NCBI GenBank assembly: GCA_964531735.1
Contig: CAZHGD010000005.1
Coordinates: 4,095 to 68,094 of the forward strand
Origin: an uncultured Fimbriimonadaceae bacterium
GTDB lineage: Bacteria; Armatimonadota; UBA10988
DNA length: 64,000 nucleotides
Direction of reading: 5' to 3'
The notes beneath the pieces were generated by a model. That model saw nothing but the letters and a program-made list of their open reading frames with translations, was not told where the DNA came from and did not search any database. Position 1 is the first letter of the stretch, and the number at the start of each line of letters is the position of its first letter. Made by a program: the position numbers and the translations under genes. This document shows, piece by piece, positions 1 to 64,000 of the stretch.

Positions 1-991
1 AGCCGTAGTCGCAGACCAGTGACCCGCGGTCGCCTTCGAACTGCGCGCCGATGCCGCGCCCGGCAGCGCCGGGCACGTTCGGGGCGTCGCTGCTCCAGTG
101 GATGGTCAGGTTGTCGAACGTGTAGGTGGCGCGGATGTCGCGGGGCGTCTCGGCGATGCCGTCGTGCGGCACCGTGCCGCCGGCCACCACGGTCCGCACC
201 GGACCCGGCTCCAGCGCCCACCAGACGACATCGGCGATGTGGCACCAGAAGTCGCCATAGACACCGCTGGAGTAGTCCCAGAAGTAGCGGAACGTGCCGT
301 GAGCGCGCGCCGGGTTGTACTGGTGCCAGGGCGCCGGCCCGAGCCACATCTCCCAGTCGAGGGTCGGCGGCGGCGCGCCGTCGGGCGGATAGCCCATGCC
401 GGGCGTGCCGCCGGTCTTCCACAGGCGGACCGTGTGAATGCGACCCAGCGCGCCCGAGCGGACCAGCTCCACCACGCGGTGGTAGTTGTCACCGGCGTGG
501 ATCTGCGTGCCGAGCTGGAACACGCGCCCGTAGCGGCGAGCCAGCGAGAGCATCGCTTCGGCCTCGCCATAGGTGCGTGACAGCGGCTTCTCGCCGTAGA
601 CGTCCTTGCCGGCCTGGAAGGCCAGCAGCGCCACCAGCGCATGCCAGTGGTCCGGCGTGGCACAGGTGATCACGTCGATGTCGGGCCGGTCGAGCACCTC
701 GCGGAAGTCGCGATAGCCCTTGACGTGGCCCTGCGGCCGCAGTTGCTTGACGCGCGCCACGGTGGCATCCAGCCGCGTCTGGTCGACGTCGCAGATGGCG
801 GCGATGTCGGTATCGGGCAGACCGGCGAACCAGCCCACGTGGGCGTTGCCCATGCCACCGACGCCGATATGGGCCACGGTGACGCGGTCGTTGGCGGCCA
901 CCGAGCGGCGGCGCGTCGCCAGGGCCGCGCCGGCGGCCAGGCCCCAGCGCAGCAGATCACGACGGTTCAGCGAGCGGTCTCGAGCATCCAT
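1..991 (-). CDS. Gfo/Idh/MocA family oxidoreductase, Tat-exported. The gene is partial: the C-terminus runs off the window start. It is not in the ORF track because no stop codon lies inside the window.
   Basis: I translated the reverse strand from the ATG at 989-991: MDARDRSLNRRDLLRWGLAAGAALA (twin-arginine signal) ...DRVTVAHIGVGGMGNAHVGW (Rossmann GxGxxG) ...DVITCATPDHWHA...EKPLS (Gfo/Idh/MocA signature). The frame is open to position 2. A codon check at two places confirmed the frame. Confidence 0.8.
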   Translation of the reverse strand, partial: MDARDRSLNRRDLLRWGLAAGAALATRRRSVAANDRVTVAHIGVGGMGNAHVGWFAGLPDTDIAAICDVDQTRLDATVARVKQLRPQGHVKGYRDFREVLDRPDIDVITCATPDHWHALVALLAFQAGKDVYGEKPLSRTYGEAEAMLSLARRYGRVFQLGTQIHAGDNYHRVVELVRSGALGRIHTVRLWKTGGTPGMGYPPDGAPPPTLDWEMWLGPAPWHQYNPARAHGTFRYFWDYSSGVYGDFWCHIADVVWWALEPGPVRTVVAGGTVPHDGIAETPRDIRATYTFDNLTIHWSSDAPNVPGAAGRGIGAQFEGDRGSLVCDYG

Positions 992-1048
992 CCGGCGGTC
1001 TCACATCCGCCGGGTGGGCTTCGCGATGACTCGACGGCCTCCTCTAGG

Positions 1049-1615
1049 CTACGGCCGCTGCCACTTGGCGTGCCCGTCGAGGTAGAGGCAGTTGGCCCCG
1101 TCGTTGTGCCGATAGGACGGCGCGCGGCAGGTGGCCCCAGACTGCGAGAGCACCGACCACTGGGTCGGGAAGACGTTGAGCATGCCGCCATCGCAATCGG
1201 TCATCGTCAGCGTGCCAGCGGGCTGGTCGAAGCTGGCCATCGCGGTGCTGTTGCCGCAACAACCAGAGAACGGGTTGCGGGGCAGCGAGTAGCCCGGGTT
1301 CTGGGCGGTGTTGCTGGGGCAGATGACGATCTGCTGGTTCTTGATGTACGGCTGCAGGACGGTCTGCCAGATGGCGCAGCCGTAGGTCCAGGGACCGGAG
1401 CCGGCATAGCAGGGCTGCTGCTTGAGGTACTTCTCGTCGTAGTCCTGGGCGTACTGCATCAGGGACACACCGAGCTGCTTGGCATTGCTCTGGCAGCTCG
1501 ATTGCCGCGCCTTCTCGCGGGCTTTGGCGAAGACCGGGAACAGGATCGCCGCCAGAATGGCGATGATGGCGATCACAACGAGCAACTCGATCAGGGTGAA
1601 CGCGCGCCGCTGCAT
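1049..1615 (-). CDS. DUF1559 / H-X9-DG prepilin-type N-terminal cleavage/methylation domain protein (paralog 1)
   Basis: [47 protein letters not shown], a class-III (type IV pilin-like) leader plus hydrophobic helix. The C-terminus carries the H-X9-DG motif ([16 protein letters not shown]). GGAGG sits 5 nt upstream of the ATG at 1615. The longer ORF-track start at 2224 is an Arg-rich artefact. Confidence 0.85.
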
Positions 1616-1768
1616 CTGTGCCTCCATGGCCCAGCGGTCCCTGCGGCGACAGCGTCTGACGCCTCCGGCGGCGACCCGGGCCCACCGGCGGTCTTCTGCT
1701 GCTACCGAGACGCGCCGCGCGCCGAACAGTTCAGTCGCGCGGTCCGACCGCCTGGCGCGGGCACGCGT

Positions 1769-1797
1769 TGACCGAACCGCCGGCCCGGCGGTATAGT
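1769..1797 (+). promoter_or_regulatory. sigma70-like promoter: TTGACC, 18-nt spacer, TATAGT
   Basis: An AT-rich hexamer pair in a 70% GC background, located in the 490-bp divergent intergenic region. It would drive the small ORF at 1821 and the gene at 2106. Confidence 0.3.
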
Positions 1798-1820
1798 TGG
1801 GGCCACACGGAACCGCGGAC

Positions 1821-2051
1821 ATGGCTCTCTTGCGCGCAATCTGGCAGGCGATCAGCAAAGCTCTGATGGCCTTTGGGCACTTCATGTCCTCGTACGTGGT
1901 CACCCCGGTGCTGTACTTCGTCGTGATGGCGCCGTTCGCGCCGTTCGCCCGTCGCGGCGACCCGCTGCGCGTGAGCGCGCAGGCCGGGCCGCAGTGGCAT
2001 CCCCGCGCGACCGCGACCGATGACCTGGAGAGCGCGGCGCGAATGCACTGA
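1821..2051 (+). CDS. small hypothetical membrane protein (76 aa, single predicted TM helix)
   Basis: ATG at 1821. [48 protein letters not shown] has protein-like composition. Third codon positions are strongly G/C-biased while the amino-acid composition is not Arg/Ala-rich. The putative promoter lies immediately upstream. Confidence 0.3.
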
Positions 2052-2105
2052 GCCGCGCGGCAGGAATCGTCCTGCGCACCGCCAAGCTCGTGGGCGGAGT
2101 CGCCC

Positions 2106-5100
2106 ATGCGCAAGCTCGTCATCGCGGTCTGCCTGTTGCTCACCCCGGCCCTGGCCGAGCCCTTGCGGGTCTCGGGACACAACCTCGACGTCAGTGTCTC
2201 CGAGCGCGGTGAGTTGGCGGTCACGCATCGCCTGACCGGCCGGACCTACCGGACGACCGTGCCGCCGGCACCGCCGACCTTGACCATTCCGCAGGCCGCG
2301 CAGTCACCGGTGATCGATGGTGACCTCGGCGAATGGGCCGCCGTACCGGCCGTGCCGATCGGGTCCGACATGGTCTCCGAGCGCATCGGCGAGGGCTCCG
2401 CTCCGGTCTGCGCCGCCGAAGCCCGGTGGCTGTGGGACGCCGACCACCTGTACGTGGCCATCACGGTCAAGGACGCGCGCCTGGTCTTCCCGAGTGCCGC
2501 CACGTTGCGTTGGTGGGACTATGACTCCGCTGAGGTCTGGCTGGGCGGCACGCAGGTCGGCTTCAGCGTCACCCCGGCCGGTTGCCTGGCCAGCCGCGTC
2601 AGTGAGCCGGCGGCGGGCTGTCGCGTGGCGATGAGGCAGGCGCGCCTCCAGCGCACCAGCAACGTGCTGCCCTGTGCCGATGGCGCGCCGGCGGCGCCGC
2701 GCGGGTACACCATCGAGGCGGCGGTGCCCTGGCGGCTGATGGCGCAGCCGCCGGCGGTGGCCGTGGGGGCGCAGGTGCCGGTGGCCGTGGGCGTCAACGA
2801 TGCCGGCGCCACAGGCAAGCGCGAGGCGCAGATCTACTACCCGCGCACTTGGCGGCATTCCTCGCCCGAGACCTTTGCCCTGGCGACGCTGGGCGACGTT
2901 CGTGGGCAGGTGCCGGGCGGCGCGAAGCCGGTGGCGCCGGTGGTCAGCAACCTGCGTCGCGTGCCGCGTGGCGTCTCGTTCCGGCGCCTGCTGTCGTCGC
3001 CGCGTGGCCAGATGGTGCAGGCCGAGGTGCAGGTCACCACGGCGCGCGACGCCGACGCCATCGAGTTGACCGTCGACGTGCCCGACCGCACGGTGCCGTT
3101 CCAGGCCAGCGCGTTCCCCGGCCCGCTCGCGGCCGACCTGGAGCAAGGGCGAATCTGCTACGCGCCATACATGGACGGCATCGACCTGCCGCAGGACAGC
3201 CCGAAGATCCACCGCTGGGGGCTGGGACCGGCGCACGATCTGCCCTTTGTCGGCCTCTACGACGCGGCCAAGGGCGATGGCTACCTGCTCATCGCCGAGA
3301 CGCCGCACGACGCGCAGTTCGTCTTCCAGCCGGCCTCCGCGAAGCCGGGCGACAAGCGCCTGGTGCCGCAGATCAACTGGCTGCCCGAACTGGGCAAGTT
3401 CGGCTACACGCGCAAGGCCCGCATCGAGTTCGTGGCCGCGGGCGGCTATGTGGCCATGGCGCGGCGCTACCGGGCGCTGGCGCGCCGGCAGGGCTACGTG
3501 AAGACGCTGCTGGAAAAGCAGCGCGAGCGCCCGCAGTTGGCGCGCCTGGGTGGTTCACCCGACGTCTGGGCCGGCGACCTGAGCTGGGCGCGCGAAGCGC
3601 ACGCCCGCGGCATGGAGCAGTGCCTGCTCAACTACACGGCCAGTCGCGCCAACATGCAGGCGGTCAACGACCTCGGCTGGCTGACCAGCCGCTACGACAA
3701 CTACGCCGACCTGCTGGAGGAGAAGGACCCGGCCAAGTGGGACGCCGTCAAGGGCTCGCTCGATATGTGCTACGTCCTGCCCGACGGCAAGCTCATGCTC
3801 GGCTGGCTGACCTGGGACAAGAAGATGCAGTACTACGAGCGGTCCTCGGCCACGGCCGAGGCCGCCGCTCGCAACTACATGCCCAAGGACCTGGAGCAGC
3901 ACCCGTACCTGGCCCGCTTCCTCGACGTCACCACCGCCTCGGGGCTCTACGAGGACTACCATCCGCAGCGGACGTTCGGCCGCCGTCAGGATGTCGAGCA
4001 CCGGTTGGCGCTGTTCCGCTACACGAACAGCCTGAAGCTGGTCACCGGCGGCGAGCACGGCCGGTTCTGGGCCGTGCCGACCATGGACTACTTCGAAGGC
4101 ATGATGTCGGGCAACGTGTACTTCTCGTGGCCGGCGGGGCACCTGCTGCGGCCGGAGAAGGGCCGCGAGGGCATCAGCCAGGACTACTACACCTACGGCC
4201 TCGGCGGCGAGTACCGCGTGCCGTTGTTCGAGTTGGTCTTCCACGACTGCGTGGTCAACTACTGGTACTGGGGCGACAGCACCGACTTCCTGCACCCGCT
4301 GGACCCCAAGATCACCGATCGCAAGGACGCGCTGAACGTGCTCTACGGCACGCCGCCGATGTACTGGATCAACAAGAGCGGCTTCGGGCGCGACCCGGAG
4401 GCCGGCTGGCCGCGGCTGATGCAGAGCTATCGCCACACCTGCCGCTGGCACCGTGAAGTGGTCAACCAGGAGATGACCAACCACGAGTACCTGACGCCGG
4501 ACAAGCTGGTCCAGCGGACGACCTTCAGCGGCGGCTTCCAGGCGGTGGCCAACCTGGCGACGGAGAACCGGACCGTCACGGTCGCCGGCCGCGAGGTGGT
4601 CCTGCCGCCGGACGGATTCGTGGCCACCGGACCCGACTTCGTGCTGGAGCGGCGGGTGCTGGACGGCCGCACTGTCACCCGCATCCGGTCGGCGCAGTAC
4701 GCGTTCGTCGACGGCGGCGGCCGGCCGGTGAGCGTGCCGGGCCTGTCGTCCAGCGGTCAGGCGACGGTGCTCGTCACCGCCGCCGAACGGCTGCGGGTCG
4801 CGGCGCACAGCGCGGCCGCGGAACTGAATCCGGCGGCGCTGGTGCCCGGCTGGGACCTCGGCGGCATGCGGCTGTTCCGGCTCGACACGGGCGGCCAGCG
4901 CGTGCAAGCGCTGCCGCTGGTGGTACGCGACGGGCGCGTCAGCCTGCTGGCCACTAAGGACGTGCTGGAACTGGCCACCGGCCGCGAAACGCGCCTGGCC
5001 GACCTGGTGCTGGAGCCGGCGGCGGTGGCCGTCAGCCCGGCGGCGCCGAAGCAAGGCGAGCCGCTCAGCATCACCGCCACGGTGCGCAACGACGGCGGCT

Positions 5101-6293
5101 CCGCGGTGCAAGGTGGCGCCATGGTGGCGCTGGTGGACGGCGCCGAAGCGGCGCGGGCGCCGCTCAACGTGGCGCCGCGCGGGCAGCAGTCCGTCACGTT
5201 GTCGGTGCCGACCGCGCAGCTTGACGGCCCGCGCGTGCTGGCGGTCGTGGCGCAGACGCCGGCCGGCCAGGGCGAGCAGTTGACCGGCAACAACCGCGTC
5301 GAGCAGACCGTCCAGGTCGTCCTGGACCGCGGTCGCTTCGGCGCCCAGCCGCTACGGGTGCTGACCGTGACCAACGGGCGGCTCGCGCAGACCGACGCCG
5401 TGGTGACCACACCGCTGACGCTGCCGGCCGACGTGGCGCCGGCGAGCATTCGCGTCTGGGACCCGGCCGCCGGCCTGGCGCTGCCGGCCCAGTTCGAGCC
5501 GGCGGCGCCGAACGGCCGCGCAGGCACGCTGGCCGTGCGCCTGAGCGGCCCGCTGGCCGCCGGGGCCACGCGACGGCTGGAGGTGCTCGGCCAGACCGGA
5601 CCGGCCACCGTGCTGGCGCCCGCGGGCGGCTTCTGGCGTCCCGACAGCCAGGAGATCGTCACGCCGGCCTACGCGCTGACGCTGGCGGCCGGCGTCATCA
5701 CCGACATCCAGGTGCGCCACGCCGGGGCACCGCGCCAGCCGGTGATCCAGCAGGTGGGCTACAGCAGTGGACCCACGGGGTGGGTGCAGGAGAACGGCCG
5801 CCTGGAGGCCTTCGACGTGTTGGCCAGTGGCCCGGTGCGCACGGTCATCCGGGTGCGCCGCAACCTGGCCAACGGGACCACGGTGTACACCAAGGTCTAC
5901 GCCTTCCTGGCCGACCGGTTCGAGGTCACCTGCGACGCGCAGCCGTCGGTCAGCGGCGCGCACAACCGGGTCTACTACCTGCAAGGCGGCACCTACACCG
6001 ACAGTCGCGCGAAGACCTCACTGATTGACGGCAAGGGCGACGACGATGACCACATCTCCGGCCCGCCGGCGGCCTGGCTGGCGCTGCGTGGCAACGGCTG
6101 GGCGCACAGCGTGGTGGCCCTGGAGCCGGCCTCAGGGGTGATCTTCTGGGACTCCGGCAACATGGGCGGCCTCGGCCTGGGCGGCACCGCGGCGCGCTCG
6201 CGGCAGGCGTTCTGCTTCCATCCGGGCCAGACCGACGACACGTTCGCTCGTCAGGACACCGAGCGGCTGCTCAACCTGCCGAAGGTGCAGTAG
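2106..6293 (+). CDS. large secreted multidomain protein (1395 aa). It has an N-terminal CBM9/DOMON-like module, a central glycoside-hydrolase-like region of unknown family, and a C-terminal CARDB-like Ig domain.
   Basis: Signal peptide [29 protein letters not shown]...[14 protein letters not shown] resembles the CBM9-like family. [17 protein letters not shown]...QQSVTLSV resembles CARDB. Amino-acid composition is diverse (W/Y/F/D/E), unlike the shadow ORFs. Confidence 0.8.
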
Positions 6294-6316
6294 CGCCGGG
6301 TGAGGGAGCGTGACCG

Positions 6317-7219
6317 ATGAACGAAGCCAGGCGCGGCACGCTGTGGTCGTTGCTGGGTGACTTGCCCGAGTACCGGCCGATTGGTGCCGAACTGCTGGAC
6401 ACCCGGCAGGAGGATGGCTACCGAGTCGAGCATCTGCGGCTCGACCTCAACGGCCTGGAGCCGGTGCCGGCGTATGTGGTGGTGCCCGACGACCTGATGG
6501 CGCCGGCACCGGGCATCGTGTTCAACCACTCGCACGGCGGGCAGTACGCGGTGGGCAAGACCGAGCTGCTGGACGGCAACGTCTACCCGCTGCGCGCGTA
6601 TGCACCGGTGTTGGCGCGGCTCGGCTATGTGACCATTGCCATCGACGCCTGGTGTTTCGGCGAGCGGAGCCACACCAGCGAGGGCGACACCTTCAAGACC
6701 ATGCTGTGGCACGGGCAATGCCTGTGGGGCATGATGATGTGGGACAGCTACCGCGCGGTGGACTACCTGGCCAGCCGGCCCGAGGTGGACCCGTCGCGGA
6801 TCGGCACCATGGGTCTGTCCATGGGCTGCACCGCGTCGTGGTGGCTGGCGGCGCTCGATGTCCGCATCAGGGCCTGCTGCGGCCTGGTCTGTCTGAGCGA
6901 CTACCAGGCGTTGTTGGCCAATCGGGCGGTGGGTGGCCACGGCGTCTACTACTTCGTGCCCAGCCTGCTCAAGCACTTCCAGACCGCCGACATCATCAAG
7001 CTGATCTGCCCACGGGCGTTCCTCAGCCTCAATGGCGACCAGGATGCCGGTACGCCGCCGGAGGGCGTGGAGCGCATCCGGGCCGCGGTGAGCGGCGACT
7101 GGGCCGCGGCCGGCGTGCCCGACCGGTTGCGCATTCGCCGGTACGACGTCGGTCATGTGGAGACCGACGAGATGCACGCCGAAGTGGTGGCCTGGCTGGA
7201 GCGTCACTTGCGGGGCTGA
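6317..7219 (+). CDS. alpha/beta-hydrolase (dienelactone hydrolase / acetyl-xylan-esterase-like)
   Basis: GLSMG nucleophile elbow (GxSxG). GGGAG sits 8 nt upstream of the ATG. It is 23 bp downstream of the preceding gene, so the two are likely co-transcribed. Confidence 0.85.
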   Translation: MNEARRGTLWSLLGDLPEYRPIGAELLDTRQEDGYRVEHLRLDLNGLEPVPAYVVVPDDLMAPAPGIVFNHSHGGQYAVGKTELLDGNVYPLRAYAPVLARLGYVTIAIDAWCFGERSHTSEGDTFKTMLWHGQCLWGMMMWDSYRAVDYLASRPEVDPSRIGTMGLSMGCTASWWLAALDVRIRACCGLVCLSDYQALLANRAVGGHGVYYFVPSLLKHFQTADIIKLICPRAFLSLNGDQDAGTPPEGVERIRAAVSGDWAAAGVPDRLRIRRYDVGHVETDEMHAEVVAWLERHLRG

Positions 7220-7273
7220 CCGCGACCGGCGGGCCAGCGTAGCGGCAAAGTAACCAGCCGCGCGAAGGCGCGG

Positions 7274-7303
7274 TTGACGTTCGTCGCGCGGGCCACCTAG
7301 AAT
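7274..7303 (+). promoter_or_regulatory. sigma70-like promoter TTGACG-N18-TAGAAT, preceded by the perfect hairpin CCGCGC-GAAG-GCGCGG (7256-7272)
   Basis: Hexamers read directly in the 150-bp gap before the binding-protein/histidine-kinase operon. Confidence 0.3.
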
Positions 7304-7369
7304 CACCCCAGGTTCTCAACGCACACCGGGCCATGCCGTCTGGTTGGGGGCGGGGCCAGAGGTGACTCC

Positions 7370-8467
7370 ATGAGGCGGGTGCTCAGCCGGGCGGTCCCGG
7401 TCGTGGTGGTGGCCCTGGCGGCCGGCGCGGCCGCGCGGCTGTTGGGTTCGGGGCCGCTGCTGGTGGCGGTGGTGACCCGCTCCAGTTCAGGCTCGGTGAT
7501 CGGTTCGAGCGAGGCCAACGCCGGGGTCCTCTTCGCTGAAGAAGTGCGCGCTTCGCGGCTCAAGGTGTTCCCGCTCGACGACCACTGGCGACCGGCGGTG
7601 ACGCGGCAGCGGATCGCCGAAGCGCGGGCCCAGGGCGTGCGGTTCTTCATCACCTCGCACCCGTCGAACTGCGCCGTCGAGGTGGCACCGATGTTCGGCG
7701 ACGCCGATGCGGCGCTGATGATCGTGGCGGCATCGACCACCGATGTGCTCACCGGGCAAGACGACGGCGTGCTGCGGGTGGTGCCGGAAGTAGGCCAGGA
7801 ACAGCGTGAGCTGGCTCGCCACGTGGCCGAGCGCGGTGCGCACCGCATCCTGGTGGTGCAGGACACCGGCAACCGGCCGTACACCGATCCGGCGTTCCGG
7901 GAGTTCTCTGAGGAACTGGCGCGGCACGGCCGCTTCCAGATCGCCCGGCGCGAGGTGCTCGTTTCGAGCTGTCGGCCGGACGAGTTGAGGGAGTTCTTGG
8001 CCCAACCGGCCGACCTGCTGTACATCCTGGCGGGCAGCTACCAGCCGGCCATCGGGACCATCGCCCAGTTGTTCTGCCTGCAGTCTGAGACGGCGCCGAT
8101 CCTGCTGACGCCGTGGACGCGCTCGCCGGCGGTGATGGAGGCGGCCGGGCCCGCGGTCCGTCGCATCATTCTGCCTGCGCACTACCCGGCCCGCGGCGCC
8201 GACCCAGCCATACACAGCTACGTGACCCGGTTCCGCGCCCGCTTCGGCTACGATCCGGCCTCGATGAGCGTCAGTGTGCGCCAGGCGCTCGAACTGCTCG
8301 ACGCGGCGGTGCGAGCCGGCCACCGCACACCACGGCAGGTCAAACGCTGGCTCCTTGACCATTCACCGCACCACACCTCGCTCGGCCCGGTCTGCTTCGA
8401 TGGCTATGGCGATGCCACCACCGGTTTCTACTTCCTGACCGACCTGCGCCAGGAATTCGACGAATGA
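7370..8467 (+). CDS. periplasmic ligand-binding protein (LivK/Peripla_BP_6-like), the probable sensory partner of the downstream kinase
   Basis: N-terminal hydrophobic signal/anchor. GAGGTG lies 5 nt upstream of the ATG. The stop codon overlaps the start of the next gene (ATGA). Confidence 0.7.
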   Translation: MRRVLSRAVPVVVVALAAGAAARLLGSGPLLVAVVTRSSSGSVIGSSEANAGVLFAEEVRASRLKVFPLDDHWRPAVTRQRIAEARAQGVRFFITSHPSNCAVEVAPMFGDADAALMIVAASTTDVLTGQDDGVLRVVPEVGQEQRELARHVAERGAHRILVVQDTGNRPYTDPAFREFSEELARHGRFQIARREVLVSSCRPDELREFLAQPADLLYILAGSYQPAIGTIAQLFCLQSETAPILLTPWTRSPAVMEAAGPAVRRIILPAHYPARGADPAIHSYVTRFRARFGYDPASMSVSVRQALELLDAAVRAGHRTPRQVKRWLLDHSPHHTSLGPVCFDGYGDATTGFYFLTDLRQEFDE

Positions 8468-11040
8468 GGGGCTCCTCCGGCCGCTTCCGCGACTTCGTGC
8501 TGGCCATGGACCTGGCGGCCGCGGGCGCGGTGGTCGCGCTCCTGTTCGGCGGCCTGCTGTTCATCTACACGTTGTTCACGGCCCAGTACCTGGCCGCGCG
8601 GCACCAAGACGCCGACAAGATGCGCGTGCTGCTGGAGGAACACCTGGGCCAGGCGCGCGAGGATATGCGGCTGTTCATCGAGCTGGACAGCGCCGAACGA
8701 CAGGTGGTCAGCCGTCACTTCCTGCGGTCGGTCAGCGACCTGTACCGCCTGGACGACGAGCTCCGCATCGACACCATCTACCTGGCCGTGCCCAGGAGCC
8801 GGCTGTTTCGTGGCTACTCCTTCGCCCAGGGCAGTGTGGGCCATTACCTGCGGCAGGCGTCTGCCGCGGACGGCTGCTCGGCCATCATGAGCGGGCTCGA
8901 AGACGAGCAGCCGAGCATCTACTGCAGCTTGACGGCCGGGCCCGAGCGGTTCCTGGCCCGGGTCGAGATCGCCTACATCACCGCGCTGTTGGAGAAGATG
9001 GCCCGCTTCACCGGCCGGCCGGTACTGCTGCTGGCCCGCGACGGCTTCGTGGTTACTTCCACGGCGCCGGCGCTCCGGCTGTCCAGCCTGGCGCCGCAGC
9101 TCGCCGGGCCACCACACCGGCGCTTCACCGCTGGTGGCCAGCGGTGGATACCGCTCTTCTCGCAGAGCAAGGTGGCCGGCGTCACCGTGGCGCTGCTCAT
9201 CCCTGACCAGGTGTTCGGGCTGCTGCGGAACGTGCTCATTCTCTCAGGACTGCTGTGCGTGGTCGCGTTGGCGGCCATCACACTGCTCAAGCGGCGCCTG
9301 ACCGACCGCCTGATGCTGGCGCCGCTGGCCGCCTTTGCCGGCCGATTGGAGCAGTTCACCACTGCCGAGGCCAGGTCGCCCGCCTCACCAGGCGCCTACC
9401 GGTTTGCCGAACTGGTGCTCCTGGACCAGCGGCTGACCGACCTGACGCGGGCCGTCGCGGAGCGCGAAGAGGGGCTGCGCGCGGCGCTGGCGCAGTTGCG
9501 CGAGAGCCGGAGCTTCACCATCCAGGCGGTCGACCACGCCCGGGAGTTCTTCGGCTGGCTCAGCCCCGACGGCGTCGTCCAGTACGCCAATGCCACGGCA
9601 CTGACGCTGATCGGCCTGGCCGCTGGCGACGTGGTCGGCCGACCGCTCTGGGAGACGCCCTGGTTCGACCATGATCCGGCTGAGGCCGAACGGCTCCGCG
9701 CCGCGCTCGGGCGAGCGGCGGGCGGCGAGTCGGTCCGTTACGAGGCGACCCACGTCAGCACGGACGGTTCGCGGCGTGAGGTGGACTTCAACCTCCATCC
9801 GACCTTCGACAGCAGCGGCCAGGTCGCCTTGCTGGTAGCCGAAGGCCGCGACATCACCGAGGAGCGGTCGGCGGTGCGCCAACAGGAACGCATGGCCGAC
9901 CTGCTCCACCAAAGCCAGAAGATGGAGTCCATCGGCCGGCTGGCGGGTGGCGTCGCCCATGACTTCAACAACATGCTGGTGGTCATCATCGGCCACGCCG
10001 ACCTGGTCATGGAGCAGCTCGACCCGGCCGATCCGCGGTATGCCGAACTGGTCGAGATCCGCAACGCCGCCGAGCGCTCCGCCGATCTGACCCGGCAGTT
10101 GCTGGCCTTCGCCCGGAAGCAGACGGTGGTCCCCCGCGTCCTCGACCTCAACGCGACCGTGGCCGGCACGCTGAAGATGCTCCAGCGGCTGATCCGCGAG
10201 GGCATCGAGCTGGTCTGGCGGCCCGGTCCGGAGCTCTGGCCGGTCAACATCGACCCGTCGCAGCTCGACCAGATCCTGGCCAACCTGTGCGTCAATGCGC
10301 GCGACGCCATCGGCGCCGTCGGTACCATCACCATCGAGACGCGGAACTGCGTGCTGACTGAAGCCGGTGCCTGGACGCAGGTGGAACTGCCCGTGGGCGA
10401 CTACGTCGCGCTGGTAGTCTCCGATACCGGCTGTGGTATGGCGCCGGAAGTGCTGGCCAGCATCTTCGAGCCGTTCTACACGACCAAGGACGTCGGTGCC
10501 GGCACGGGCCTCGGCTTGGCGACCGTCTACGGTGCGGTCCGCCAGAACCGTGGCGACATCGTGGCCGCAAGCCAACTCGGCCAGGGCACGGTGTTCACGA
10601 TCTACCTGCCACGCCACCAGACGGCCGTGGACCCGCAGGCCGACGGAGCGCCGGCCGTGGCCTCGGCCAGCGACCACGCGGTCATCCTGCTGGTCGAAGA
10701 CGAGCCGGCCATCCTGCGCGTGACCGCCCGGATGCTGGAACGCGTCGGCTACGCCGTCCTGGCCGCCGGCACGCCCGGCGAGGCCGTGGCTCTGGCGGAG
10801 AACCACGACGGCCCGATCGACCTGCTGCTGACCGATGTGGTCATGCCGGAGATGAACGGCCGCGAACTGGTACAGCTCATCGCCGTGCGCCGCCCGGGCC
10901 TGAAGCACCTGTACATGTCCGGCTACACCGCCGAGGTGATCGCGCACCACGGCGTGGTCGACACGGGCGTGCAGTTCATCGCCAAGCCGTTCAGCGCCGC
11001 GGCCCTGACCGCCGCGGTCGAGCGCGCGTTGGAGCGGTGA
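8464..11040 (+). CDS. hybrid sensor histidine kinase / response regulator: TM, PAS, HisKA, HATPase_c, then a C-terminal REC domain
   Basis: H-box HDFNNMLVVIIGHADL. G-boxes DTGCGM...GAGTGLGLA. Receiver LLVEDEPAIL...DLLLTDVVMPEMNG...K. The start is translationally coupled to the binding-protein gene. Confidence 0.9.
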   Translation: MRGSSGRFRDFVLAMDLAAAGAVVALLFGGLLFIYTLFTAQYLAARHQDADKMRVLLEEHLGQAREDMRLFIELDSAERQVVSRHFLRSVSDLYRLDDELRIDTIYLAVPRSRLFRGYSFAQGSVGHYLRQASAADGCSAIMSGLEDEQPSIYCSLTAGPERFLARVEIAYITALLEKMARFTGRPVLLLARDGFVVTSTAPALRLSSLAPQLAGPPHRRFTAGGQRWIPLFSQSKVAGVTVALLIPDQVFGLLRNVLILSGLLCVVALAAITLLKRRLTDRLMLAPLAAFAGRLEQFTTAEARSPASPGAYRFAELVLLDQRLTDLTRAVAEREEGLRAALAQLRESRSFTIQAVDHAREFFGWLSPDGVVQYANATALTLIGLAAGDVVGRPLWETPWFDHDPAEAERLRAALGRAAGGESVRYEATHVSTDGSRREVDFNLHPTFDSSGQVALLVAEGRDITEERSAVRQQERMADLLHQSQKMESIGRLAGGVAHDFNNMLVVIIGHADLVMEQLDPADPRYAELVEIRNAAERSADLTRQLLAFARKQTVVPRVLDLNATVAGTLKMLQRLIREGIELVWRPGPELWPVNIDPSQLDQILANLCVNARDAIGAVGTITIETRNCVLTEAGAWTQVELPVGDYVALVVSDTGCGMAPEVLASIFEPFYTTKDVGAGTGLGLATVYGAVRQNRGDIVAASQLGQGTVFTIYLPRHQTAVDPQADGAPAVASASDHAVILLVEDEPAILRVTARMLERVGYAVLAAGTPGEAVALAENHDGPIDLLLTDVVMPEMNGRELVQLIAVRRPGLKHLYMSGYTAEVIAHHGVVDTGVQFIAKPFSAAALTAAVERALER

Positions 11041-11044
11041 GCCG

Positions 11045-12424
11045 CTACGCGGCCGAGGCCGGGTCCCACATCGAGCCGAGCGTCTGCACCGTCAGCTCCA
11101 CGACCGCCAGCGTGCCGTCCGCCACGGCCAGTGACAGCGGCGCGGCGCCCGGCAGCGGCGGAGCGGTGTTGGTGTACGACCGCCGGCCACCATCGACGAA
11201 GGTCTCGACCGACAGCCGGTCGACCAGCAGGCGGAGCGACAGCTCGCTCTGCTCGGCCGACCAGGACCACGGACAACCGAGCACCGTGCCGGTGCGGGCG
11301 GACAGATCGGCGATGATCTCGTGACCGCGGGCGCTCAGCCGGAAGCTGCGGCAGGTGGACCGGGCCAGGTCGAGCCGCAACCGGACATCGAGCGCGTCGT
11401 GGGTCACCGCTGCCAACGGATCTTCGTCGCCGGCGCTGAGGCGCAGGTCGGTGCGCTGCCAGGTGCCGGTGACCAGTTGGGCGATCTCGGGTGCCGGCCA
11501 ACGCCACAGGCGCACGCCCTCGGGCTCAGCGTGCAGCGACAAGTCGCACGGGAAGCTGAGCTGCTGGCTGAACGGCAGGTCCAGCGGCGGCAGGTCACCG
11601 GTGGCCATCCAGGCGAGCTGGATGCGCCGCCAGGGCTGGCCGGGCAGGTCACCCCAGGTCATCGTCGCGTAGAAGTTGCGCCCCAGGTCAGCCTGGAGCG
11701 TCTCGGAGACGGGCGTGAAGGTGTGCCCGTCGAACTCGCCCAGGCGGTAGCGGCCGTCGCCGTTGACGATCACCCACAGCCGGCGGTCGGCGTCGCCGTC
11801 CACGGGCAGCTCGAACATGTCGGGGCACTCGTAGAAGCCGGGCAGCGACTGCAGCTTGGTCCAGTGCAGCAGGTCGGGCGACTCGAAGAGAGTGTAGTAG
11901 CGCTCGCCGCCCTCCTCTGGCCCGTAGAGCACCATCACCCATTTGCTCTGCGGGGCATACCAGAGCACCCGCGGGTCGCGGCAAGGGTGCGACAGCACCG
12001 GGTTGCCGGCCCACTTGGTCCAGGTGCGGCCGCGGTCGTTGCTGTAGGAGAGGCACTGGCGGCAGTTGTCGGTGCTGCTCCAGAAGGCGACCATCACCGG
12101 CGTCTCACCCGTGGCCAGCCCCGAGGTGTTCCGCGCGTCGATCACGCCGCCGCCCGACTGCGTGCCACCGAACGCCTCATCCTGCCCGAACGCCGGCGGC
12201 AGTTCGGTCCAGCGCACCAGATCCTCGCTGACCGCGTGCAGCCAGCAGGTCCACCACCGCTGCGCGAACAGGTGGTACTCGCCGTCCAGCCAGGTCAGGC
12301 CGTTGACGTCGTTGATCCAGCCCTCGTCGAAGCGGTCCGGGTTGAGCGTGGGCCGGTCCCAGTAGCGGGCCGTGAAGTGGAACTGCGGCCGCAGCGGCTC
12401 CTGGTAGAGCGGATAGTCGGGCAT
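11045..12424 (-). CDS. glycoside hydrolase family 32 (beta-fructofuranosidase / sucrose-6-P hydrolase / inulinase-like), cytoplasmic
   Basis: WINDVNG (the WMNDPNG nucleophile motif), RDP (HPCRDPRV) and EC (FYECPDMF) motifs are all present. There is no signal peptide. The start was refined to MPDYPLYQ at 12424, with AGGAGGG 6 nt upstream. Confidence 0.85.
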   Translation of the reverse strand: MPDYPLYQEPLRPQFHFTARYWDRPTLNPDRFDEGWINDVNGLTWLDGEYHLFAQRWWTCWLHAVSEDLVRWTELPPAFGQDEAFGGTQSGGGVIDARNTSGLATGETPVMVAFWSSTDNCRQCLSYSNDRGRTWTKWAGNPVLSHPCRDPRVLWYAPQSKWVMVLYGPEEGGERYYTLFESPDLLHWTKLQSLPGFYECPDMFELPVDGDADRRLWVIVNGDGRYRLGEFDGHTFTPVSETLQADLGRNFYATMTWGDLPGQPWRRIQLAWMATGDLPPLDLPFSQQLSFPCDLSLHAEPEGVRLWRWPAPEIAQLVTGTWQRTDLRLSAGDEDPLAAVTHDALDVRLRLDLARSTCRSFRLSARGHEIIADLSARTGTVLGCPWSWSAEQSELSLRLLVDRLSVETFVDGGRRSYTNTAPPLPGAAPLSLAVADGTLAVVELTVQTLGSMWDPASAA

Positions 12425-12527
12425 CGGGCGCCCTCCTGATGGTCTGCTGGTTCGCCGCCGACAGCCGACCGACCTGCCGGCGCAGGACTGGCCGGGCGAC
12501 ACCGAATGCTACCGACGGAGGACCGCC

Positions 12528-15500
12528 ATGCCGTGGTTGAGTCTGCTGGTCGTGCTGGCCGGGGATCCGGCGTGGGCGCAGGTGGCGCCGGCGCAACTGC
12601 CGCCGGTCTCGGTGCGGTGGGTCGATCCGGCACAGCAAGCCACCGTCATGGTGCAGGGCGCGCGCTACCAGTGTACCGTCGAGACCATGCCGCTGCGCCT
12701 GTCGTCGTTGCGTGTGGACGGGCGCGAACTGCTCGGGCCGCAGGGCCTGACCCCGGCGGTGCTCGATGCCCAGGGCCGGCGGCTGCAGCCGGCTCCGGCC
12801 GATCTGAAGCCGGCCTGGGACGTCTGGCGCGGCCAGCGCTGGCGGCCGGCCACCTCGGCGCGCGCGCGGATGAACGTCTGGAGCGCCGGGCCGTACTACT
12901 GGGACTGCCACCTGCTGGACATCCCGCTGCTGGCCGCCGACGAGGCGGCCCGCTACCGCACGCCGGCCGGGCCGCCGTTGCAGACCTGGGATTTTAGCCG
13001 CGAACACCCCGGTTGCGTGGCCCAGAACCACACGCAACTCAGCCGCGCCGCCGACGGCGCCCTGCGCATCACGCTGACCGGCGACGATCCCTACGTGGGT
13101 TTGCCGCCCTGTGATCTGCCGGCGCCGGTCCACCTCACGCTCCGTGTGCGCAGCAACGTCGGCGGCGACGGCGCCATCTACTACGGCGTCGACCGCCGCG
13201 GCATCACCGGCCAGCAGGTGGTCACCTTCCCGGTCAGTGGCGACGGCGCCTGGCATGAGTACGAGGTCACCGTCGGCAACGCCGGCCAGCGGCTGACTGC
13301 GCTGCGGTTCGATCCGCCGGGCGAGAGCGGCGTCGTCGATGTCGCCTGGATCAAGCTGAGTCGGCCACTGGACACCGGCGTCCGGCCGCGTCCGGCGCGC
13401 GGTGAGCTGGTGCTCCATGCGCAACCCGATCGATTGGCCATCGAGCTGCGCGTCGAGCCGGTGGCCGAGCGGCCGGCGCCGGCCAACGTGGTGTTCGACT
13501 TCGGCCGCGAGTTGGCCGGCGTGACCACCGTAGACAACCGGCCGTTGGCGATGCTCGACGGCGCGGCGCTGCTCGGCTCGCCAGGCGCCAAAGTGGCCGG
13601 CGGGCAGCTCACGGCGCCGGTCGGCGGGGCGCGGCCCGGTGCCTGGCTGGTGCTGCGTCCGAGCGAGGCGGCCGGCCCGGCGCAGACCATGGCCGACGAT
13701 CTGCACCCCTTGCCCGCCAGCGCGGTGAGCCTGGTCGACGGCCACTGGCTGGGCTATGACCCGGCCAGCGGCCTGTACCGCGCCGAACTGGAGCACGAGG
13801 CCGCGGCCTTCGGCTTCGATCCGGCGTTCCACAACCCGACCCGCCGCATGTCGCTGCGCCTCGACTGGCGCAACGACGCCCAGCCGCGACGCCTGCTGGT
13901 CAAGGTGCTGGCGGGCAACGGCAACCTGGAGGCCGCCACGTTGACCGATGCCCACGGCTTCATGCTGCCCACCCCGGCGTTTGTGGCCAAGAACTTCGCC
14001 GGCGAGATGGAGGAGCCGGACGACACCGCCTATGGCGATGTCTACTTCCCGGTCAGCCTGGCGCCGGGCGAGACCAAGGGCTGCACCGTCCACCCCCTGA
14101 CGGCCAACTGGGGCCTCTGGCCGCTGAAGCAGGTCTCGTCGATCCGGTTCTTCCTGATCTACTGGCACTGCTCCACCGGGCCGTCGGAGACCACCTGTTG
14201 GTCCATCGACCACATGGCCACCAAAGGCGCCGTGTTCCACATTCCCGACTTCCGGCCGATGTCGGGGCCGTTCTGGTCGGGCCAGCCGCAGCACGACTGC
14301 CAGCACTGGCCCGGCTGGCTCCAGTACAACGGCGCCCGCGGCAAGCTGTGCTACGAGCGCACCACCTTCGACAGCATCGCCCCCAGTCTGGCGCGGTTCA
14401 CCAACCACTACCACACCAGTGACGACACCGCGACGGCGCGCGTCACCGCCTGGGAGGCGCCGCAGCGCGACGAGCTGCGGACGATGGTCCGGCTGCGCTA
14501 CGATTGGACCCGGCCCTGCGTGATTGAGGGCGACGCGCGGCGCAACTTCCGCTGGCTCAACCTGAGCCACTTCCGCGGGCGCAATGCCCAACTGCTGTGG
14601 ACCGGGCCCGATGGTCAGACGCAGCGCCGTGAGGTGCCACCGAAGACCGACTTCGTGCTGCTCGGCGAAGCGCTGTCCGCCGCCTCGCCGTTCATGAGCA
14701 GCGAGGGTCCGGGCGACAAGTACGGCGTGCTGACGCTGGTGCAGCGCTTCGCCGCGCGCCTGGGTGGCCGCAGCTACGACCGGCCGGCCGTGTCGGCCGC
14801 GTTCGACGCGCAGGACGCCAGCACGTGGCTGACCGTGGCCACCGAGAGCCTGCGCCTGGAGCCGGGCGACTGGCTCGAAGCCGACGTCCTGCTCATGCCG
14901 CACGGTGAGCCGAGCCCGTCCGGCTTCAAGGCCGAACGCGAGCGGCGGCGCTTCGGCCTGCAGCCGGTCAAGCTGACCGTCAAGACGGGCACCAAGCTGG
15001 CCGACTACCCGCCGCAGGTGCGGGCCGACGACGACGTGGCCGCGCTCCACCTGTCCGGCGGCCATGGCGACCTGCCGCTGCTGATCGACGGGCTGAGCGG
15101 CTGGAAGCTGCCGCTGCTCTGGACCAACGGCATCTGGCAGGACCACCAGGTGCACGGTGGCGACGGCTACCAGGTGCAGCCGGATGGCAACGGTGGCTAC
15201 CGGGCCACCTTCGTGCTGCCGCACCGCGACGGCCAGAGCTACGACCTGCTGGTCACGCGCGCCGAGTGCTCCGGTGACATCGCCCGGGCCCGTGACCGCA
15301 ACGGCCGCTTGGAGCTGACCGCCGCCACACCGGGCCACTGGCGGCTGAAGGCCCCGGCGCCGTTCGGACCGGGCACCAACCGCGCGCGGCCCGGCCAACC
15401 GGTGCTGGAGTTCGCCGGCGACGGCGCCACCGTACGGCAACTGCCGCTGAGCATCCGCGCCGGCGTGCCGGTGTCGGTTACGGTCACGGAGTGGGCGCCG

Positions 15501-15674
15501 GCCCGGATCGCCCTGCGCGCCACCGCACCGACCGAACTGACCATCGGCGGCCTGCGCGGTGGCGGGCGCTACCGGCTGTCGCTCGACGGCCGCGCCGAGA
15601 CCCGCGACGCACGCGGCGGCAGCCTGATGGTCAAGCTCGCCGCGGCGGCGAGCGTGGAAGTCACACCGGAGTAG
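12528..15674 (+). CDS. large secreted hypothetical protein (1048 aa), family not recognised
   Basis: Signal peptide MPWLSLLVVLAGDPAWAQ. GGAGG SD. Protein-like composition. The overlapping 1378-aa minus-strand ORF is Arg/Ala/Gly-rich shadow. Confidence 0.7.
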   Translation: MPWLSLLVVLAGDPAWAQVAPAQLPPVSVRWVDPAQQATVMVQGARYQCTVETMPLRLSSLRVDGRELLGPQGLTPAVLDAQGRRLQPAPADLKPAWDVWRGQRWRPATSARARMNVWSAGPYYWDCHLLDIPLLAADEAARYRTPAGPPLQTWDFSREHPGCVAQNHTQLSRAADGALRITLTGDDPYVGLPPCDLPAPVHLTLRVRSNVGGDGAIYYGVDRRGITGQQVVTFPVSGDGAWHEYEVTVGNAGQRLTALRFDPPGESGVVDVAWIKLSRPLDTGVRPRPARGELVLHAQPDRLAIELRVEPVAERPAPANVVFDFGRELAGVTTVDNRPLAMLDGAALLGSPGAKVAGGQLTAPVGGARPGAWLVLRPSEAAGPAQTMADDLHPLPASAVSLVDGHWLGYDPASGLYRAELEHEAAAFGFDPAFHNPTRRMSLRLDWRNDAQPRRLLVKVLAGNGNLEAATLTDAHGFMLPTPAFVAKNFAGEMEEPDDTAYGDVYFPVSLAPGETKGCTVHPLTANWGLWPLKQVSSIRFFLIYWHCSTGPSETTCWSIDHMATKGAVFHIPDFRPMSGPFWSGQPQHDCQHWPGWLQYNGARGKLCYERTTFDSIAPSLARFTNHYHTSDDTATARVTAWEAPQRDELRTMVRLRYDWTRPCVIEGDARRNFRWLNLSHFRGRNAQLLWTGPDGQTQRREVPPKTDFVLLGEALSAASPFMSSEGPGDKYGVLTLVQRFAARLGGRSYDRPAVSAAFDAQDASTWLTVATESLRLEPGDWLEADVLLMPHGEPSPSGFKAERERRRFGLQPVKLTVKTGTKLADYPPQVRADDDVAALHLSGGHGDLPLLIDGLSGWKLPLLWTNGIWQDHQVHGGDGYQVQPDGNGGYRATFVLPHRDGQSYDLLVTRAECSGDIARARDRNGRLELTAATPGHWRLKAPAPFGPGTNRARPGQPVLEFAGDGATVRQLPLSIRAGVPVSVTVTEWAPARIALRATAPTELTIGGLRGGGRYRLSLDGRAETRDARGGSLMVKLAAAASVEVTPE

Positions 15675-15744
15675 CGCGCGGGCGCAGGGTCGCGCAGGCG
15701 CATCCCTGCGGTTCCGCCCGGCTTGGCGCCGGCGCGATTCCCAT

Positions 15745-15774
15745 ATTGCATGGCAAGATGCAATCGTGTATGCT
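15745..15774 (+). promoter_or_regulatory. candidate IclR operator: the inverted repeat ATTGCAT-N6-ATGCAAT. It overlaps the -35 and spacer of the putative promoter TTGCAT-N17-TATGCT.
   Basis: Perfect 7-bp arms in an AT-rich patch about 20 bp upstream of the IclR start. The predicted transcription start site would make the ATG at 15780 leaderless. Confidence 0.35.
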
Positions 15775-15779
15775 GATAA

Positions 15780-16646
15780 ATGGAGGCAGTCAAGGTGGCC
15801 AGCTCGGGCAATCTGGTGCAGTCGGTGGAGCGGTCGCTGGACGTGCTGGAGGCCGTGGCCTCGGCGGGCGAAGTGGGCGTGACCGAGTTGGGGCGCACGC
15901 TGGGCTTGCACGTGGCGACGGTCCACAACCTGCTGCGCACGCTGGCGGCGCGGCACTATCTGCTGAACACGGGCGGACGCTATCGGCTGGGTCCGGCGGC
16001 GACGTTGTTGGCGGCCCGGTGGGACCCGCTGCAGGTGCTGCCCGACCGCGTGCAGCCGAAGCTGGTGCAGATCAGCGAGGCGTGTGGCGAGGCCGGCTCG
16101 GCGACCGTGCTGGTGGGCCACGACGCGCGGCTGATCGGGTTCCAGCCCGGCACCGAGGCGATCACCATCCACTTCCCGCAGTGGGTCTGGCCGCAGGCAC
16201 TGAAGCTGGCCACCGGGCGCTTGCTGGTGGCCCTGGGCGACGAGCAGCGCTGGGACGAGTTCATCGCCCGCAGCCCGCAGGTGCGGCCGGAGTGGTCGCC
16301 TGAGGACTGGCACGCCGAGCTGAGCCGCTTACGCGAGCTGGGCTACTGCGCGCTGCGGACCAACCGCGACGGCGGGCAGACGCTGGTCTCGTTCCCGCTG
16401 ATCACGCGGGGCGGCCAGGCGGTGGCCACCATCGGCGCGGCCTGTCCGTCGTTCCGCGCCACGCCCGAGCGTGGCGAAGCGATGACCCGTGCGGTCTACC
16501 GCGCGGCGGCGGAGCTGTCCGCCGAACTGGGCGGCAGCCTGCCGGCGCCGCCGCCGGTCATCGACTGGGCCGCGCTGCCCGTGGACCAACAAGCTGACGA
16601 AGCGTCGGTGCCCCCGTTCGGCGGGGCGCCAGGAGACAAGTCGTGA
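15780..16646 (+). CDS. IclR-family transcriptional regulator
   Basis: HTH VTELGRTLGLHVATVHNLLRTL and a C-terminal effector domain. The alternative GTG start at 15795 has GGAGG 8 nt upstream. The stop codon overlaps the start of the next gene. Confidence 0.85.
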   Translation: MEAVKVASSGNLVQSVERSLDVLEAVASAGEVGVTELGRTLGLHVATVHNLLRTLAARHYLLNTGGRYRLGPAATLLAARWDPLQVLPDRVQPKLVQISEACGEAGSATVLVGHDARLIGFQPGTEAITIHFPQWVWPQALKLATGRLLVALGDEQRWDEFIARSPQVRPEWSPEDWHAELSRLRELGYCALRTNRDGGQTLVSFPLITRGGQAVATIGAACPSFRATPERGEAMTRAVYRAAAELSAELGGSLPAPPPVIDWAALPVDQQADEASVPPFGGAPGDKS

Positions 16647-17818
16647 AGATCACCGCGGTCGAGACGCACCTCTGTCACTGCTACCGCGCCAACTGGGTGT
16701 TCGTGCGCGTGCTGACCGACAGCGGCCTGCACGGCATCGGCGAAGCCACGCTGGAGATGCGAGAGCCGACGGCGGCCGCCGCGGTGCAGGAGCTGGAGCG
16801 GCACCTGATCGGCCGCGACCCGCACGATATCGAGGCCATCTGGCACGAGTCCTACCGCGACAGCTACTGGCGCGGCGGGCCGGTGCTGATGACCGCGCTG
16901 TCCGGCGTCGAGATGGCCTTGTGGGACATCAAGGGCAAGGACCTCGGCGTGCCGGTCTGGCAACTGCTCGGCGGGCGCTGCCGCGACCGCGTGCCGTGCT
17001 ACGCCAACGGCTGGTTCTCGCCGGCCAAGACGCCCGATGAGTTCGCCGAGAAGGCGCGCCTCGCCGTGGCGCAGGGCTTCCAGGGCCTCAAGTGGGACCC
17101 GTTCGGCAAGTCCTACCGCACCATCAGCAAGCCCGAGTTCAAGCAGGCCATCGCCTGCGTGCAGGCCGTGGCCGAAGCGGTGGGGCCCGAGATCAACATC
17201 CTGGTGGAGGGACATGGCCGGTTCGACGTGCCGACCGCCATCCGCATCGCGCATGCCCTGGAGGACTTCGACATCACCTGGTTCGAGGAGCCGATCATGC
17301 CGGACCATCCCGAGGGCATGGCCGAAGTGGTGCGGCGCTCGAACGTGCCGATTGCCGGCGGCGAACGGCTGTATAGCCGGTGGGACGCGCGAACCTACCT
17401 GGAGCAGAGCTGCGCCGACATCCTGCAGCCGGATGTCAGCCATGTGGGCGGTCTGGGCGAGCTGAAGAAGATCGCCGCCATGGCCGAGACCTACAGCCGC
17501 ATGGTCTGCCCGCACAACCCCATCGGCCCGGTGGCCAACGCGGCGACGCTGCACCTGGCGGCGTGTGTGCCGAACTTCTGGCTCCTGGAGACCATGAACA
17601 CGGACGTGCCCTGGCGGCGCGACGTGACCACCGAGCAGGTCCGCATGGCCAACGGCGAGATGCTGATTCCGACCGCGCCCGGCCTGGGCCTGGACCTCGA
17701 CCTGGAGGCCATTGCCGAGCATCCGTACGAGCGGCGCAACCTGCGGCACTACGTCGGCACGCTGACCGAGATTCGGCCGCCCGACGCGGTGAACTGGTTC
17801 GAGCGGGTGGATGGCTGA
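16643..17818 (+). CDS. enolase-superfamily sugar-acid dehydratase (D-galactonate dehydratase / mandelate racemase-muconate lactonizing enzyme family)
   Basis: MKITAVETH...VRVLTDSGLHGIGEA...ALWDIKGK...GLKWDPFG is strongly DgoD-like. GTG start with GGAGA 7 nt upstream. Confidence 0.9.
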   Translation: MKITAVETHLCHCYRANWVFVRVLTDSGLHGIGEATLEMREPTAAAAVQELERHLIGRDPHDIEAIWHESYRDSYWRGGPVLMTALSGVEMALWDIKGKDLGVPVWQLLGGRCRDRVPCYANGWFSPAKTPDEFAEKARLAVAQGFQGLKWDPFGKSYRTISKPEFKQAIACVQAVAEAVGPEINILVEGHGRFDVPTAIRIAHALEDFDITWFEEPIMPDHPEGMAEVVRRSNVPIAGGERLYSRWDARTYLEQSCADILQPDVSHVGGLGELKKIAAMAETYSRMVCPHNPIGPVANAATLHLAACVPNFWLLETMNTDVPWRRDVTTEQVRMANGEMLIPTAPGLGLDLDLEAIAEHPYERRNLRHYVGTLTEIRPPDAVNWFERVDG

Positions 17819-18693
17819 TGAGCCTGTGCGCCGCGGTGCTGGTGGGGCTGGTCGCGCTGTGGCTGCTGGCCTCGGCCGTGGGCGCGGCGTTCGTCCTGCG
17901 CCCGTGGACCTGGCCGGTGCGTGAGCGAGCGATGCCGGCGGGTCAGGTGGGCCAGTCGGTGCAGTTCACCGCGGCGGACGGCACCGCACTCGACGGCTGG
18001 TACTTCGATGCGCCGGCGGCCCGCGGGGCGGTCGTGCTGGCCCATGGTGCGTTCGAGAACCGTCTGGGCGTGCTCGACTGCCTGCCGCCGCTGGCCGCGG
18101 CGGGCCTGGCGGTGCTGTCGTTCGACTTCCGGGCGCGCGGCCGCAGCGGTGGGCGCCGCTCGACCATCGGCTGGCGCGAGACCGACGATCTGCTGGCCGC
18201 GGTGGCGCGGGCGCGCGAGCTGTGCTCCGGCCGGCCAGTCGGCATCATGGGCTTCTCGCAGGGCGCCGCGGCGGCGCTGATGGCCGCCGCGCGCGACGGC
18301 GCCATCGCCGGGGTGGTCGCCGACAGCGCCTACGACCGGCTCGACCGCACGCTGGACCGGCACCTGCGCACCATCTTCCCGGTGGCGACGGCCCTCCTCG
18401 GAGCGCCGAGTCGGTGGCTGATCGTGCGCGGGCTGGGCGTCGATCCGGCCACGGTCTCGCCGCTGGCGGCGGCGGCCACGCTGAGCGGTCGTCCACTGCT
18501 GCTGATCCACGGCACCGGCGACTTCATGTGCGAGCTGGCGGGCAGCCAGCGCCTGCAGGCGGCGGCGGGCCCGTCGTGCGAGCTGTGGACGGTGCCGCGA
18601 GCCCGGCACACGAAGGCCCGGCAGCGGTGCCCCGCGGACTACTGGCAGCGCGTCGGCGCGTTCTGGGAGCGGGTCCTCAGGCCCGCGGGTTGA
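17818..18693 (+). CDS. membrane-anchored alpha/beta-hydrolase
   Basis: The start was refined to MSLCAAVLVGLVALWLLA (ATG overlapping the enolase gene's stop). GFSQG nucleophile elbow. The ORF-track extension back to 17380 overlaps the enolase gene. Confidence 0.75.
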   Translation: MSLCAAVLVGLVALWLLASAVGAAFVLRPWTWPVRERAMPAGQVGQSVQFTAADGTALDGWYFDAPAARGAVVLAHGAFENRLGVLDCLPPLAAAGLAVLSFDFRARGRSGGRRSTIGWRETDDLLAAVARARELCSGRPVGIMGFSQGAAAALMAAARDGAIAGVVADSAYDRLDRTLDRHLRTIFPVATALLGAPSRWLIVRGLGVDPATVSPLAAAATLSGRPLLLIHGTGDFMCELAGSQRLQAAAGPSCELWTVPRARHTKARQRCPADYWQRVGAFWERVLRPAG

Positions 18694-18709
18694 GAGGGAG
18701 ATGCGAGTG

Positions 18710-19483
18710 ATGCGCTTCACCGGACAGCGGGTGCTGGTCACGGGCTCTTCGCGCAATACGGGGCTGGGCATCGCGCGGCGGTTCGCCGCCGAAGGGGCCA
18801 GCGTGGTCATCAACGGCACCGTGCCCGAGAACGTGGCGGCCGCGGCGGCAGCGGTTCGTGCCGCCGGCGGGCGGGCCGTGGAGGCCGTGGCCGATCTGGG
18901 CAGCCTGGCCGGCGTGGAGCAGCTCTTCGCCGTGGTGGACGCCGAGCTGGGCGGGATCGACATCCTGGTCAACAATGCCGTTCATCTGGGCCTCAGTCCG
19001 ACGTTCGTGGACGTGCCCGATGAGCTGCTGGTGGCGGTCATCACGGTCAACGTGCTGGGCTACCACCGCTGTGGCCAGGCGGCGGCGCGGCGGATGATCG
19101 CGCAAGGCGGTGGCGGCGCCATCGTCAACGTCGGTTCGAACACGGCTGACCGGCCGGTACACGGACGCACGGCCTACTGCGCCTCGAAGGGCGCCATCGA
19201 CGCCCTGACGCGCGCCATGGCGCTCGATCTGGCGCCGCACCGCATCCGGGTCAACACCGTGGCGCCGGGGTACATCTGGACCGACCGCTGGTCGACTCTG
19301 GACCCGGCTGTGGCAGCGCGGCGCCGGGCCAACACGCCGTTGGGCGAACCGGCCAGCGCCGACGACGTGGCCGCGGCGGTCATGTTCCTGGCCTCGGCCG
19401 AGGCGGGCAACGTCACCGGAGCGCGGTTGGTGGTGGACGGCGGTGTCACCTCGCAACTGGTGCCCGCGGACGTGGACGGCTAG
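18710..19483 (+). CDS. SDR-family short-chain dehydrogenase/reductase
   Basis: VLVTGSSRNTGLG (TGxxxGxG), NNA, and the YCASK catalytic dyad. GAGGGAG lies 9 nt upstream of ATG 18710. The upstream in-frame ATG at 18701 has no spacing to this SD. Confidence 0.9.
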   Translation: MRFTGQRVLVTGSSRNTGLGIARRFAAEGASVVINGTVPENVAAAAAAVRAAGGRAVEAVADLGSLAGVEQLFAVVDAELGGIDILVNNAVHLGLSPTFVDVPDELLVAVITVNVLGYHRCGQAAARRMIAQGGGGAIVNVGSNTADRPVHGRTAYCASKGAIDALTRAMALDLAPHRIRVNTVAPGYIWTDRWSTLDPAVAARRRANTPLGEPASADDVAAAVMFLASAEAGNVTGARLVVDGGVTSQLVPADVDG

Positions 19484-19501
19484 ACACCGGGAGAGCTTGC
19501 G

Positions 19502-21541
19502 ATGCGGACCTGGATCGACAACACGCTGGGCCATCCGCGGCTGATGATCGACGGGCAGCCGACGCCGGCCTTCACTTACCGCTCGTTTCGCCCGCAGCAG
19601 CGCTACGTGACGGAGTTCAGCGAGCTGGGCCTGCCCATCGTCAACTGCCAGGTGTCCGGGCGCGTCTGCACTCTGGACGTGCCGTACAGCACCTATGGCG
19701 GCGCCTGGGTGGGGCCCGACGCCTACGACCCGGCGCCGATTGACGCGCAGATGGCCGATCTGGCCGACTGGTCGGGCAACCGGCCGGTGCTGATGATGCT
19801 CGACCTCAACCCACCCACCTGGTGGCTGGAGGCGCATCCGGGGCACCCCGATCCGTTTGTGGAACTGGCCGAGGCCGCCAGTTCGGCGGCCTGGCGGGCC
19901 GACGCCGACGCCTATCTGCGCTGGGCACTGGAGTACTGCGAAGGCCGTTACGGTGAGCGGACCATCGGCTACGCGGTCCTCGGCGGGCGCACCCATGAGT
20001 GGTTCTGCCACCAGGACGTCAACGACCATCCGCTGAAGGTGGCCGCGGCCGAAGCCGCCACCGGCCGGGCCTGGCCGTCGCGGGCGGAGCGCGAGACGGC
20101 GTTTGCCTGGGGGCAGTTCCGCGACCCGGTGGCGCAGGCCGACGCGGTGGCCGCCTGGTGCTTCCACAACGAGCAGATCGCCGATCTGCTGCTGGGCTTC
20201 GCCGCCACCGCGCAGGGGGTCCTGCAGCACCGCAAGCTGGTCGGTGCGTTCTTCGGCTACCTGCTCCAGTTCGGCGGCCGGCAACTGCTGTTTGGTGGCC
20301 ACCTCGGCGCCGACCGCGTGTTCGCCAGCGACGACCTCGACTTCTTCCTCTGTCCGGCCAACTACAGCCATCGGCGCTCCGACCAGGTGAGCAGCTTCAT
20401 GATGCCCATCGACGCCTTGCGCCGCCGGGGCAAGCTGGCGCTGCTGGAGTTCGATCACATCACGCCGACGGCGGTGGCCAGCGTGGAGGGTCACCCGATC
20501 CCCGGCCACGACTCCCGGCTGGCCACGGTCGACGAGGCCGCCGGGCTGATGGGGCGCGACGCCTGCCTGGCGCTGGCCAAGGGCGAAGGGTTGTGGTGGT
20601 TCGACATGTTCGGCGGCTGGTTCGACCACGACCGCTTCCGCGCCGTCGCCGGCGCCACCGAGCGGGCCGCCGAGGCGCTGCTCGACCAGCCGTACGAGTC
20701 GGTGGCCGAGATCGCCGTGGTGGTGGACGCCGCGTCGCTCTACTACGTCGACAGCCGCGGCGAGCTGGCCCACAGTCTGTTGCTCGAGCAACTCGACGGT
20801 CTCGGCCGTTGTGGCGCGCCCTACGACATCATCCTGACTGGTGACCTGCTCGACCCGGCGTTCTCGTCTGAGCGCTACCAGTTGGTGGTGTTCCCCGACG
20901 CGTTCCGCGTCACACCGGAAGCGCGCCGGGTGATCGAGCAGATGCAGCGTGGGCGCACGCTGGTCTGGGTCTACGCGCCGGGTCTGGTGGGCGAAGGCGG
21001 GCTCGACGTCGACGCCATGACGGCGCTATGCGGGCTGCCGTTCACCCCGGTGGACGCGGTGCAGACCGTGACGCTGTCGGATGGTGCGGCGTACGGCTTC
21101 CGCCGGCCGCAGGCGCCCGGGTTCGAGGTGACCGAAGGTGCCGGACTGGAGACCCTCGGCCGCACACCGAGCGGCGGTGCCGGGCTGGTGTGGTCCGAGC
21201 GCGACGGCGGTCAGACGGTCTACTCAGCCGTGGGACCGCTGCCGGGCTGGCTGCTGCGCCAACTCGCCGCGCGCGCCGGCGTGCATCTCTACTGCACCGA
21301 TGACGACCCGCTGTACGTGAGCAATCAGGTGCTGGGCCTGCACGCCCCGCGGGCGACGGTGCGCCGCGTGTGGCTGCCGGGCCAGCGGGCGCTGCAGCCG
21401 TTGCTGGCCACGCGCGAGGGCGGTGCCGAGGCGGCGGGCACGCCGGTGGCGCAGCTCGATGTGGCCAGCGGGCGCTGGTTTGTCGATGTGCCGCTGGAAG
21501 CCTATGAGGCGCGGCTGCTGGCCTGGCAGCCGGCGGAGTAG
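19502..21541 (+). CDS. hypothetical cytoplasmic protein (679 aa), possibly a glycoside-hydrolase-like TIM barrel
   Basis: GGGAGA SD. Protein-like composition and no signal peptide. The functional family is not recognised. Confidence 0.65.
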   Translation: MRTWIDNTLGHPRLMIDGQPTPAFTYRSFRPQQRYVTEFSELGLPIVNCQVSGRVCTLDVPYSTYGGAWVGPDAYDPAPIDAQMADLADWSGNRPVLMMLDLNPPTWWLEAHPGHPDPFVELAEAASSAAWRADADAYLRWALEYCEGRYGERTIGYAVLGGRTHEWFCHQDVNDHPLKVAAAEAATGRAWPSRAERETAFAWGQFRDPVAQADAVAAWCFHNEQIADLLLGFAATAQGVLQHRKLVGAFFGYLLQFGGRQLLFGGHLGADRVFASDDLDFFLCPANYSHRRSDQVSSFMMPIDALRRRGKLALLEFDHITPTAVASVEGHPIPGHDSRLATVDEAAGLMGRDACLALAKGEGLWWFDMFGGWFDHDRFRAVAGATERAAEALLDQPYESVAEIAVVVDAASLYYVDSRGELAHSLLLEQLDGLGRCGAPYDIILTGDLLDPAFSSERYQLVVFPDAFRVTPEARRVIEQMQRGRTLVWVYAPGLVGEGGLDVDAMTALCGLPFTPVDAVQTVTLSDGAAYGFRRPQAPGFEVTEGAGLETLGRTPSGGAGLVWSERDGGQTVYSAVGPLPGWLLRQLAARAGVHLYCTDDDPLYVSNQVLGLHAPRATVRRVWLPGQRALQPLLATREGGAEAAGTPVAQLDVASGRWFVDVPLEAYEARLLAWQPAE

Positions 21542-21577
21542 TGGCGTGGCGCGCGGTGGCGCGCCGGGGAGAGAACC

Positions 21578-22987
21578 ATGCCATCGGACGCTTTGGTGGA
21601 GTGCGTATCCGGCGGGCTGACGCCGGTGGGTCGGTTGGCCACGAAGACGTCGGCCGAGATTGGCGCCTCGTGCTTCTCGGTCGGCGTCGAGACGCTCGAC
21701 CGCGGCATGTGGGACTTCGACCGCGGGCTGCCGGCCATCGTGCCACTGGGAGCCAAGTGGGCTCGGGTGCAGACCGGCTGGGGCAAGTGCGAGACCACGC
21801 GCGGCGTCTACGACTTCGCCTGGCTCGACCACATTGTCGATGCCCTGCTGGCGGCCGGCATCGAGCCGTGGTTCAACGTGGGCTACGGCAACCAGCTCTA
21901 CCTGCCGGACGCGCCGCACCCCACCGCGGTCGGCTGGACGCCGATCCACGACGAGGGCGCGCGCGCCGGCTGGGCCGGCTTCACCGCGGCGCTGGCGCAG
22001 CACTTCGCCGGGCGCGTGAGCTGGTACGAGGTGTGGAACGAGCCGGACATCTCGGCCTTCTGGACGCCTTACGAGTCCACGCCGGAGAGCTACACCGACC
22101 TGGCGATCCTGACCGCGCAGAGTCTGCGCCGCGGCGATCGGAACGCCAAGGTGGTCGGCGGCGCGGTGGCCGCGGCGCTCTACCACCGTGGGCTGGAGTG
22201 GATCCACGGCTGCTTCGAGCACGGCCTGGGCGAGCACATCGACGCCTTCAGCTTCCACCAGTACACGCCGACGCCCGAGCGCGAATACGAGACCATCGCG
22301 CCGTCGCTCAAGGCTCTGGTACACAGCTATCGCCCGGGTCTGCCGATCTGGCAGGGCGAGTCGGGCGCGCCGTCGAAAGCGGTGCCAGGTCAGGCGCTGG
22401 CCGACTGCGTCTTCGACGAGGATCGGCAGGCTCGCTGGAACACGCGGCGAGCGCTGCTCGACCTGCGGCACGGGATGACGCTGAGCGCGTTCTTCTGCGC
22501 CGCCGACTTCCAGTTCTACATCGTCAAGGACCAGTTGGTGGAGAAGGAGTACTACTTCGGCCTGCTGGCGGGCAAGGAGTTCCGGCCGAAGCCCTCGTTC
22601 TACGCGGCGCAGAGCCTCTGTACGCTGTTTGCCGGCGACATTCGCCGCGCCGACGAGGCCAACCCGGTGCTGCGTCTGCCGGCTGAAGCGAACCCGAGCG
22701 AGGCGCGCGCGGTGGTCTTCGAGACCAGCTACGGGCCGTTGCTGGCGTACTACCAGGCCCACCACATGATGCAGCCGCTGACGCCGGCGGCCGGTGAGCT
22801 GTCGGTCTGGCTGCCGCACCGCTGGGAGCTGCGCGAGCCGGTGCTGATCGACCCGATCAGCCAGCGCGCCTACGCGGTGCCGAGCGAGCCGGCGAAGGCC
22901 GGCGTGCAACGCTGGCGAGTGCCGGTGGGCGACTGGCCGCTGCTGCTGGGCGAACGGGCGCGGCTGCCGTTGGTGGCGAGGTCCTGA
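21578..22987 (+). CDS. glycoside hydrolase, clan GH-A (GH5/GH39-like)
   Basis: WYEVWNEPD (acid/base NEP motif) and IWQGESG (candidate nucleophile Glu). GGGGAGA SD. No signal peptide. Confidence 0.75.
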   Translation: MPSDALVECVSGGLTPVGRLATKTSAEIGASCFSVGVETLDRGMWDFDRGLPAIVPLGAKWARVQTGWGKCETTRGVYDFAWLDHIVDALLAAGIEPWFNVGYGNQLYLPDAPHPTAVGWTPIHDEGARAGWAGFTAALAQHFAGRVSWYEVWNEPDISAFWTPYESTPESYTDLAILTAQSLRRGDRNAKVVGGAVAAALYHRGLEWIHGCFEHGLGEHIDAFSFHQYTPTPEREYETIAPSLKALVHSYRPGLPIWQGESGAPSKAVPGQALADCVFDEDRQARWNTRRALLDLRHGMTLSAFFCAADFQFYIVKDQLVEKEYYFGLLAGKEFRPKPSFYAAQSLCTLFAGDIRRADEANPVLRLPAEANPSEARAVVFETSYGPLLAYYQAHHMMQPLTPAAGELSVWLPHRWELREPVLIDPISQRAYAVPSEPAKAGVQRWRVPVGDWPLLLGERARLPLVARS

Positions 22988-23138
22988 CACCGGGGCGGCG
23001 CGGGCGCCCTCGCGGGAGGGCACCCGCGCCACCGCCGTGATGGACGAGCAGAATCTCGCCGGCCGCCGAGATTCCACTGGAACAAACGTTCGCTTTGCGC
23101 TACCCTCCGAGCAACGCCGGGCACGGAGGGTACTGACG

Positions 23139-24059
23139 ATGATCCTCTCGGTCAGCCGGAAGACCGACATTCCGACCTTCTACGGTCAGTGGTTTCGCAA
23201 TCGGTTGCGCGCGGGCTACTGCAAGACCGTCAACGCCTACAACCGCCGCCAGCATCGGACCGTCTCGTTGCGGCCGGGCGATGTCGATGGGTACGTGTTC
23301 TGGACCAAGAACTGCGGGCCGTTCTTCGACGCGCTGGACGAGGTCCACGAGACCGGAGTGCCGTTCGTCGTCCACTACACCGTCAACCCGTACCCGCGGG
23401 CGATCGAGCGTGCGGTGGTGGACACGGCGCGCGCGGTGCGGCATTGCCACACCGTGGCGCAGCGGTACGGGCCGTTGTCGCTGGTCTGGCGGTACGACCC
23501 GGTGATCGTCTCGGAGCTGACGCCGCCCGAGTGGCATGTGCGCGAGTTCGCCAACTTGGCCGCACAACTCGAGGGCTGCTGCGACGAGGTGGCCACCAAG
23601 TTCGTCAATCCTTACCGCAAGACGCGCCGCGGTCTGGACCAGGTGGCCGCGGAGGAAGGCTGCCGCTGGTGGGACCCGCCGGCGGACGAGAAGGCGGAGC
23701 TGCTGCAACGGTTGGCCGTCATCGCCGCGCGGCACGGCCTGGCGCTGCGCACCTGCTGCCAGACCGCGCTGCTGGGCAACGGCGTGGAGCCGGCGATCTG
23801 CATCGACGCGGCCCGGCTGACCGCCATCAGCGGACGGGCCTTCGCCGCGCCGAAGCGGCCGATTCGGGCCGAATGCCGCTGCGCCGCGTCGCTCGACATC
23901 GGCGAGTACGACACCTGCCCGCACGGCTGCGCCTACTGCTACGCCGTGCAGCGGCGGCCCGTGGCCATCGCCCGGCACCGGCAACACGATCCGCTGGGCG
24001 AGTACCTGTTCCGGCCCGAGACGGTCGCGGCCGAGACGGAGCAGTTGGCGCTGTTCTGA
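23139..24059 (+). CDS. DUF1848-family protein with a C-terminal radical-SAM-like Cys cluster
   Basis: MILSVSRKTDIPTFYGQWF is the canonical DUF1848 N-terminus. C-terminal CPHGCAYC (Cx3Cx2C). GGAGG lies 9 nt upstream of ATG 23139. The ORF-track start at 23037 is an N-terminal extension. Confidence 0.8.
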   Translation: MILSVSRKTDIPTFYGQWFRNRLRAGYCKTVNAYNRRQHRTVSLRPGDVDGYVFWTKNCGPFFDALDEVHETGVPFVVHYTVNPYPRAIERAVVDTARAVRHCHTVAQRYGPLSLVWRYDPVIVSELTPPEWHVREFANLAAQLEGCCDEVATKFVNPYRKTRRGLDQVAAEEGCRWWDPPADEKAELLQRLAVIAARHGLALRTCCQTALLGNGVEPAICIDAARLTAISGRAFAAPKRPIRAECRCAASLDIGEYDTCPHGCAYCYAVQRRPVAIARHRQHDPLGEYLFRPETVAAETEQLALF

Positions 24060-24080
24060 GCCGCCTCGGCCGCGCGCGGG

Positions 24081-24665
24081 CTACAACAGCAGCTCGATCT
24101 CCGCCTTCAGGTCGCCGTCGAGCAGCGCCCACAGGCGCCGGCGCGCGGCCCGCAGGCGACCTTTGGCCTGCCCGTCGGTCAGCCCCGGCGCCGCCGCGCG
24201 CCGAGCCGCGGGCCCGGCGGTGCACGCCAGCAGCAGCGCCCGGTCATCAGCCGACAGCCTCGCCAAGGCCGCCTCGAGCCCCTGCGCCAAGGCACGGCCG
24301 GCCACCTCCTCGTCCGGCGGCCGCGCCGAGTCCACCACCTCGCCTTCCAACAAGTCAGGGCATTCCTCCACTATCGTGGCGAGAGTCTCCAGCGACAGAG
24401 TCCGGCCGCATGGCTCGCGAGCCAGCGTCGTCTCACGCCGGCGGCCCGCCAGGCGCCACGCGCGGCGACGCAGCCAGTGGTGCGCCGCCGCCGGCTCAGC
24501 GGGCATGGCGCCCTTGACCACCTCCTCCGCCAGATCGGCCACCACCTCCTGCGCCTCGCTCCAGCGGCCCAACCGCCGCACCACCAACCGCAACAGCCCC
24601 GCCCGGTGCCGCTCGAACAGCGCCGCCCGCGCCAACACGGCCGAGTCCGTCTCCTCCAGACGCAT
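24081..24665 (-). CDS. ECF-type (sigma-70 family) RNA polymerase sigma factor
   Basis: Region 2 (ALFERHRAGLLRLVVRRLGRWSEAQEV) and region-4 HTH (LSADDRALLLAC...GLTDGQAKGRLRAARRRL). The start was refined to MRLEETD, with GGAG 7 nt upstream. No anti-sigma gene lies downstream. Confidence 0.75.
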   Translation of the reverse strand: MRLEETDSAVLARAALFERHRAGLLRLVVRRLGRWSEAQEVVADLAEEVVKGAMPAEPAAAHHWLRRRAWRLAGRRRETTLAREPCGRTLSLETLATIVEECPDLLEGEVVDSARPPDEEVAGRALAQGLEAALARLSADDRALLLACTAGPAARRAAAPGLTDGQAKGRLRAARRRLWALLDGDLKAEIELLL

Positions 24666-24767
24666 CAACCATCTCCATGGGGTCGGCGACCCACCGTCAC
24701 CATAGAACATCTGTTTGCACTTCGTCAAGAGCCAATTCCCAACAACATGGTGGTTGCGACCAATCGT

Positions 24768-24796
24768 GTTGACACGGTGGCGGCGAGGTGGTACGG
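24768..24796 (+). promoter_or_regulatory. sigma70-like promoter TTGACA-N17-TACGGT in the divergent sigma/LexA-like intergenic region
   Basis: Hexamers read directly, about 40 nt upstream of ATG 24835. Confidence 0.3.
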
Positions 24797-24834
24797 TAGG
24801 CCGCTGCGGGGATGGGTCGGTAAGGTGCCAAGCG

Positions 24835-25566
24835 ATGGGTGAAGAGGCCAACGGCGGCGACCTGCATATCGGGCGGAACATTGACTCGCTGCAGCGGCAG
24901 TTGGGGGTCAGTGACGAGGATATGCTGGCGGAGCTGGGGCTGAGCTACAACCGCTTCTGGGACATGAAGCGACGGGAGTGGGCCCAGAAGCGCACCGTGG
25001 CGCAGGTGGCGGCAGCGCTGTCGCGCCTGTCGGGGGTGGCGGTGCAGCCCGACCAGGTGATGACCGGGCGGCTACGGCCGGAGGACTTCGGCCGGCGGGC
25101 GGTGGCCGAGTTCCTGCGCCGGGCGCAGGAGCTGGACCCGGCGGACGGCCTGCCGAACGGCGATGGCGTGCGCCTGCCGCGGCTGCATCTGGGCTCGTTG
25201 CCGGCGGGTCCGGCCGAGACGTTCCAGGCAGCCGGCTCCGACCTGGTGGTGCGGGCCGATCCGGGCGACTTCGTGGTCACCGCCGACGGCGACTGCATGT
25301 TGCCCACGCTGGGCCACGGCGACGAGCTGGTCTGCGTGTTCACCGAGCAGGCCGACGACGGGCAGTTGGCCGTGGTCAGCTACGCGGATGAGGGCGGCCT
25401 CTGGCAGAGCGGCGTCAAGCGGGTCCGCCGCGATGGCGACCGGCTTTGGCTGTCGTGCGACAATCTCGGCGCCGATTCGCTGGGCCAGCGCCGCTATCCG
25501 GACATTCATCCGGCGGAGCTGCGAATTCATGGTATCGTGGTTGGACTTTGGCGCGCGCTGCGCTAG
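24835..25566 (+). CDS. XRE-HTH / S24 (LexA/UmuD/CI-like) autopeptidase-family regulator with Cys at the nucleophile position
   Basis: The C-terminal domain aligns to UmuD/LexA: GDCM (versus GDSM), LGHGDELVCV, GVKRV (the catalytic Lys), and IHGIVVGLW. The N-terminal HTH is IDSLQRQLGVSDEDMLAELGLS. The Cys codon is TGC at 25294-25296. Confidence 0.75.
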   Translation: MGEEANGGDLHIGRNIDSLQRQLGVSDEDMLAELGLSYNRFWDMKRREWAQKRTVAQVAAALSRLSGVAVQPDQVMTGRLRPEDFGRRAVAEFLRRAQELDPADGLPNGDGVRLPRLHLGSLPAGPAETFQAAGSDLVVRADPGDFVVTADGDCMLPTLGHGDELVCVFTEQADDGQLAVVSYADEGGLWQSGVKRVRRDGDRLWLSCDNLGADSLGQRRYPDIHPAELRIHGIVVGLWRALR

Positions 25567-25599
25567 CAGTGGCGCCCAGTGCCGCGCGAAACGAGGTGC

Positions 25600-26367
25600 G
25601 CCATGCCAGGGCCTGTGGTAGGTATCCAGCCGATCATCTTCGGTGACCGCAAGTTCGAGGACCCGACCGGCTGTCTCGACGAGGTGCGTGAGGCCGGCTT
25701 CTGCGGCGTCGAAGCGCCGAACTACTTCCAGCGCTTCGAGCCCGACAAGGTCAAGCACTGGTTCAACGACCGCGGTCTGGTGGTCCCGGCCACGCACGGC
25801 GGCTACCACGACATCGAGGACCCGGAGAAGCTGACCGCCAATCTGGACTTCGTACAATCGTTCGGCGGGCGCTACATCATCGTCAGCGGCACCAAGGACC
25901 AGACCCTCGAAGGCTACGATGAGTCCATCGAGGTCTTCAACATGGCCGGCGAGATCTGCCGCTCGCGCGGGCTCCGGTTGCTCTATCACAACCACGCCTG
26001 GGAGTTCAAAGAGATCGCTCCGGGCGTGCGCGGCATCGACCGCATCATCGAGCGCACCGATCCGTCGCTGGTGGGTCTGAACATCGATGTCTACTGGGTC
26101 CACGTCGGTGGCGTCGATCCGGCCGAGTTCGTCTACGACTACGGGCACCGCTCCGGCTACTACCACTTCAAAGACGGCGGCGTCGGTGACGATGGCCAGC
26201 CGTACTTCGCGGAGCTGGGTCAAGGCACGGTCGACCTGGCGGCGGCGCTGGAAGCGGCCAAGGAAATGGGCGCGCAGTGGATCGTCTACGAGCAGGATCG
26301 CACCGAGCGCGACACCTTCGATTCGTTGACGATGAGCCGCGAGCACCTGCGCGCCATCGGCGTCTGA
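25600..26367 (+). CDS. sugar phosphate isomerase/epimerase (xylose-isomerase-like TIM barrel)
   Basis: Typical AP_endonuc_2 / XylA-like TIM signature (HFKD, YYHFKDG). AGGTG lies 5 nt upstream of ATG 25600. Confidence 0.85.
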   Translation, partial: AMPGPVVGIQPIIFGDRKFEDPTGCLDEVREAGFCGVEAPNYFQRFEPDKVKHWFNDRGLVVPATHGGYHDIEDPEKLTANLDFVQSFGGRYIIVSGTKDQTLEGYDESIEVFNMAGEICRSRGLRLLYHNHAWEFKEIAPGVRGIDRIIERTDPSLVGLNIDVYWVHVGGVDPAEFVYDYGHRSGYYHFKDGGVGDDGQPYFAELGQGTVDLAAALEAAKEMGAQWIVYEQDRTERDTFDSLTMSREHLRAIGV

Positions 26368-26389
26368 CGGCGGCGGCAGTCTCTTTCCA

Positions 26390-26416
26390 CAGGCCACCGG
26401 CCGCGCCGGTGGCCTG
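26390..26416 (+). terminator. hairpin with a perfect 11-bp stem (CAGGCCACCGG / CCGGTGGCCTG) and a 5-nt loop, followed by TCTGGTG
   Basis: Located 22 bp after the isomerase stop codon. The stem is GC-rich and the U-tract is weak, which is common in high-GC genomes. Confidence 0.4.
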
Positions 26417-26558
26417 TCTGGTGAGGTTGGGCGCTCGGCTGCTCGGGTGGGCGCTGGCCCTCCGCGCGAGGAGCTGGGCCGGCCCGCGATGAGCAAGCGC
26501 CCACGCGACGGGGCCGTTCGCGACCCCCACGAGTTGACGGCCTGGCTGAGGTACAGAC

Positions 26559-27681
26559 ATGGTTGACGCCCTGAAGCAACGGTACGACGCCCTGACCCAC
26601 CGCACCGCGGAAATGGGAGGGTATCTTTGACCTGGCTTCACGCCGGGCCCGGATCGACGAACTGAATGAGCGCACGCTGGCGCCCGGGTTCTGGGATGAC
26701 CAGCAGGCGGCCCAGGACACGCTGAAGGCGTTGGCCAAGGACAAGGCCTACCTCGAGCCTTGGGATGAGCTGGCCGGCCACCTCGACGACGTGGCGGTGA
26801 TGATTGAGTTGGCCGAGGAGGACGCCGAGGAGGCGACCGAAGCCGAGGCCGAGGCCGAGTTGACCGTCGCCGAGCAGTTGCTGGCGCAACTCGAAGTCGC
26901 GGCCATGCTGGGCGGCCCCTACGACGACCACGACGCGATTGTGGAGCTCTCCGCCGGCGCCGGCGGCAACGACGCCTGTGACTGGGCCGAGATGCTGTTC
27001 CGCATGTACACGCGCTGGGCCGAGCGCCAGCGGTTCAAGCCCGAGGTCATCCAGGTCTCGGAGGGTGAGGAAGCCGGCCTACGCTCGGCCACGCTACGCA
27101 TCTCGGGCCGCAACGCCTACGGCCTGTTGCGCGGCGAAGGCGGGGTCCATCGGCTGGTGCGCATCAGCCCGTTCGACTCGAACGCCCGGCGGCACACCTC
27201 GTTTGCCGGCGTCACCGTCATGCCCGATGTGGCCGACGACATCAACATCGAGATCGACGAGGCCTACCTGCGCGTGGACACCTACCGCAGCAGCGGCGCC
27301 GGTGGCCAGCATGTCAACAAGACCGACAGCGCGGTGCGGTTGACGTACCAGCCGCCGGAGCTGGACCGGCCGCTGGTGGTCTCGTGCCAGAACGAGCGCA
27401 GCCAGCACAAGAACAAGTCGACCGCGATGAGCGTGCTCAAGGCGAAGCTCTACGAGATCATGCAGCGCCAGCAAGCCGAGCACCTGTCCGACCTGCGAGG
27501 CAAGGTGGAGGAGTTCGCCTGGGGCAACCAGATCCGCAACTACGTGCTGCACCCCTACCGCATGGTCAAGGACTTGCGCACCGAGGTGGAGACCGGTGAC
27601 ACCGACGGCGTCCTCGACGGTGACCTCGACCGGTTCATCGAGAGCTACCTGCGCCAGACCGCCGGGCAGCACGCGGACTGA
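26559..27681 (+). CDS. prfB: peptide chain release factor 2, requiring a programmed +1 ribosomal frameshift: join(26559..26627, 26629..27681)
   Basis: Frame 0 reads MVDALKQRYDALTHRTAEMGGYL then TGA. The site is GGGAGGG-TAT-CTT-TGA-C at 26615-26631, the canonical RF2 autoregulatory shift site with an SD-like element 3 nt upstream. The +1 frame continues DLASRRARIDELNERTL... through SPFDSNARRHTSFA and GGQHVNKTDSAVRL. Confidence 0.92.
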
Positions 27682-27710
27682 ACCTGAGGCGGCGGCGCCG
27701 GATCGACCGC

Positions 27711-27776
27711 AATTGGGGACAGCATCAATTGGGGACAGTATACTTAACTGCGTGCAGTCAAGTATACTGTCCCCAA
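27711..27776. repeat. conserved palindromic element, copy A: a partial direct repeat AATTGGGGACAGCATC, then TTGGGGACAGTATACTTAA - CTGCGTGCAG - TCAAGTATACTGTCCCCAA
   Basis: 19-nt arms with one mismatch. It is AT-rich (GTATAC core) in 70% GC DNA. It lies between convergent prfB and DUF1559 paralog 2. Copy B at 29701-29753 has the same arm sequence. Confidence 0.5.
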
Positions 27777-27828
27777 GTGCGGTCGCCAATCGCCGCTCTG
27801 GCGCCGCTCTGGCCGGAGCGCGTCGGGC

Positions 27829-28539
27829 TCAGTCGGCGGCTGACGTCCAGTTGGCGTAGGCCATCACGCGGGCCGTGGTGGTGCCCGCGGTGCCGGCGGC
27901 GATGCGCTGCCACTTGACGTGGCCATCCACAAAGGCGATGTTCATGCCTTCGTTGTGCGGGAAGACCAGGTTCCGGGTCTGGTCCCAGGTGTACCCGCAG
28001 CACATGCGGCAGTTCATCTCCAACACCGTGATGGTGCCGGCCGGGTCGCCGATGCTGGCGTCCTTCTGCGGCGTCTCGGGCCGCGCTGCGATCGGCCCTT
28101 GGTTGGCCTGGGCCAGCACGGCGCCGGCGGCGTCCAGCCGGTTGGTGTTGACCCCGTAGCCGGGCGGCGTCGTGCCGGCGCCACGCCCGGTGGTGCCAGG
28201 CTCACAGCTCGCCGCCGGCAAGCCGTAGTTGGTTGACGGACACGAGAAGATCTGGATGTTCTTGATGTACGGGCTGGCCACTTCGCGCCAGTTGGTGTTG
28301 GCGCGCGGGTCTGGCGACACGGTACAGCCCTGCCACCACGCCTTCATGAAGGTCTGGTCGTAGTCGCTCACGTACTGCAGAATGGCCAGCGCCATCTGTT
28401 TCTCGTTGGACTGGCAGCTCGACTGCCGCGCCTTCTCGCGCGCTTTGGCAAACACGGGGAACAGGATGGCTGCCAGAATCGCGATAATGGCGATGACGAC
28501 CAGCAGCTCGATCAGCGTGAAACCGCGTCGGTTTCTCAT
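27829..28539 (-). CDS. DUF1559 / H-X9-DG prepilin-like protein (paralog 2)
   Basis: [48 protein letters not shown] and [21 protein letters not shown] lies 6 nt upstream of ATG 28539. A TTGAAA-N17-TACAAC promoter-like pair sits at 28600-28628 on the minus strand. Confidence 0.85.
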
Positions 28540-28820
28540 CACCGTCCTCCTCTGGGCTCACCGGACCGAGGTCCGGCCGATCGTCCCTGCGCTGCCACGG
28601 TTGTAACCCATCGGCGACCACGTTTCAACACAAATCGGAAGGGCGCCTCCCGACCGCGCCGGGTCCGGCAACGCCGTCGGCACCCGGCGCCCGGTGTCGG
28701 AGCGGCTGCCGGGGGCCTGGCCGACCCGCAGCGTGCCTGACCCGGACCAGACGATCGTGGCCGGAGCGCCGACGCCAAGACGTCAGTCGAGTACCATAGC
28801 CCAGACGTGAGCAAACTCCC

Positions 28821-29720
28821 ATGGGCCTCGTCTACGCCGCCGTCCTGCCGCACGGACCGGGTGTCATCGCCGAGCTGGCCGCCGACCCCGCGGTCATGGC
28901 CGCGACGCGCGACGCCATGACCGTGGCCGGTGGGCGGTTCGCCGCGGCACGGCCGGACGTGGTCCTGCTGCTCGATCCCCACTCGGTGCACGAGGCGCAG
29001 GGCGTCGCCCTGGCCGAGGTCCGCGAAGGCCGGCCGACGGCCTTCCCGAACCTGGGCTCAAGGCACATCGCCGTCTGCACGGCCAGCCGCGCCGGCGGTA
29101 CCATGGGGGGTGCCGGTGGCGGCTCGGTCACGGACACCTACGCTGGCGCTCCGGGCTTGGCCGCGGAGATTCTGGCGGCGGGGGCCGGCCTGCCGGTGGT
29201 CGCCGAGCCCGGCGGCGACGGCGGCCTGCGCCTCGCCGGCGGCGCACTCATCCCCCTTTGGTTCACGCTTCGGATGCTACCCGAGCCACGTCCGCCGCTG
29301 CTGGTGATCGACGCCGGTCCGGCGGTGGCGCGGACCGACCTGTGGCGCTTCGGTGCTGTGCTGACCGAGTGGGCGGAGCGGTCAGGTCAGCGCGTGGCCC
29401 TGCTGGCCTCGGCCGATCAGGGCCATACCCACGACCCGGGGCACGAGCGCTTCGGCTACTCGCCCGCCGCCGCCGAGCACGACCGCTGGTACTGCGCAGC
29501 CATCCGCGACCAACGCCTCGACCGCCTGCTGTCGGTGGCCGACGACCTGCTCCGCGGCTCGTGGTCGGATTCGCTTTGGCAGACGCTGATCCTCGCCGGC
29601 GCGGTCGAGGCGGCGGGCCTGCACGGCGATCTGCTGTCCTACGCCGTGCCGACCTACTACGGCCTGGCGGTGGCGGTGTATGACGACGCTGAGTGGTCCA
29701 ATCGGGGACAGTATACTTAA
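28821..29720 (+). CDS. LigB/DODA-type (class III extradiol dioxygenase-like) family protein. The assignment is tentative.
   Basis: VLPHGPGV and LLLDPHSVHE resemble the His-containing motifs of Extradiol_dioxy proteins. The last six codons and the TAA stop lie inside palindromic element copy B. Confidence 0.55.
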   Translation: MGLVYAAVLPHGPGVIAELAADPAVMAATRDAMTVAGGRFAAARPDVVLLLDPHSVHEAQGVALAEVREGRPTAFPNLGSRHIAVCTASRAGGTMGGAGGGSVTDTYAGAPGLAAEILAAGAGLPVVAEPGGDGGLRLAGGALIPLWFTLRMLPEPRPPLLVIDAGPAVARTDLWRFGAVLTEWAERSGQRVALLASADQGHTHDPGHERFGYSPAAAEHDRWYCAAIRDQRLDRLLSVADDLLRGSWSDSLWQTLILAGAVEAAGLHGDLLSYAVPTYYGLAVAVYDDAEWSNRGQYT

Positions 29721-29753
29721 CCGCGCCGGCAGTTACGTATACTGTCCCCAATC
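29701..29753. repeat. conserved palindromic element, copy B: ATCGGGGACAGTATACTTAA - CCGCGCCGGCAG - TTACGTATACTGTCCCCAATC
   Basis: The same GGGGACAGTATAC(T/G)TAA arms as copy A with a different loop. The left arm supplies the C-terminal codons and stop of the LigB-like CDS. It lies about 65 bp downstream of the DUF1559 paralog 3 stop codon. Confidence 0.5.
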
Positions 29754-29816
29754 AACTCGCGGCTTCGCCGGTACTCAGGCCAGGCCGGCGTGTGGTCAGC
29801 AACCAGCCTGGTGCGT

Positions 29817-30503
<687 letters not shown>

Positions 30504-30715
30504 GACTGCACTCCTTCCATGCTGTCACGGCACGATGTCACACCCAAGCCCCGTCCTGCGAGTTCACCATTGTGCGCACGGTATTCCGGCGCTGTCTACC
30601 GGTTACCTGCCCGGGACGCCACGATTTCGACACCTTTGTACGTGCCGTGCCGCATCTGAGCCGACGGGAGGATCCCCAGGCCGGCAACCGAACGCCGTGG
30701 GCAGGAGACTGGGCC

Positions 30716-32875
30716 ATGCCCGACTGCCTGCCCGGCACCGCACTGCTCGACGGCAACAGCGATCGCGCCACTGAGATGGTCGCGGGCATCGACCGCTACC
30801 TGTTGCGCGCCCTGGCCGCATCGGTCGCCGAGCGGCGCGGTGACCTGCCGCTCGCGGAGCGGCGAGCGAAGCTCCGGCGCATCGTCGGCGCGGCCGACGC
30901 GCGCGTACCGGTGGCCATGGAGTACGTCGCGCCGGTCGGCGCGGCCGAGCCCGGGCTGGTCGGCGTCGGCGCCGGCTACCGGGCCCAGGCCGTGCGGTGG
31001 GCCGTCTTCGGCGAACTGGCGGCCGAGGGCCTGCTGCTGGTGCCCGACGGCACGCCGGTGGCCGATGTGATCGCCCTGGGCGATTGCGCCCAGACGCCCG
31101 AGCTGGTGGCCGGCGCCTGGGCCCGCCGGTTGGCCGAATCGGGTTGCCGGGTGCTGATCCCGACGCTGGTCGACCGTGAGACCGGTCTGGCGGGTGTGCC
31201 TGGCGGCCGCGTGGCCGCGGTGCCGCACCGCGAGTTCATCTACCGCGCCGCCTACGAAATGGGCCGGCACCTCATCGGCATCGAGCTCCAGGCGGTGTTC
31301 GCGGCCATCGACTGGCTGAGCGCCGCTGCGGCGCGGCCGCTCGGTCTGGCGGGCTGGGGCGAAGGCGCCTGGCTCGGGCTGTTTGCCGCCGCGCTCGACG
31401 AGCGGCTCCAGGCCACCTGGCTCAGCGGGCACTTCGGGCCGCGCGAGACACTGTGGCAACAGCCCATCGACCGCAACGTGTGGTCGTTGCTGAAGCACTT
31501 CGGCGACGCTGAGCTGGCGGCGATGGTCGCGCCGCGCACGCTGGTGATCGAGGCGGCGCGGGCGGCGGAGCTGGTTGGCCGGCCCTACTCGGGCACCGCG
31601 CAGGGCCCGACGCCCGGCGACATCGCCACCCCACCGCTGGCGACGGTGCAGGCCGAGGTCGCGCGTGCCGCGGCGCTCTACCCCGGCTGGTCGCCGCTGC
31701 TGTGTGGTGACGGCGCGGGTGAACCCGGTGGCGACGCCTCGCTGGCGGCGCTGGTGGGGGCGCTGGGCGGCAGGCTGGCGCCGGACAGCGGGACGGCACT
31801 GGAACTGGTCGGCGGCGCGCCCGACGCCGCCGAGCGTCAGCGGCGGCTGGTCACGCAGGCCATCGCGCTCACACAGCGCTGGCTGGACGAAGGCGAGGCG
31901 CGACGCGCCGAGCTGTGGGCCAAGGCCGAGGCCGACGCGGGCTCGGTCGACTCCTTCGTGGTCGCCGCGCGCGCCTACCGCGAGCACTTCCATCGCGAGG
32001 TGATCGGCGCGCTGCCCGAGCCGACGATGCCAGCCAACCCGCGCTCACGCCGGCTGTACGAAGCCGAGCGATACACGGCTTGGGAAGTGCAGCTCGACGT
32101 CTTTGACGACGTGTTCGCCTACGGCATTCTGTTGGTGCCCAAGGACCTGCGGCCGGGCGAACGGCGGCCGGTGGTGGTCACGCAGCACGGGCTGGAAGGG
32201 CTGGCCGAGCACGCCGCGATGGTCCGTGACGACCCGGCCTACCGCGGCTTCGGCTGCAAGCTGGCCGAGCGGGGCTTCGTGGTCTTTGCGCCGCAAAACC
32301 CCTACCGCGGGTTCGATCTCTTCCGCACGCTCCAGCGCAAGGCCAACCCGCTCGGGCTGAGCCTGTTCTCGTTCATCGTTCGCCAGCATGAACGGATCGT
32401 CGCCTGGCTGGGCGAGCAACCGTTTGTCGATGCGGCTCGGATCGGCTTCTACGGCATCAGCTACGGCGGCAAGACGGCCATGCGGGTGCCGGCCATCGTC
32501 GAGGGCTACGCGCTCTCGATCTGCTCGGCCGACTACAACGAATGGGTGCGCAAGAACGCCTGGGTCCGCTATGGCGCCGGCTACCTCTGGGCCAACGAGT
32601 ATGAGATGTTCGAATTCGACCTGGGCAACACCTACAACTACGCCGAGATGAGCTGGCTGATCTTCCCGCGCCCGTTCATGGTCGAGCGCGGCCACCACGA
32701 CGGCGTGGCCACCGATGACTGGGTGGGCTACGAGTACGCCAAGACGTTCCGGCGCTACAACCTGCTCGGCCTGCCCGACCGCTGCGAGATCGAGTGGTTC
32801 GACGGCCCGCACACGATCAACGGGCAGGGCAGCTACCAGTTCCTGCACCGGTGGCTCGACTGGCCGGAGCGGTAG
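30716..32875 (+). CDS. cytoplasmic two-domain protein: an N-terminal region of unknown function and a C-terminal alpha/beta-hydrolase (dienelactone-hydrolase/esterase-like)
   Basis: The start was refined to MPDCLPG, with AGGAGA 7 nt upstream. FYGISYGG nucleophile elbow and a C-terminal GHHDG. The 48-codon extension to the GTG at 30572 is unlikely. Confidence 0.7.
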   Translation: MPDCLPGTALLDGNSDRATEMVAGIDRYLLRALAASVAERRGDLPLAERRAKLRRIVGAADARVPVAMEYVAPVGAAEPGLVGVGAGYRAQAVRWAVFGELAAEGLLLVPDGTPVADVIALGDCAQTPELVAGAWARRLAESGCRVLIPTLVDRETGLAGVPGGRVAAVPHREFIYRAAYEMGRHLIGIELQAVFAAIDWLSAAAARPLGLAGWGEGAWLGLFAAALDERLQATWLSGHFGPRETLWQQPIDRNVWSLLKHFGDAELAAMVAPRTLVIEAARAAELVGRPYSGTAQGPTPGDIATPPLATVQAEVARAAALYPGWSPLLCGDGAGEPGGDASLAALVGALGGRLAPDSGTALELVGGAPDAAERQRRLVTQAIALTQRWLDEGEARRAELWAKAEADAGSVDSFVVAARAYREHFHREVIGALPEPTMPANPRSRRLYEAERYTAWEVQLDVFDDVFAYGILLVPKDLRPGERRPVVVTQHGLEGLAEHAAMVRDDPAYRGFGCKLAERGFVVFAPQNPYRGFDLFRTLQRKANPLGLSLFSFIVRQHERIVAWLGEQPFVDAARIGFYGISYGGKTAMRVPAIVEGYALSICSADYNEWVRKNAWVRYGAGYLWANEYEMFEFDLGNTYNYAEMSWLIFPRPFMVERGHHDGVATDDWVGYEYAKTFRRYNLLGLPDRCEIEWFDGPHTINGQGSYQFLHRWLDWPER

Positions 32876-32896
32876 GCTGCCGCCCGGCGGGTCACC

Positions 32897-33550
32897 TCAG
32901 TAGGGCAGCCAGAGCACGGTGCTGAAGTCGGCCTGCTGGGTGGTCAGCTTGGTGATCTCGAACCACTTGGCATGGCCGTCCACGAACACCGAGTTGGCGC
33001 CGTTGTTGTGCCGCGGGTTGGCGGTGTCGGTGTACAGCGTGCCGCTGGTAGGCACTGCCGCACCGTCGGGCCAGGCCCAGTCATCGGCCCAGTGGCCCAG
33101 CGTGGCATTGTTGCCGGTCAGCGGCGGGAAGCGCACCCACGGATCGTTGTTGAGCGCGCGGCCCTTGCCGTTGTCGACCACCATGATGCACTGGGCCGGC
33201 ACGGTCACCGTGGCCAAGGCCAGCGTGCCGGCGTTGAACACGCCGGTGTAGTTCACGCCATAGGTGGTCAGGTTGCTCGACGGGCAGGTGTAGACCTGGT
33301 TGTTCTTGACATACGGCTGGGCCACCACCAGCACCCCGAGGTTCGAGACGTTGTACACCGGGAACAGCTCGTCGTAGTCCTGCAGGTACTGGAGCAGACT
33401 CAGGCCGATCTGCTTGACGTTGCTGGAGCAACTGGATTGCCGGGCCTTCTCGCGCGCTTTGGCGAACACCGGAAACAGAATTGCGGCCAGAATCGCAATG
33501 ATGGCGATCACCACCAGCAGCTCGATCAGAGTGAAGGCATGTCTGCGCAT
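32897..33550 (-). CDS. DUF1559 / H-X9-DG prepilin-like protein (paralog 4)
   Basis: [47 protein letters not shown] and [16 protein letters not shown]. The ATG at 33550 was verified. The upstream Trp/Arg-rich extension is an artefact. Confidence 0.85.
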
Positions 33551-33915
33551 CTGTCGATCTCCCACTGCCATCGTAGGCGACGCGCGGTGGTCGGCGCAAG
33601 TCCAACACGGCGCCCATGTGGCCGCACGCCAGTTCGGCCACGCCAGGCGGGCCGGGGAAGTCGGCCGCCACCTGCTCGGTCTGGGTGCCCACCACGGCCA
33701 CCAGACCGACCGGCCAGAAGCCGCCGCCCGCGATGACATCGACCAGGCCGCCGGCCAGCAGGCGAGCGAGCCACCGCGCCGCTCCGTTTTCGGGACGGTG
33801 AACGCTTCGTGTCGGTTACGCGAAGGCTTTACGGACGCGACACCGCTGCGAAATGAAGCGGTCCTAGCCTGTCTACGAGGCCGCCCCGAGCCGTGGTGGC
33901 CTGAGGAGGCAGAAG

Positions 33916-35223
33916 GTGAACAGGCTACTGCGAGCCACGCTGGGCGCCCTGGCGGTGGCGATGCTGGCGTCGCCCGCGCTGGCGCAGAGCGGGCCGGCCG
34001 CCGGCACCAAGATCGATAGCGGAGATACCGCCTGGCTGCTGGTCAGCACCGCCATGGTGATGCTGATGACGCCGGGTCTGGCGTTGTTCTATGCCGGCAT
34101 GGTGCGCCGCAAGAACGTCCTCGGCACGCTGATGCACAGCTTTATCGCGGTGGCCGTGGTCGGCGTCATGTGGGTCGTGGTGGGCTACTCGCTGGCCTTC
34201 GGCAAGGGCGGCGCGTACCTGGGTGACCTCAGCCTGCTGGGCCTGGCCGGCGTGGGTCAGGAGCCGTGTGACTACGCCAAGACGGTGCCGGCGCTCGCGT
34301 TCATGATGTACCAGGGCATGTTCGCGATCATCACGCCGGCGCTGATCTCCGGGGCCGTGGCCGAACGGATGCGGTTCGGCGCCTACGTGCTGTTCATCGG
34401 CCTGTGGTCGCTGCTGGTCTACTGCCCGGTGGCGCACTGGGTCTGGGGCGGTGGCTGGCTGCAACAGATGGGCGCACTCGACTTCGCCGGCGGCAATGTG
34501 GTGCACGTCAGCTCGGGCATCTCGGCGCTGACGCTCTGTGTCCTGCTCGGCCGCCGCAGCAACGCCGACGAGGACATCCCGGCGCCGCACAACCTGACGC
34601 TGACCGTCATCGGCGCCGGCATCCTGTGGTTCGGGTGGTTCGGGTTCAACGGCGGCAGCGCGCTGGCCTCGAACGGTCTGGCCGCGCTGGCCTTTGTCAA
34701 CACCAACACCGCGGCGGCGGCAGCCACGCTGGGCTGGCTGCTGGTGGAGTACCTGCGGCACGGCCGCCCGACGGTGCTCGGCGCGGTGTCGGGCGCGGTG
34801 GCCGGCCTGGTCTCCATCACGCCGGCCGCCGGTTTCGTCACGCCGATGGCGGCGCTGGCCATCGGCCTGCTGGGCGGCGCCATCTGCTTCACCGCGGTGG
34901 AACTGAAGGGCCGGCTCGGCTATGACGACTCGCTGGACGCGTTCGGCGTCCACGGGGTCGGTGGCTCGTGGGGCGCGTTGGCGACCGGGCTGTTCGCCAT
35001 CAAAGCGGTCAACGACGCCGGCAACAACGGGCTGTTCGCCGGCCACCCCGGTCAGTTCGCGGTGCAGGCCATCTCGGTCGCGGGCACCGCCGTCTACGCC
35101 GCGGTGATGACGGTGATCATCGTCAAGGTGCTCGGCGCGCTGATGCCGTTGCGGCTGGAAGGCGAAGAGGAACTGGACGGTATGGACCTCGTGCTGCACG
35201 ACGAGGTGGGTTACCGGCTGTAG
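33916..35223 (+). CDS. amt: ammonium transporter (Amt/MEP family) with a cleavable signal peptide
   Basis: GTG start with GAGGAGG 5 nt upstream. Multi-TM protein with Amt motifs (DFAGG, GAxSGAVAG, FGVHG). No glnK/PII gene is adjacent. Confidence 0.9.
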
Positions 35224-35299
35224 CGGCGGGGCGGGTGACAACGCAGCGCGGGGCGGTCACCTGGACCACCCCGCGCTACGGGTTCGGGTGCACCGGCCG

Positions 35300-36472
35300 C
35301 TACGGCGCGTTGAGCGCGGCCATCATCTTCAGCTTCCAGATGAGGTCCGTCGAGCCCGCGAGCAGCATGCCCAGATCGGCTTCGGCCCGCCAGTCGCCGC
35401 CGGCGGCTTTGGCCTTCAGCGTGGCGGCGCGGGCCATCAGGTCCACGGCCTGCGGCCGGTAGGTGGCCGCGTCGTCACCCGCCTGGGCCAGCAGTTGCTC
35501 GGTCTCCGCCTTGAACGCCGCCGGGTCGAACCGGGCGATGGACTGCGGGCGGAAGTCGGTCTCGCGCAGGCGGGCCACATCGGCCGCGCCGTGCGCGGCG
35601 AAGTAGTCCAGCGCCTTGGCGTTCGGCGAGCCGGTGAAGTCGTAGACGGCCAGGCGGCCCTGACCGGCGGCCGGATCGAAGTGGAACGAGCTGACCACGG
35701 CATAGCCGCCGATGTCGATCCGGCCGCCCTTGAGGCCCTCGGGCGCCACCAGCGCCGCGCACGGACCGTCGCCTTCACCCTTGGCCGGGTCGAAGACCGT
35801 GTCGTAGTAGCACAACCAGTTGTCCTGGTCCGGCACGATTTGGAGCGGCTCGCCTTCCTTCTTGTCCACGCGCGGCGTGCGGACATGCCGATCGCCCTGG
35901 CGGTGCCGCGCGGCGGTGAAGAAGCTCGGGTAGCAGGTCAGCTTGACGGTCACCGACTTGAGCGTCACGCCGGGCTTCGGCCGCCAGGTGACCAGCATCT
36001 GCACGTGGTTGGCGTCGGCTGGCAGCACCAGGCGCAGGCCCACCTCGGCGTCGGGATGAGCGAACAGCGCCTGGAAGCCGCCGCGGCCGCCGCTCTCGTA
36101 CGGCCGCATCTCGATCTGCCGGTGGGCCAGGGCGTCCTTGCCGTTGATCATCACCGACAGGAAGCCGCCCCAGTACCAGTTGGCCGGCGTCGGGTCGGGC
36201 ATGCCGAAGTTGCCCTCGGCGCACGGCCGCTCCTCACCGTGTGAGGGGTCGACGCAACCAGCGTACCGGAAGCCGTAGCGCACCGAGCCGTTGGCCAGGC
36301 TGATCAGGTGCAGCGCCCGCTTGTGCCCCGACCTGCACTCGAAGGTCACCGGCGCCACCTGCTCGCCCTGGTCCAGCACCGTGACGGTGGCGTCTTCGGC
36401 CAGCAGCGGCCACGCCGCCAGCAGTCCGCCGAGCACCGCGAGCCGGACACCGAGTCTGCTCTGCTTGAGCAT
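35300..36472 (-). CDS. secreted hypothetical protein (391 aa)
   Basis: The start was refined to MLKQSRLGVRLAVLGGLLAAWPLLA (signal peptide), with AGGAGG 7 nt upstream. The 169-codon Arg/Gly-rich upstream extension was rejected. Confidence 0.65.
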   Translation of the reverse strand: MLKQSRLGVRLAVLGGLLAAWPLLAEDATVTVLDQGEQVAPVTFECRSGHKRALHLISLANGSVRYGFRYAGCVDPSHGEERPCAEGNFGMPDPTPANWYWGGFLSVMINGKDALAHRQIEMRPYESGGRGGFQALFAHPDAEVGLRLVLPADANHVQMLVTWRPKPGVTLKSVTVKLTCYPSFFTAARHRQGDRHVRTPRVDKKEGEPLQIVPDQDNWLCYYDTVFDPAKGEGDGPCAALVAPEGLKGGRIDIGGYAVVSSFHFDPAAGQGRLAVYDFTGSPNAKALDYFAAHGAADVARLRETDFRPQSIARFDPAAFKAETEQLLAQAGDDAATYRPQAVDLMARAATLKAKAAGGDWRAEADLGMLLAGSTDLIWKLKMMAALNAP

Positions 36473-36498
36473 CGCCGTTCCTCCTGACGACTGCGCCG

Positions 36499-39400
36499 TC
36501 AGCGCACGGTCCACGTGGCCTCGGCCGAGCGGCCGCTGAACAGCTCGGTCGCGGTGAGCCGCCACCGGCCGGGCTGGTCGTTGTGCGCCACCGGCACGCG
36601 CACCTCGCCGGTGCCGTTCTTCAGTAGCAGCGTCTGCCGGCCCCACAGCGGTTGCCGGCCGGCCGGATCGGTGACCGTCACCCAGACCGCGTGCTGTTCG
36701 CCGCCGCCGGCCGGCACCCGCAGCTTGAGGCCGGCGGTGACCGTGGTGCCCACCGCCGGCTGCGCGCTGCTCAGGCTCAGGTCGAGGCCCTGGATCGCGT
36801 AAGGCAGCGCCAGGTAGAAGCTCGCCCGGCCCCAGCGCAGGCTGGTGTCGATGGTGCGCACCTGGCCGAGGTAGCGCCCGCCGCGCAGGTCGTAGACGTG
36901 CATCGGCGCCGGCAGCGTGACGCGCGCCGGCACCGGCTCGCCGGCCACCGTGCCCGACGCCGGGCTGAACCAGGCGCACTGCATCTGCCGCCAGAGCCCG
37001 AACATCAGGCCCTGGCCGTTGCGCCAGACACGGGTCTCGACCAGCGGCAACGGGCCGCCGTCGGGCGCCGTGGCCTTGATCGGGCTCTTCACCTGGGCCA
37101 GGTCATAGACGAACCGCCAGACCTTGCGCAGCGCGATGGTGTCCGGATCGTCCGGCTTCGGTGCCGGTGCCTGCCAGTTGAGCAGCAGCGCCTGCCCGGC
37201 GCCGACCTTGTTGACCAGGAACAGCGGCGTCTGACCGGCCTTGCTCAGCGCCGTCGCGCCGGCCGCCGCCACGCCGCCGTCGACGTGCGCTTCCTTCACC
37301 TGCAGGTCGAGCTTGGCGCCCTGGGTGGCGATCTTGTCGCTCAGCGCGGTTCGGGTCGCCTTGACCGCGGGCTTGTGCTTGATGCCGAACAGGTCGTCCA
37401 ACATGCCGGCGGGCACCGGCTTGCAGTGGCCGTCGAACACGCCGGGCCGCACATCGGCCACCACCGTGCCGCCGGCCTCGACAAACTGCCGGATCGCCTT
37501 GGCATCGGACGGCGTGAGCGCCTGGCACTTCGGCAGCACCAGGATGTTGAACTCCTGGCGCGTCAGCGCGCCGCGCGCCAGCATGTCGCTGGTCAGGTAG
37601 CGAAAGTCGAGACCCAGGTCGTAAGTGAGCTGGGTGAAGGTGTTGTGGGTGACCTCGGGGGTCAGGAAGTCGAGGCCGGGCTCGATCTTGTCGGCCAGGG
37701 CCGACGCCACCGAGTAGTAGACCGCGATGCCGCTGTGCGCCACCGGGTTGGCGATCACCAGGTCGCCCAGCCCGTGCCGCACCGGCTCCATCTCGCGGGT
37801 GACCTCGGCGGTGGCCGGCCAGAAGCTCAGCGTCGGCGTCAGGTAGCCGCGCCAACTGCCCACGCCCGACCACATCCAGTACCAGGCGCTGTCCATGCCC
37901 TTCATGACCATGCGCCACGGCGCGTCGGACAGGGCATCGGCGGTCTTCGAGTAGCCGAACCAGTTGGAGCGGATCAGCGAGCGCGGCGCCACCGACCGCA
38001 CCAGGTCGTCGCCGATGCTCGGGTACGGGCCGTAGAACGTGTTGACGTTGCACAGGCCGTCGTAGTCGTCACCGAAGCCGCCGGTGCCCTCGAAACCGCA
38101 GATGGCCTCCGGGTCGATACGCAGGTAGTCCTCGCGGAAGCGCCCGGCGAACTGCATCAGGTTGTAGCGCGCGAACGCCTGCCGGTCGTACCAGCGCGCC
38201 GGCGACTTGGGCAGGGCGCCGTTCTCCATGTTGTCCTTGTGGTCGAGCAGGTCCACTTCGCCGAACGACCCGTAGGTGCTGCCCCACGAGGCGTTGAGCT
38301 GGCCGATGTCACCATACTGCTTCTGCAGCCAGCGGCGGTAGGCGGCGAGGCAGTCGGGATGCACGCAGCAGCCCAGCGTGACGCCTTCGTCGCCCAGCGA
38401 GTAGGTGAACACGCCGGTCTCGCGGAGCTGGCGCTGGTTGTTGACGATCTTCTGGACGTGGTTGGTGACGTCCGGCTCGTGGTTCCAGCAGACCGGCAGC
38501 ATGTGGCCTTGAGGGTTCTTGTCGTCCAGGATGCGCGTGCTGTAGGGCACCAACGAGATATCGCAGGCCTTGAGCACCGCGGGCGTCGGGCGCTCACCGA
38601 AGCTGCCGAGCAGGCAGGTGTTGTAGCCGGCCAGTTGCATCTGCCGCTGCGCCCAGTAGCCGAGCACGTCCGTCGGCGTGTCCCACATGACGAAGTTGTG
38701 CTGCCCGCGCCGGCGCTTCGGCACGGTGAACGAGGCGTCCTTGAGCTCGAGTTCCTGGCCGCCGGCCAAGAGCACGGCCTCGACACGCATCAGGATGGTG
38801 GCGAACTCGTCGGCACGGTAGTCGAACTCGCTGGCGGCCGCCGCCAGCTGATCGCGCTGGAGCAGCACGCGGTCCCAGGAGTCGCGGAAGCGCAAGCGCA
38901 GCACAGCGCCCGCCGGCGGCGCGCCGCGTAGCGTCACCTTGCCATGGATGGTCCGGCCACGCTCGACGTAGCGCTCGTCGAGCGTCACCTGGTCGATGCC
39001 GGCGGCGCTGGTGATGGTCAGGTTGCCGGCGCCGCAGGCTTCCACGCCGCGGTCGCTGCGCACCACGGCATCGACGAAGTAGTCACCGGCACGCAGGTTG
39101 GCCGGCAGTCCGAGCGGCAGGTTGGTCACCGTGTTGGCGGGAATCGTGACGGTCTTGTCGCCCAGCCGCGTCGTCTGTCCGTCGTGGACGCGCCGAAGCT
39201 CCAGGGCCACGGTCACCTGGCGCGGCGCCGGGCCGAAGTTGCCCACCAGCGCCTGCTTCGCGCCCGGCTGGTCCGGCACCAGTTGCGGGCCGCCGACGGT
39301 GGTGGTCACGGCCAGGTCGCCCAGCCGATTGGCCGCCCAGAGCGCGGCGCGCCCGACGATGAGCTGCCGGTAGTCGTACTCGGCCAGCGCGCGGTAGCTG

Positions 39401-40068
39401 AACTCCTTGAACGGAGTCAACGAGTTGGCCTGGTAGTTGAGGTGAACGCCCCGGCCCTTGCCCAGCTTGTAGGCCGCCGCGTAGTCCTGGACGGCTCGAC
39501 CGTCCAGCGCCGGCAGCCCCTGCACCAGATTGCCGGGCGTCGGCGTCAGGCGGCGCTTGGCGGTCATGGCCTCTTTGGCGATGGGGCCGCAGCAGACCAG
39601 ACCGGCCCCCTTGGCCACCTCGGCGATCATCAGGTACTGGAGCTTGGCCGGCAGCTTCTCCATCGGCACACCGGCCAGAATGTAGAGCGGATAGGGCTTG
39701 GCCAACAGGCGCTCGGCGCGGCGCTGGCCGAACTCGTTGCCCTGGAAGTTCCAGGTGGCCAGGTTGCCCGCGCCACCGACCAGGACGGCGTCGACGTCGA
39801 TGTCGAACCGCTGGCGCAGCTCGACCACCTCTCTCAGGCGCGTGCCCAGGTCGCTCCACGAGCCGTCGTACGGACCCATGTTGACGAAGCACAGCGCGCG
39901 CACCGGTCCGCCGGCCAGGCCCTTGGCCCAGGGCTTGTGGGGTGTGACCAGCTCACTGGTGGTGGCGTGGTCCTCTTCCACTTCCTGAGCGGTGGTGGCC
40001 GCGAACGCCGGCACAGCGACGAACAACAGCGACAGAGCGACGCAACGGAGCAGCGAGCACCCGAACAT
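36499..40068 (-). CDS. giant secreted protein (1189 aa) with a GH42-like (beta-galactosidase-type) catalytic region
   Basis: Signal peptide MFGCSLLRCVALSLLFVAVPAFA, with GGAGG 8 nt upstream. GQHNFVMWD...CVHPDCLAAYRRWLQKQYGDIGQLNASWG resembles the GH42 Cys-cluster and 'WL..YG.I..LN.AWG' region. Confidence 0.7.
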   Translation of the reverse strand: MFGCSLLRCVALSLLFVAVPAFAATTAQEVEEDHATTSELVTPHKPWAKGLAGGPVRALCFVNMGPYDGSWSDLGTRLREVVELRQRFDIDVDAVLVGGAGNLATWNFQGNEFGQRRAERLLAKPYPLYILAGVPMEKLPAKLQYLMIAEVAKGAGLVCCGPIAKEAMTAKRRLTPTPGNLVQGLPALDGRAVQDYAAAYKLGKGRGVHLNYQANSLTPFKEFSYRALAEYDYRQLIVGRAALWAANRLGDLAVTTTVGGPQLVPDQPGAKQALVGNFGPAPRQVTVALELRRVHDGQTTRLGDKTVTIPANTVTNLPLGLPANLRAGDYFVDAVVRSDRGVEACGAGNLTITSAAGIDQVTLDERYVERGRTIHGKVTLRGAPPAGAVLRLRFRDSWDRVLLQRDQLAAAASEFDYRADEFATILMRVEAVLLAGGQELELKDASFTVPKRRRGQHNFVMWDTPTDVLGYWAQRQMQLAGYNTCLLGSFGERPTPAVLKACDISLVPYSTRILDDKNPQGHMLPVCWNHEPDVTNHVQKIVNNQRQLRETGVFTYSLGDEGVTLGCCVHPDCLAAYRRWLQKQYGDIGQLNASWGSTYGSFGEVDLLDHKDNMENGALPKSPARWYDRQAFARYNLMQFAGRFREDYLRIDPEAICGFEGTGGFGDDYDGLCNVNTFYGPYPSIGDDLVRSVAPRSLIRSNWFGYSKTADALSDAPWRMVMKGMDSAWYWMWSGVGSWRGYLTPTLSFWPATAEVTREMEPVRHGLGDLVIANPVAHSGIAVYYSVASALADKIEPGLDFLTPEVTHNTFTQLTYDLGLDFRYLTSDMLARGALTRQEFNILVLPKCQALTPSDAKAIRQFVEAGGTVVADVRPGVFDGHCKPVPAGMLDDLFGIKHKPAVKATRTALSDKIATQGAKLDLQVKEAHVDGGVAAAGATALSKAGQTPLFLVNKVGAGQALLLNWQAPAPKPDDPDTIALRKVWRFVYDLAQVKSPIKATAPDGGPLPLVETRVWRNGQGLMFGLWRQMQCAWFSPASGTVAGEPVPARVTLPAPMHVYDLRGGRYLGQVRTIDTSLRWGRASFYLALPYAIQGLDLSLSSAQPAVGTTVTAGLKLRVPAGGGEQHAVWVTVTDPAGRQPLWGRQTLLLKNGTGEVRVPVAHNDQPGRWRLTATELFSGRSAEATWTVR

Positions 40069-40254
40069 GGCGCGAACCTCCGCGGTTGACGGCCCCAGGC
40101 GAGTCGGCCGTCTATCGCGCCGGTCTTCGGCGGCCGCTGGCGGTGTCCTGCCGGCCGCGTCAGATGGATTCGCCACCGGTCACCAACGCACAACCTGCGA
40201 TGGCGACAGGAATGTGGCGCGGCGCTGCGAACGACCGCTCTTGCGGAGACGTCC

Positions 40255-43200
40255 ATGCGCCTGCTACGAACCGGCTTGCTTCTGTTAGCCTGCGCCACGG
40301 CCGGCGGTGCCCAGGTACCCGCCGGCTCGCCGCTGGCACCATTCCAGCCCGATGAGCACACGCTGCTGCTCTACCACTGCGACGAGGGCAGCGGCACCGT
40401 GGTGCACGACAGCAGCCGCTACGGCTACCACGGCGAGCTCCGTGGCGCCAAGTGGGCACCGGGCCGGTTCGGCGGCGGGCTGCGGTTCGACGGGCGGCAC
40501 GACAGCGTCTTCCGCCACCTGACCGAGGCCATCTGCGGGCTGAAGCAGATCACGCTCGAATGCTGGTTCCGCCCGGACAATCCCGAGGGCCGGCAGTTCC
40601 TGATGGGCAAGGACGTCAGCTTCCATTTCGATGTCACCGACGGTGGCGCGACCTCGCTGTCCATCTACAACGAGGGCGGCGGCAAGCCGAATGCCGAGGG
40701 CAAGCCGCACCAGCATCTCGGCTTCGGCGGCCTCAGTCTGCGCCCGCGAACCTGGCACCACAACGCGGTCACCTACGACGGCCGCTTCATCAGCTTCTTC
40801 GTCGACGGCGTGCTGCGGCACCGCGTGGCCGCGGCCAAGGACTTCCTGCTGGGCACCAACAGCCGCGGGCTATGGCTGGGCTGCTACGTGGGCACCGACT
40901 TCTGGTTCAGTGGCCAGATGGACGAGGTCCGCATCTCCGGTTGCGTGCGCTACGACGCCGAGCGCAAACTCGCCGTGGGTGGAAAGGTGTTCGCCATGCC
41001 GGGTCACACGCAGCCGGCCAAAGCCGTGCGCACGCCCGTCCGCACCGGTTTGGCCCAGGTCGAGGTCACGCTCCGCAAGCGTCACGGCAAGGACGCGGCC
41101 GGCTGGGTCTGGCTGCAGCCACCGGGCGGCAAGGCGGCCGTCGTCGGCCGTTACGAGCTGCGCGGCCTGGCCGACGGCGCCCCGCAGACGGTGCGGTGCG
41201 ACGTCTCCGACGAGGTGGCCGGCGACGGCACCTACATCCTGGCGCTGGAGCCCACCGACCAGGCGGGCTACTTCGCCGTCACCAAGGCCACGCTGACCGC
41301 CGGTGGGCGCCAACTGGCCGACTGGAGCGGCGCGGTGCAGTCGCGGCGCACCTTCGAGCCGCCGCTGCTGGTGCCGCTGTGCGCCGGGGCGCCGACGGCG
41401 GCGCCGGCCGGGCGCATCACGCTGCTGCCGAAGGGCGCGGCGCGTCTCGGCGGCAGCCTGGAAATCGTGGCCGAGGATCCGGCCGAACCGCCGCTGCTGT
41501 CGGGTGACGGCTTCGCCGAGTACTGGGTCGAGGTGCCGCAGACCACCACCTATCGGTGCTACCTGCGCTACACCTCCGCGGCGCTGCGGCCGTGTGACCT
41601 GGTCATCGACGGCGACGACCTGCACGACTACCACATGCTGGCGCGCGAGCGCACCGAGACCGGCACCACCGCCGACGCGCTATGGCGGTATCAGGGCACC
41701 AAGACGCTGTCGGCCGGCTTGCACTGGCTGCGACTACAGGACGTGCTGCCCGACATTGCCGGTTTGCGGCTCGATCCAGTGGCCGCGGCGCCGGCCGCCG
41801 CGGTGCCGTGGGCGCGGTTCGGCGTACCGGCCGAGGACTTCCTGGCGCAGGCGGGCACCTGGCGCGCGGAGCCGCTGCACGGCGCACCGGGCGGTGCCGC
41901 GGTGACCAACGCCGGTGGCGCGCTCCGGTTCACCACGGCGTTTGGCAACCAGAACCCGGCCGACCTCGACGCCGGTGACGCCGTGCGTCTGCGCCATGCC
42001 GGTCAATGGGACCTGGAGCCGTTCGGCCGGCTGACCTGCCGCTTCGACGGCCAGGGCACGGGGCACTGCGTGGCGCTGCGGCTGGTCGATGCGAAGGGCG
42101 ACGAGAAGCTGCTCTGGATCGGGCGCGACAGCGAGGCCAAGCCGCGGCAGGTGACTGTGCCGGTCTCGTTCGAGGGCAACGACGTCTTCGATCCGGCCCA
42201 TGTGGTGGCCGTCTGCCTGGACCTGGACGAGGGCAACCAGCAGCCGACGCAGGCCCACACCTTCGCCGGCGCTCTCGCCGAACTGCGGTTCCACCGCCGC
42301 GACGCGGTGGCCCTGCCGGCCGGCTACGAGGGTGATCTGACCCGCGCCAAGGAGGCCCTGGCGGCTCGCGTGGCTCAAGCGCCAGCCAGCGAGGCACTGC
42401 GTTCGCCGGGCTACCGGCCCTGGACGAAGCCGGTGGTGCCCGAAGAGCACCCGCTCTACGCGACCACCGAACCGAAGCCGGTGACGCGGGCCACGCTGGG
42501 CTACCAACTCCATGCCACCGGTGCCCGCGGCATCTCGCCGGAGACGCTGGACGACTACCACCGGCACTACGACTTCGGTGATGTCTGCTGGCCGCATATC
42601 GGCATCTGCCCGCTGCGGGCCAACTACCCGGACGACGCGGCCTACCAGGCGGCGCTGAAGGAGTTCGAGCGCCAGTTGGTCGCCGTGCGCGAGCGTGGCC
42701 TGCTGCTGTTCGACATCTGGGGCTATGTGCCGTATGAGGCTGGCTTCCCCTGGACGGTGGCACCGGAGCACAAGGCGATCCTGCTGCGCGTATTCGGTGA
42801 CCGCTTCCTGGGCTTCGATAACGGCGAGCAGGACGGCCGCTACATCGGCAGCTACGCCCACCGTGGCAAGGCCAAGACGCGGCGCGAAGGCTGGTCTGAC
42901 TTCGTGGCCTGGGACGAGAAAGTCTGCGGCGACAACGGCCACTACATGAACGCCACCGGCTCGCTGAACTACTCGCACTACTACGGCGAGCGCGGCGCGC
43001 GAATGCTCGGCCTGGAGACCGCCCAGGGCCTGCCGAGCGACACGCTGATGTTCAGCTTCCTGCGCGGTGCCGGCAAGCAGTATGGGCGGCTGATCTACCA
43101 GGCCACCTCGGTCTGGAACCGCTTCGGCTACAACATCCACAGCGGGCGCAAGACCGACGGCGGCCAGGGCTACGGGTTCGGGCCGCACAAGGGTTGCTCG

Positions 43201-44352
43201 CTGAGCCTGCACAAGCGGCTGTTCCTGTCCGGCTTCCTCGGCGGCCACAGCATCGTCGGCACCGAGACCGCGCAGTTCACCGCCGACCGGCTGGCCGACG
43301 GCGCGCCGGAGCTGAGCCCGCTGGGCCGGCAGCATGTCGACCTGCTGAAGTGGACCCAGAACAACGTCGACCGCGGCGTGCAGTACACGCCGGTGGCGTT
43401 CATGCTCGACTTCCACAACGGCTGGAACATGCCGCGGCACCTCTATCGTGGCGACCGCTACAAGATCTGGGGCAAGTTCCCCTACGAGAAGGGCGACTAC
43501 CTGATCGACCAGGCTTTCCGCATGGTATGGCCGGGCTACGAGGACGCCAGCTACCTGCGCAACGAGCGCGGCTTCCTGACGCCGACGCCCTATGGCGACC
43601 TGTTCGACGTGCTGAACAACCGCTGCCACCCGGACGTGCTGAAGCAGTACACCAGCGTGATGCTGCTGGGTGACGTGGAACTGACCGCGAGCGTGGTGGC
43701 CAACCTGACCGCGTTCGTGCAAGGCGGCGGCGACCTGCTGCTCGACGCGCGGCACGCGGCACTGCTGCCGGCCGCGATGACCGGCGTGAGCCTCGGGGCC
43801 GCGGGCAAGGGCCTGACCTCGCTGGTGCTGAAGGGCCGCCGGACCTTTGGCGAGCTGCCCTACACCTACCGGCAGATGACCGCCGCCGGTGCCACGGCGC
43901 TGGTGCTCAACGAGCTGGGTCACCCGCTGCTGACGGTCAACGCCCACGGTCGCGGGCGCGTGATCGTCTGCGCGGTGGACCACTGGCTGACCGACAACGT
44001 CACCTACCGCACGCCCGAGATCGTCAACCTGGAGCCGCCGTACCAGTGGGTCCGCGGCGTGCAGGCGGTGCTGGACGAGTACTTCGCCTCGTTCAGCCCG
44101 GTGGTGGTGGAGCCGGCCGGGCTGGGTATCCAGATCACCGACAGCGACGACGGGCGCTTGCTGGTGGGCCTGTTCAACAACGACCTGTTCGCGCCCTGGC
44201 ACGGCGCGGTGCGACTGCGGGCCGGCACCTTGGCCGGCGCCGCGGAGCTGCGCTCGGGCCGCGCGCTGCCGACCTCCGCCCCGCTGACGTTGACGGTGGC
44301 CGCCGGCGACGTGGCCGTGCTGGAACTGCGGCCCCAGACGAAGCGGCGCTGA
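40255..44352 (+). CDS. giant secreted protein (1365 aa) with an N-terminal LamG/concanavalin-A-like jelly-roll domain
   Basis: Signal peptide MRLLRTGLLLLACATAGGAQ. LLLYHCDEGSGTVVHDSSRYGYHGEL...GGGLRFDG is typical of the Laminin_G_3 family. It is divergent from the GH42-like gene across a 186-bp gap. Confidence 0.75.
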   Translation: MRLLRTGLLLLACATAGGAQVPAGSPLAPFQPDEHTLLLYHCDEGSGTVVHDSSRYGYHGELRGAKWAPGRFGGGLRFDGRHDSVFRHLTEAICGLKQITLECWFRPDNPEGRQFLMGKDVSFHFDVTDGGATSLSIYNEGGGKPNAEGKPHQHLGFGGLSLRPRTWHHNAVTYDGRFISFFVDGVLRHRVAAAKDFLLGTNSRGLWLGCYVGTDFWFSGQMDEVRISGCVRYDAERKLAVGGKVFAMPGHTQPAKAVRTPVRTGLAQVEVTLRKRHGKDAAGWVWLQPPGGKAAVVGRYELRGLADGAPQTVRCDVSDEVAGDGTYILALEPTDQAGYFAVTKATLTAGGRQLADWSGAVQSRRTFEPPLLVPLCAGAPTAAPAGRITLLPKGAARLGGSLEIVAEDPAEPPLLSGDGFAEYWVEVPQTTTYRCYLRYTSAALRPCDLVIDGDDLHDYHMLARERTETGTTADALWRYQGTKTLSAGLHWLRLQDVLPDIAGLRLDPVAAAPAAAVPWARFGVPAEDFLAQAGTWRAEPLHGAPGGAAVTNAGGALRFTTAFGNQNPADLDAGDAVRLRHAGQWDLEPFGRLTCRFDGQGTGHCVALRLVDAKGDEKLLWIGRDSEAKPRQVTVPVSFEGNDVFDPAHVVAVCLDLDEGNQQPTQAHTFAGALAELRFHRRDAVALPAGYEGDLTRAKEALAARVAQAPASEALRSPGYRPWTKPVVPEEHPLYATTEPKPVTRATLGYQLHATGARGISPETLDDYHRHYDFGDVCWPHIGICPLRANYPDDAAYQAALKEFERQLVAVRERGLLLFDIWGYVPYEAGFPWTVAPEHKAILLRVFGDRFLGFDNGEQDGRYIGSYAHRGKAKTRREGWSDFVAWDEKVCGDNGHYMNATGSLNYSHYYGERGARMLGLETAQGLPSDTLMFSFLRGAGKQYGRLIYQATSVWNRFGYNIHSGRKTDGGQGYGFGPHKGCSLSLHKRLFLSGFLGGHSIVGTETAQFTADRLADGAPELSPLGRQHVDLLKWTQNNVDRGVQYTPVAFMLDFHNGWNMPRHLYRGDRYKIWGKFPYEKGDYLIDQAFRMVWPGYEDASYLRNERGFLTPTPYGDLFDVLNNRCHPDVLKQYTSVMLLGDVELTASVVANLTAFVQGGGDLLLDARHAALLPAAMTGVSLGAAGKGLTSLVLKGRRTFGELPYTYRQMTAAGATALVLNELGHPLLTVNAHGRGRVIVCAVDHWLTDNVTYRTPEIVNLEPPYQWVRGVQAVLDEYFASFSPVVVEPAGLGIQITDSDDGRLLVGLFNNDLFAPWHGAVRLRAGTLAGAAELRSGRALPTSAPLTLTVAAGDVAVLELRPQTKRR

Positions 44353-44364
44353 CGGAGCAAACCT

Positions 44365-45321
44365 ATGAGAATTCTGGTCATCGGTGGTACGGGCCACATC
44401 GGCAGCTATCTGGTGCCGCGTCTGGTGCGCGCCGGGCACGAAGTGACCGTGGTGGCCCGCCATGCGGCGCCGCAGTACACGGATCCGCGGCTGGCCTGGC
44501 CGCAGGTCACCTGGGTGCCGGCCGACCGCGCGGCGGAGGAACAGAGCGGCACCTGGCGCTCGCGCATGGCCGGGCTGTCGGCCGACGCGGTGATGGACCT
44601 GATCTGCTACACGCCCGAGCAGAGCCGCCTGATGGTCGAGGTGTTCGGTGGCCGCATCACGCACTTCCTGCACTGCGGCACCATCTGGTCCTATGGCCCG
44701 CCTGAGCGCTGGCCCTACCAGGAGAGCGATCCGCGGCGCCCGATCACCGACTATGGTCGCAAGAAGGCGGCTATCGAGGCCGACCTGATCGACCGCTACC
44801 GCACCGCGGGCTTCCCGGCGACGATCATTCACCCCGGCCACATCTCGGGCCGCAAGTGGCTGCCCATCGACCCGCAAGGCACACGCAACGGAGTCGAGGT
44901 GTACCGCAAACTGGCCCATGGCGAACCGGTCCACCTGCCGGCGCCCGGCCTGCAGACGATCCACCATGTGCACGGTGACGACGTGGCGCAGTTGTTCGAG
45001 CGGGCGCTGACCCAGCGCGCGCCGGCCCTCGGCGAGTCCTTCAGCGCCGTCGCGCCCTACGCGCTCAGCCTGATCGGCTGCTGCCGCTTCGTGGCCGGCC
45101 TGTTCGGGCGCGAGCCGAACCTGGTGCTGGCTGACGAGTCGGGGATGGCCGCCGCGCTCGGGCCGGCCTGGTCGGGCACGCTGGAGCACATTACGCACTC
45201 ACCGTGCTGCAGCATCGAGAAAGGCCGGCGCCTTCTCGACTACCAGCCGCGCTTCACCACCGAGGAAATCTACGCCGAAGCGATCGAGTACCTGCTGGTG
45301 AGCGGGCAGTTGGTGGTCTGA
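44365..45321 (+). CDS. NAD-dependent epimerase/dehydratase family protein
   Basis: MRILVIGGTGHIGSYLV (GxxGxxG Rossmann). GGAG SD. 12 bp downstream of the preceding gene. Confidence 0.85.
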   Translation: MRILVIGGTGHIGSYLVPRLVRAGHEVTVVARHAAPQYTDPRLAWPQVTWVPADRAAEEQSGTWRSRMAGLSADAVMDLICYTPEQSRLMVEVFGGRITHFLHCGTIWSYGPPERWPYQESDPRRPITDYGRKKAAIEADLIDRYRTAGFPATIIHPGHISGRKWLPIDPQGTRNGVEVYRKLAHGEPVHLPAPGLQTIHHVHGDDVAQLFERALTQRAPALGESFSAVAPYALSLIGCCRFVAGLFGREPNLVLADESGMAAALGPAWSGTLEHITHSPCCSIEKGRRLLDYQPRFTTEEIYAEAIEYLLVSGQLVV

Positions 45322-45343
45322 AGCGCCGGCCGGCGGCCGCGGC

Positions 45344-46129
45344 TCAGTCCTCGCGCCGGCAGCCGAACAGCCACTTGTAGAGCCCGTCTTCCCAGTAGGC
45401 CTTGTGCCAGGAGTCGTGGCCGGTCTTCGGGTACTCGGTGTACTTCGGTGAGCCACCGGCGGCCTTCATGCCCGCGATCATCTCGCGCGACCGGCGCGCC
45501 GGCACCACCATGTCATCAGCGCCGTGGAACGCCCACAGCGGCACCTTGGCGAAGCGGGCGGCGTGGTTGGGATTGCCACCGCCGCAGACGGGCGCCGCCG
45601 CGGCGAACAGGTCGGGCTGCGCGGCCAGGAGCACGAAGGTGCCCAGGCCGCCCATCGACAGGCCGGTGACGTAGATGCGGTGCGCGTCGATGGGGAACTC
45701 GCGCCGGATGGCCGCGACCAGCTCCAGCACCGCCACCAGCGCCGGCGTCGGCCCGGTCAGGCGCTCGCCGGGAATCGTCCAGTCGGCCCAGACGCGGTTG
45801 TTCGGGCACTGTGGCGCCAGCAGGTAGCAAGGGTACTGGCTGCGCAGCGGCTCGTTGACCAGGCGGCGGCAGGCCACCGGCTGATCGGCAATCTGGCCGC
45901 GGTTGTTGTCGCCGCGCCCGCCCGCGCCGTGCAGGAACAGCACCAGCGGGTACTTGGCGTGCGGCGCAGCATTCGCCGGCTTGAGCAGCCGGTAGGGCAA
46001 GCGGATGCTGTTGCTGGCGGCGAAGTGGCGGGCCTCCATCGCCTCCAGCGGATCCACCTCGGCGGCTTCGACGGCGGGACCCAGCAGCATTGTGCCCAGC
46101 ATCGGGGCGACCCAGCGCAACGTGTTCAT
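45344..46129 (-). CDS. secreted carbohydrate-esterase-family-1-like alpha/beta-hydrolase (feruloyl/PHB-depolymerase-type)
   Basis: MNTLRWVAPMLGTMLLGPAVEAAEV signal peptide. LFLHGAGG and GLSMGG motifs. The ORF-track N-terminal extension is Arg/Ser-rich and was rejected. Confidence 0.8.
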   Translation of the reverse strand: MNTLRWVAPMLGTMLLGPAVEAAEVDPLEAMEARHFAASNSIRLPYRLLKPANAAPHAKYPLVLFLHGAGGRGDNNRGQIADQPVACRRLVNEPLRSQYPCYLLAPQCPNNRVWADWTIPGERLTGPTPALVAVLELVAAIRREFPIDAHRIYVTGLSMGGLGTFVLLAAQPDLFAAAAPVCGGGNPNHAARFAKVPLWAFHGADDMVVPARRSREMIAGMKAAGGSPKYTEYPKTGHDSWHKAYWEDGLYKWLFGCRRED

Positions 46130-46254
46130 CGGCACACCAACTTCCTCTCGACGAGACAGTCTACCACCGCGGCGAAACACGCTATAGTACGGGGCGGCAG
46201 TGGTCAGGGCTGACCGAGGGCCACAGCTCGGCAGCCGCGGCCCCGGAACCGCCA

Positions 46255-46351
46255 GCGCTGAGGAGGCCGTAGGCCGTCTCGAAGCGCGGCGATGGGGCGC
46301 AGCCCACCTGGCCGCGCTTCGAGACGGGGCCTGCCGGCCCCTCCTCAGCGC
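46255..46351 (+). promoter_or_regulatory. ~97-nt near-perfect palindrome. Outer arms are 12 bp (GCGCTGAGGAGG / CCTCCTCAGCGC), inner arms 17 bp (CCGTCTCGAAGCGCGGC / GCCGCGCTTCGAGACGG), and the central spacer is 20 nt.
   Basis: Read directly. It lies in the divergent esterase/GRE intergenic region, about 75 nt upstream of the GRE start codon and downstream of a TATAGT box at 46182. Confidence 0.4.
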
Positions 46352-46424
46352 CGGCGGTTCGGGTGGGACCGGCCTGGTTGCGGCTCCGATCTCGACCCGC
46401 CGCAGTGGTCCGCCGGAGAGTTGC

Positions 46425-48566
46425 ATGGACGTCAACCGGTTCTGGCAGTTGGTGCATGTTTCGCGCCTGGAGGCGTGCCGCGAGGAGACGGGCCGGCCGG
46501 TACCGTTGAGCGAGGCGGCGGCGTTCGCGCGCGTGCTGCAACAGTTGCCGATTGCCGTCGGTCCGGGCGAGCGCCTGGCCACGCGGTTCGGCTGGGAATG
46601 CGCCGACGCCGACGAGCAGGCGCGGCTCCTGAAGCGCATCGAGGCCCTGCCGCCGGCACCCGCAGCCGAACCGGCGCCCGAGCTGTGGGCGCAGTTGCGG
46701 CAGTGGTACCACAGCTACCCCAGCGACGGCGGCGCGGCGCACACCACGGTGGACTACGAACAGGTCGTCAACCGCGGCGTGGTCGGCCTGCTGACCGACC
46801 TGAGCGCCGACCTGGCCGAGGCCGAGGGCGAGCGGCGGGTGTACCTGGAGGCCATGTGGCTGGCACTGTCGGCGCTGCTCGACTGGGCCGAGCGTTACGC
46901 GCGCTGGGCCGAAAGCGCCGCGCGCCGGGCGGCGCCGGACGAGGGCGAACGGTTGCGGGGCGTTGCCGACCGGCTGCGCGCGGCGCCGCGCGGCCCGGCG
47001 CGCACGTTCACCGAGGGCCTGCAAGCGGTCTGGCTGGTCCACGTGGCCGTGGGCATCTCGGAGCTCGCCGGTTGGTCGCTGTCGCTCGGGCGGCTCGACC
47101 AGTACCTGTTCGGTCTGTATCTGGCCGACCTGGCGCGCGGCGTGCCCGAATCGGCGCTGGCCGCTGACCTGGGCGAGTTCTTCCGCGCACTGAACAGCTT
47201 CTTCAGCGATCCGGCCTGCAACGTCAACCTTGGCGGCGCCGACGAGGCCGGACGCGACCAGCTCAACCCGCTGTCGGAGCTGATCGTGCGCGTGGCGCAG
47301 CGCGAGCGGCTCGAAGGGCCGATTCTGGCGCTGCGCGTGCACGACGGCCTGGCCGACGAGGACCTGGCGCGGTTCATCGATCCGGACCTGTTCGCGATGG
47401 GCCAGCCGACGTTCTATGGCGAGGAGCCCTGCCGCGCGGCGTTGCGGCGGCGCGGCGTGCCGGCCGACGAGGTCCACCAGTGGGTGGCCAACAGTTGCAT
47501 GGGCCTGATGATGCCGGGCCAAGAGTGGTCCGACATGTGGGGCTCGGTGGTCAACGTCCTGCTGCCGCTGGAGCTGGCGCTCAACGGTGGCGAGCCGTTC
47601 GCCCACCCGGCACCGTTTGCGTTGCGCACGCCGACGCCCGACAGCTACGCCGACTTCGAGGTGCTGTTCGAGACGGTGGCCGCGCACCTCGACCAGTACA
47701 TCGATCTGCTGTGCGTGGAGACCGAGGCGCGCACCGCGCGTCACGGCCGCGAGCAGCCGAACCCGTTCGTCTCAGCGCTGCTGGCCGACTGCCGCCAGCG
47801 CGGGCTCGATCGGTTGCTCGGCGGCTGCCGCTACCGCACGGTGATCGTCGAGGCGTTCGGCCTGGTCAACGTGGCCGATGCGCTGTACGCCATCGAGCAG
47901 TTGGCCTTTGTCGAAGGGCGCTTCACGCTGCCCGAACTGGTGGCCGCGGCGCGCAGCGACTATGCCGAGCGGCCCGACATCCTCCACGCAGTGCGGCGCT
48001 TGCCCAAGTACGGCAACGGCGAGCCGGCGGTGGATGCGATGGCGCGGCGGCTGGCGGCGCGGTTCGCCGCCGCGGTGGCGCGGCACTCGCGCGAGCGCGT
48101 GACCTACCTGCCGTCGTTCCACACGCTGGCCGCGCACCTCTCGGCGGGCGCGCTGCTCGGCGCCAGCCTGGACGGTCGGCGCGCCGGCGAGCCCCTCGCC
48201 AAGAACGTCGGTTCGACGCCGGGCCGGGCCACTCACGGCCACACCGCGCTGATGGCCTCGGCAACCACCATTGACCAGGCCGCGTTCGGCGGTGGCCAGG
48301 CGCTGGACATCTCGGTGTCGCCCGACTTGTTGCGCACGCCGACTGACCGGGGCAAGTTCGGCGCGCTCTTGCGCGGGTACTTCCGTCAAGGCGGCCTGCA
48401 GGTGCAGGTGAACGGCGTCACCGCGGCGCAACTGCGCGCGGCGATGGCCGAGCCGGCAGCGCACCGCGACCTGCTGGTGCGCAAGGCGGGCTACACCACG
48501 CGCTTCGTGACGCTGGGGCGCGTGGAGCAGGAAGAGCTGACGCGGCGGCTGGAGGCTGGGCTGTAG
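46425..48566 (+). CDS. glycyl radical enzyme, PFL2/glycerol-dehydratase-like family, divergent (713 aa)
   Basis: The C-terminus GGLQVQVNGVTAAQLRAAMAEPAAHRDLLVRKAGYTTRFVTLGRVEQEELTRR matches the Gly-radical domain (…RDLIVRVAGYSAYFVELS…QDEIISRT pattern; radical Gly at codon 689, 48489-48491). TFTEGLQAVWLVHVA is also GRE-like. Variant motifs: the Cys-loop reads NSCMG (no Glu two residues after Cys), and GNGEP replaces GNDDD. The start was refined to MDVNRF, with GGAG 6 nt upstream. Confidence 0.8.
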   Translation: MDVNRFWQLVHVSRLEACREETGRPVPLSEAAAFARVLQQLPIAVGPGERLATRFGWECADADEQARLLKRIEALPPAPAAEPAPELWAQLRQWYHSYPSDGGAAHTTVDYEQVVNRGVVGLLTDLSADLAEAEGERRVYLEAMWLALSALLDWAERYARWAESAARRAAPDEGERLRGVADRLRAAPRGPARTFTEGLQAVWLVHVAVGISELAGWSLSLGRLDQYLFGLYLADLARGVPESALAADLGEFFRALNSFFSDPACNVNLGGADEAGRDQLNPLSELIVRVAQRERLEGPILALRVHDGLADEDLARFIDPDLFAMGQPTFYGEEPCRAALRRRGVPADEVHQWVANSCMGLMMPGQEWSDMWGSVVNVLLPLELALNGGEPFAHPAPFALRTPTPDSYADFEVLFETVAAHLDQYIDLLCVETEARTARHGREQPNPFVSALLADCRQRGLDRLLGGCRYRTVIVEAFGLVNVADALYAIEQLAFVEGRFTLPELVAAARSDYAERPDILHAVRRLPKYGNGEPAVDAMARRLAARFAAAVARHSRERVTYLPSFHTLAAHLSAGALLGASLDGRRAGEPLAKNVGSTPGRATHGHTALMASATTIDQAAFGGGQALDISVSPDLLRTPTDRGKFGALLRGYFRQGGLQVQVNGVTAAQLRAAMAEPAAHRDLLVRKAGYTTRFVTLGRVEQEELTRRLEAGL

Positions 48567-48579
48567 AAAGGGGCCAGGC

Positions 48580-50154
48580 ATGGCGCGATGGCTGGGTGTG
48601 TGTCTGCTGCTGCCGCTGGTGGCAATAGCGGCTGAGAGGACCGTGCGACCGGCGCTGACCGCCGACACCGCGCCGCAGTGGCGGTTCGTCAGCGGGCGCT
48701 GGCAACTGGCCGACGGCGTGCTGCGCCAGACGCAGCCCGACCGGCTCGGCGCCGCGGTGCTGGCCGGTCCGGCGTTCACCGACAGCGAGCTGTCGGTCGA
48801 GTTCCGGATCGCGGCCGAGGGCCAAGGCGTGCGCGCGGCGGCGGTGCTGTTCCGCGCCACCGGCACGCTGACCTACTACTGGCTGCACCTCGACTCGAAG
48901 CACAGCCAGGCGATCCTGGTGCGCCGCACGCCGCACAACCCGTGGATCGAGATCACGCGCCGCCGCGGCGTGGCCATCGCGTCGGAGCAGTGGCACCGCG
49001 TGCAGGTGGGCTGCGTGGGTGGTCACGTTACGGTGCGACTGGACGACCGCGAGATCCTGCAAGCCGACGACACCAACCTGCCGGCCGGCTACGTCGGCCT
49101 GGGCACCAGCCAGGGCCAAGTGGAGTTCCGCACGCTGGTGGTGAAAGGACAGACCGCCATGGACACACCGCTGCGCGACGAGCAGCCGCCGTTCCGCGTC
49201 ATCTCACTGGGTGCTGCGGCCGGGCCGTACCAGGCGTTTCCCGATGTCTGCCGCTGCGCCAACGGCGACCTGTTGGCCGTGTTCTACGCCGGCTATGGCC
49301 ATGTCTCGCTGCCGACGGCCGCGTGGCCGAAGGGCGGCCGCATCGGCATGGTGCGCTCCAGCGACGACGGCCGAACCTGGACCGAGACGGCGGTGTTGTT
49401 CGACAGCGACCTGGACGACCGCGATCCGCACATCGCGCAGATGAGTGACGGCAGCCTGGTGTGTACGTTCTTCCAGTACTGGCGCGACGGCAACCAGACG
49501 CGGTTCGTCACCTGCCTGACGCGGTCGCGCGATGGTGGCCGCACGTGGGACACCACCGCACAGCGGATCAGCCCCGAGGGCTGGGCGGTCTCGGCACCGG
49601 TGCGTGAGTTGCGCGATGGCACCTGGCTGCTCGGCGTCTACACCGAGTCGGGCGGCCACGCCTGGGGCGGTGTGCTGCGCTCCACCGACCGCGGCGCCAC
49701 CTGGAGCGCACCGATCCCCATCGGCCAGGAGGCCAACCTGCCGCTGGACGCCGAGACCGACGTGATCGAGTTGCGCGACGGCACCATCCTGGCGGCGCTG
49801 CGCAGCAGCAAGGTCAATCTGCACGTGGCCACCAGCGCCGATAAGGGCCTGACCTGGACGCCGGTCAAGGACGCCGGCTTCCCCGGCCATGCGCCGCACC
49901 TCTACCGTCTGAGCACGGGCGAGATCCTGATGACGCACCGGCTGCCGGCCACGGCGGCGCACCTCAGCCGCGACGACGGCCGCACCTGGCAAGGGCCGTA
50001 CCAGCTCGACAGCGTCGGCGGCGCCTATCCGTCTTCGGTAGAGCTGCGCGATGGGAGCGTGTTGGTCATCTACTACGAAGAGGGCGAAGGCAGCGCGATC
50101 CGGGCACTGCGGGTGCGGGTGACCGCCCAGGGCGTGGAAGTGGCGGGGCCGTAG
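48580..50154 (+). CDS. secreted DUF1080 (3-keto-glycoside hydrolase-like jelly roll) plus BNR/Asp-box sialidase-like (GH33-type) protein
   Basis: Signal peptide MARWLGVCLLLPLVAIAA. Five Asp-box repeats (SSDDGRTW, SRDGGRTW, STDRGATW, SADKGLTW, SRDDGRTW). 13 bp after the GRE stop codon, with AAAGGGG SD. Confidence 0.85.
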   Translation: MARWLGVCLLLPLVAIAAERTVRPALTADTAPQWRFVSGRWQLADGVLRQTQPDRLGAAVLAGPAFTDSELSVEFRIAAEGQGVRAAAVLFRATGTLTYYWLHLDSKHSQAILVRRTPHNPWIEITRRRGVAIASEQWHRVQVGCVGGHVTVRLDDREILQADDTNLPAGYVGLGTSQGQVEFRTLVVKGQTAMDTPLRDEQPPFRVISLGAAAGPYQAFPDVCRCANGDLLAVFYAGYGHVSLPTAAWPKGGRIGMVRSSDDGRTWTETAVLFDSDLDDRDPHIAQMSDGSLVCTFFQYWRDGNQTRFVTCLTRSRDGGRTWDTTAQRISPEGWAVSAPVRELRDGTWLLGVYTESGGHAWGGVLRSTDRGATWSAPIPIGQEANLPLDAETDVIELRDGTILAALRSSKVNLHVATSADKGLTWTPVKDAGFPGHAPHLYRLSTGEILMTHRLPATAAHLSRDDGRTWQGPYQLDSVGGAYPSSVELRDGSVLVIYYEEGEGSAIRALRVRVTAQGVEVAGP

Positions 50155-50328
50155 GCGTGAGGCGCCGCGGACTCTGTGGTGTCAAGGTCTGACGGATTGA
50201 GCTGATCGGTCGGATCTGTCGGGTCGGCCCGGTCCACGAGGCCGCCCGTGACCAGCGTTGTGTGCCGCCAGCTTGCCCCGCACGCCGGCATGTGCTACAC
50301 CTTCGGCGACGTCCACAGGAGCCTGCTC

Positions 50329-51576
50329 ATGCCGTGCGACTGCTCACCCGGTGACACCTCGCGACGCGAGTTCCTCCTCACCGCCGGCGCGCTGATGGCC
50401 ACGGCGGCGGGCGGCTTCGGGGCCGACCTCCCGGCGCGCGTCAAACAGGAGGGCCAGCGCACCTGGCTCGAGGGCAACGAGCCCTATCGGGTGCTGGAGC
50501 CGCTGTTCGAGGCCGTGCGCGTAGCGCTGGCCTACCGCGGCGAGCGCTACTCGCCAGCCTACGTGCAGGGCCTGTCGGGCGCGGCCTTCCGCATTGCCGG
50601 CATCTGCCCGTGCGCGCCGACGTGCAACAGCGCCATGGCGCCGGAGAAGCTGGCCGAGCTGCTCGGGTACGAGGTCAAGCTGATGATGCTCGACGAGCCG
50701 CAGCCGGGGCAGATCAAGGCGCTGGCCGACGCCATGCGCGCCAACCGCGGCGCCCTGCCGAGCGATGAGCAACTGGCCAAGCCCGAGTTGCGCGAACTGC
50801 GGCGGCGACTGCTGGCCATCCTCGCGGCCGTCAAGGACGAGGTCCGGGCCGGCCGGCCGGCGGTCGTCTGGAACGCCTTCACCAAGGCCGAGTTCGACGT
50901 GGTCACCGGCTTCGACGACGCCAAGGGCACCTTCGTCGGTCGCGGGTCGTACGCCGGGCTGGGCGGCGAGCCGGCCAGCGCGCCGCAGACGGCCACGCTG
51001 GGCGCGGTCTACATCGGCGGTCCGCCCGGGGCCATCCTGATCGGGGCCAAGGTGCGTGAACTGGAGGCGCGCACCGCCGAACTGGCTGCGCTCAAGGAAG
51101 CGGTGCGGCACGGCCGGTCGGACCTCAACCAGGACAGCCTCGGCACCAAGAAGTGGGCCATGCTGGAAGGACTGCGCTGCTACGACCGCTGGATCCAGGA
51201 CTTCCGCAGTCCGACCAAGAAGCGCGACCTGGGTGACTCCTACTGCTTCAGCATCTTGTGCAGCACGCGCGCGGCGGCGGCCGAGTTTGTACGCGGGATT
51301 GCGCCGCGCCACCCGGCCATGCAGACCGACCTGGCGGCCGCGGCCGAGCGGTTCGCCGCTGAAGCCGCGGCCCTCAAGCACGGCGCGCCGTTGCTGGGCT
51401 GGAAAGCGCCGGCCGGACCGGACGCCCGGCGCAATGAGCAGGTCGTCGACGTGCTGTTCGCCGCGCGCGAGCACTACGCGGGCGGCATTGTCTGCCTGGA
51501 GCGGGCGCTGGGCCTGCCAGCCCCGGTCGCCAACGGTCGGCGCCGCAGCTTTGGTCTGCGGACGCGCCGCCGGTAG
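50329..51576 (+). CDS. Tat-exported hypothetical protein, Cys-rich (CPCAPTC)
   Basis: SRREFLLTAGALMATAAG twin-arginine signal. AGGAG lies 7 nt upstream of ATG 50329. Function not recognised. Confidence 0.65.
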   Translation: MPCDCSPGDTSRREFLLTAGALMATAAGGFGADLPARVKQEGQRTWLEGNEPYRVLEPLFEAVRVALAYRGERYSPAYVQGLSGAAFRIAGICPCAPTCNSAMAPEKLAELLGYEVKLMMLDEPQPGQIKALADAMRANRGALPSDEQLAKPELRELRRRLLAILAAVKDEVRAGRPAVVWNAFTKAEFDVVTGFDDAKGTFVGRGSYAGLGGEPASAPQTATLGAVYIGGPPGAILIGAKVRELEARTAELAALKEAVRHGRSDLNQDSLGTKKWAMLEGLRCYDRWIQDFRSPTKKRDLGDSYCFSILCSTRAAAAEFVRGIAPRHPAMQTDLAAAAERFAAEAAALKHGAPLLGWKAPAGPDARRNEQVVDVLFAAREHYAGGIVCLERALGLPAPVANGRRRSFGLRTRRR

Positions 51577-51591
51577 GCGCGCGGCGGTGGT

Positions 51592-51620
51592 TTGACCGGT
51601 GGCTGACCGGTGGGTACACT
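51592..51620 (+). promoter_or_regulatory. sigma70-like promoter TTGACC-N17-TACACT, whose spacer holds a tandem direct repeat GACCGGTGG-ct-GACCGGTGG
   Basis: Read directly. It ends about 20 nt upstream of the ATG of the FAD oxidoreductase gene. Confidence 0.3.
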
Positions 51621-51641
51621 GCGGGCCAACCGGAGCCGCCG

Positions 51642-54323
51642 ATGTTGGCCACCTATGCGCTTGCCCTGTTGCCGCTGCTGGCTGCCCTGCCCGACCCGCA
51701 GGCGGCCAGTGTGCTGGTTGAGGCCGAACGGTTCGACCAGCCCGGTGGCTGGCTCATCGACGCGCAGTTCCGGATGCAGATGGGCTCGACCTATCTGCTG
51801 GCCGCCGGCATCGGCACACCCGTGGCCGACGCCACCACCACCGTCAAGCTGCCGCGCGCGGGCACCTACCGCCTGTTCGTGCGCTGCAAGGACTGGGACC
51901 GGACCTCGCCCGGCGCGTTCCAGGTGCTGGTGGGCGGCCGGGCCAGCGAGGTGCGCTTCGGCACGCAGCGGCAGGGCTGGGCCTGGATTGCCGGCGGTGC
52001 GTTCGAGCTGCCGGCCGGCGCGGTGACCGTGGCGCTGCACGATCTGACGGGCTACTACGGCCGCTGCGACGCCGTGCTGCTGACCACCGACGCCAACTAC
52101 ACGCCGAGCAACGATGCCGCGGCGGTGGTGGCCTTGCGCCAGCAGTTGCTGCCGCCGCCGGCGCCGGTCACCTCGCAGTGGGACCTGGTCGTGGTCGGCG
52201 GCGGTTACGGCGGCGTCTGCACGGCGCTGCAAGCCGCGCGCCTGGGTCTGAAGACCGTCCTGGTGCAGAACCGGCCGGTGCTGGGCGGCAACGCCAGCGA
52301 CGAGATCCGCGTCGGCCCCGGCGGTGCGTCGCCGCACACGTCGCGGTTCCGCGAGACCGGCCTGTGCGAGGAGATTGCCGAGGGCCGCGTGCGGCCCAGC
52401 ATGAAGGGCTTCAGCGGTGCCATCGACCTGCTGGTGGCCGCCGAGAGCAACCTGACCGTGCTGCTCAACACCGAAGGGCAGCGCGCGGTGATGGACGGTC
52501 AGCGGCGCATCGCGGCCGTCGAGGCCGAGAATGTCATCGACGGCCGCCGCTACGTGCTCCGCGCGCCGCTGTTCGCCGACTGCACCGGCGACGGCCACCT
52601 CGCGTTCACCGCCGGCGCCGCGTTCCGCGTGGGCCAGGAGGCGCGGGCCGAGTATCACGAGAGCTACGCGCCCGAGCAGGCCAATCCGCACACCATGGGC
52701 ACGTCCATCCTGCACGGCTCCAAGCCGATGGACACCCCGCAGCGCTACGCGCCGCCGGCGTTTGCCGTGCGGTTCACCAAGGAGCACTTCCAGCACCGCA
52801 CCGAGACCATGCTGCACGGCAACTGGTGGGTCGAGTACGGCGGCCTGCGCGACACCATCGGTGACGCCGAGGAGATCCGCGACGAGCTGTTGCGAGTGGT
52901 CTTTGGCGCGTTCGACTACGCCAAGAACCACGACCGGGCCAACCGCGACCGCGCCGCCAACTACCGGCTGACGCACGTGCCCACCGTTGGCGGCAAGCGC
53001 GAGTCACGCCGGTTCATGGGCGACGTGGTGCTGACGCAGAACGACCTGGAGACGGCGCGGCTGTGGCCCGACCGCGTGGCCTGGGGCGGTTGGTCCATTG
53101 ACCTGCACCCCTCGCCGGGCATCTACGGCAAGGAGATTCCACCGTTCACGCCCTACGCGCTCAAGCAGCCGTACAGCATCCCGTACCGCATCCTCTTCCC
53201 CAAGGGCCTGGACAACCTGTTCATGGCGGGTCGCCACGTCAGTGTGACCCATGTGGCCCTGGGCTCGACGCGGCTGATGCAGACCATCGGCACCATGGGC
53301 CAGGCCTGCGGCGCGGCGGCCTTCCTGTGCCGGAAGTACGCCTGCGACCCGCGCGGTCTCTACCCCGAGCGCATCGGTGAGTTGCAGCAACTGCTGCTCA
53401 AGTGGGACGCCTACCTGCCGCAGGTGAGCAACGAGGATCCCGGCGACCTGTGCCGCGGCGCGAAGGCCACGGCGTCGAGCACCGCGCCGGTGTCGGTCTC
53501 GGTCTACGGCGCCGAGCCGCCGTGGACCAAGGACGCCCCCCTGACCATGGCGCGCGCCCAGACCATCGTGGCGGCCAAGGCTGGCGTCACCGCGGTGCAG
53601 GTGCTGCTGGCGAACCGCGGCGAGCAGGAGCAGACCGCGACGGTCCACCTGGAGCAGGGCCCGCTGGGCGCGGATGGCAACAAGCCGCTGTGGCAGGTCG
53701 AGGCCAAGGTCAAGCCGGGCGCGTTCCGCTGGATTGAGTTCAAGCTGCCGGAGGCGCTGCCGGTGATGAAGCCGTACCTGCTGTGGGTGGCGCCGAGCCC
53801 GGGCCTGGTGATGAAGATCGCCGAGGACGCCGACGGTGAACGCGCCTGGGGCAAGCCCGGCGCTTGGACTCATTCGCACGGGCTCTACGCCATCCGGCCG
53901 CTGAGCCGGTTCCAGGAGCTGGGCAACGTCGGTCCCAGCGCGGCAGTGGACGGGCTGAAGTGGCCGCTGGCCGGTGAAGGCCATCAGTGGCGCAGCGATG
54001 CCACGCAGGGGCTGCCGCAGTGGCTGGAGATCGACCTCGGCCGCCAGGTAGCGCTGAACACGGTCTACCTGACCTTCGACACCAACATCTACGGCCGCTT
54101 CGCGACGGCGCGGCCCGGTGCCGAGGTGACCGCGCAGGACTACCGCCTGCTCTACCGCGTCGGCAACGACTGGCGGCAGGCGTGCAGCGAACAGGGCAAC
54201 CGGCGCCGCTTCCGCCGGCACCGCTTCGCAACGGTGACCACCGACCGCCTACGGCTGGAGATCACCGCCGCGCGCAACGGCCAAGAGGCCCGCGTCTACG
54301 AGATCCGCGCCTACCACGAGTGA
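51642..54323 (+). CDS. secreted FAD-dependent oxidoreductase (FAD_oxidored/PF12831-like) with a C-terminal F5/8 type C (discoidin) carbohydrate-binding domain
   Basis: DLVVVGGGYGGVCTALQAARLGLKTVLVQNRPVLGGN (GxGxxG dinucleotide fold). A C-terminal beta-sandwich-like region. Signal peptide. Confidence 0.8.
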   Translation: MLATYALALLPLLAALPDPQAASVLVEAERFDQPGGWLIDAQFRMQMGSTYLLAAGIGTPVADATTTVKLPRAGTYRLFVRCKDWDRTSPGAFQVLVGGRASEVRFGTQRQGWAWIAGGAFELPAGAVTVALHDLTGYYGRCDAVLLTTDANYTPSNDAAAVVALRQQLLPPPAPVTSQWDLVVVGGGYGGVCTALQAARLGLKTVLVQNRPVLGGNASDEIRVGPGGASPHTSRFRETGLCEEIAEGRVRPSMKGFSGAIDLLVAAESNLTVLLNTEGQRAVMDGQRRIAAVEAENVIDGRRYVLRAPLFADCTGDGHLAFTAGAAFRVGQEARAEYHESYAPEQANPHTMGTSILHGSKPMDTPQRYAPPAFAVRFTKEHFQHRTETMLHGNWWVEYGGLRDTIGDAEEIRDELLRVVFGAFDYAKNHDRANRDRAANYRLTHVPTVGGKRESRRFMGDVVLTQNDLETARLWPDRVAWGGWSIDLHPSPGIYGKEIPPFTPYALKQPYSIPYRILFPKGLDNLFMAGRHVSVTHVALGSTRLMQTIGTMGQACGAAAFLCRKYACDPRGLYPERIGELQQLLLKWDAYLPQVSNEDPGDLCRGAKATASSTAPVSVSVYGAEPPWTKDAPLTMARAQTIVAAKAGVTAVQVLLANRGEQEQTATVHLEQGPLGADGNKPLWQVEAKVKPGAFRWIEFKLPEALPVMKPYLLWVAPSPGLVMKIAEDADGERAWGKPGAWTHSHGLYAIRPLSRFQELGNVGPSAAVDGLKWPLAGEGHQWRSDATQGLPQWLEIDLGRQVALNTVYLTFDTNIYGRFATARPGAEVTAQDYRLLYRVGNDWRQACSEQGNRRRFRRHRFATVTTDRLRLEITAARNGQEARVYEIRAYHE

Positions 54324-55228
54324 GGCGCTGCCTCGTGACGAGCGATGAACGCCGCGATGCTCGCGATGGCGTCGCGCGCCTCAGGCAGTAGCGGCTCGTG
54401 CGACTGGAAGACGTGGAACAGACCGTCGTACACCTCGAGCTGGACGTCGACGCCCTGCCCTTGCGCCTTGGCCGCCACGCGAACGCTGTCGTCGCGGATG
54501 ATCTCGTGCTCGCCCACCTGGATCAGCAGCGGCGGCAGACCGGCGTAGTCGCCGAACACCGGTGAGGCCAGCGGGTGGCGCCAGTCGTCCTCGGCCGCGT
54601 AGAGCCGCACGAAGTCGGGCAGGCAGCGCGGGTGCATGATCGGGTCGAGTTCGCCTGCGGTGCAGATCGAGTCGCCGCTGAGCGTCAGGTCGGTGAACGG
54701 CGAGAGGGCGATGCCACCGTCCGGCAGCGGCTGGTCGCGGTCGCGCAAGGCGAGCAGCGTGGCCAAGGTCAGCCCGCCGCCGGCCGAGTCGCCGGCGATG
54801 AACAGCGAGCGGGCTGGCTCAGCGCGGTGCGGCCCGTGCTCGCGCAGCCAGGCCGCGGCGCGCAGACAGTCCTCCAGCCCGGCGGGGAAGCGGTGCTCCG
54901 GCGCCAGCCGGTAGTCGGGCAGCAGCACCGCGCACTGGGCCGCCGCCGAGAGGTGGGCGGCCAACGCCAGGTAGAACGCGCCCGCTCCGGAGACGTAGCC
55001 GCCACCGTGCAGGTAGAGCAGGCGCCGATCCGGGTCGGCGCCCTCGGCGAGCACCCACTCAGCCGGCAGGTCGCCCAGGTCGACGGTCGCGCCGGTGACG
55101 CCGGCGATGGTCGGTGGCCGGCGCGTGGCCATGCAGGCGCGCAGCTCGGCGAGGTCGAACCCGTTGGCGCCGAAGGCCGGCGTCTCGTGCAGCATCCGGA
55201 AGTAGGCCTGGCTGGCGGGCGAGGTCAT
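54311..55228 (-). CDS. alpha/beta-hydrolase fold-3 esterase/lipase (HGGG family)
   Basis: LHGGGYVSG oxyanion motif and GDSAGG nucleophile elbow. The start was refined to MTSPASQ. The 3' end overlaps the FAD oxidoreductase gene by 13 nt (convergent). Confidence 0.8.
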   Translation of the reverse strand: MTSPASQAYFRMLHETPAFGANGFDLAELRACMATRRPPTIAGVTGATVDLGDLPAEWVLAEGADPDRRLLYLHGGGYVSGAGAFYLALAAHLSAAAQCAVLLPDYRLAPEHRFPAGLEDCLRAAAWLREHGPHRAEPARSLFIAGDSAGGGLTLATLLALRDRDQPLPDGGIALSPFTDLTLSGDSICTAGELDPIMHPRCLPDFVRLYAAEDDWRHPLASPVFGDYAGLPPLLIQVGEHEIIRDDSVRVAAKAQGQGVDVQLEVYDGLFHVFQSHEPLLPEARDAIASIAAFIARHEAAPHSW

Positions 55229-55301
55229 CGCGCAGACTCCGCGGCAGACGGCGGTAGTGTACCCGTCCGGCGCGGCGCTGGCGAGTGTCGGCCCGGTGGC
55301 C

Positions 55302-56675
55302 TCAAGCCGTGGCCGGCACAGCCGTCGGCGGATACTGCCGGTAGACCTTCGCCATGGTCCAGACCGCCAGCAGCAGGCCCAGAGCGTCGGCCACGGGTTG
55401 GCTGGCATAGGCGCCCAGCACGCCCCAGTAGGCCGACATGACGTAGACCAGCGGCAGCACCAGCACGGCGCCGCGCGAGACGGTCAGCCACATGGCCGCC
55501 GCGCCCTTGCCCATGCCCTGGAGCGTGAAGACCGCCATCATCTGCGGCTCGACCAGGAAGAAGGTGCTGATCTGTAGGCGCAACGCCAGCACACCCAGCC
55601 GCTGCAACTCCGCGTCGTGGGCAAACGGCTTGATGATCCACGGCGCGAAGAGGATCACCAGCACGCCGAGGATGAACCCGCCCGTGCCGGTCCAGACTGC
55701 GGCGAAGCGGTAGGCGTACCACATGCGGCGGTAGTCGCGGGCGCCGAACGCGTAGCCGACGATGGGCGTCAGCGCCTGGTTCACGCTGCCGCCGAGGCAG
55801 GCGATGATCAGGAACATGACCCGGTTGCCCAGGCCGACCCCGGCAATGGCGGCGGCGCCGAAGCCGCCCAGCACATGGTTGATCAGCGAGGCGACAATGC
55901 CGCGCAGCACCATGGTCGCCGCTGCCGGCGCGCCGACTTCGAGGATGTCCCACATCACCTGCGGCCGCAGCCGCAGGTGGTGCCAGCGCAAGTGGTAGCC
56001 GCTGCGCGGCCCGCACATGTAGCGCGCGGCGACGTAGGCGGAGACGAGCTGCCCGCAGATGGTGGCGATGGCGGCGCCCTGCATCTCCAGACGCGGGCAG
56101 CCGTACCAACCGTAGATGAGGAACGGGTCGAGCACGGCGGTGACCAAGGTGCCGCTGAGCGTAATGACCATCGGCGTCCAGGTGTTGCCCGCGCCGCGGA
56201 ACAGGCCACCCAGCGCGCCGCCGCTCATAGCGAAGGGGAAGCCGAGTGAGACGGTCTGCAGGAAGACCACCGACGGTCCGATCACCTCCGGCGTGGCGCC
56301 GAGCGCGCGGACCAAGGGGTGGGCCGCGACCAGCCCGACGACCATGAACACGAGGCCCATGCCGACCGATAGGAGGACGCCTTGCCCGGCAGCCTGGTTG
56401 GCCTCGTCGACGCGCGTGGCGCCGAACCGCCGCGACACCAGCGACATGACCCCGGCACTGACGCCCATGCCCACCGCGCCGGCGATCATCATGAACGGCA
56501 TCAGCACCGTCAACGCCGCAATCGCTTGCGTGCCCGTGGGCAGACCAGCCACCCAGTAGGCGTCGACGATGTTGTAGAGCGCCATGCTGACCATGCCGAC
56601 CATGCCGGGAATGCTCAGCTTGACCATCAGCGGACCGAGTGCGGCCGAGCCCAGGTCGGTCGTTCGTTGGTCCAT
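55302..56675 (-). CDS. MATE-family efflux transporter
   Basis: 12-TM pattern with a typical MATE N-terminus (KLSIPGMVGMVSMALYNIVDAYWVAGL). Start at the first ATG (MDQRTTD). The TTG at 56723 is an alternative. Confidence 0.85.
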   Translation of the reverse strand: MDQRTTDLGSAALGPLMVKLSIPGMVGMVSMALYNIVDAYWVAGLPTGTQAIAALTVLMPFMMIAGAVGMGVSAGVMSLVSRRFGATRVDEANQAAGQGVLLSVGMGLVFMVVGLVAAHPLVRALGATPEVIGPSVVFLQTVSLGFPFAMSGGALGGLFRGAGNTWTPMVITLSGTLVTAVLDPFLIYGWYGCPRLEMQGAAIATICGQLVSAYVAARYMCGPRSGYHLRWHHLRLRPQVMWDILEVGAPAAATMVLRGIVASLINHVLGGFGAAAIAGVGLGNRVMFLIIACLGGSVNQALTPIVGYAFGARDYRRMWYAYRFAAVWTGTGGFILGVLVILFAPWIIKPFAHDAELQRLGVLALRLQISTFFLVEPQMMAVFTLQGMGKGAAAMWLTVSRGAVLVLPLVYVMSAYWGVLGAYASQPVADALGLLLAVWTMAKVYRQYPPTAVPATA

Positions 56676-56832
56676 GGTGCCCGATTCGGGCGGCGCCAGG
56701 GCAGTGTCGTCGGCCACGTGCAACTCCAGTCCGCCGGTCGTGTGATGGTTACAACGCGCAGCAGTTGCAACAGGTTACCACTGGTGCGCGCGCCAGGGGA
56801 CCTTTGGGCAGACGTTGAGCGCGCGGCAACGT

Positions 56833-57912
56833 TCAGCGCCAGGCGCGGCGACCTTCGTCGAGGACCAGCAGGTACTGCGACACGGGCATGTAGTCGGTCA
56901 GCGAGTTGCCGGTGCCCAGCGCCCAGTAGCCGCCGGCGGTGCAGCGGGCGATCTTCTCGCGCGCATAGGCTCGCAGGTGCGGCTCGTCCAGCCGGCAGAT
57001 GGCGTCCACGTCCAGCCCGCCGAGCGGCGTCACGCGCCGGCCGTACTGCGCCTGGAAGTCCTCGACGGGCAGGATGCTGTCCTCGAACGAATGCTTGGCG
57101 TCGATGCGGCAGGTGTCGATCAGGTCGTCGTAGATGGCGCCCAGGTTGCCGCACGAGTGCAGGATGAACGGCTTGCCGGCCGCGTGGGCCGCCGCGGCCT
57201 GCGCGGTGTAGATGGGCAAGACCAGGCGGCGCAAGGCGTCGGGTGGCAGAAAGGTGGCGGTGCGGAAGCCCAGGTCGTCGCCCTGGCGCAGCGCGCCCAC
57301 CGCGTCCATGGTGGCCAGTTGCCGGCAGGCGCTGACGTGCAGCCGGCCGAGCTGGGCGAACACGCGCTCGAGCAGCTCCGGGTTGTCGTGGAGCAGCAGC
57401 GACAGGCCCATCACACCGAGCAGATAGGTGGCCCACTCGAACGGCCCGGCGCAGACGCCGCCGACGATCTTGGCGCCGTCGGGCAGCAGCGCGGCGACGG
57501 TCTCGAAGTGGCGGAACTCGATCGGGTCGGCTTCGTCGGGCCAGGGATAGGCCGCGAAGTCGGCCAGGGAGCGAATGCACACGGTGGCCTCGCTCTGGTG
57601 CGAGACCGCGCCGGCCACGTGGTGGGCCGTCGGCAGCGTCAGCCGCGGCGGAATCTCCATCGGCACACAGTCGAAGCCCAGGCCGAGCCAGAAGTCGACG
57701 TAGATGCGCCAGTACTCGGTGTCCTGCGGCGACATCCGGTCGAACGCCGTGCCGGTGCGCCGCGCGATGAAGCCCGGGCTGGCCAGGTGCTCATAGCACG
57801 GCAGATGCGTCGGCGTGCCCTCGCGGCGCAGCACCTTGAGGAACTGGTCGAAGTCTGGTTGGTGAGCGGTCACACGCGTCTCCCGTCGATCAGGGCAGTT
57901 CCAGCAGACCAC
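56833..57912 (-). CDS. uroporphyrinogen-decarboxylase (URO-D)-fold protein of the MtaA/CmuA methyltransferase-like family
   Basis: QFLKVLRREGTPTHLPCYEHL matches the family N-terminus (…EGKPVDRVPV…). TIM-barrel length about 360 aa. The GTG start overlaps the upstream beta-helix gene by 23 nt. Confidence 0.7.
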   Translation of the reverse strand: MVCWNCPDRRETRVTAHQPDFDQFLKVLRREGTPTHLPCYEHLASPGFIARRTGTAFDRMSPQDTEYWRIYVDFWLGLGFDCVPMEIPPRLTLPTAHHVAGAVSHQSEATVCIRSLADFAAYPWPDEADPIEFRHFETVAALLPDGAKIVGGVCAGPFEWATYLLGVMGLSLLLHDNPELLERVFAQLGRLHVSACRQLATMDAVGALRQGDDLGFRTATFLPPDALRRLVLPIYTAQAAAAHAAGKPFILHSCGNLGAIYDDLIDTCRIDAKHSFEDSILPVEDFQAQYGRRVTPLGGLDVDAICRLDEPHLRAYAREKIARCTAGGYWALGTGNSLTDYMPVSQYLLVLDEGRRAWR

Positions 57913-60562
57913 CGCCGTCGAGGTTGGTCGTGGGTCCCAGCGCGCCGGCCCAGACCAGCCACTCGCCGGTCTCGGTGCGCAGCGCGCCTAGGTTGAAGCC
58001 CAGCTTCAGGCCCGGCCGCGGCACGATCCTGGCGGCCGCGAGTGGAATCGCCCACTCGGCGCTCCACTGCCCGCGTTCGACGCGCGCGGCGTAGTGCGTC
58101 TGCCGCGCCAGGTCGGCCAGCAGGTCGGCGGGCGCGCCGGTCTCCGGGTTGGCTTCGTGGCGGCCGTTCGGATAGGCGCGGAAGCCGAAGGTCGGCCCGG
58201 GCCGGCTACCGGAGGCCTCGCGGAAGCACACTTCGGCGCCGTCCACGCCGCCCCAGGCGCCGCCGACCTTGAGCTTGTCGGCATCCGACAGCGGCACGGT
58301 CACCCGCACGTGGAGCCGGGCGCCGTCGAAGGCCACCTGCGCGGCGGCCGGTCGGCTGGCGATGGGCTGTCGTCCCGGGTCCTCGGCCAAGGCCAACGGC
58401 GTGCCGGACCAACCGGCGGCCACCGGCGCGGTAACGCGCACGGCCTTGACCCGCGCCTTCGGGTGCAAGGCCAACGGCGGCGGTGGTGGCGGCGCGGGCG
58501 GCGCGGGCCGCACCGTGTGCTGCACCGGCCAAGTGGCCCGCGTGTCGCTGGCGTAGAGGCCGATCCGCTCCACCGGGATCCGCTTGAAGCCCAGCTTCCA
58601 GACCGGCGAATCGGGCCCCAGACGGTAGTCGTCGCGGGCCGCATCCACGAAGCGCGGATCGCCGTCGCTGAAGTTGTCCTTGACCACGGCCGTCTGGGCG
58701 GCGCGGCCCTCCAGCTTCAGCCACTGGCCACCGGCGCGCACGTTGCGCGTGACCTGGTTGTACTTGGCGAGGCCCGGCTCGTCGTCGAGGATGTCGGCCA
58801 GGTGCGGGTACCGCCCACGCCAAAGGTCGCTCTGGTAGGGCACCGCGGCCAGGCCCTGCAACAACTGGCCCTTCTCGGCGGGCCAGAACCCGGTGGTGGT
58901 CACGTTCACGGCCGGCGTGCAGTCGACAAACACGTTGTTGTCAATCACGTTGTCGCGGCCACCATGCACGAACACCGCGCCGGCGCCGCCGCGGACCCGC
59001 GCGAGGACATTGCCGTAGACGGTGGTGCCGCTGATGAAGTTGTCCAGGTAGATGCCGTTGCAGCCCTGGCCGAGGTGGCCGTAGATGTCATGGAGGTAGT
59101 TGTGCCGGAACACCTGGCCGCGCCGGGTCCAGTCGTGGTAGGCGTAGATGACGCCCGCGTCGTTCGAGTGGTAGACCACGCTGTGGAACTCGCAGAACTC
59201 GATCACATGGTCGTTGCCCGAGAACAGCACGGCGGCGTGGGGTCCGTCGTGGATCAGGCAGTGGCGCAGGAGGTTGCCGACGCCTTCGAGCGCCACGGCC
59301 GGCTTGTACATCGGGTCCCACCGGCCATAGCGGTGGATGTGGCAGTTGTCCGCCACGTGCCGCGCCGGGGTCAGCGTGCGGCGGTCGCCGCCGTCGAGCA
59401 GAACACCGCCGTCGCCGGTGTCGACCACATCGCAACCGAGCAGCAGATGGCGTTCGCCACCGGCCACGCGCACGCCCCAGCCGCCGACGTTGCGGATCGT
59501 GCAGCCGACCAACTGGCACCGCGCGCCACCGCTCACCTGCACGCCGGTATCCTGCGCGCATTCGAGCGTCAGGCCGCGCAGCGTGACGTAGGAGACGTCC
59601 TTGGTGGTGACCAGGTTGGGCAGGACCGAGACCTGCACCGAGGTGTCGTCGAGCGCCGCGGGCGGCAGGAAGTAGAGCAGCCCCCGAGCGCGGTCGAGGT
59701 ACCATTCGCCCGGCTCATCCAGCTCGCAGAGCAGGTTGTAGGCATAGTACCACTGGCCTTTGCGCCAGCCGAACTCGTGCGCGCGGCCGTCGAGCGTCAA
59801 CTCGTGAGTGGCCGGGTCGATGGCCTTGACGCGGTAACGCTGGTCGGCCCAGTCCCAGAACCAGTAGCCATGAACCATGGCGTCCGGCTCGCCGGCCCAG
59901 CGCGCGGGGCGGTCGCCGTCGTAATGGAATCGCGGCACCTTGCTGCCCTTGATGCCGAAGATGTTCCAGCCGTCGGCGACGCTGATGTCGGCGATGTGAG
60001 TGAAGCCCTGGTTCGGCCAGCGCGCCAACGTCATCGGCCGACGATCGCAGAACAGCTCCAGGCCGGCGTCGGAGTTGGCCCAGGTGTCGGCCGACTTCAT
60101 GGCGCCGAACTGGCGGAGGCCCAACGCCGTCAGGTCCGCCTGGCGCACCCGCTGGCGCACCGCCGGGTCGAGGCGGGCCAGTACCGCCGGAGCCTTGACC
60201 GGCTGCCAGCCGGTGACCACCTTGCCGCCGATGACGCGCACGGTGGCGCCGGGCGCCGCGCGGTAGCAGATCGGCGCGTCGGCGGTGCCCGAGTCCTGAA
60301 CCTCCAGTGCCAGGGGCGCGGACAGCTCGTAACGGCCCGCCGCCAGTTGGATGGTGACGCCGCCGCGTGGCAACGGCCCGGCCGCCTTCAGCTTGCGGAC
60401 GGCGTTGCGAGCGCCGAGCGGCGTGGCCAGCGGGCCGTCGGTGCGGGCCGCGTTCGGCGTGTCGGCGCGACCCGACCAGGCGTCGTTGCCCGTCGGCGAC
60501 ACATAGAGCCGCTGCGGCGCCGGCGCCAGCCAGCACAACGCAGCCAGGAGAGCCGTGGTCAT
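57890..60562 (-). CDS. secreted right-handed parallel beta-helix protein (pectate-lyase-fold polysaccharide lyase/hydrolase-like)
   Basis: MTTALLAALCWLAPAPQRLYVSPTGNDAWSGR is the characteristic N-terminus of the family. Repetitive GxxxG/N beta-helix coils. GAGGA SD. Confidence 0.8.
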   Translation of the reverse strand: MTTALLAALCWLAPAPQRLYVSPTGNDAWSGRADTPNAARTDGPLATPLGARNAVRKLKAAGPLPRGGVTIQLAAGRYELSAPLALEVQDSGTADAPICYRAAPGATVRVIGGKVVTGWQPVKAPAVLARLDPAVRQRVRQADLTALGLRQFGAMKSADTWANSDAGLELFCDRRPMTLARWPNQGFTHIADISVADGWNIFGIKGSKVPRFHYDGDRPARWAGEPDAMVHGYWFWDWADQRYRVKAIDPATHELTLDGRAHEFGWRKGQWYYAYNLLCELDEPGEWYLDRARGLLYFLPPAALDDTSVQVSVLPNLVTTKDVSYVTLRGLTLECAQDTGVQVSGGARCQLVGCTIRNVGGWGVRVAGGERHLLLGCDVVDTGDGGVLLDGGDRRTLTPARHVADNCHIHRYGRWDPMYKPAVALEGVGNLLRHCLIHDGPHAAVLFSGNDHVIEFCEFHSVVYHSNDAGVIYAYHDWTRRGQVFRHNYLHDIYGHLGQGCNGIYLDNFISGTTVYGNVLARVRGGAGAVFVHGGRDNVIDNNVFVDCTPAVNVTTTGFWPAEKGQLLQGLAAVPYQSDLWRGRYPHLADILDDEPGLAKYNQVTRNVRAGGQWLKLEGRAAQTAVVKDNFSDGDPRFVDAARDDYRLGPDSPVWKLGFKRIPVERIGLYASDTRATWPVQHTVRPAPPAPPPPPPLALHPKARVKAVRVTAPVAAGWSGTPLALAEDPGRQPIASRPAAAQVAFDGARLHVRVTVPLSDADKLKVGGAWGGVDGAEVCFREASGSRPGPTFGFRAYPNGRHEANPETGAPADLLADLARQTHYAARVERGQWSAEWAIPLAAARIVPRPGLKLGFNLGALRTETGEWLVWAGALGPTTNLDGGGLLELP

Positions 60563-60577
60563 AGCGTCCTCACCAGG

Positions 60578-62974
60578 TCAGTCGGCCGCCTGGTACAGGG
60601 CCAGGTCGTCCACGTACACCTTCTCGCCGGGCTTGAACCCGTTGATGATAGCCACCAGCAGCGCGCGGGTCACCTTCACCTGGTTGACCTTCTCGGGCAC
60701 GGTCAGCGGGCAGGCGATGGTGACCCAGGTGCCGGGTGTCGGCGTCACCTCGGTCAGCGGGCTGGGCAGGTTCTTGTCGTCGTCGCCACGCATGGTGGCG
60801 GCCACCGCGACCGTGCCGGTGCTCTGCTGCCCCTCGGGGATCAGGAAACTCGCCACCGACACATACCGGCCCGGCCGGATCGGCACCGTCTGGTGCGGCC
60901 CGCCGCGGGCCAGGCCGTCGCAGAGCACCGCCGACTTGCCCGTGTGGGCCGCTGCGGTGGTCAGCTTGACCGCGCCGGTGGACGCGACCCACAGGCCCCA
61001 GGGCGCCACCCCGTCCTCGAACGAAGGGTTCGGGTTGAGCCGCTTGGCCCGGCCGTCCACCACCTGCAGCACGGTACGGGCCTGCTCGGCCAGTGACCCT
61101 TCGCGCCGGGCGGCCAGGGCCTCGACGCGCGCGCGCACGGTGGCGCTGCGCGCGATCCAGTCGTAGACCTGCCAGATGGAGCCGGTGCCCCAGTTGGTGC
61201 CGCTGACGCCGCCGTACTGGCTAGCCGACAGCGGATGCGCCAGGACCGGATGGTCGCGCCACTGCTCCAGGAGCTGCAAGCGGCGCTGGCCCATGGCGGT
61301 CCGTTCCTCGGCCCGCTCCAGCAGCGCCGCGGCATCGGTCTCGGTGCGGATGGTCCGGCCGCGCGCCGCGGCGTCGGCCTGGTAGGCAATAGCCGAGGCC
61401 TCGTAGTAGGCGAAGGCGTCGCGCAAGAGCGCCGCGCGGGCCTTCTGCGGCGGCGTCTGAGCCTTGGCCAGGCACTGGTCCAAGAGCTCGCGGCTGCGGC
61501 GAACGTCGCTCTCCTTGGCGTCGGCCAGATAGCCTGGCGCGGCGAAGTTGAGGTACTGGCCCGACACCGTGAACCACTTCGACCGCAACACGTCGACGGT
61601 CCAGAAGCGCTCCCAGATGGCGTAGTACTCAGCCAGCAGCGGCGCGGCCTCCGGCCCCACGCAGCGCCGGTACCAATCGTCGAGCAGCGCGTCGACGTCG
61701 GCGTCCGGGTTCCACTGCAACTTCAGGAAGACGTACGGCTTCGGGCCTTCGCCCCAGTTCGGGTAGATCTCCGCATAGTGCGCGCGCACGCCGTGATCGC
61801 GGCCGAACTTCAGGTAGCGGGCCATCTGGTGCGGGTAGACGCGGGGCAACAGGTAAGGTGAGCCGTAGGTGTAGTCATACCAGCCGAGCGTCGGCGACAT
61901 GGCCTGCCAGCGCCGCGTCAGCTCCTCGCCGTGCGCGCGCACCTCGTCGTGGATCCACTTGTGGCGGTCGTAGGTCATGTAGGGAATCAGCCGCGGGTGC
62001 AGCTTGACGCGCGTCGGCGGCTCGACCACGTTGTTGTAGGCGAGCAGGCCGAACCACTTGTCCGGGTACTCCTTGAGCACCTCCGTGACCACCTCGTTGC
62101 ACCACGAGTAGTAGCTGTCGGACACGTCACGCTGGCCGAGGAAGTTCTTGCGGCCGGTCTCGCGCGCCAGCGATTCGGGCGACTCGTCGAACCGGTGCGT
62201 GTCGTTGATGCCCAGCGAGTAGCTGGTGACGTCGGGGTGCGTGCGGAAGAACTCCTTGATGTTGCGCGCCCCTTCGGCCGCGATGCCCGGCGCCGCGAAG
62301 TTGGGCTGCCAGGTGTGGTCGTCGTCCTTGGTGGGCAGGTAGCGCTGGCCGCCGTAGACCGGGAAGAACTCCGGATGGGTCTTGGTGTACCGGCTGGCCG
62401 GGAACAGGTTGAGCAGGTTGTGGTGGAACGAAACGCGCCCGTGCATGCGGTTGCGCCGCGCCCACTCGCCTTGCGCCGGACCACGCAGGCCCGACAGCAG
62501 GCGCGAGAAGAACACCGGCTGCTGGCGTACTTCGTCGGGCGGCACCTCGAGGCGCTCGCGCTGGGGCACATCGCAGCCGTCGGCGCCGGGCAGCAGCCAG
62601 CGCACGCCGACGTACCGCTCCAGGAATTCGCAGACGCCGAACTCGGTGCCCCATTCGGTCGGCCCGGCAACCACGTAGGTCCGCGCGTCGAGCCCCCGCA
62701 GCACGAAGCCGTCCTCATCGAGCCCGGCCAGCGACACGCTCGGCGTCGGACCCAGGCGAATCGCGGTCCGGCCGGCCGGATCGTCGGCGACTGGCAGTTC
62801 CTGGCCGGTGCTCTGCTTGACCAGACCCTGGAGGAGCTTGGCGGTCGCCAGCCGCGCCGGGTTGCGGTCGCCCGGCACAATGACGGCCGGTGGCTGTCCC
62901 GGCGCGACGATGACCAGCGCCTCCGCGCGGGGCAGCACGGCCAGTAGCAGGACCAACCAGGTCAACGGGCGCAT
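60578..62974 (-). CDS. secreted DUF4838-like putative glycoside hydrolase with a C-terminal carbohydrate-binding (CBM4/9-like) module
   Basis: Signal peptide MRPLTWLVLLLAVLPRAEA. The C-terminal NPNPSFEDGVAPWGLW...KVYVDDLALYQ segment is CBM-like. 15 bp upstream of the beta-helix gene on the same strand. Confidence 0.6.
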   Translation of the reverse strand: MRPLTWLVLLLAVLPRAEALVIVAPGQPPAVIVPGDRNPARLATAKLLQGLVKQSTGQELPVADDPAGRTAIRLGPTPSVSLAGLDEDGFVLRGLDARTYVVAGPTEWGTEFGVCEFLERYVGVRWLLPGADGCDVPQRERLEVPPDEVRQQPVFFSRLLSGLRGPAQGEWARRNRMHGRVSFHHNLLNLFPASRYTKTHPEFFPVYGGQRYLPTKDDDHTWQPNFAAPGIAAEGARNIKEFFRTHPDVTSYSLGINDTHRFDESPESLARETGRKNFLGQRDVSDSYYSWCNEVVTEVLKEYPDKWFGLLAYNNVVEPPTRVKLHPRLIPYMTYDRHKWIHDEVRAHGEELTRRWQAMSPTLGWYDYTYGSPYLLPRVYPHQMARYLKFGRDHGVRAHYAEIYPNWGEGPKPYVFLKLQWNPDADVDALLDDWYRRCVGPEAAPLLAEYYAIWERFWTVDVLRSKWFTVSGQYLNFAAPGYLADAKESDVRRSRELLDQCLAKAQTPPQKARAALLRDAFAYYEASAIAYQADAAARGRTIRTETDAAALLERAEERTAMGQRRLQLLEQWRDHPVLAHPLSASQYGGVSGTNWGTGSIWQVYDWIARSATVRARVEALAARREGSLAEQARTVLQVVDGRAKRLNPNPSFEDGVAPWGLWVASTGAVKLTTAAAHTGKSAVLCDGLARGGPHQTVPIRPGRYVSVASFLIPEGQQSTGTVAVAATMRGDDDKNLPSPLTEVTPTPGTWVTIACPLTVPEKVNQVKVTRALLVAIINGFKPGEKVYVDDLALYQAAD

Positions 62975-63049
62975 CGCTCTCTCCGGGTCACGGCGCCGAA
63001 CGACGGTGGCGGGCGTGCACTTCGAGCGACAGCGCCAGGGACCTTCCGC

Positions 63050-63712
63050 CTATCGGTCGGCGGTCCACCGCAGGCCGCGGGCCAGCACCTCGCGGAACTG
63101 CGGGTGGTCGAAAGCGCCGGCGCCGTGACCGGACTGCCAGCAAAACACACGGGCGGCCCGGAACTGCCGCGTCCAGGCCAGCGTCGGCACGCTCCGCGGA
63201 TGGTCGGTGGTCAGCAGCACGTGGTTGCCCGCGGCGGCGTCGACGCCGGGCATCAGGTAGGTCTCGTCGACCATGGTCCAGGGCGCCAGGCCGCGCGTGA
63301 TCGGGTGGTCAAGATCGACCGGCGTGAGGGTCACGGTCTGGTCGAAGTCCCACTCCACAACGCGCTGCTCGGCGCCCACCAGCTCGGACCAGAACGGCCA
63401 GTCGGGAAAGGCCACCAGCGAGTGGTGCAGCAGCACGATGCCCTGCGACGTCTCGCCCAGCGACGACAGCGCGCCGATGAGCTGGGCCTCGTACCAGGGC
63501 CGCGCGGCCTCCAGCGGCTCGCTATACATGTGGTAGAAGCAGACCGCGTCGTACTCGCCGCGGCGTCCGCCGACGTCGGTGACCCAGTCCTCCATGTGCA
63601 TGACTTCGGGACATACGCCGTCTAGGCCGCGGAGCATCGCGTGGAACGGTCGCACGTCGAACGGGTGGTGTCCGGTCACCACGGCCACCTGCAACGGGCG
63701 TGTCTCGGGCAT
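63050..63712 (-). CDS. ThuA-family protein (trehalose-utilisation ThuA-like class-I glutamine-amidotransferase fold)
   Basis: MPETRPLQVAVVTGHHPFD...VLLHHS is typical ThuA. It is usually partnered with a Gfo/Idh/MocA (ThuB-like) dehydrogenase. Confidence 0.8.
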   Translation of the reverse strand: MPETRPLQVAVVTGHHPFDVRPFHAMLRGLDGVCPEVMHMEDWVTDVGGRRGEYDAVCFYHMYSEPLEAARPWYEAQLIGALSSLGETSQGIVLLHHSLVAFPDWPFWSELVGAEQRVVEWDFDQTVTLTPVDLDHPITRGLAPWTMVDETYLMPGVDAAAGNHVLLTTDHPRSVPTLAWTRQFRAARVFCWQSGHGAGAFDHPQFREVLARGLRWTADR

Positions 63713-63732
63713 GATCGCTCCTTCGGGTCGGC

Positions 63733-64000
63733 TCAGCGGTCCCAGAGCAGTTTGGTCTGCACGCTGTCGGCGCCGGCGAGGCCCGACTCCAGCCGCGCCG
63801 ACCAGGCGGCCGGGTCCAGCGCCGGCAGCAATTCCTCGAACGCGCCGCTGATGGTCTCGGCCGTCTCATCGTGCCAGATCATGCGCTGCTGGGCCGTGGC
63901 GAACGGGTAGGTGCCGCCCTGCGTGATGCGCTCGAAGGCCGGCGGATGGTGAATGAAGATCAGGTAGGGCGTGTCGCTGTAGATGGCCATGCTGGCCGGG
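63733..64000 (-). CDS. hypothetical protein, probably partial. Its N-terminus may lie beyond the window end.
   Basis: An open frame to the window edge with protein-like composition (…YLIFIHHPPAFERITQGGTYPFATAQQRMIWHDE…). The Met at 63990 has no SD. Confidence 0.35.
   Translation of the reverse strand, partial: PASMAIYSDTPYLIFIHHPPAFERITQGGTYPFATAQQRMIWHDETAETISGAFEELLPALDPAAWSARLESGLAGADSVQTKLLWDR

Follow-up and report, generated by a model that had tools for sequence, protein, structure and literature searches.

The 346-aa URO-D-like protein encoded behind two putative glycan-active proteins in an uncultured Fimbriimonadaceae bacterium is not HemE and does not qualify as a bona fide MtaA; it is a member of an uncharacterised, strongly constrained family. 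The placement of its gene behind these glycanases is a lineage-specific arrangement, not a conserved operon, and evidence at the level of the family supports both a carbohydrate link and a corrinoid link. The overall best explanation, which we hold tentatively and with somewhat less than even confidence, is zinc-assisted methyl transfer on a carbohydrate-derived molecule by an enzyme whose position behind glycanases is particular to its lineage.

A probable catabolic transcription unit

The gene lies in a co-directional run on the minus strand of the window, by which we mean the whole 64-kb stretch of DNA analysed. The run begins with an upstream ORF (63733..64000, minus strand; GC3 0.93) in which no Pfam family was found and which is partial, as the initial annotation had it: its stop lies at 63733, and from there its frame is uninterrupted up to the edge of the window, which it runs past. 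Starting 20 nt beyond that stop codon is the gene for a ThuA-like protein of 220 aa (63050..63712, minus strand; Pfam ThuA, 82.1 bits), which has a class-I glutamine-amidotransferase-like fold, lacks an N-terminal hydrophobic segment and carries GAAGGAG ahead of its ATG. There follow a putatively secreted DUF4838 protein of 798 aa (60578..62974, minus strand; Pfam DUF4838, 146 bits), a putatively secreted right-handed beta-helix protein of 890 aa (57890..60562, minus strand; Pfam Beta_helix, 56 bits) whose start is separated from the DUF4838 stop by 15 nt, and the cytoplasmic URO-D-superfamily protein (56833..57873, minus strand; Pfam URO-D, 48.8 bits against a gathering threshold of 23.9). 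The Pfam matches bear out the original gene calls on this strand. From ThuA to the URO-D-like gene, the run has the features of an operon: a shared strand, short gaps (20, 75, 15 and 16 nt, counted from the partial ORF), a Shine-Dalgarno-like purine run ahead of each start and no terminator-like site between genes, the sole one found lying inside ThuA. The tight spacing described for the interval from 63733 to 56833 is therefore real, but the run does not end at 56833. A MATE-family efflux transporter (55302..56717, minus strand; Pfam MatE, 165 bits; TIGR00797, 182 bits, over its cut-off) follows the URO-D-like gene at a distance of 115 nt, and after a 73-nt gap an Abhydrolase_3 (hormone-sensitive-lipase-type) esterase (54311..55228, minus strand; Pfam Abhydrolase_3, 194 bits) closes the run, convergent with an FAD oxidoreductase at 51642-54323; the gene models of both the transporter and the esterase come from locus L001.

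The longest ORF for the URO-D-like gene (56833-57912) begins at a GTG at 57912, and it was this choice that produced the 23-nt overlap with the beta-helix gene proposed at first, which is an artefact. An identical protein in the database (P0001) is modelled with 346 aa, the starts of homologues fall within a few residues of Val14, and the GTG at 57873 has GGGAG 6 nt upstream. We therefore place the start at 57873, leaving a 16-nt spacer (57874..57889, minus strand), TCGACGGGAGACGCGT, whose directly read sequence contains the Shine-Dalgarno-like GGGAG. With this spacer and its motif directly after the beta-helix stop, co-transcription is suggested, and the catabolic gene string is probably co-transcribed.

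Glycan-active neighbours in a CAZyme-dense window

The DUF4838 (PF16126) match spans profile positions 4-324 of 325 and points to a GH163/GH185-type domain; DUF4838 is the GH20-related catalytic domain of GH163/GH185 (PMC10570127). The earlier description of this protein as DUF4838-like with a CBM holds for its first half, whereas the CBM comes down to a sub-threshold CBM_4_9 match at the C-terminus (21.6 bits; cut-off 25.9), a part of the protein that also weakly matches PDB 2zey. The beta-helix protein matches PDB 9rx2 (E 4e-22) and BT_1002/5mqp of GH141 (E 5e-7), in both cases over the N-terminal ~100 aa only, and is possibly GH141-related; members of that family (BT1002, Xyn141E) have two catalytic Asp residues (PMC5593877). 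With signal peptides read by eye from their hydrophobic N-termini, the GH163-185-type protein and the beta-helix protein are apparently two exported glycan-active proteins.

Elsewhere the window contains GH129-like, GH32, GH39-like, GH42-like and AXE-like genes, together with BNR/3keto-disac_hyd, GFO_IDH_MocA and AP_endonuc_2 genes, and the genome (70% GC; closest relatives Armatimonadia) is rich in glycan-degrading genes. Because the whole window is CAZyme-dense, adjacency to glycanases reflects the base rate and is by itself unremarkable: the URO-D-like gene is indeed embedded among glycanases, but this is expected by chance in such a window. The same density favours an alternative that we consider rather unlikely but take seriously, namely that the gene is a coincidental neighbour with a stand-alone core or housekeeping function, its short spacer reflecting compact gene packing and not shared function. 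The 16-nt spacer with its Shine-Dalgarno motif, in suggesting co-transcription, speaks against that alternative.

A URO-D-superfamily protein distinct from HemE and MtaA

The Pfam URO-D (PF01208) match, which places the protein in this family, is limited to profile positions 99-324 and leaves the N-terminal substrate-binding region outside. An AF2 model (pLDDT 89.8) has the (beta/alpha)8 URO-D fold, and in Foldseek this model resembles HemE and MtaA alike, with TM values of 0.70-0.76 at 13-18% identity; MetE structures are the next-best fold matches (TM ~0.55). An NCBIfam scan at E<=0.01 returned no HemE model, MtaA-type models alone appearing, and a regex search of the 346-aa protein found neither PxWxMRQAGR nor the second URO-D signature, the PROSITE patterns for HemE. 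HemE identity is ruled out by the HMM scan and the missing signature motifs, in line with the initial reading of a URO-D fold other than HemE. Database entries for family members are nonetheless routinely named 'uroporphyrinogen decarboxylase', a mis-annotation.

These data bear equally on the idea, which we regard as highly improbable, that the protein is a divergent HemE, or else a new decarboxylase that needs no cofactor and has a sugar acid as its substrate. The Pfam score, the presence of HemE structures among the top Foldseek matches and the uronate/sugar-acid-type neighbours at some orthologue loci (UxaE-like, MR_MLE, 2-Hacid_dh) would agree with it, but the HemE model match, both HemE signatures and the N-terminal substrate-binding region of the Pfam profile are all missing, and no haem genes lie near the URO-D-like gene at any locus. 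The protein has, moreover, an invariant His-x-Cys zinc motif. Motifs of this kind mark the methyltransferase and MetE branches, and HemE is not known to have a His/Cys zinc motif.

MtaA is the nearest model at the level of sequence, yet a distant one. The top NCBIfam model is the MtaA-like PRK06252 (27.6 bits against a cut-off of 244), and NCBIfam MtaA_Meth reaches 18.8 bits against a cut-off of 400. A PDB sequence search with the single protein matched no chain, and a search with the family profile gave a marginal MtaA match alone (E 0.11), which nonetheless served to align the zinc motif. The protein resembles MtaA in fold and in its putative His-x-Cys zinc motif but is not a bona fide MtaA. 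Literature searches pairing URO-D with polysaccharide utilisation, ABC transporter/sugar, glycoside hydrolase and Verrucomicrobia/fucoidan returned no paper treating this protein's family.

A putative zinc site conserved across the family

The LHSCGN of the URO-D-like protein lines up residue for residue with LHICGN of MtaA, and an RQGDDLG motif is also present. In the alignment of orthologues, H239-S-C241-G-N, E264 and C311 are invariant, and across 105 diverse relatives H239 and G242 are found in 100%, C241 in 97%, E264 in 80% (most of the remainder having Gln) and C311 in 75%; the putative zinc ligands whose conservation the initial annotation had proposed to check are thus kept. The sequence contains a putative MtaA-type His-x-Cys...Cys zinc-binding motif, and from the alignment we infer that His239-x-Cys241, Glu264 and Cys311 make up a zinc site of the kind by which MtaA-type and MetE-type alkyl transferases activate their substrate. 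The family is large, with more than 4,389 clusters at the 90% identity level matching the protein at E<=1e-5. The orthologues, at 56-72% identity, span six phyla (Armatimonadota, Planctomycetota, Verrucomicrobiota, Kiritimatiellia, Lentisphaerales and Hydrogenedentes). When sequences are clustered at 50%, this tier is represented by one full-length protein (P0121), and identity falls to ~40% in the tier that comes next.

The same site would also suit a zinc thiol alkyltransferase that works without a corrinoid protein, as MetE and epoxyalkane:CoM transferase do; its His/Cys/Glu/Cys ligands would activate homocysteine, a low-molecular-weight thiol or a thio-sugar. We judge this improbable. MetE (PDB 1T7L, 3L7R) belongs to the same clan and ranks directly after HemE and MtaA in fold, and the H-x-C, Glu (+23), Cys (+70) pattern resembles its ligands; housekeeping-like contexts are common, and no corrinoid protein lies near any orthologue (88 loci). 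MetE is, however, a double barrel of ~750 aa with a TM of only ~0.55 to the protein, which has no match to Pfam Meth_synt_2, and the closest sequence-level model is MtaA-like. Methionine or sulfur-metabolism genes do not recur among the neighbours, and at loci L111 and L114 family members have RACo and an MtaA-like protein as neighbours, joined at L111 by a corrinoid protein.

Lineage-restricted neighbourhoods of the orthologues

The orthologue set comprised 88 non-redundant loci (825 kb), at which 83 immediate neighbours of the orthologue mapped to 89 Pfam families. To assess recurrence, the beta-helix, DUF4838 and ThuA proteins of the window were compared by BLAST with every ORF of every fetched locus. 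A beta-helix protein homologous to the window's lies near the orthologue at one locus alone of the 88 (L043), two genes away, and no homologue of the DUF4838 or ThuA protein was found at any of them. None of the window's neighbours therefore recurs at 87 of the 88 loci, and the ThuA/DUF4838/beta-helix/URO-D-like run does not form a conserved gene cluster.

Same-strand beta-helix neighbours occur in the window, at L043 and at L018/L020/L021, and other same-strand neighbours are an FGGY kinase, a UxaE-like protein, GFO_IDH_MocA and an SSF symporter; a sugar ABC transporter lies near the orthologue at L040. All-against-all BLAST of the ORFs showed that the real syntenies are lineage-restricted: Verrucomicrobiota and Kiritimatiellia share the order beta-helix (of a different family from the window's), URO-D-like gene and FGGY kinase, and Hydrogenedentes the order SDR, hypothetical gene, URO-D-like gene, 2-Hacid_dh and LarA_N. 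Carbohydrate enrichment among neighbours is a hand judgement made without a formal background. At other loci the neighbours are of housekeeping type (HisG, SRP54, DAHP synthase, QRPTase, SerS, RpsB/Tsf and fatty-acid synthesis genes), contexts that fit a stand-alone core function as well as a glycan-linked one.

The coincidental-neighbour alternative gains from this picture, in that 56-72% identity across phyla combined with a variable neighbourhood is typical of core enzymes, housekeeping genes adjoin orthologues elsewhere and the window's own neighbours are absent from nearly all loci. It is weakened by the homologous beta-helix within two genes at L043 and by the beta-helix of another family that precedes the orthologue, with an FGGY kinase after it, in Verrucomicrobiota and Kiritimatiellia.

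The most recurrent ORF 'clusters', considered as operon partners, proved to be antisense ORFs of the URO-D gene itself. A general beta-helix enrichment, promising in the first ~30 loci, was abandoned when no BLAST homologue appeared in 55 metagenome orthologue loci. Also set aside as a Rosetta-stone fusion was P0016, a 459-aa protein with an SDR N-terminus and a URO-D-like part, whose SDR part is ~110 aa and may be a remnant.

No corrinoid protein was found at any of the 88 orthologue loci by motif regex, phmmer with the L111 corrinoid protein or Pfam tables; RACo occurs 3.6 kb from the orthologue at L031. The 64-kb window likewise contains no corrinoid-binding protein, upholding the original remark that no corrinoid-protein partner is visible, and the gene does not have the cognate corrinoid protein and partner methyltransferase or activase alongside it that would mark an MtaA/MT2 system.

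Sugar and corrinoid loci of distant relatives

Relatives at 36-44% identity sit in operons of sugar kinases, isomerases and ABC transporters. Their neighbours include PfkB (four times), ABC permeases (four), SBP_bac_1 (three), MFS (three), Lyx_isomer-like cupins (three) and alpha-amylase (two), and this clear position inside sugar-catabolic operons further argues against a coincidental neighbour. At L111, ABC permeases and then GH13 precede a hypothetical gene and the relative, after which come an MtaC-like corrinoid protein, RACo and an MtaA-like gene, in that order. This relative is 36% identical to the URO-D-like protein and has all family motifs, and two of its neighbours have matches in the PDB, the corrinoid protein to 1y80 (E 3e-60) and the MtaA-like protein to 4ay7 (E 1e-17). 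L114 repeats the L111 order with a Met_synt_B12-like protein in place of the corrinoid protein, so that RACo is present at both loci, and a corrinoid protein lies next to a family relative at L111 only.

Comparison with known systems

With MtaA/MT2 (PDB 4AY7/4AY8; NF040654, PRK06252) the protein shares the URO-D TIM-barrel fold (TM 0.71) and the L-H-x-C-G-N zinc motif, and RACo, an MtaA-like gene and a corrinoid protein (L111) occur beside relatives of its family. The two differ in that identity is only 15-16%, the hosts of the family have no methanogenic context, the orthologue loci lack a corrinoid protein, and the N-terminal half of the protein has invariant LPxYEH, YVDFW..GYD and PWP motifs with no counterpart in the MtaA alignment. 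HemE, of the founding PF01208 members (PDB 1URO, 4EXQ), shares fold (TM 0.70-0.76) and Pfam family with the protein, which differs from it in model match, signatures and haem-pathway neighbours, all of them absent. Also comparable are bacterial URO-D-superfamily proteins, namely OdmB and VdmB and the Mlps encoded in mlp clusters, which work with a partner corrinoid protein and a RACo/Ram-type activase (PMC10418091). L111 and L114 resemble these systems in having two URO-D-type genes and RACo, with a corrinoid protein at L111. By contrast, the known substrates, those of OdmB and VdmB, are aryl methyl ethers and the clusters are self-contained, a distinction drawn from their descriptions, whereas the orthologues are orphans with neither corrinoid protein nor activase and occur mainly in glycan degraders of the PVC group, Armatimonadota and Hydrogenedentes.

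Proposed function

The string encodes two apparently exported proteins (DUF4838/GH163-185-type and beta-helix) and, behind them, a cytoplasmic TIM-barrel member of the URO-D/MtaA/MetE superfamily, for which our preferred explanation is zinc-assisted methyl transfer. Zinc held at His239-x-Cys241, Glu264 and Cys311 would activate the substrate, and the enzyme would most likely transfer a methyl (alkyl) group, acting on a small molecule that derives from carbohydrate and has been imported. Most plausibly, a methylated sugar would give up its methyl group to an acceptor, a corrinoid or another, whose gene lies elsewhere in the genome. A methylated-sugar role is plausible at the level of the family and possible for the window's gene, but the substrates first named for it, 6-O-methyl-galactose and 4-O-methyl-glucuronate, are not supported, and neither is a 'new decarboxylation'. 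The window also encodes a glycyl-radical enzyme, which implies anaerobic capacity and fits O2-sensitive Co(I) chemistry.

A more specific proposal, speculative and in our view unlikely as it stands, is that the family provides the substrate-specific methyltransferase of an undescribed O2-independent O-demethylation pathway for sugars or oligosaccharides, in which zinc would activate the ether and a corrinoid would accept the methyl group. Such a pathway would occur widely among glycan degraders, anaerobic or facultative, of the PVC superphylum, Armatimonadota, Hydrogenedentes and some Chloroflexota and Firmicutes. Loci of the L111/L114 type would represent the complete system, with ABC transporter, GH13, methyltransferase, RACo, second methyltransferase and (L111) corrinoid protein, and the partners of orthologues like the window's gene would be encoded at other places in the genome.

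Cleavage of alkyl methyl ethers is chemically harder than that of the aryl methyl ethers used by known URO-D-type O-demethylases, and we counted this difficulty against demethylation of methylated sugars.

Methyl ethers on sugars block normal catabolism. They occur in porphyran as 6-O-methyl-galactose, in xylan as 4-O-methyl-glucuronate and in rhamnogalacturonan-II as 2-O-methyl sugars, and also in methylated bacterial glucans. A literature search combining methylated sugar, demethylase and corrinoid found the P450 route alone, that of the marine bacterial cytochrome P450 sugar O-demethylases acting on 6-O-methyl-D-galactose (PMC6292453). If the methylated-sugar reading is right, these enzymes would share its purpose, the removal of a catabolism-blocking methyl ether, but they have an unrelated fold and use O2-dependent oxidation instead of the proposed methyl transfer. 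No P450 was seen in the 64-kb window.

An O2-dependent P450 is of no use to anaerobes. The URO-D-like family is a concrete candidate for the missing anaerobic sugar-demethylation route, because it is large and conserved and combines a putative zinc site and a methyltransferase fold with sugar-uptake operons and, at one locus at least, a corrinoid neighbour. If its function is instead core and not glycan-linked, the family would still rank with the larger URO-D-superfamily branches that have no assigned function, and its mis-annotation as 'uroporphyrinogen decarboxylase' can make haem pathways look complete when they are not in metabolic reconstructions built from metagenomes.

Identity of the URO-D-like protein

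The cytoplasmic URO-D-like protein (346 aa; window 56833-57873, minus strand) exceeds the Pfam URO-D threshold, with a match covering profile positions 99-324 only. Its best NCBIfam models are of the type of MtaA, an MT2-type methyltransferase, whose scores of 27.6 and 18.8 bits fall well short of the respective cut-offs of 244 and 400. The NCBIfam scan gave no match to a model of uroporphyrinogen decarboxylase (HemE), the HemE signature motifs are absent, and a PDB sequence search with the single protein returned no match. Identity with the haem-synthesis decarboxylase was rejected on the missing model match and signatures, in agreement with the initial annotation. A confident AlphaFold2 model made from 24 homologues (pLDDT 89.8, pTM 0.90) is as close to HemE structures as it is to those of MtaA (TM 0.70-0.76, 13-18% identity), MetE being next best with a weaker likeness (TM about 0.55). 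The protein thus has its fold in common with HemE but lacks the HemE model match and signatures, and a decarboxylase of any kind, HemE included, is very improbable.

By contrast, with MtaA the protein has in common both the fold and a zinc-ligand motif, despite a score far below the MtaA-type cut-offs. Specifically, PFILHSCGN of the family profile aligns to VLHICGN of MtaA, the zinc-ligand motif of MT2 enzymes. All 24 aligned orthologues carry H239, C241, E264 and C311, and among 105 diverse relatives these residues are retained in 100%, 97%, 80% (Gln in most others) and 75%, respectively. The conservation of zinc ligands had been proposed as a check on the classification, and this pattern, together with the MtaA alignment, places the protein among the putative zinc-motif members on the methyltransferase/MetE side of the superfamily. 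Judged from sequence, it is a distinct, uncharacterised and highly constrained superfamily member with a conserved MtaA/MetE-type putative zinc motif, and it apparently has no characterised orthologue.

Family size and taxonomic spread

More than 4,389 clusters (90% identity) match the protein at E<=1e-5. Orthologues (56-72% identical) occur in metagenome-assembled genomes labelled Armatimonadota/Armatimonadia, Planctomycetota (Phycisphaerales, Sedimentisphaerales), Verrucomicrobiota, Kiritimatiellia, Lentisphaerales, Hydrogenedentes and one Nitrospirales, and clustering at 50% leaves one full-length representative for this whole tier. The next tier, about 40% identical, includes proteins of Firmicutes, Spirochaetia and Chloroflexota. 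Source annotations say only "uroporphyrinogen decarboxylase (family/-like) protein", and a literature search found no paper on the family. One orthologue (P0016; locus L035, 9001-10380) is called as 459 aa and over its first ~110 residues resembles the N-terminal part of a short-chain dehydrogenase (SDR), which may reflect either a genuine fusion or what is left of a disrupted SDR gene.

A glycan-related gene string in a CAZyme-rich window

The gene string is present as initially described, given two corrections. Within a window of 70% GC, genes run on the minus strand through 54.3-64.0 kb with the codon-position GC of real genes (GC3 0.91-0.94), and Pfam agrees with the earlier assignments: ThuA (63050-63712), DUF4838 with a sub-threshold CBM_4_9 match (60578-62974), Beta_helix (57890-60562) and URO-D (56833-57912 as the longest ORF). 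The ORF upstream of ThuA is truly partial, its frame being open as far as the window end. Intergenic gaps from this ORF through the URO-D-like gene are 20, 75, 15 and 16 nt, a Shine-Dalgarno-like purine-rich motif precedes every start, and no terminator-like hairpin was found between the genes. The arrangement is real, but the claimed 23-nt overlap between the URO-D-like and beta-helix genes exists only with the longest ORF: an identical database protein has 346 aa, homologues start at the position of Val14, and GGGAG lies 6 nt upstream of GTG 57873, making the true junction a 16-nt spacer. Nor does the run end at the URO-D-like gene, since a MATE transporter and then an Abhydrolase_3 esterase follow in the same direction.

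The assignments of the putatively secreted partners are commonplace in genomes of this kind and point to no particular glycan. DUF4838 serves as the catalytic domain in GH163 (BT1035, endo-beta-N-acetylglucosaminidase) and GH185 (Sp_0475, 6-sulfo-GlcNAcase) (PMC10570127). The beta-helix protein best matches PDB 9rx2, a recent, unpublished-looking "parallel beta-helix repeat protein" entry (E 4e-22), and also BT_1002 (E 5e-7), the founder of GH141, a family that includes an alpha-L-fucosidase, a xylanase and endo-fucanases (PMC5593877, PMC12786026); both matches are confined to its N-terminal ~100 residues.

Nearly all of the 64-kb window encodes glycan-related functions. Its content includes a GH129-like protein with CBM9, an AXE-like esterase, GH32, GH39-like and GH42-like (1,225 aa) proteins, a LamG-type protein (1,365 aa), GFO_IDH_MocA with a TAT signal, MR_MLE, AP_endonuc_2, SDR and epimerase genes, DUF1559 pilin-like proteins and a glycyl-radical enzyme. 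In such a CAZyme-dense window any gene has a high prior chance of a glycanase neighbour, so adjacency alone is weak evidence of a functional link.

Parts of the oxidative (3-keto) glycoside-cleavage type are scattered at 48580-50154, 51642-54323, 1-991, 25579-26367 and 63050-63712: BNR fused to 3keto-disac_hyd (DUF1080), an 893-aa FAD oxidoreductase with Golvesin_C and F5/8-C, the TAT-signal GFO_IDH_MocA, AP_endonuc_2 and ThuA. Three DUF1559 (SBP_bac_10) proteins (27829-28542 and 29817-30503 (-); 1049-2224 (-)) carry type-IV-pilin-like N-terminal methylation motifs, and two of them have nearly identical N-termini. Three plus-strand ORFs with coding-type GC3 and no Pfam match (19502-21541, 679 aa; 12528-15674, 1,048 aa; 50248-51576, 442 aa) lie between glycoside-hydrolase genes.

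Neighbourhoods of the orthologues

A conserved glycanase operon is not borne out by 88 non-redundant orthologue loci (825 kb in total; 52 at least 6 kb long). The window's DUF4838 and ThuA proteins have no homologue in any of them, and only L043, whose orthologue is 72% identical, has a homologue of the beta-helix protein, two genes downstream (28% identity over about 490 aa). The gene's place beside the glycanases of this window is not a conserved one.

The remaining same-strand neighbours differ from lineage to lineage. Three loci of Verrucomicrobiota and Kiritimatiellia (L018, L020 and L021) have a different beta-helix family upstream and an FGGY kinase downstream, and two of Phycisphaerales (L022 and L023) an SSF symporter. 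In Hydrogenedentes (L017, L026 and L037), the string reads SDR, a hypothetical gene (297 aa), URO-D-like, a PdxB-like 2-hydroxyacid dehydrogenase (2-Hacid_dh) with DUF3410, and LarA_N, followed by TPR and PFK; in this phylum the orthologue may be set among genes for the chemistry of sugar acids or phosphosugars. Single loci have a UxaE-like (L012) or GFO_IDH_MocA (L003) neighbour, or a sugar ABC transporter following a tandem paralogue (L040).

Many neighbours are unrelated, such as HisG, SerS, RpsB/Tsf, Mfd and ECF sigma factors. Across 55 metagenome loci of orthologues, 83 immediate neighbours match 89 Pfam families, of which only URO-D is seen more than twice (6 neighbours). The sole recurrent neighbour found is a "type B" URO-D-superfamily paralogue without the HxCG motif, which directly adjoins an orthologue or a 38% relative at five or more unrelated loci (L034 7877-9004; L029 7770-8894; L007 11218-12300; L025 7540-8706; L050 3-686); type B paralogues are 27-36% identical to one another across lineages. 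The varied, often housekeeping neighbourhoods and the window's CAZyme density both favour a core enzyme that stands beside glycanases by coincidence, an explanation we consider unlikely but a serious contender.

Corrinoid partners and wider relatives

The initial annotation saw no corrinoid-protein partner, and the same holds for the orthologue loci: no B12-binding protein was found in the window or in any of the 88 loci by scanning every six-frame ORF for the canonical DxHxxG...SxL...GG motif, by phmmer with an authentic corrinoid protein as query or in Pfam tables. In these loci, orthologues are not encoded beside corrinoid proteins. In one orthologue locus (L031), the activase RACo lies 3.6 kb away, beside another paralogue. 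A MetE-type thiol alkyltransferase that works without a corrinoid, towards which the zinc motif points and from which the weaker fold likeness detracts, is doubtful.

The picture is clearer in 25 loci of wider relatives (36-44% identical), where the products of genes no more than two positions away include PfkB kinases (4), ABC permeases (4), SBP_bac_1 (3), MFS (3), Lyx_isomer-like cupins (3), alpha-amylase (2), mannose-6-P-isomerase-like proteins (2) and RACo (2). In L025 (Chloroflexota, 38% identity), the relative follows a GH127 enzyme and an FAD oxidoreductase. On one strand of L111 (1-10503) lie ABC permeases, GH13, a conserved hypothetical, a URO-D-like relative with all family motifs (including KPFILHSCGNL, DAKHSFED and GDDLGYKT), an MtaC-like corrinoid protein (PDB 1y80, E 3e-60), RACo and a second, MtaA-like methyltransferase (PDB 4ay7, E 1e-17). 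By its gene content L111 is a full corrinoid methyl-transfer system coupled to a sugar transporter and a glycoside hydrolase, and the joining of a glycoside hydrolase to such a system appears undescribed. L114 (1-10630) is co-directional in the same order, with a Met_synt_B12-like protein in place of the corrinoid protein; the conserved hypothetical of both loci (381 and 390 aa) has no Pfam or PDB match. Sugar-catabolic operons thus hold members of the wider family, and at least one locus also encodes an adjoining corrinoid protein together with RACo and an MtaA-like protein.

A proposed function

We tentatively propose, at somewhat less than even odds, that the URO-D-like enzyme acts in the cytoplasm on a small substrate derived from carbohydrate, transferring a methyl or alkyl group with the help of zinc. 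The substrate could be a methylated sugar undergoing demethylation, in which case the acceptor would need to be encoded elsewhere; this sugar demethylase is the most attractive specific reading, albeit an unlikely one at present. The earlier suggestion of methylated-sugar processing is accordingly reasonable at the level of the family, where the links to sugar catabolism and corrinoid methyl transfer are circumstantial. The arrangement in the window itself is confined to its lineage and is partly what chance would produce.

A glycyl-radical enzyme (46200-48566, plus strand; PFL-like 288 bits, Gly_radical 57 bits) is encoded in the middle of the CAZyme-rich region and indicates that the organism is able to live anaerobically; Gly_radical/PFL-like proteins also adjoin 36-44% relatives. 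The sole sugar demethylation route found in the literature searched is an O2-dependent P450 (PMC6292453), which would not work under anaerobic conditions. The family represents a sizeable, unassigned and often mis-annotated branch of the URO-D superfamily that is experimentally tractable, and the function is put forward only as a proposal.
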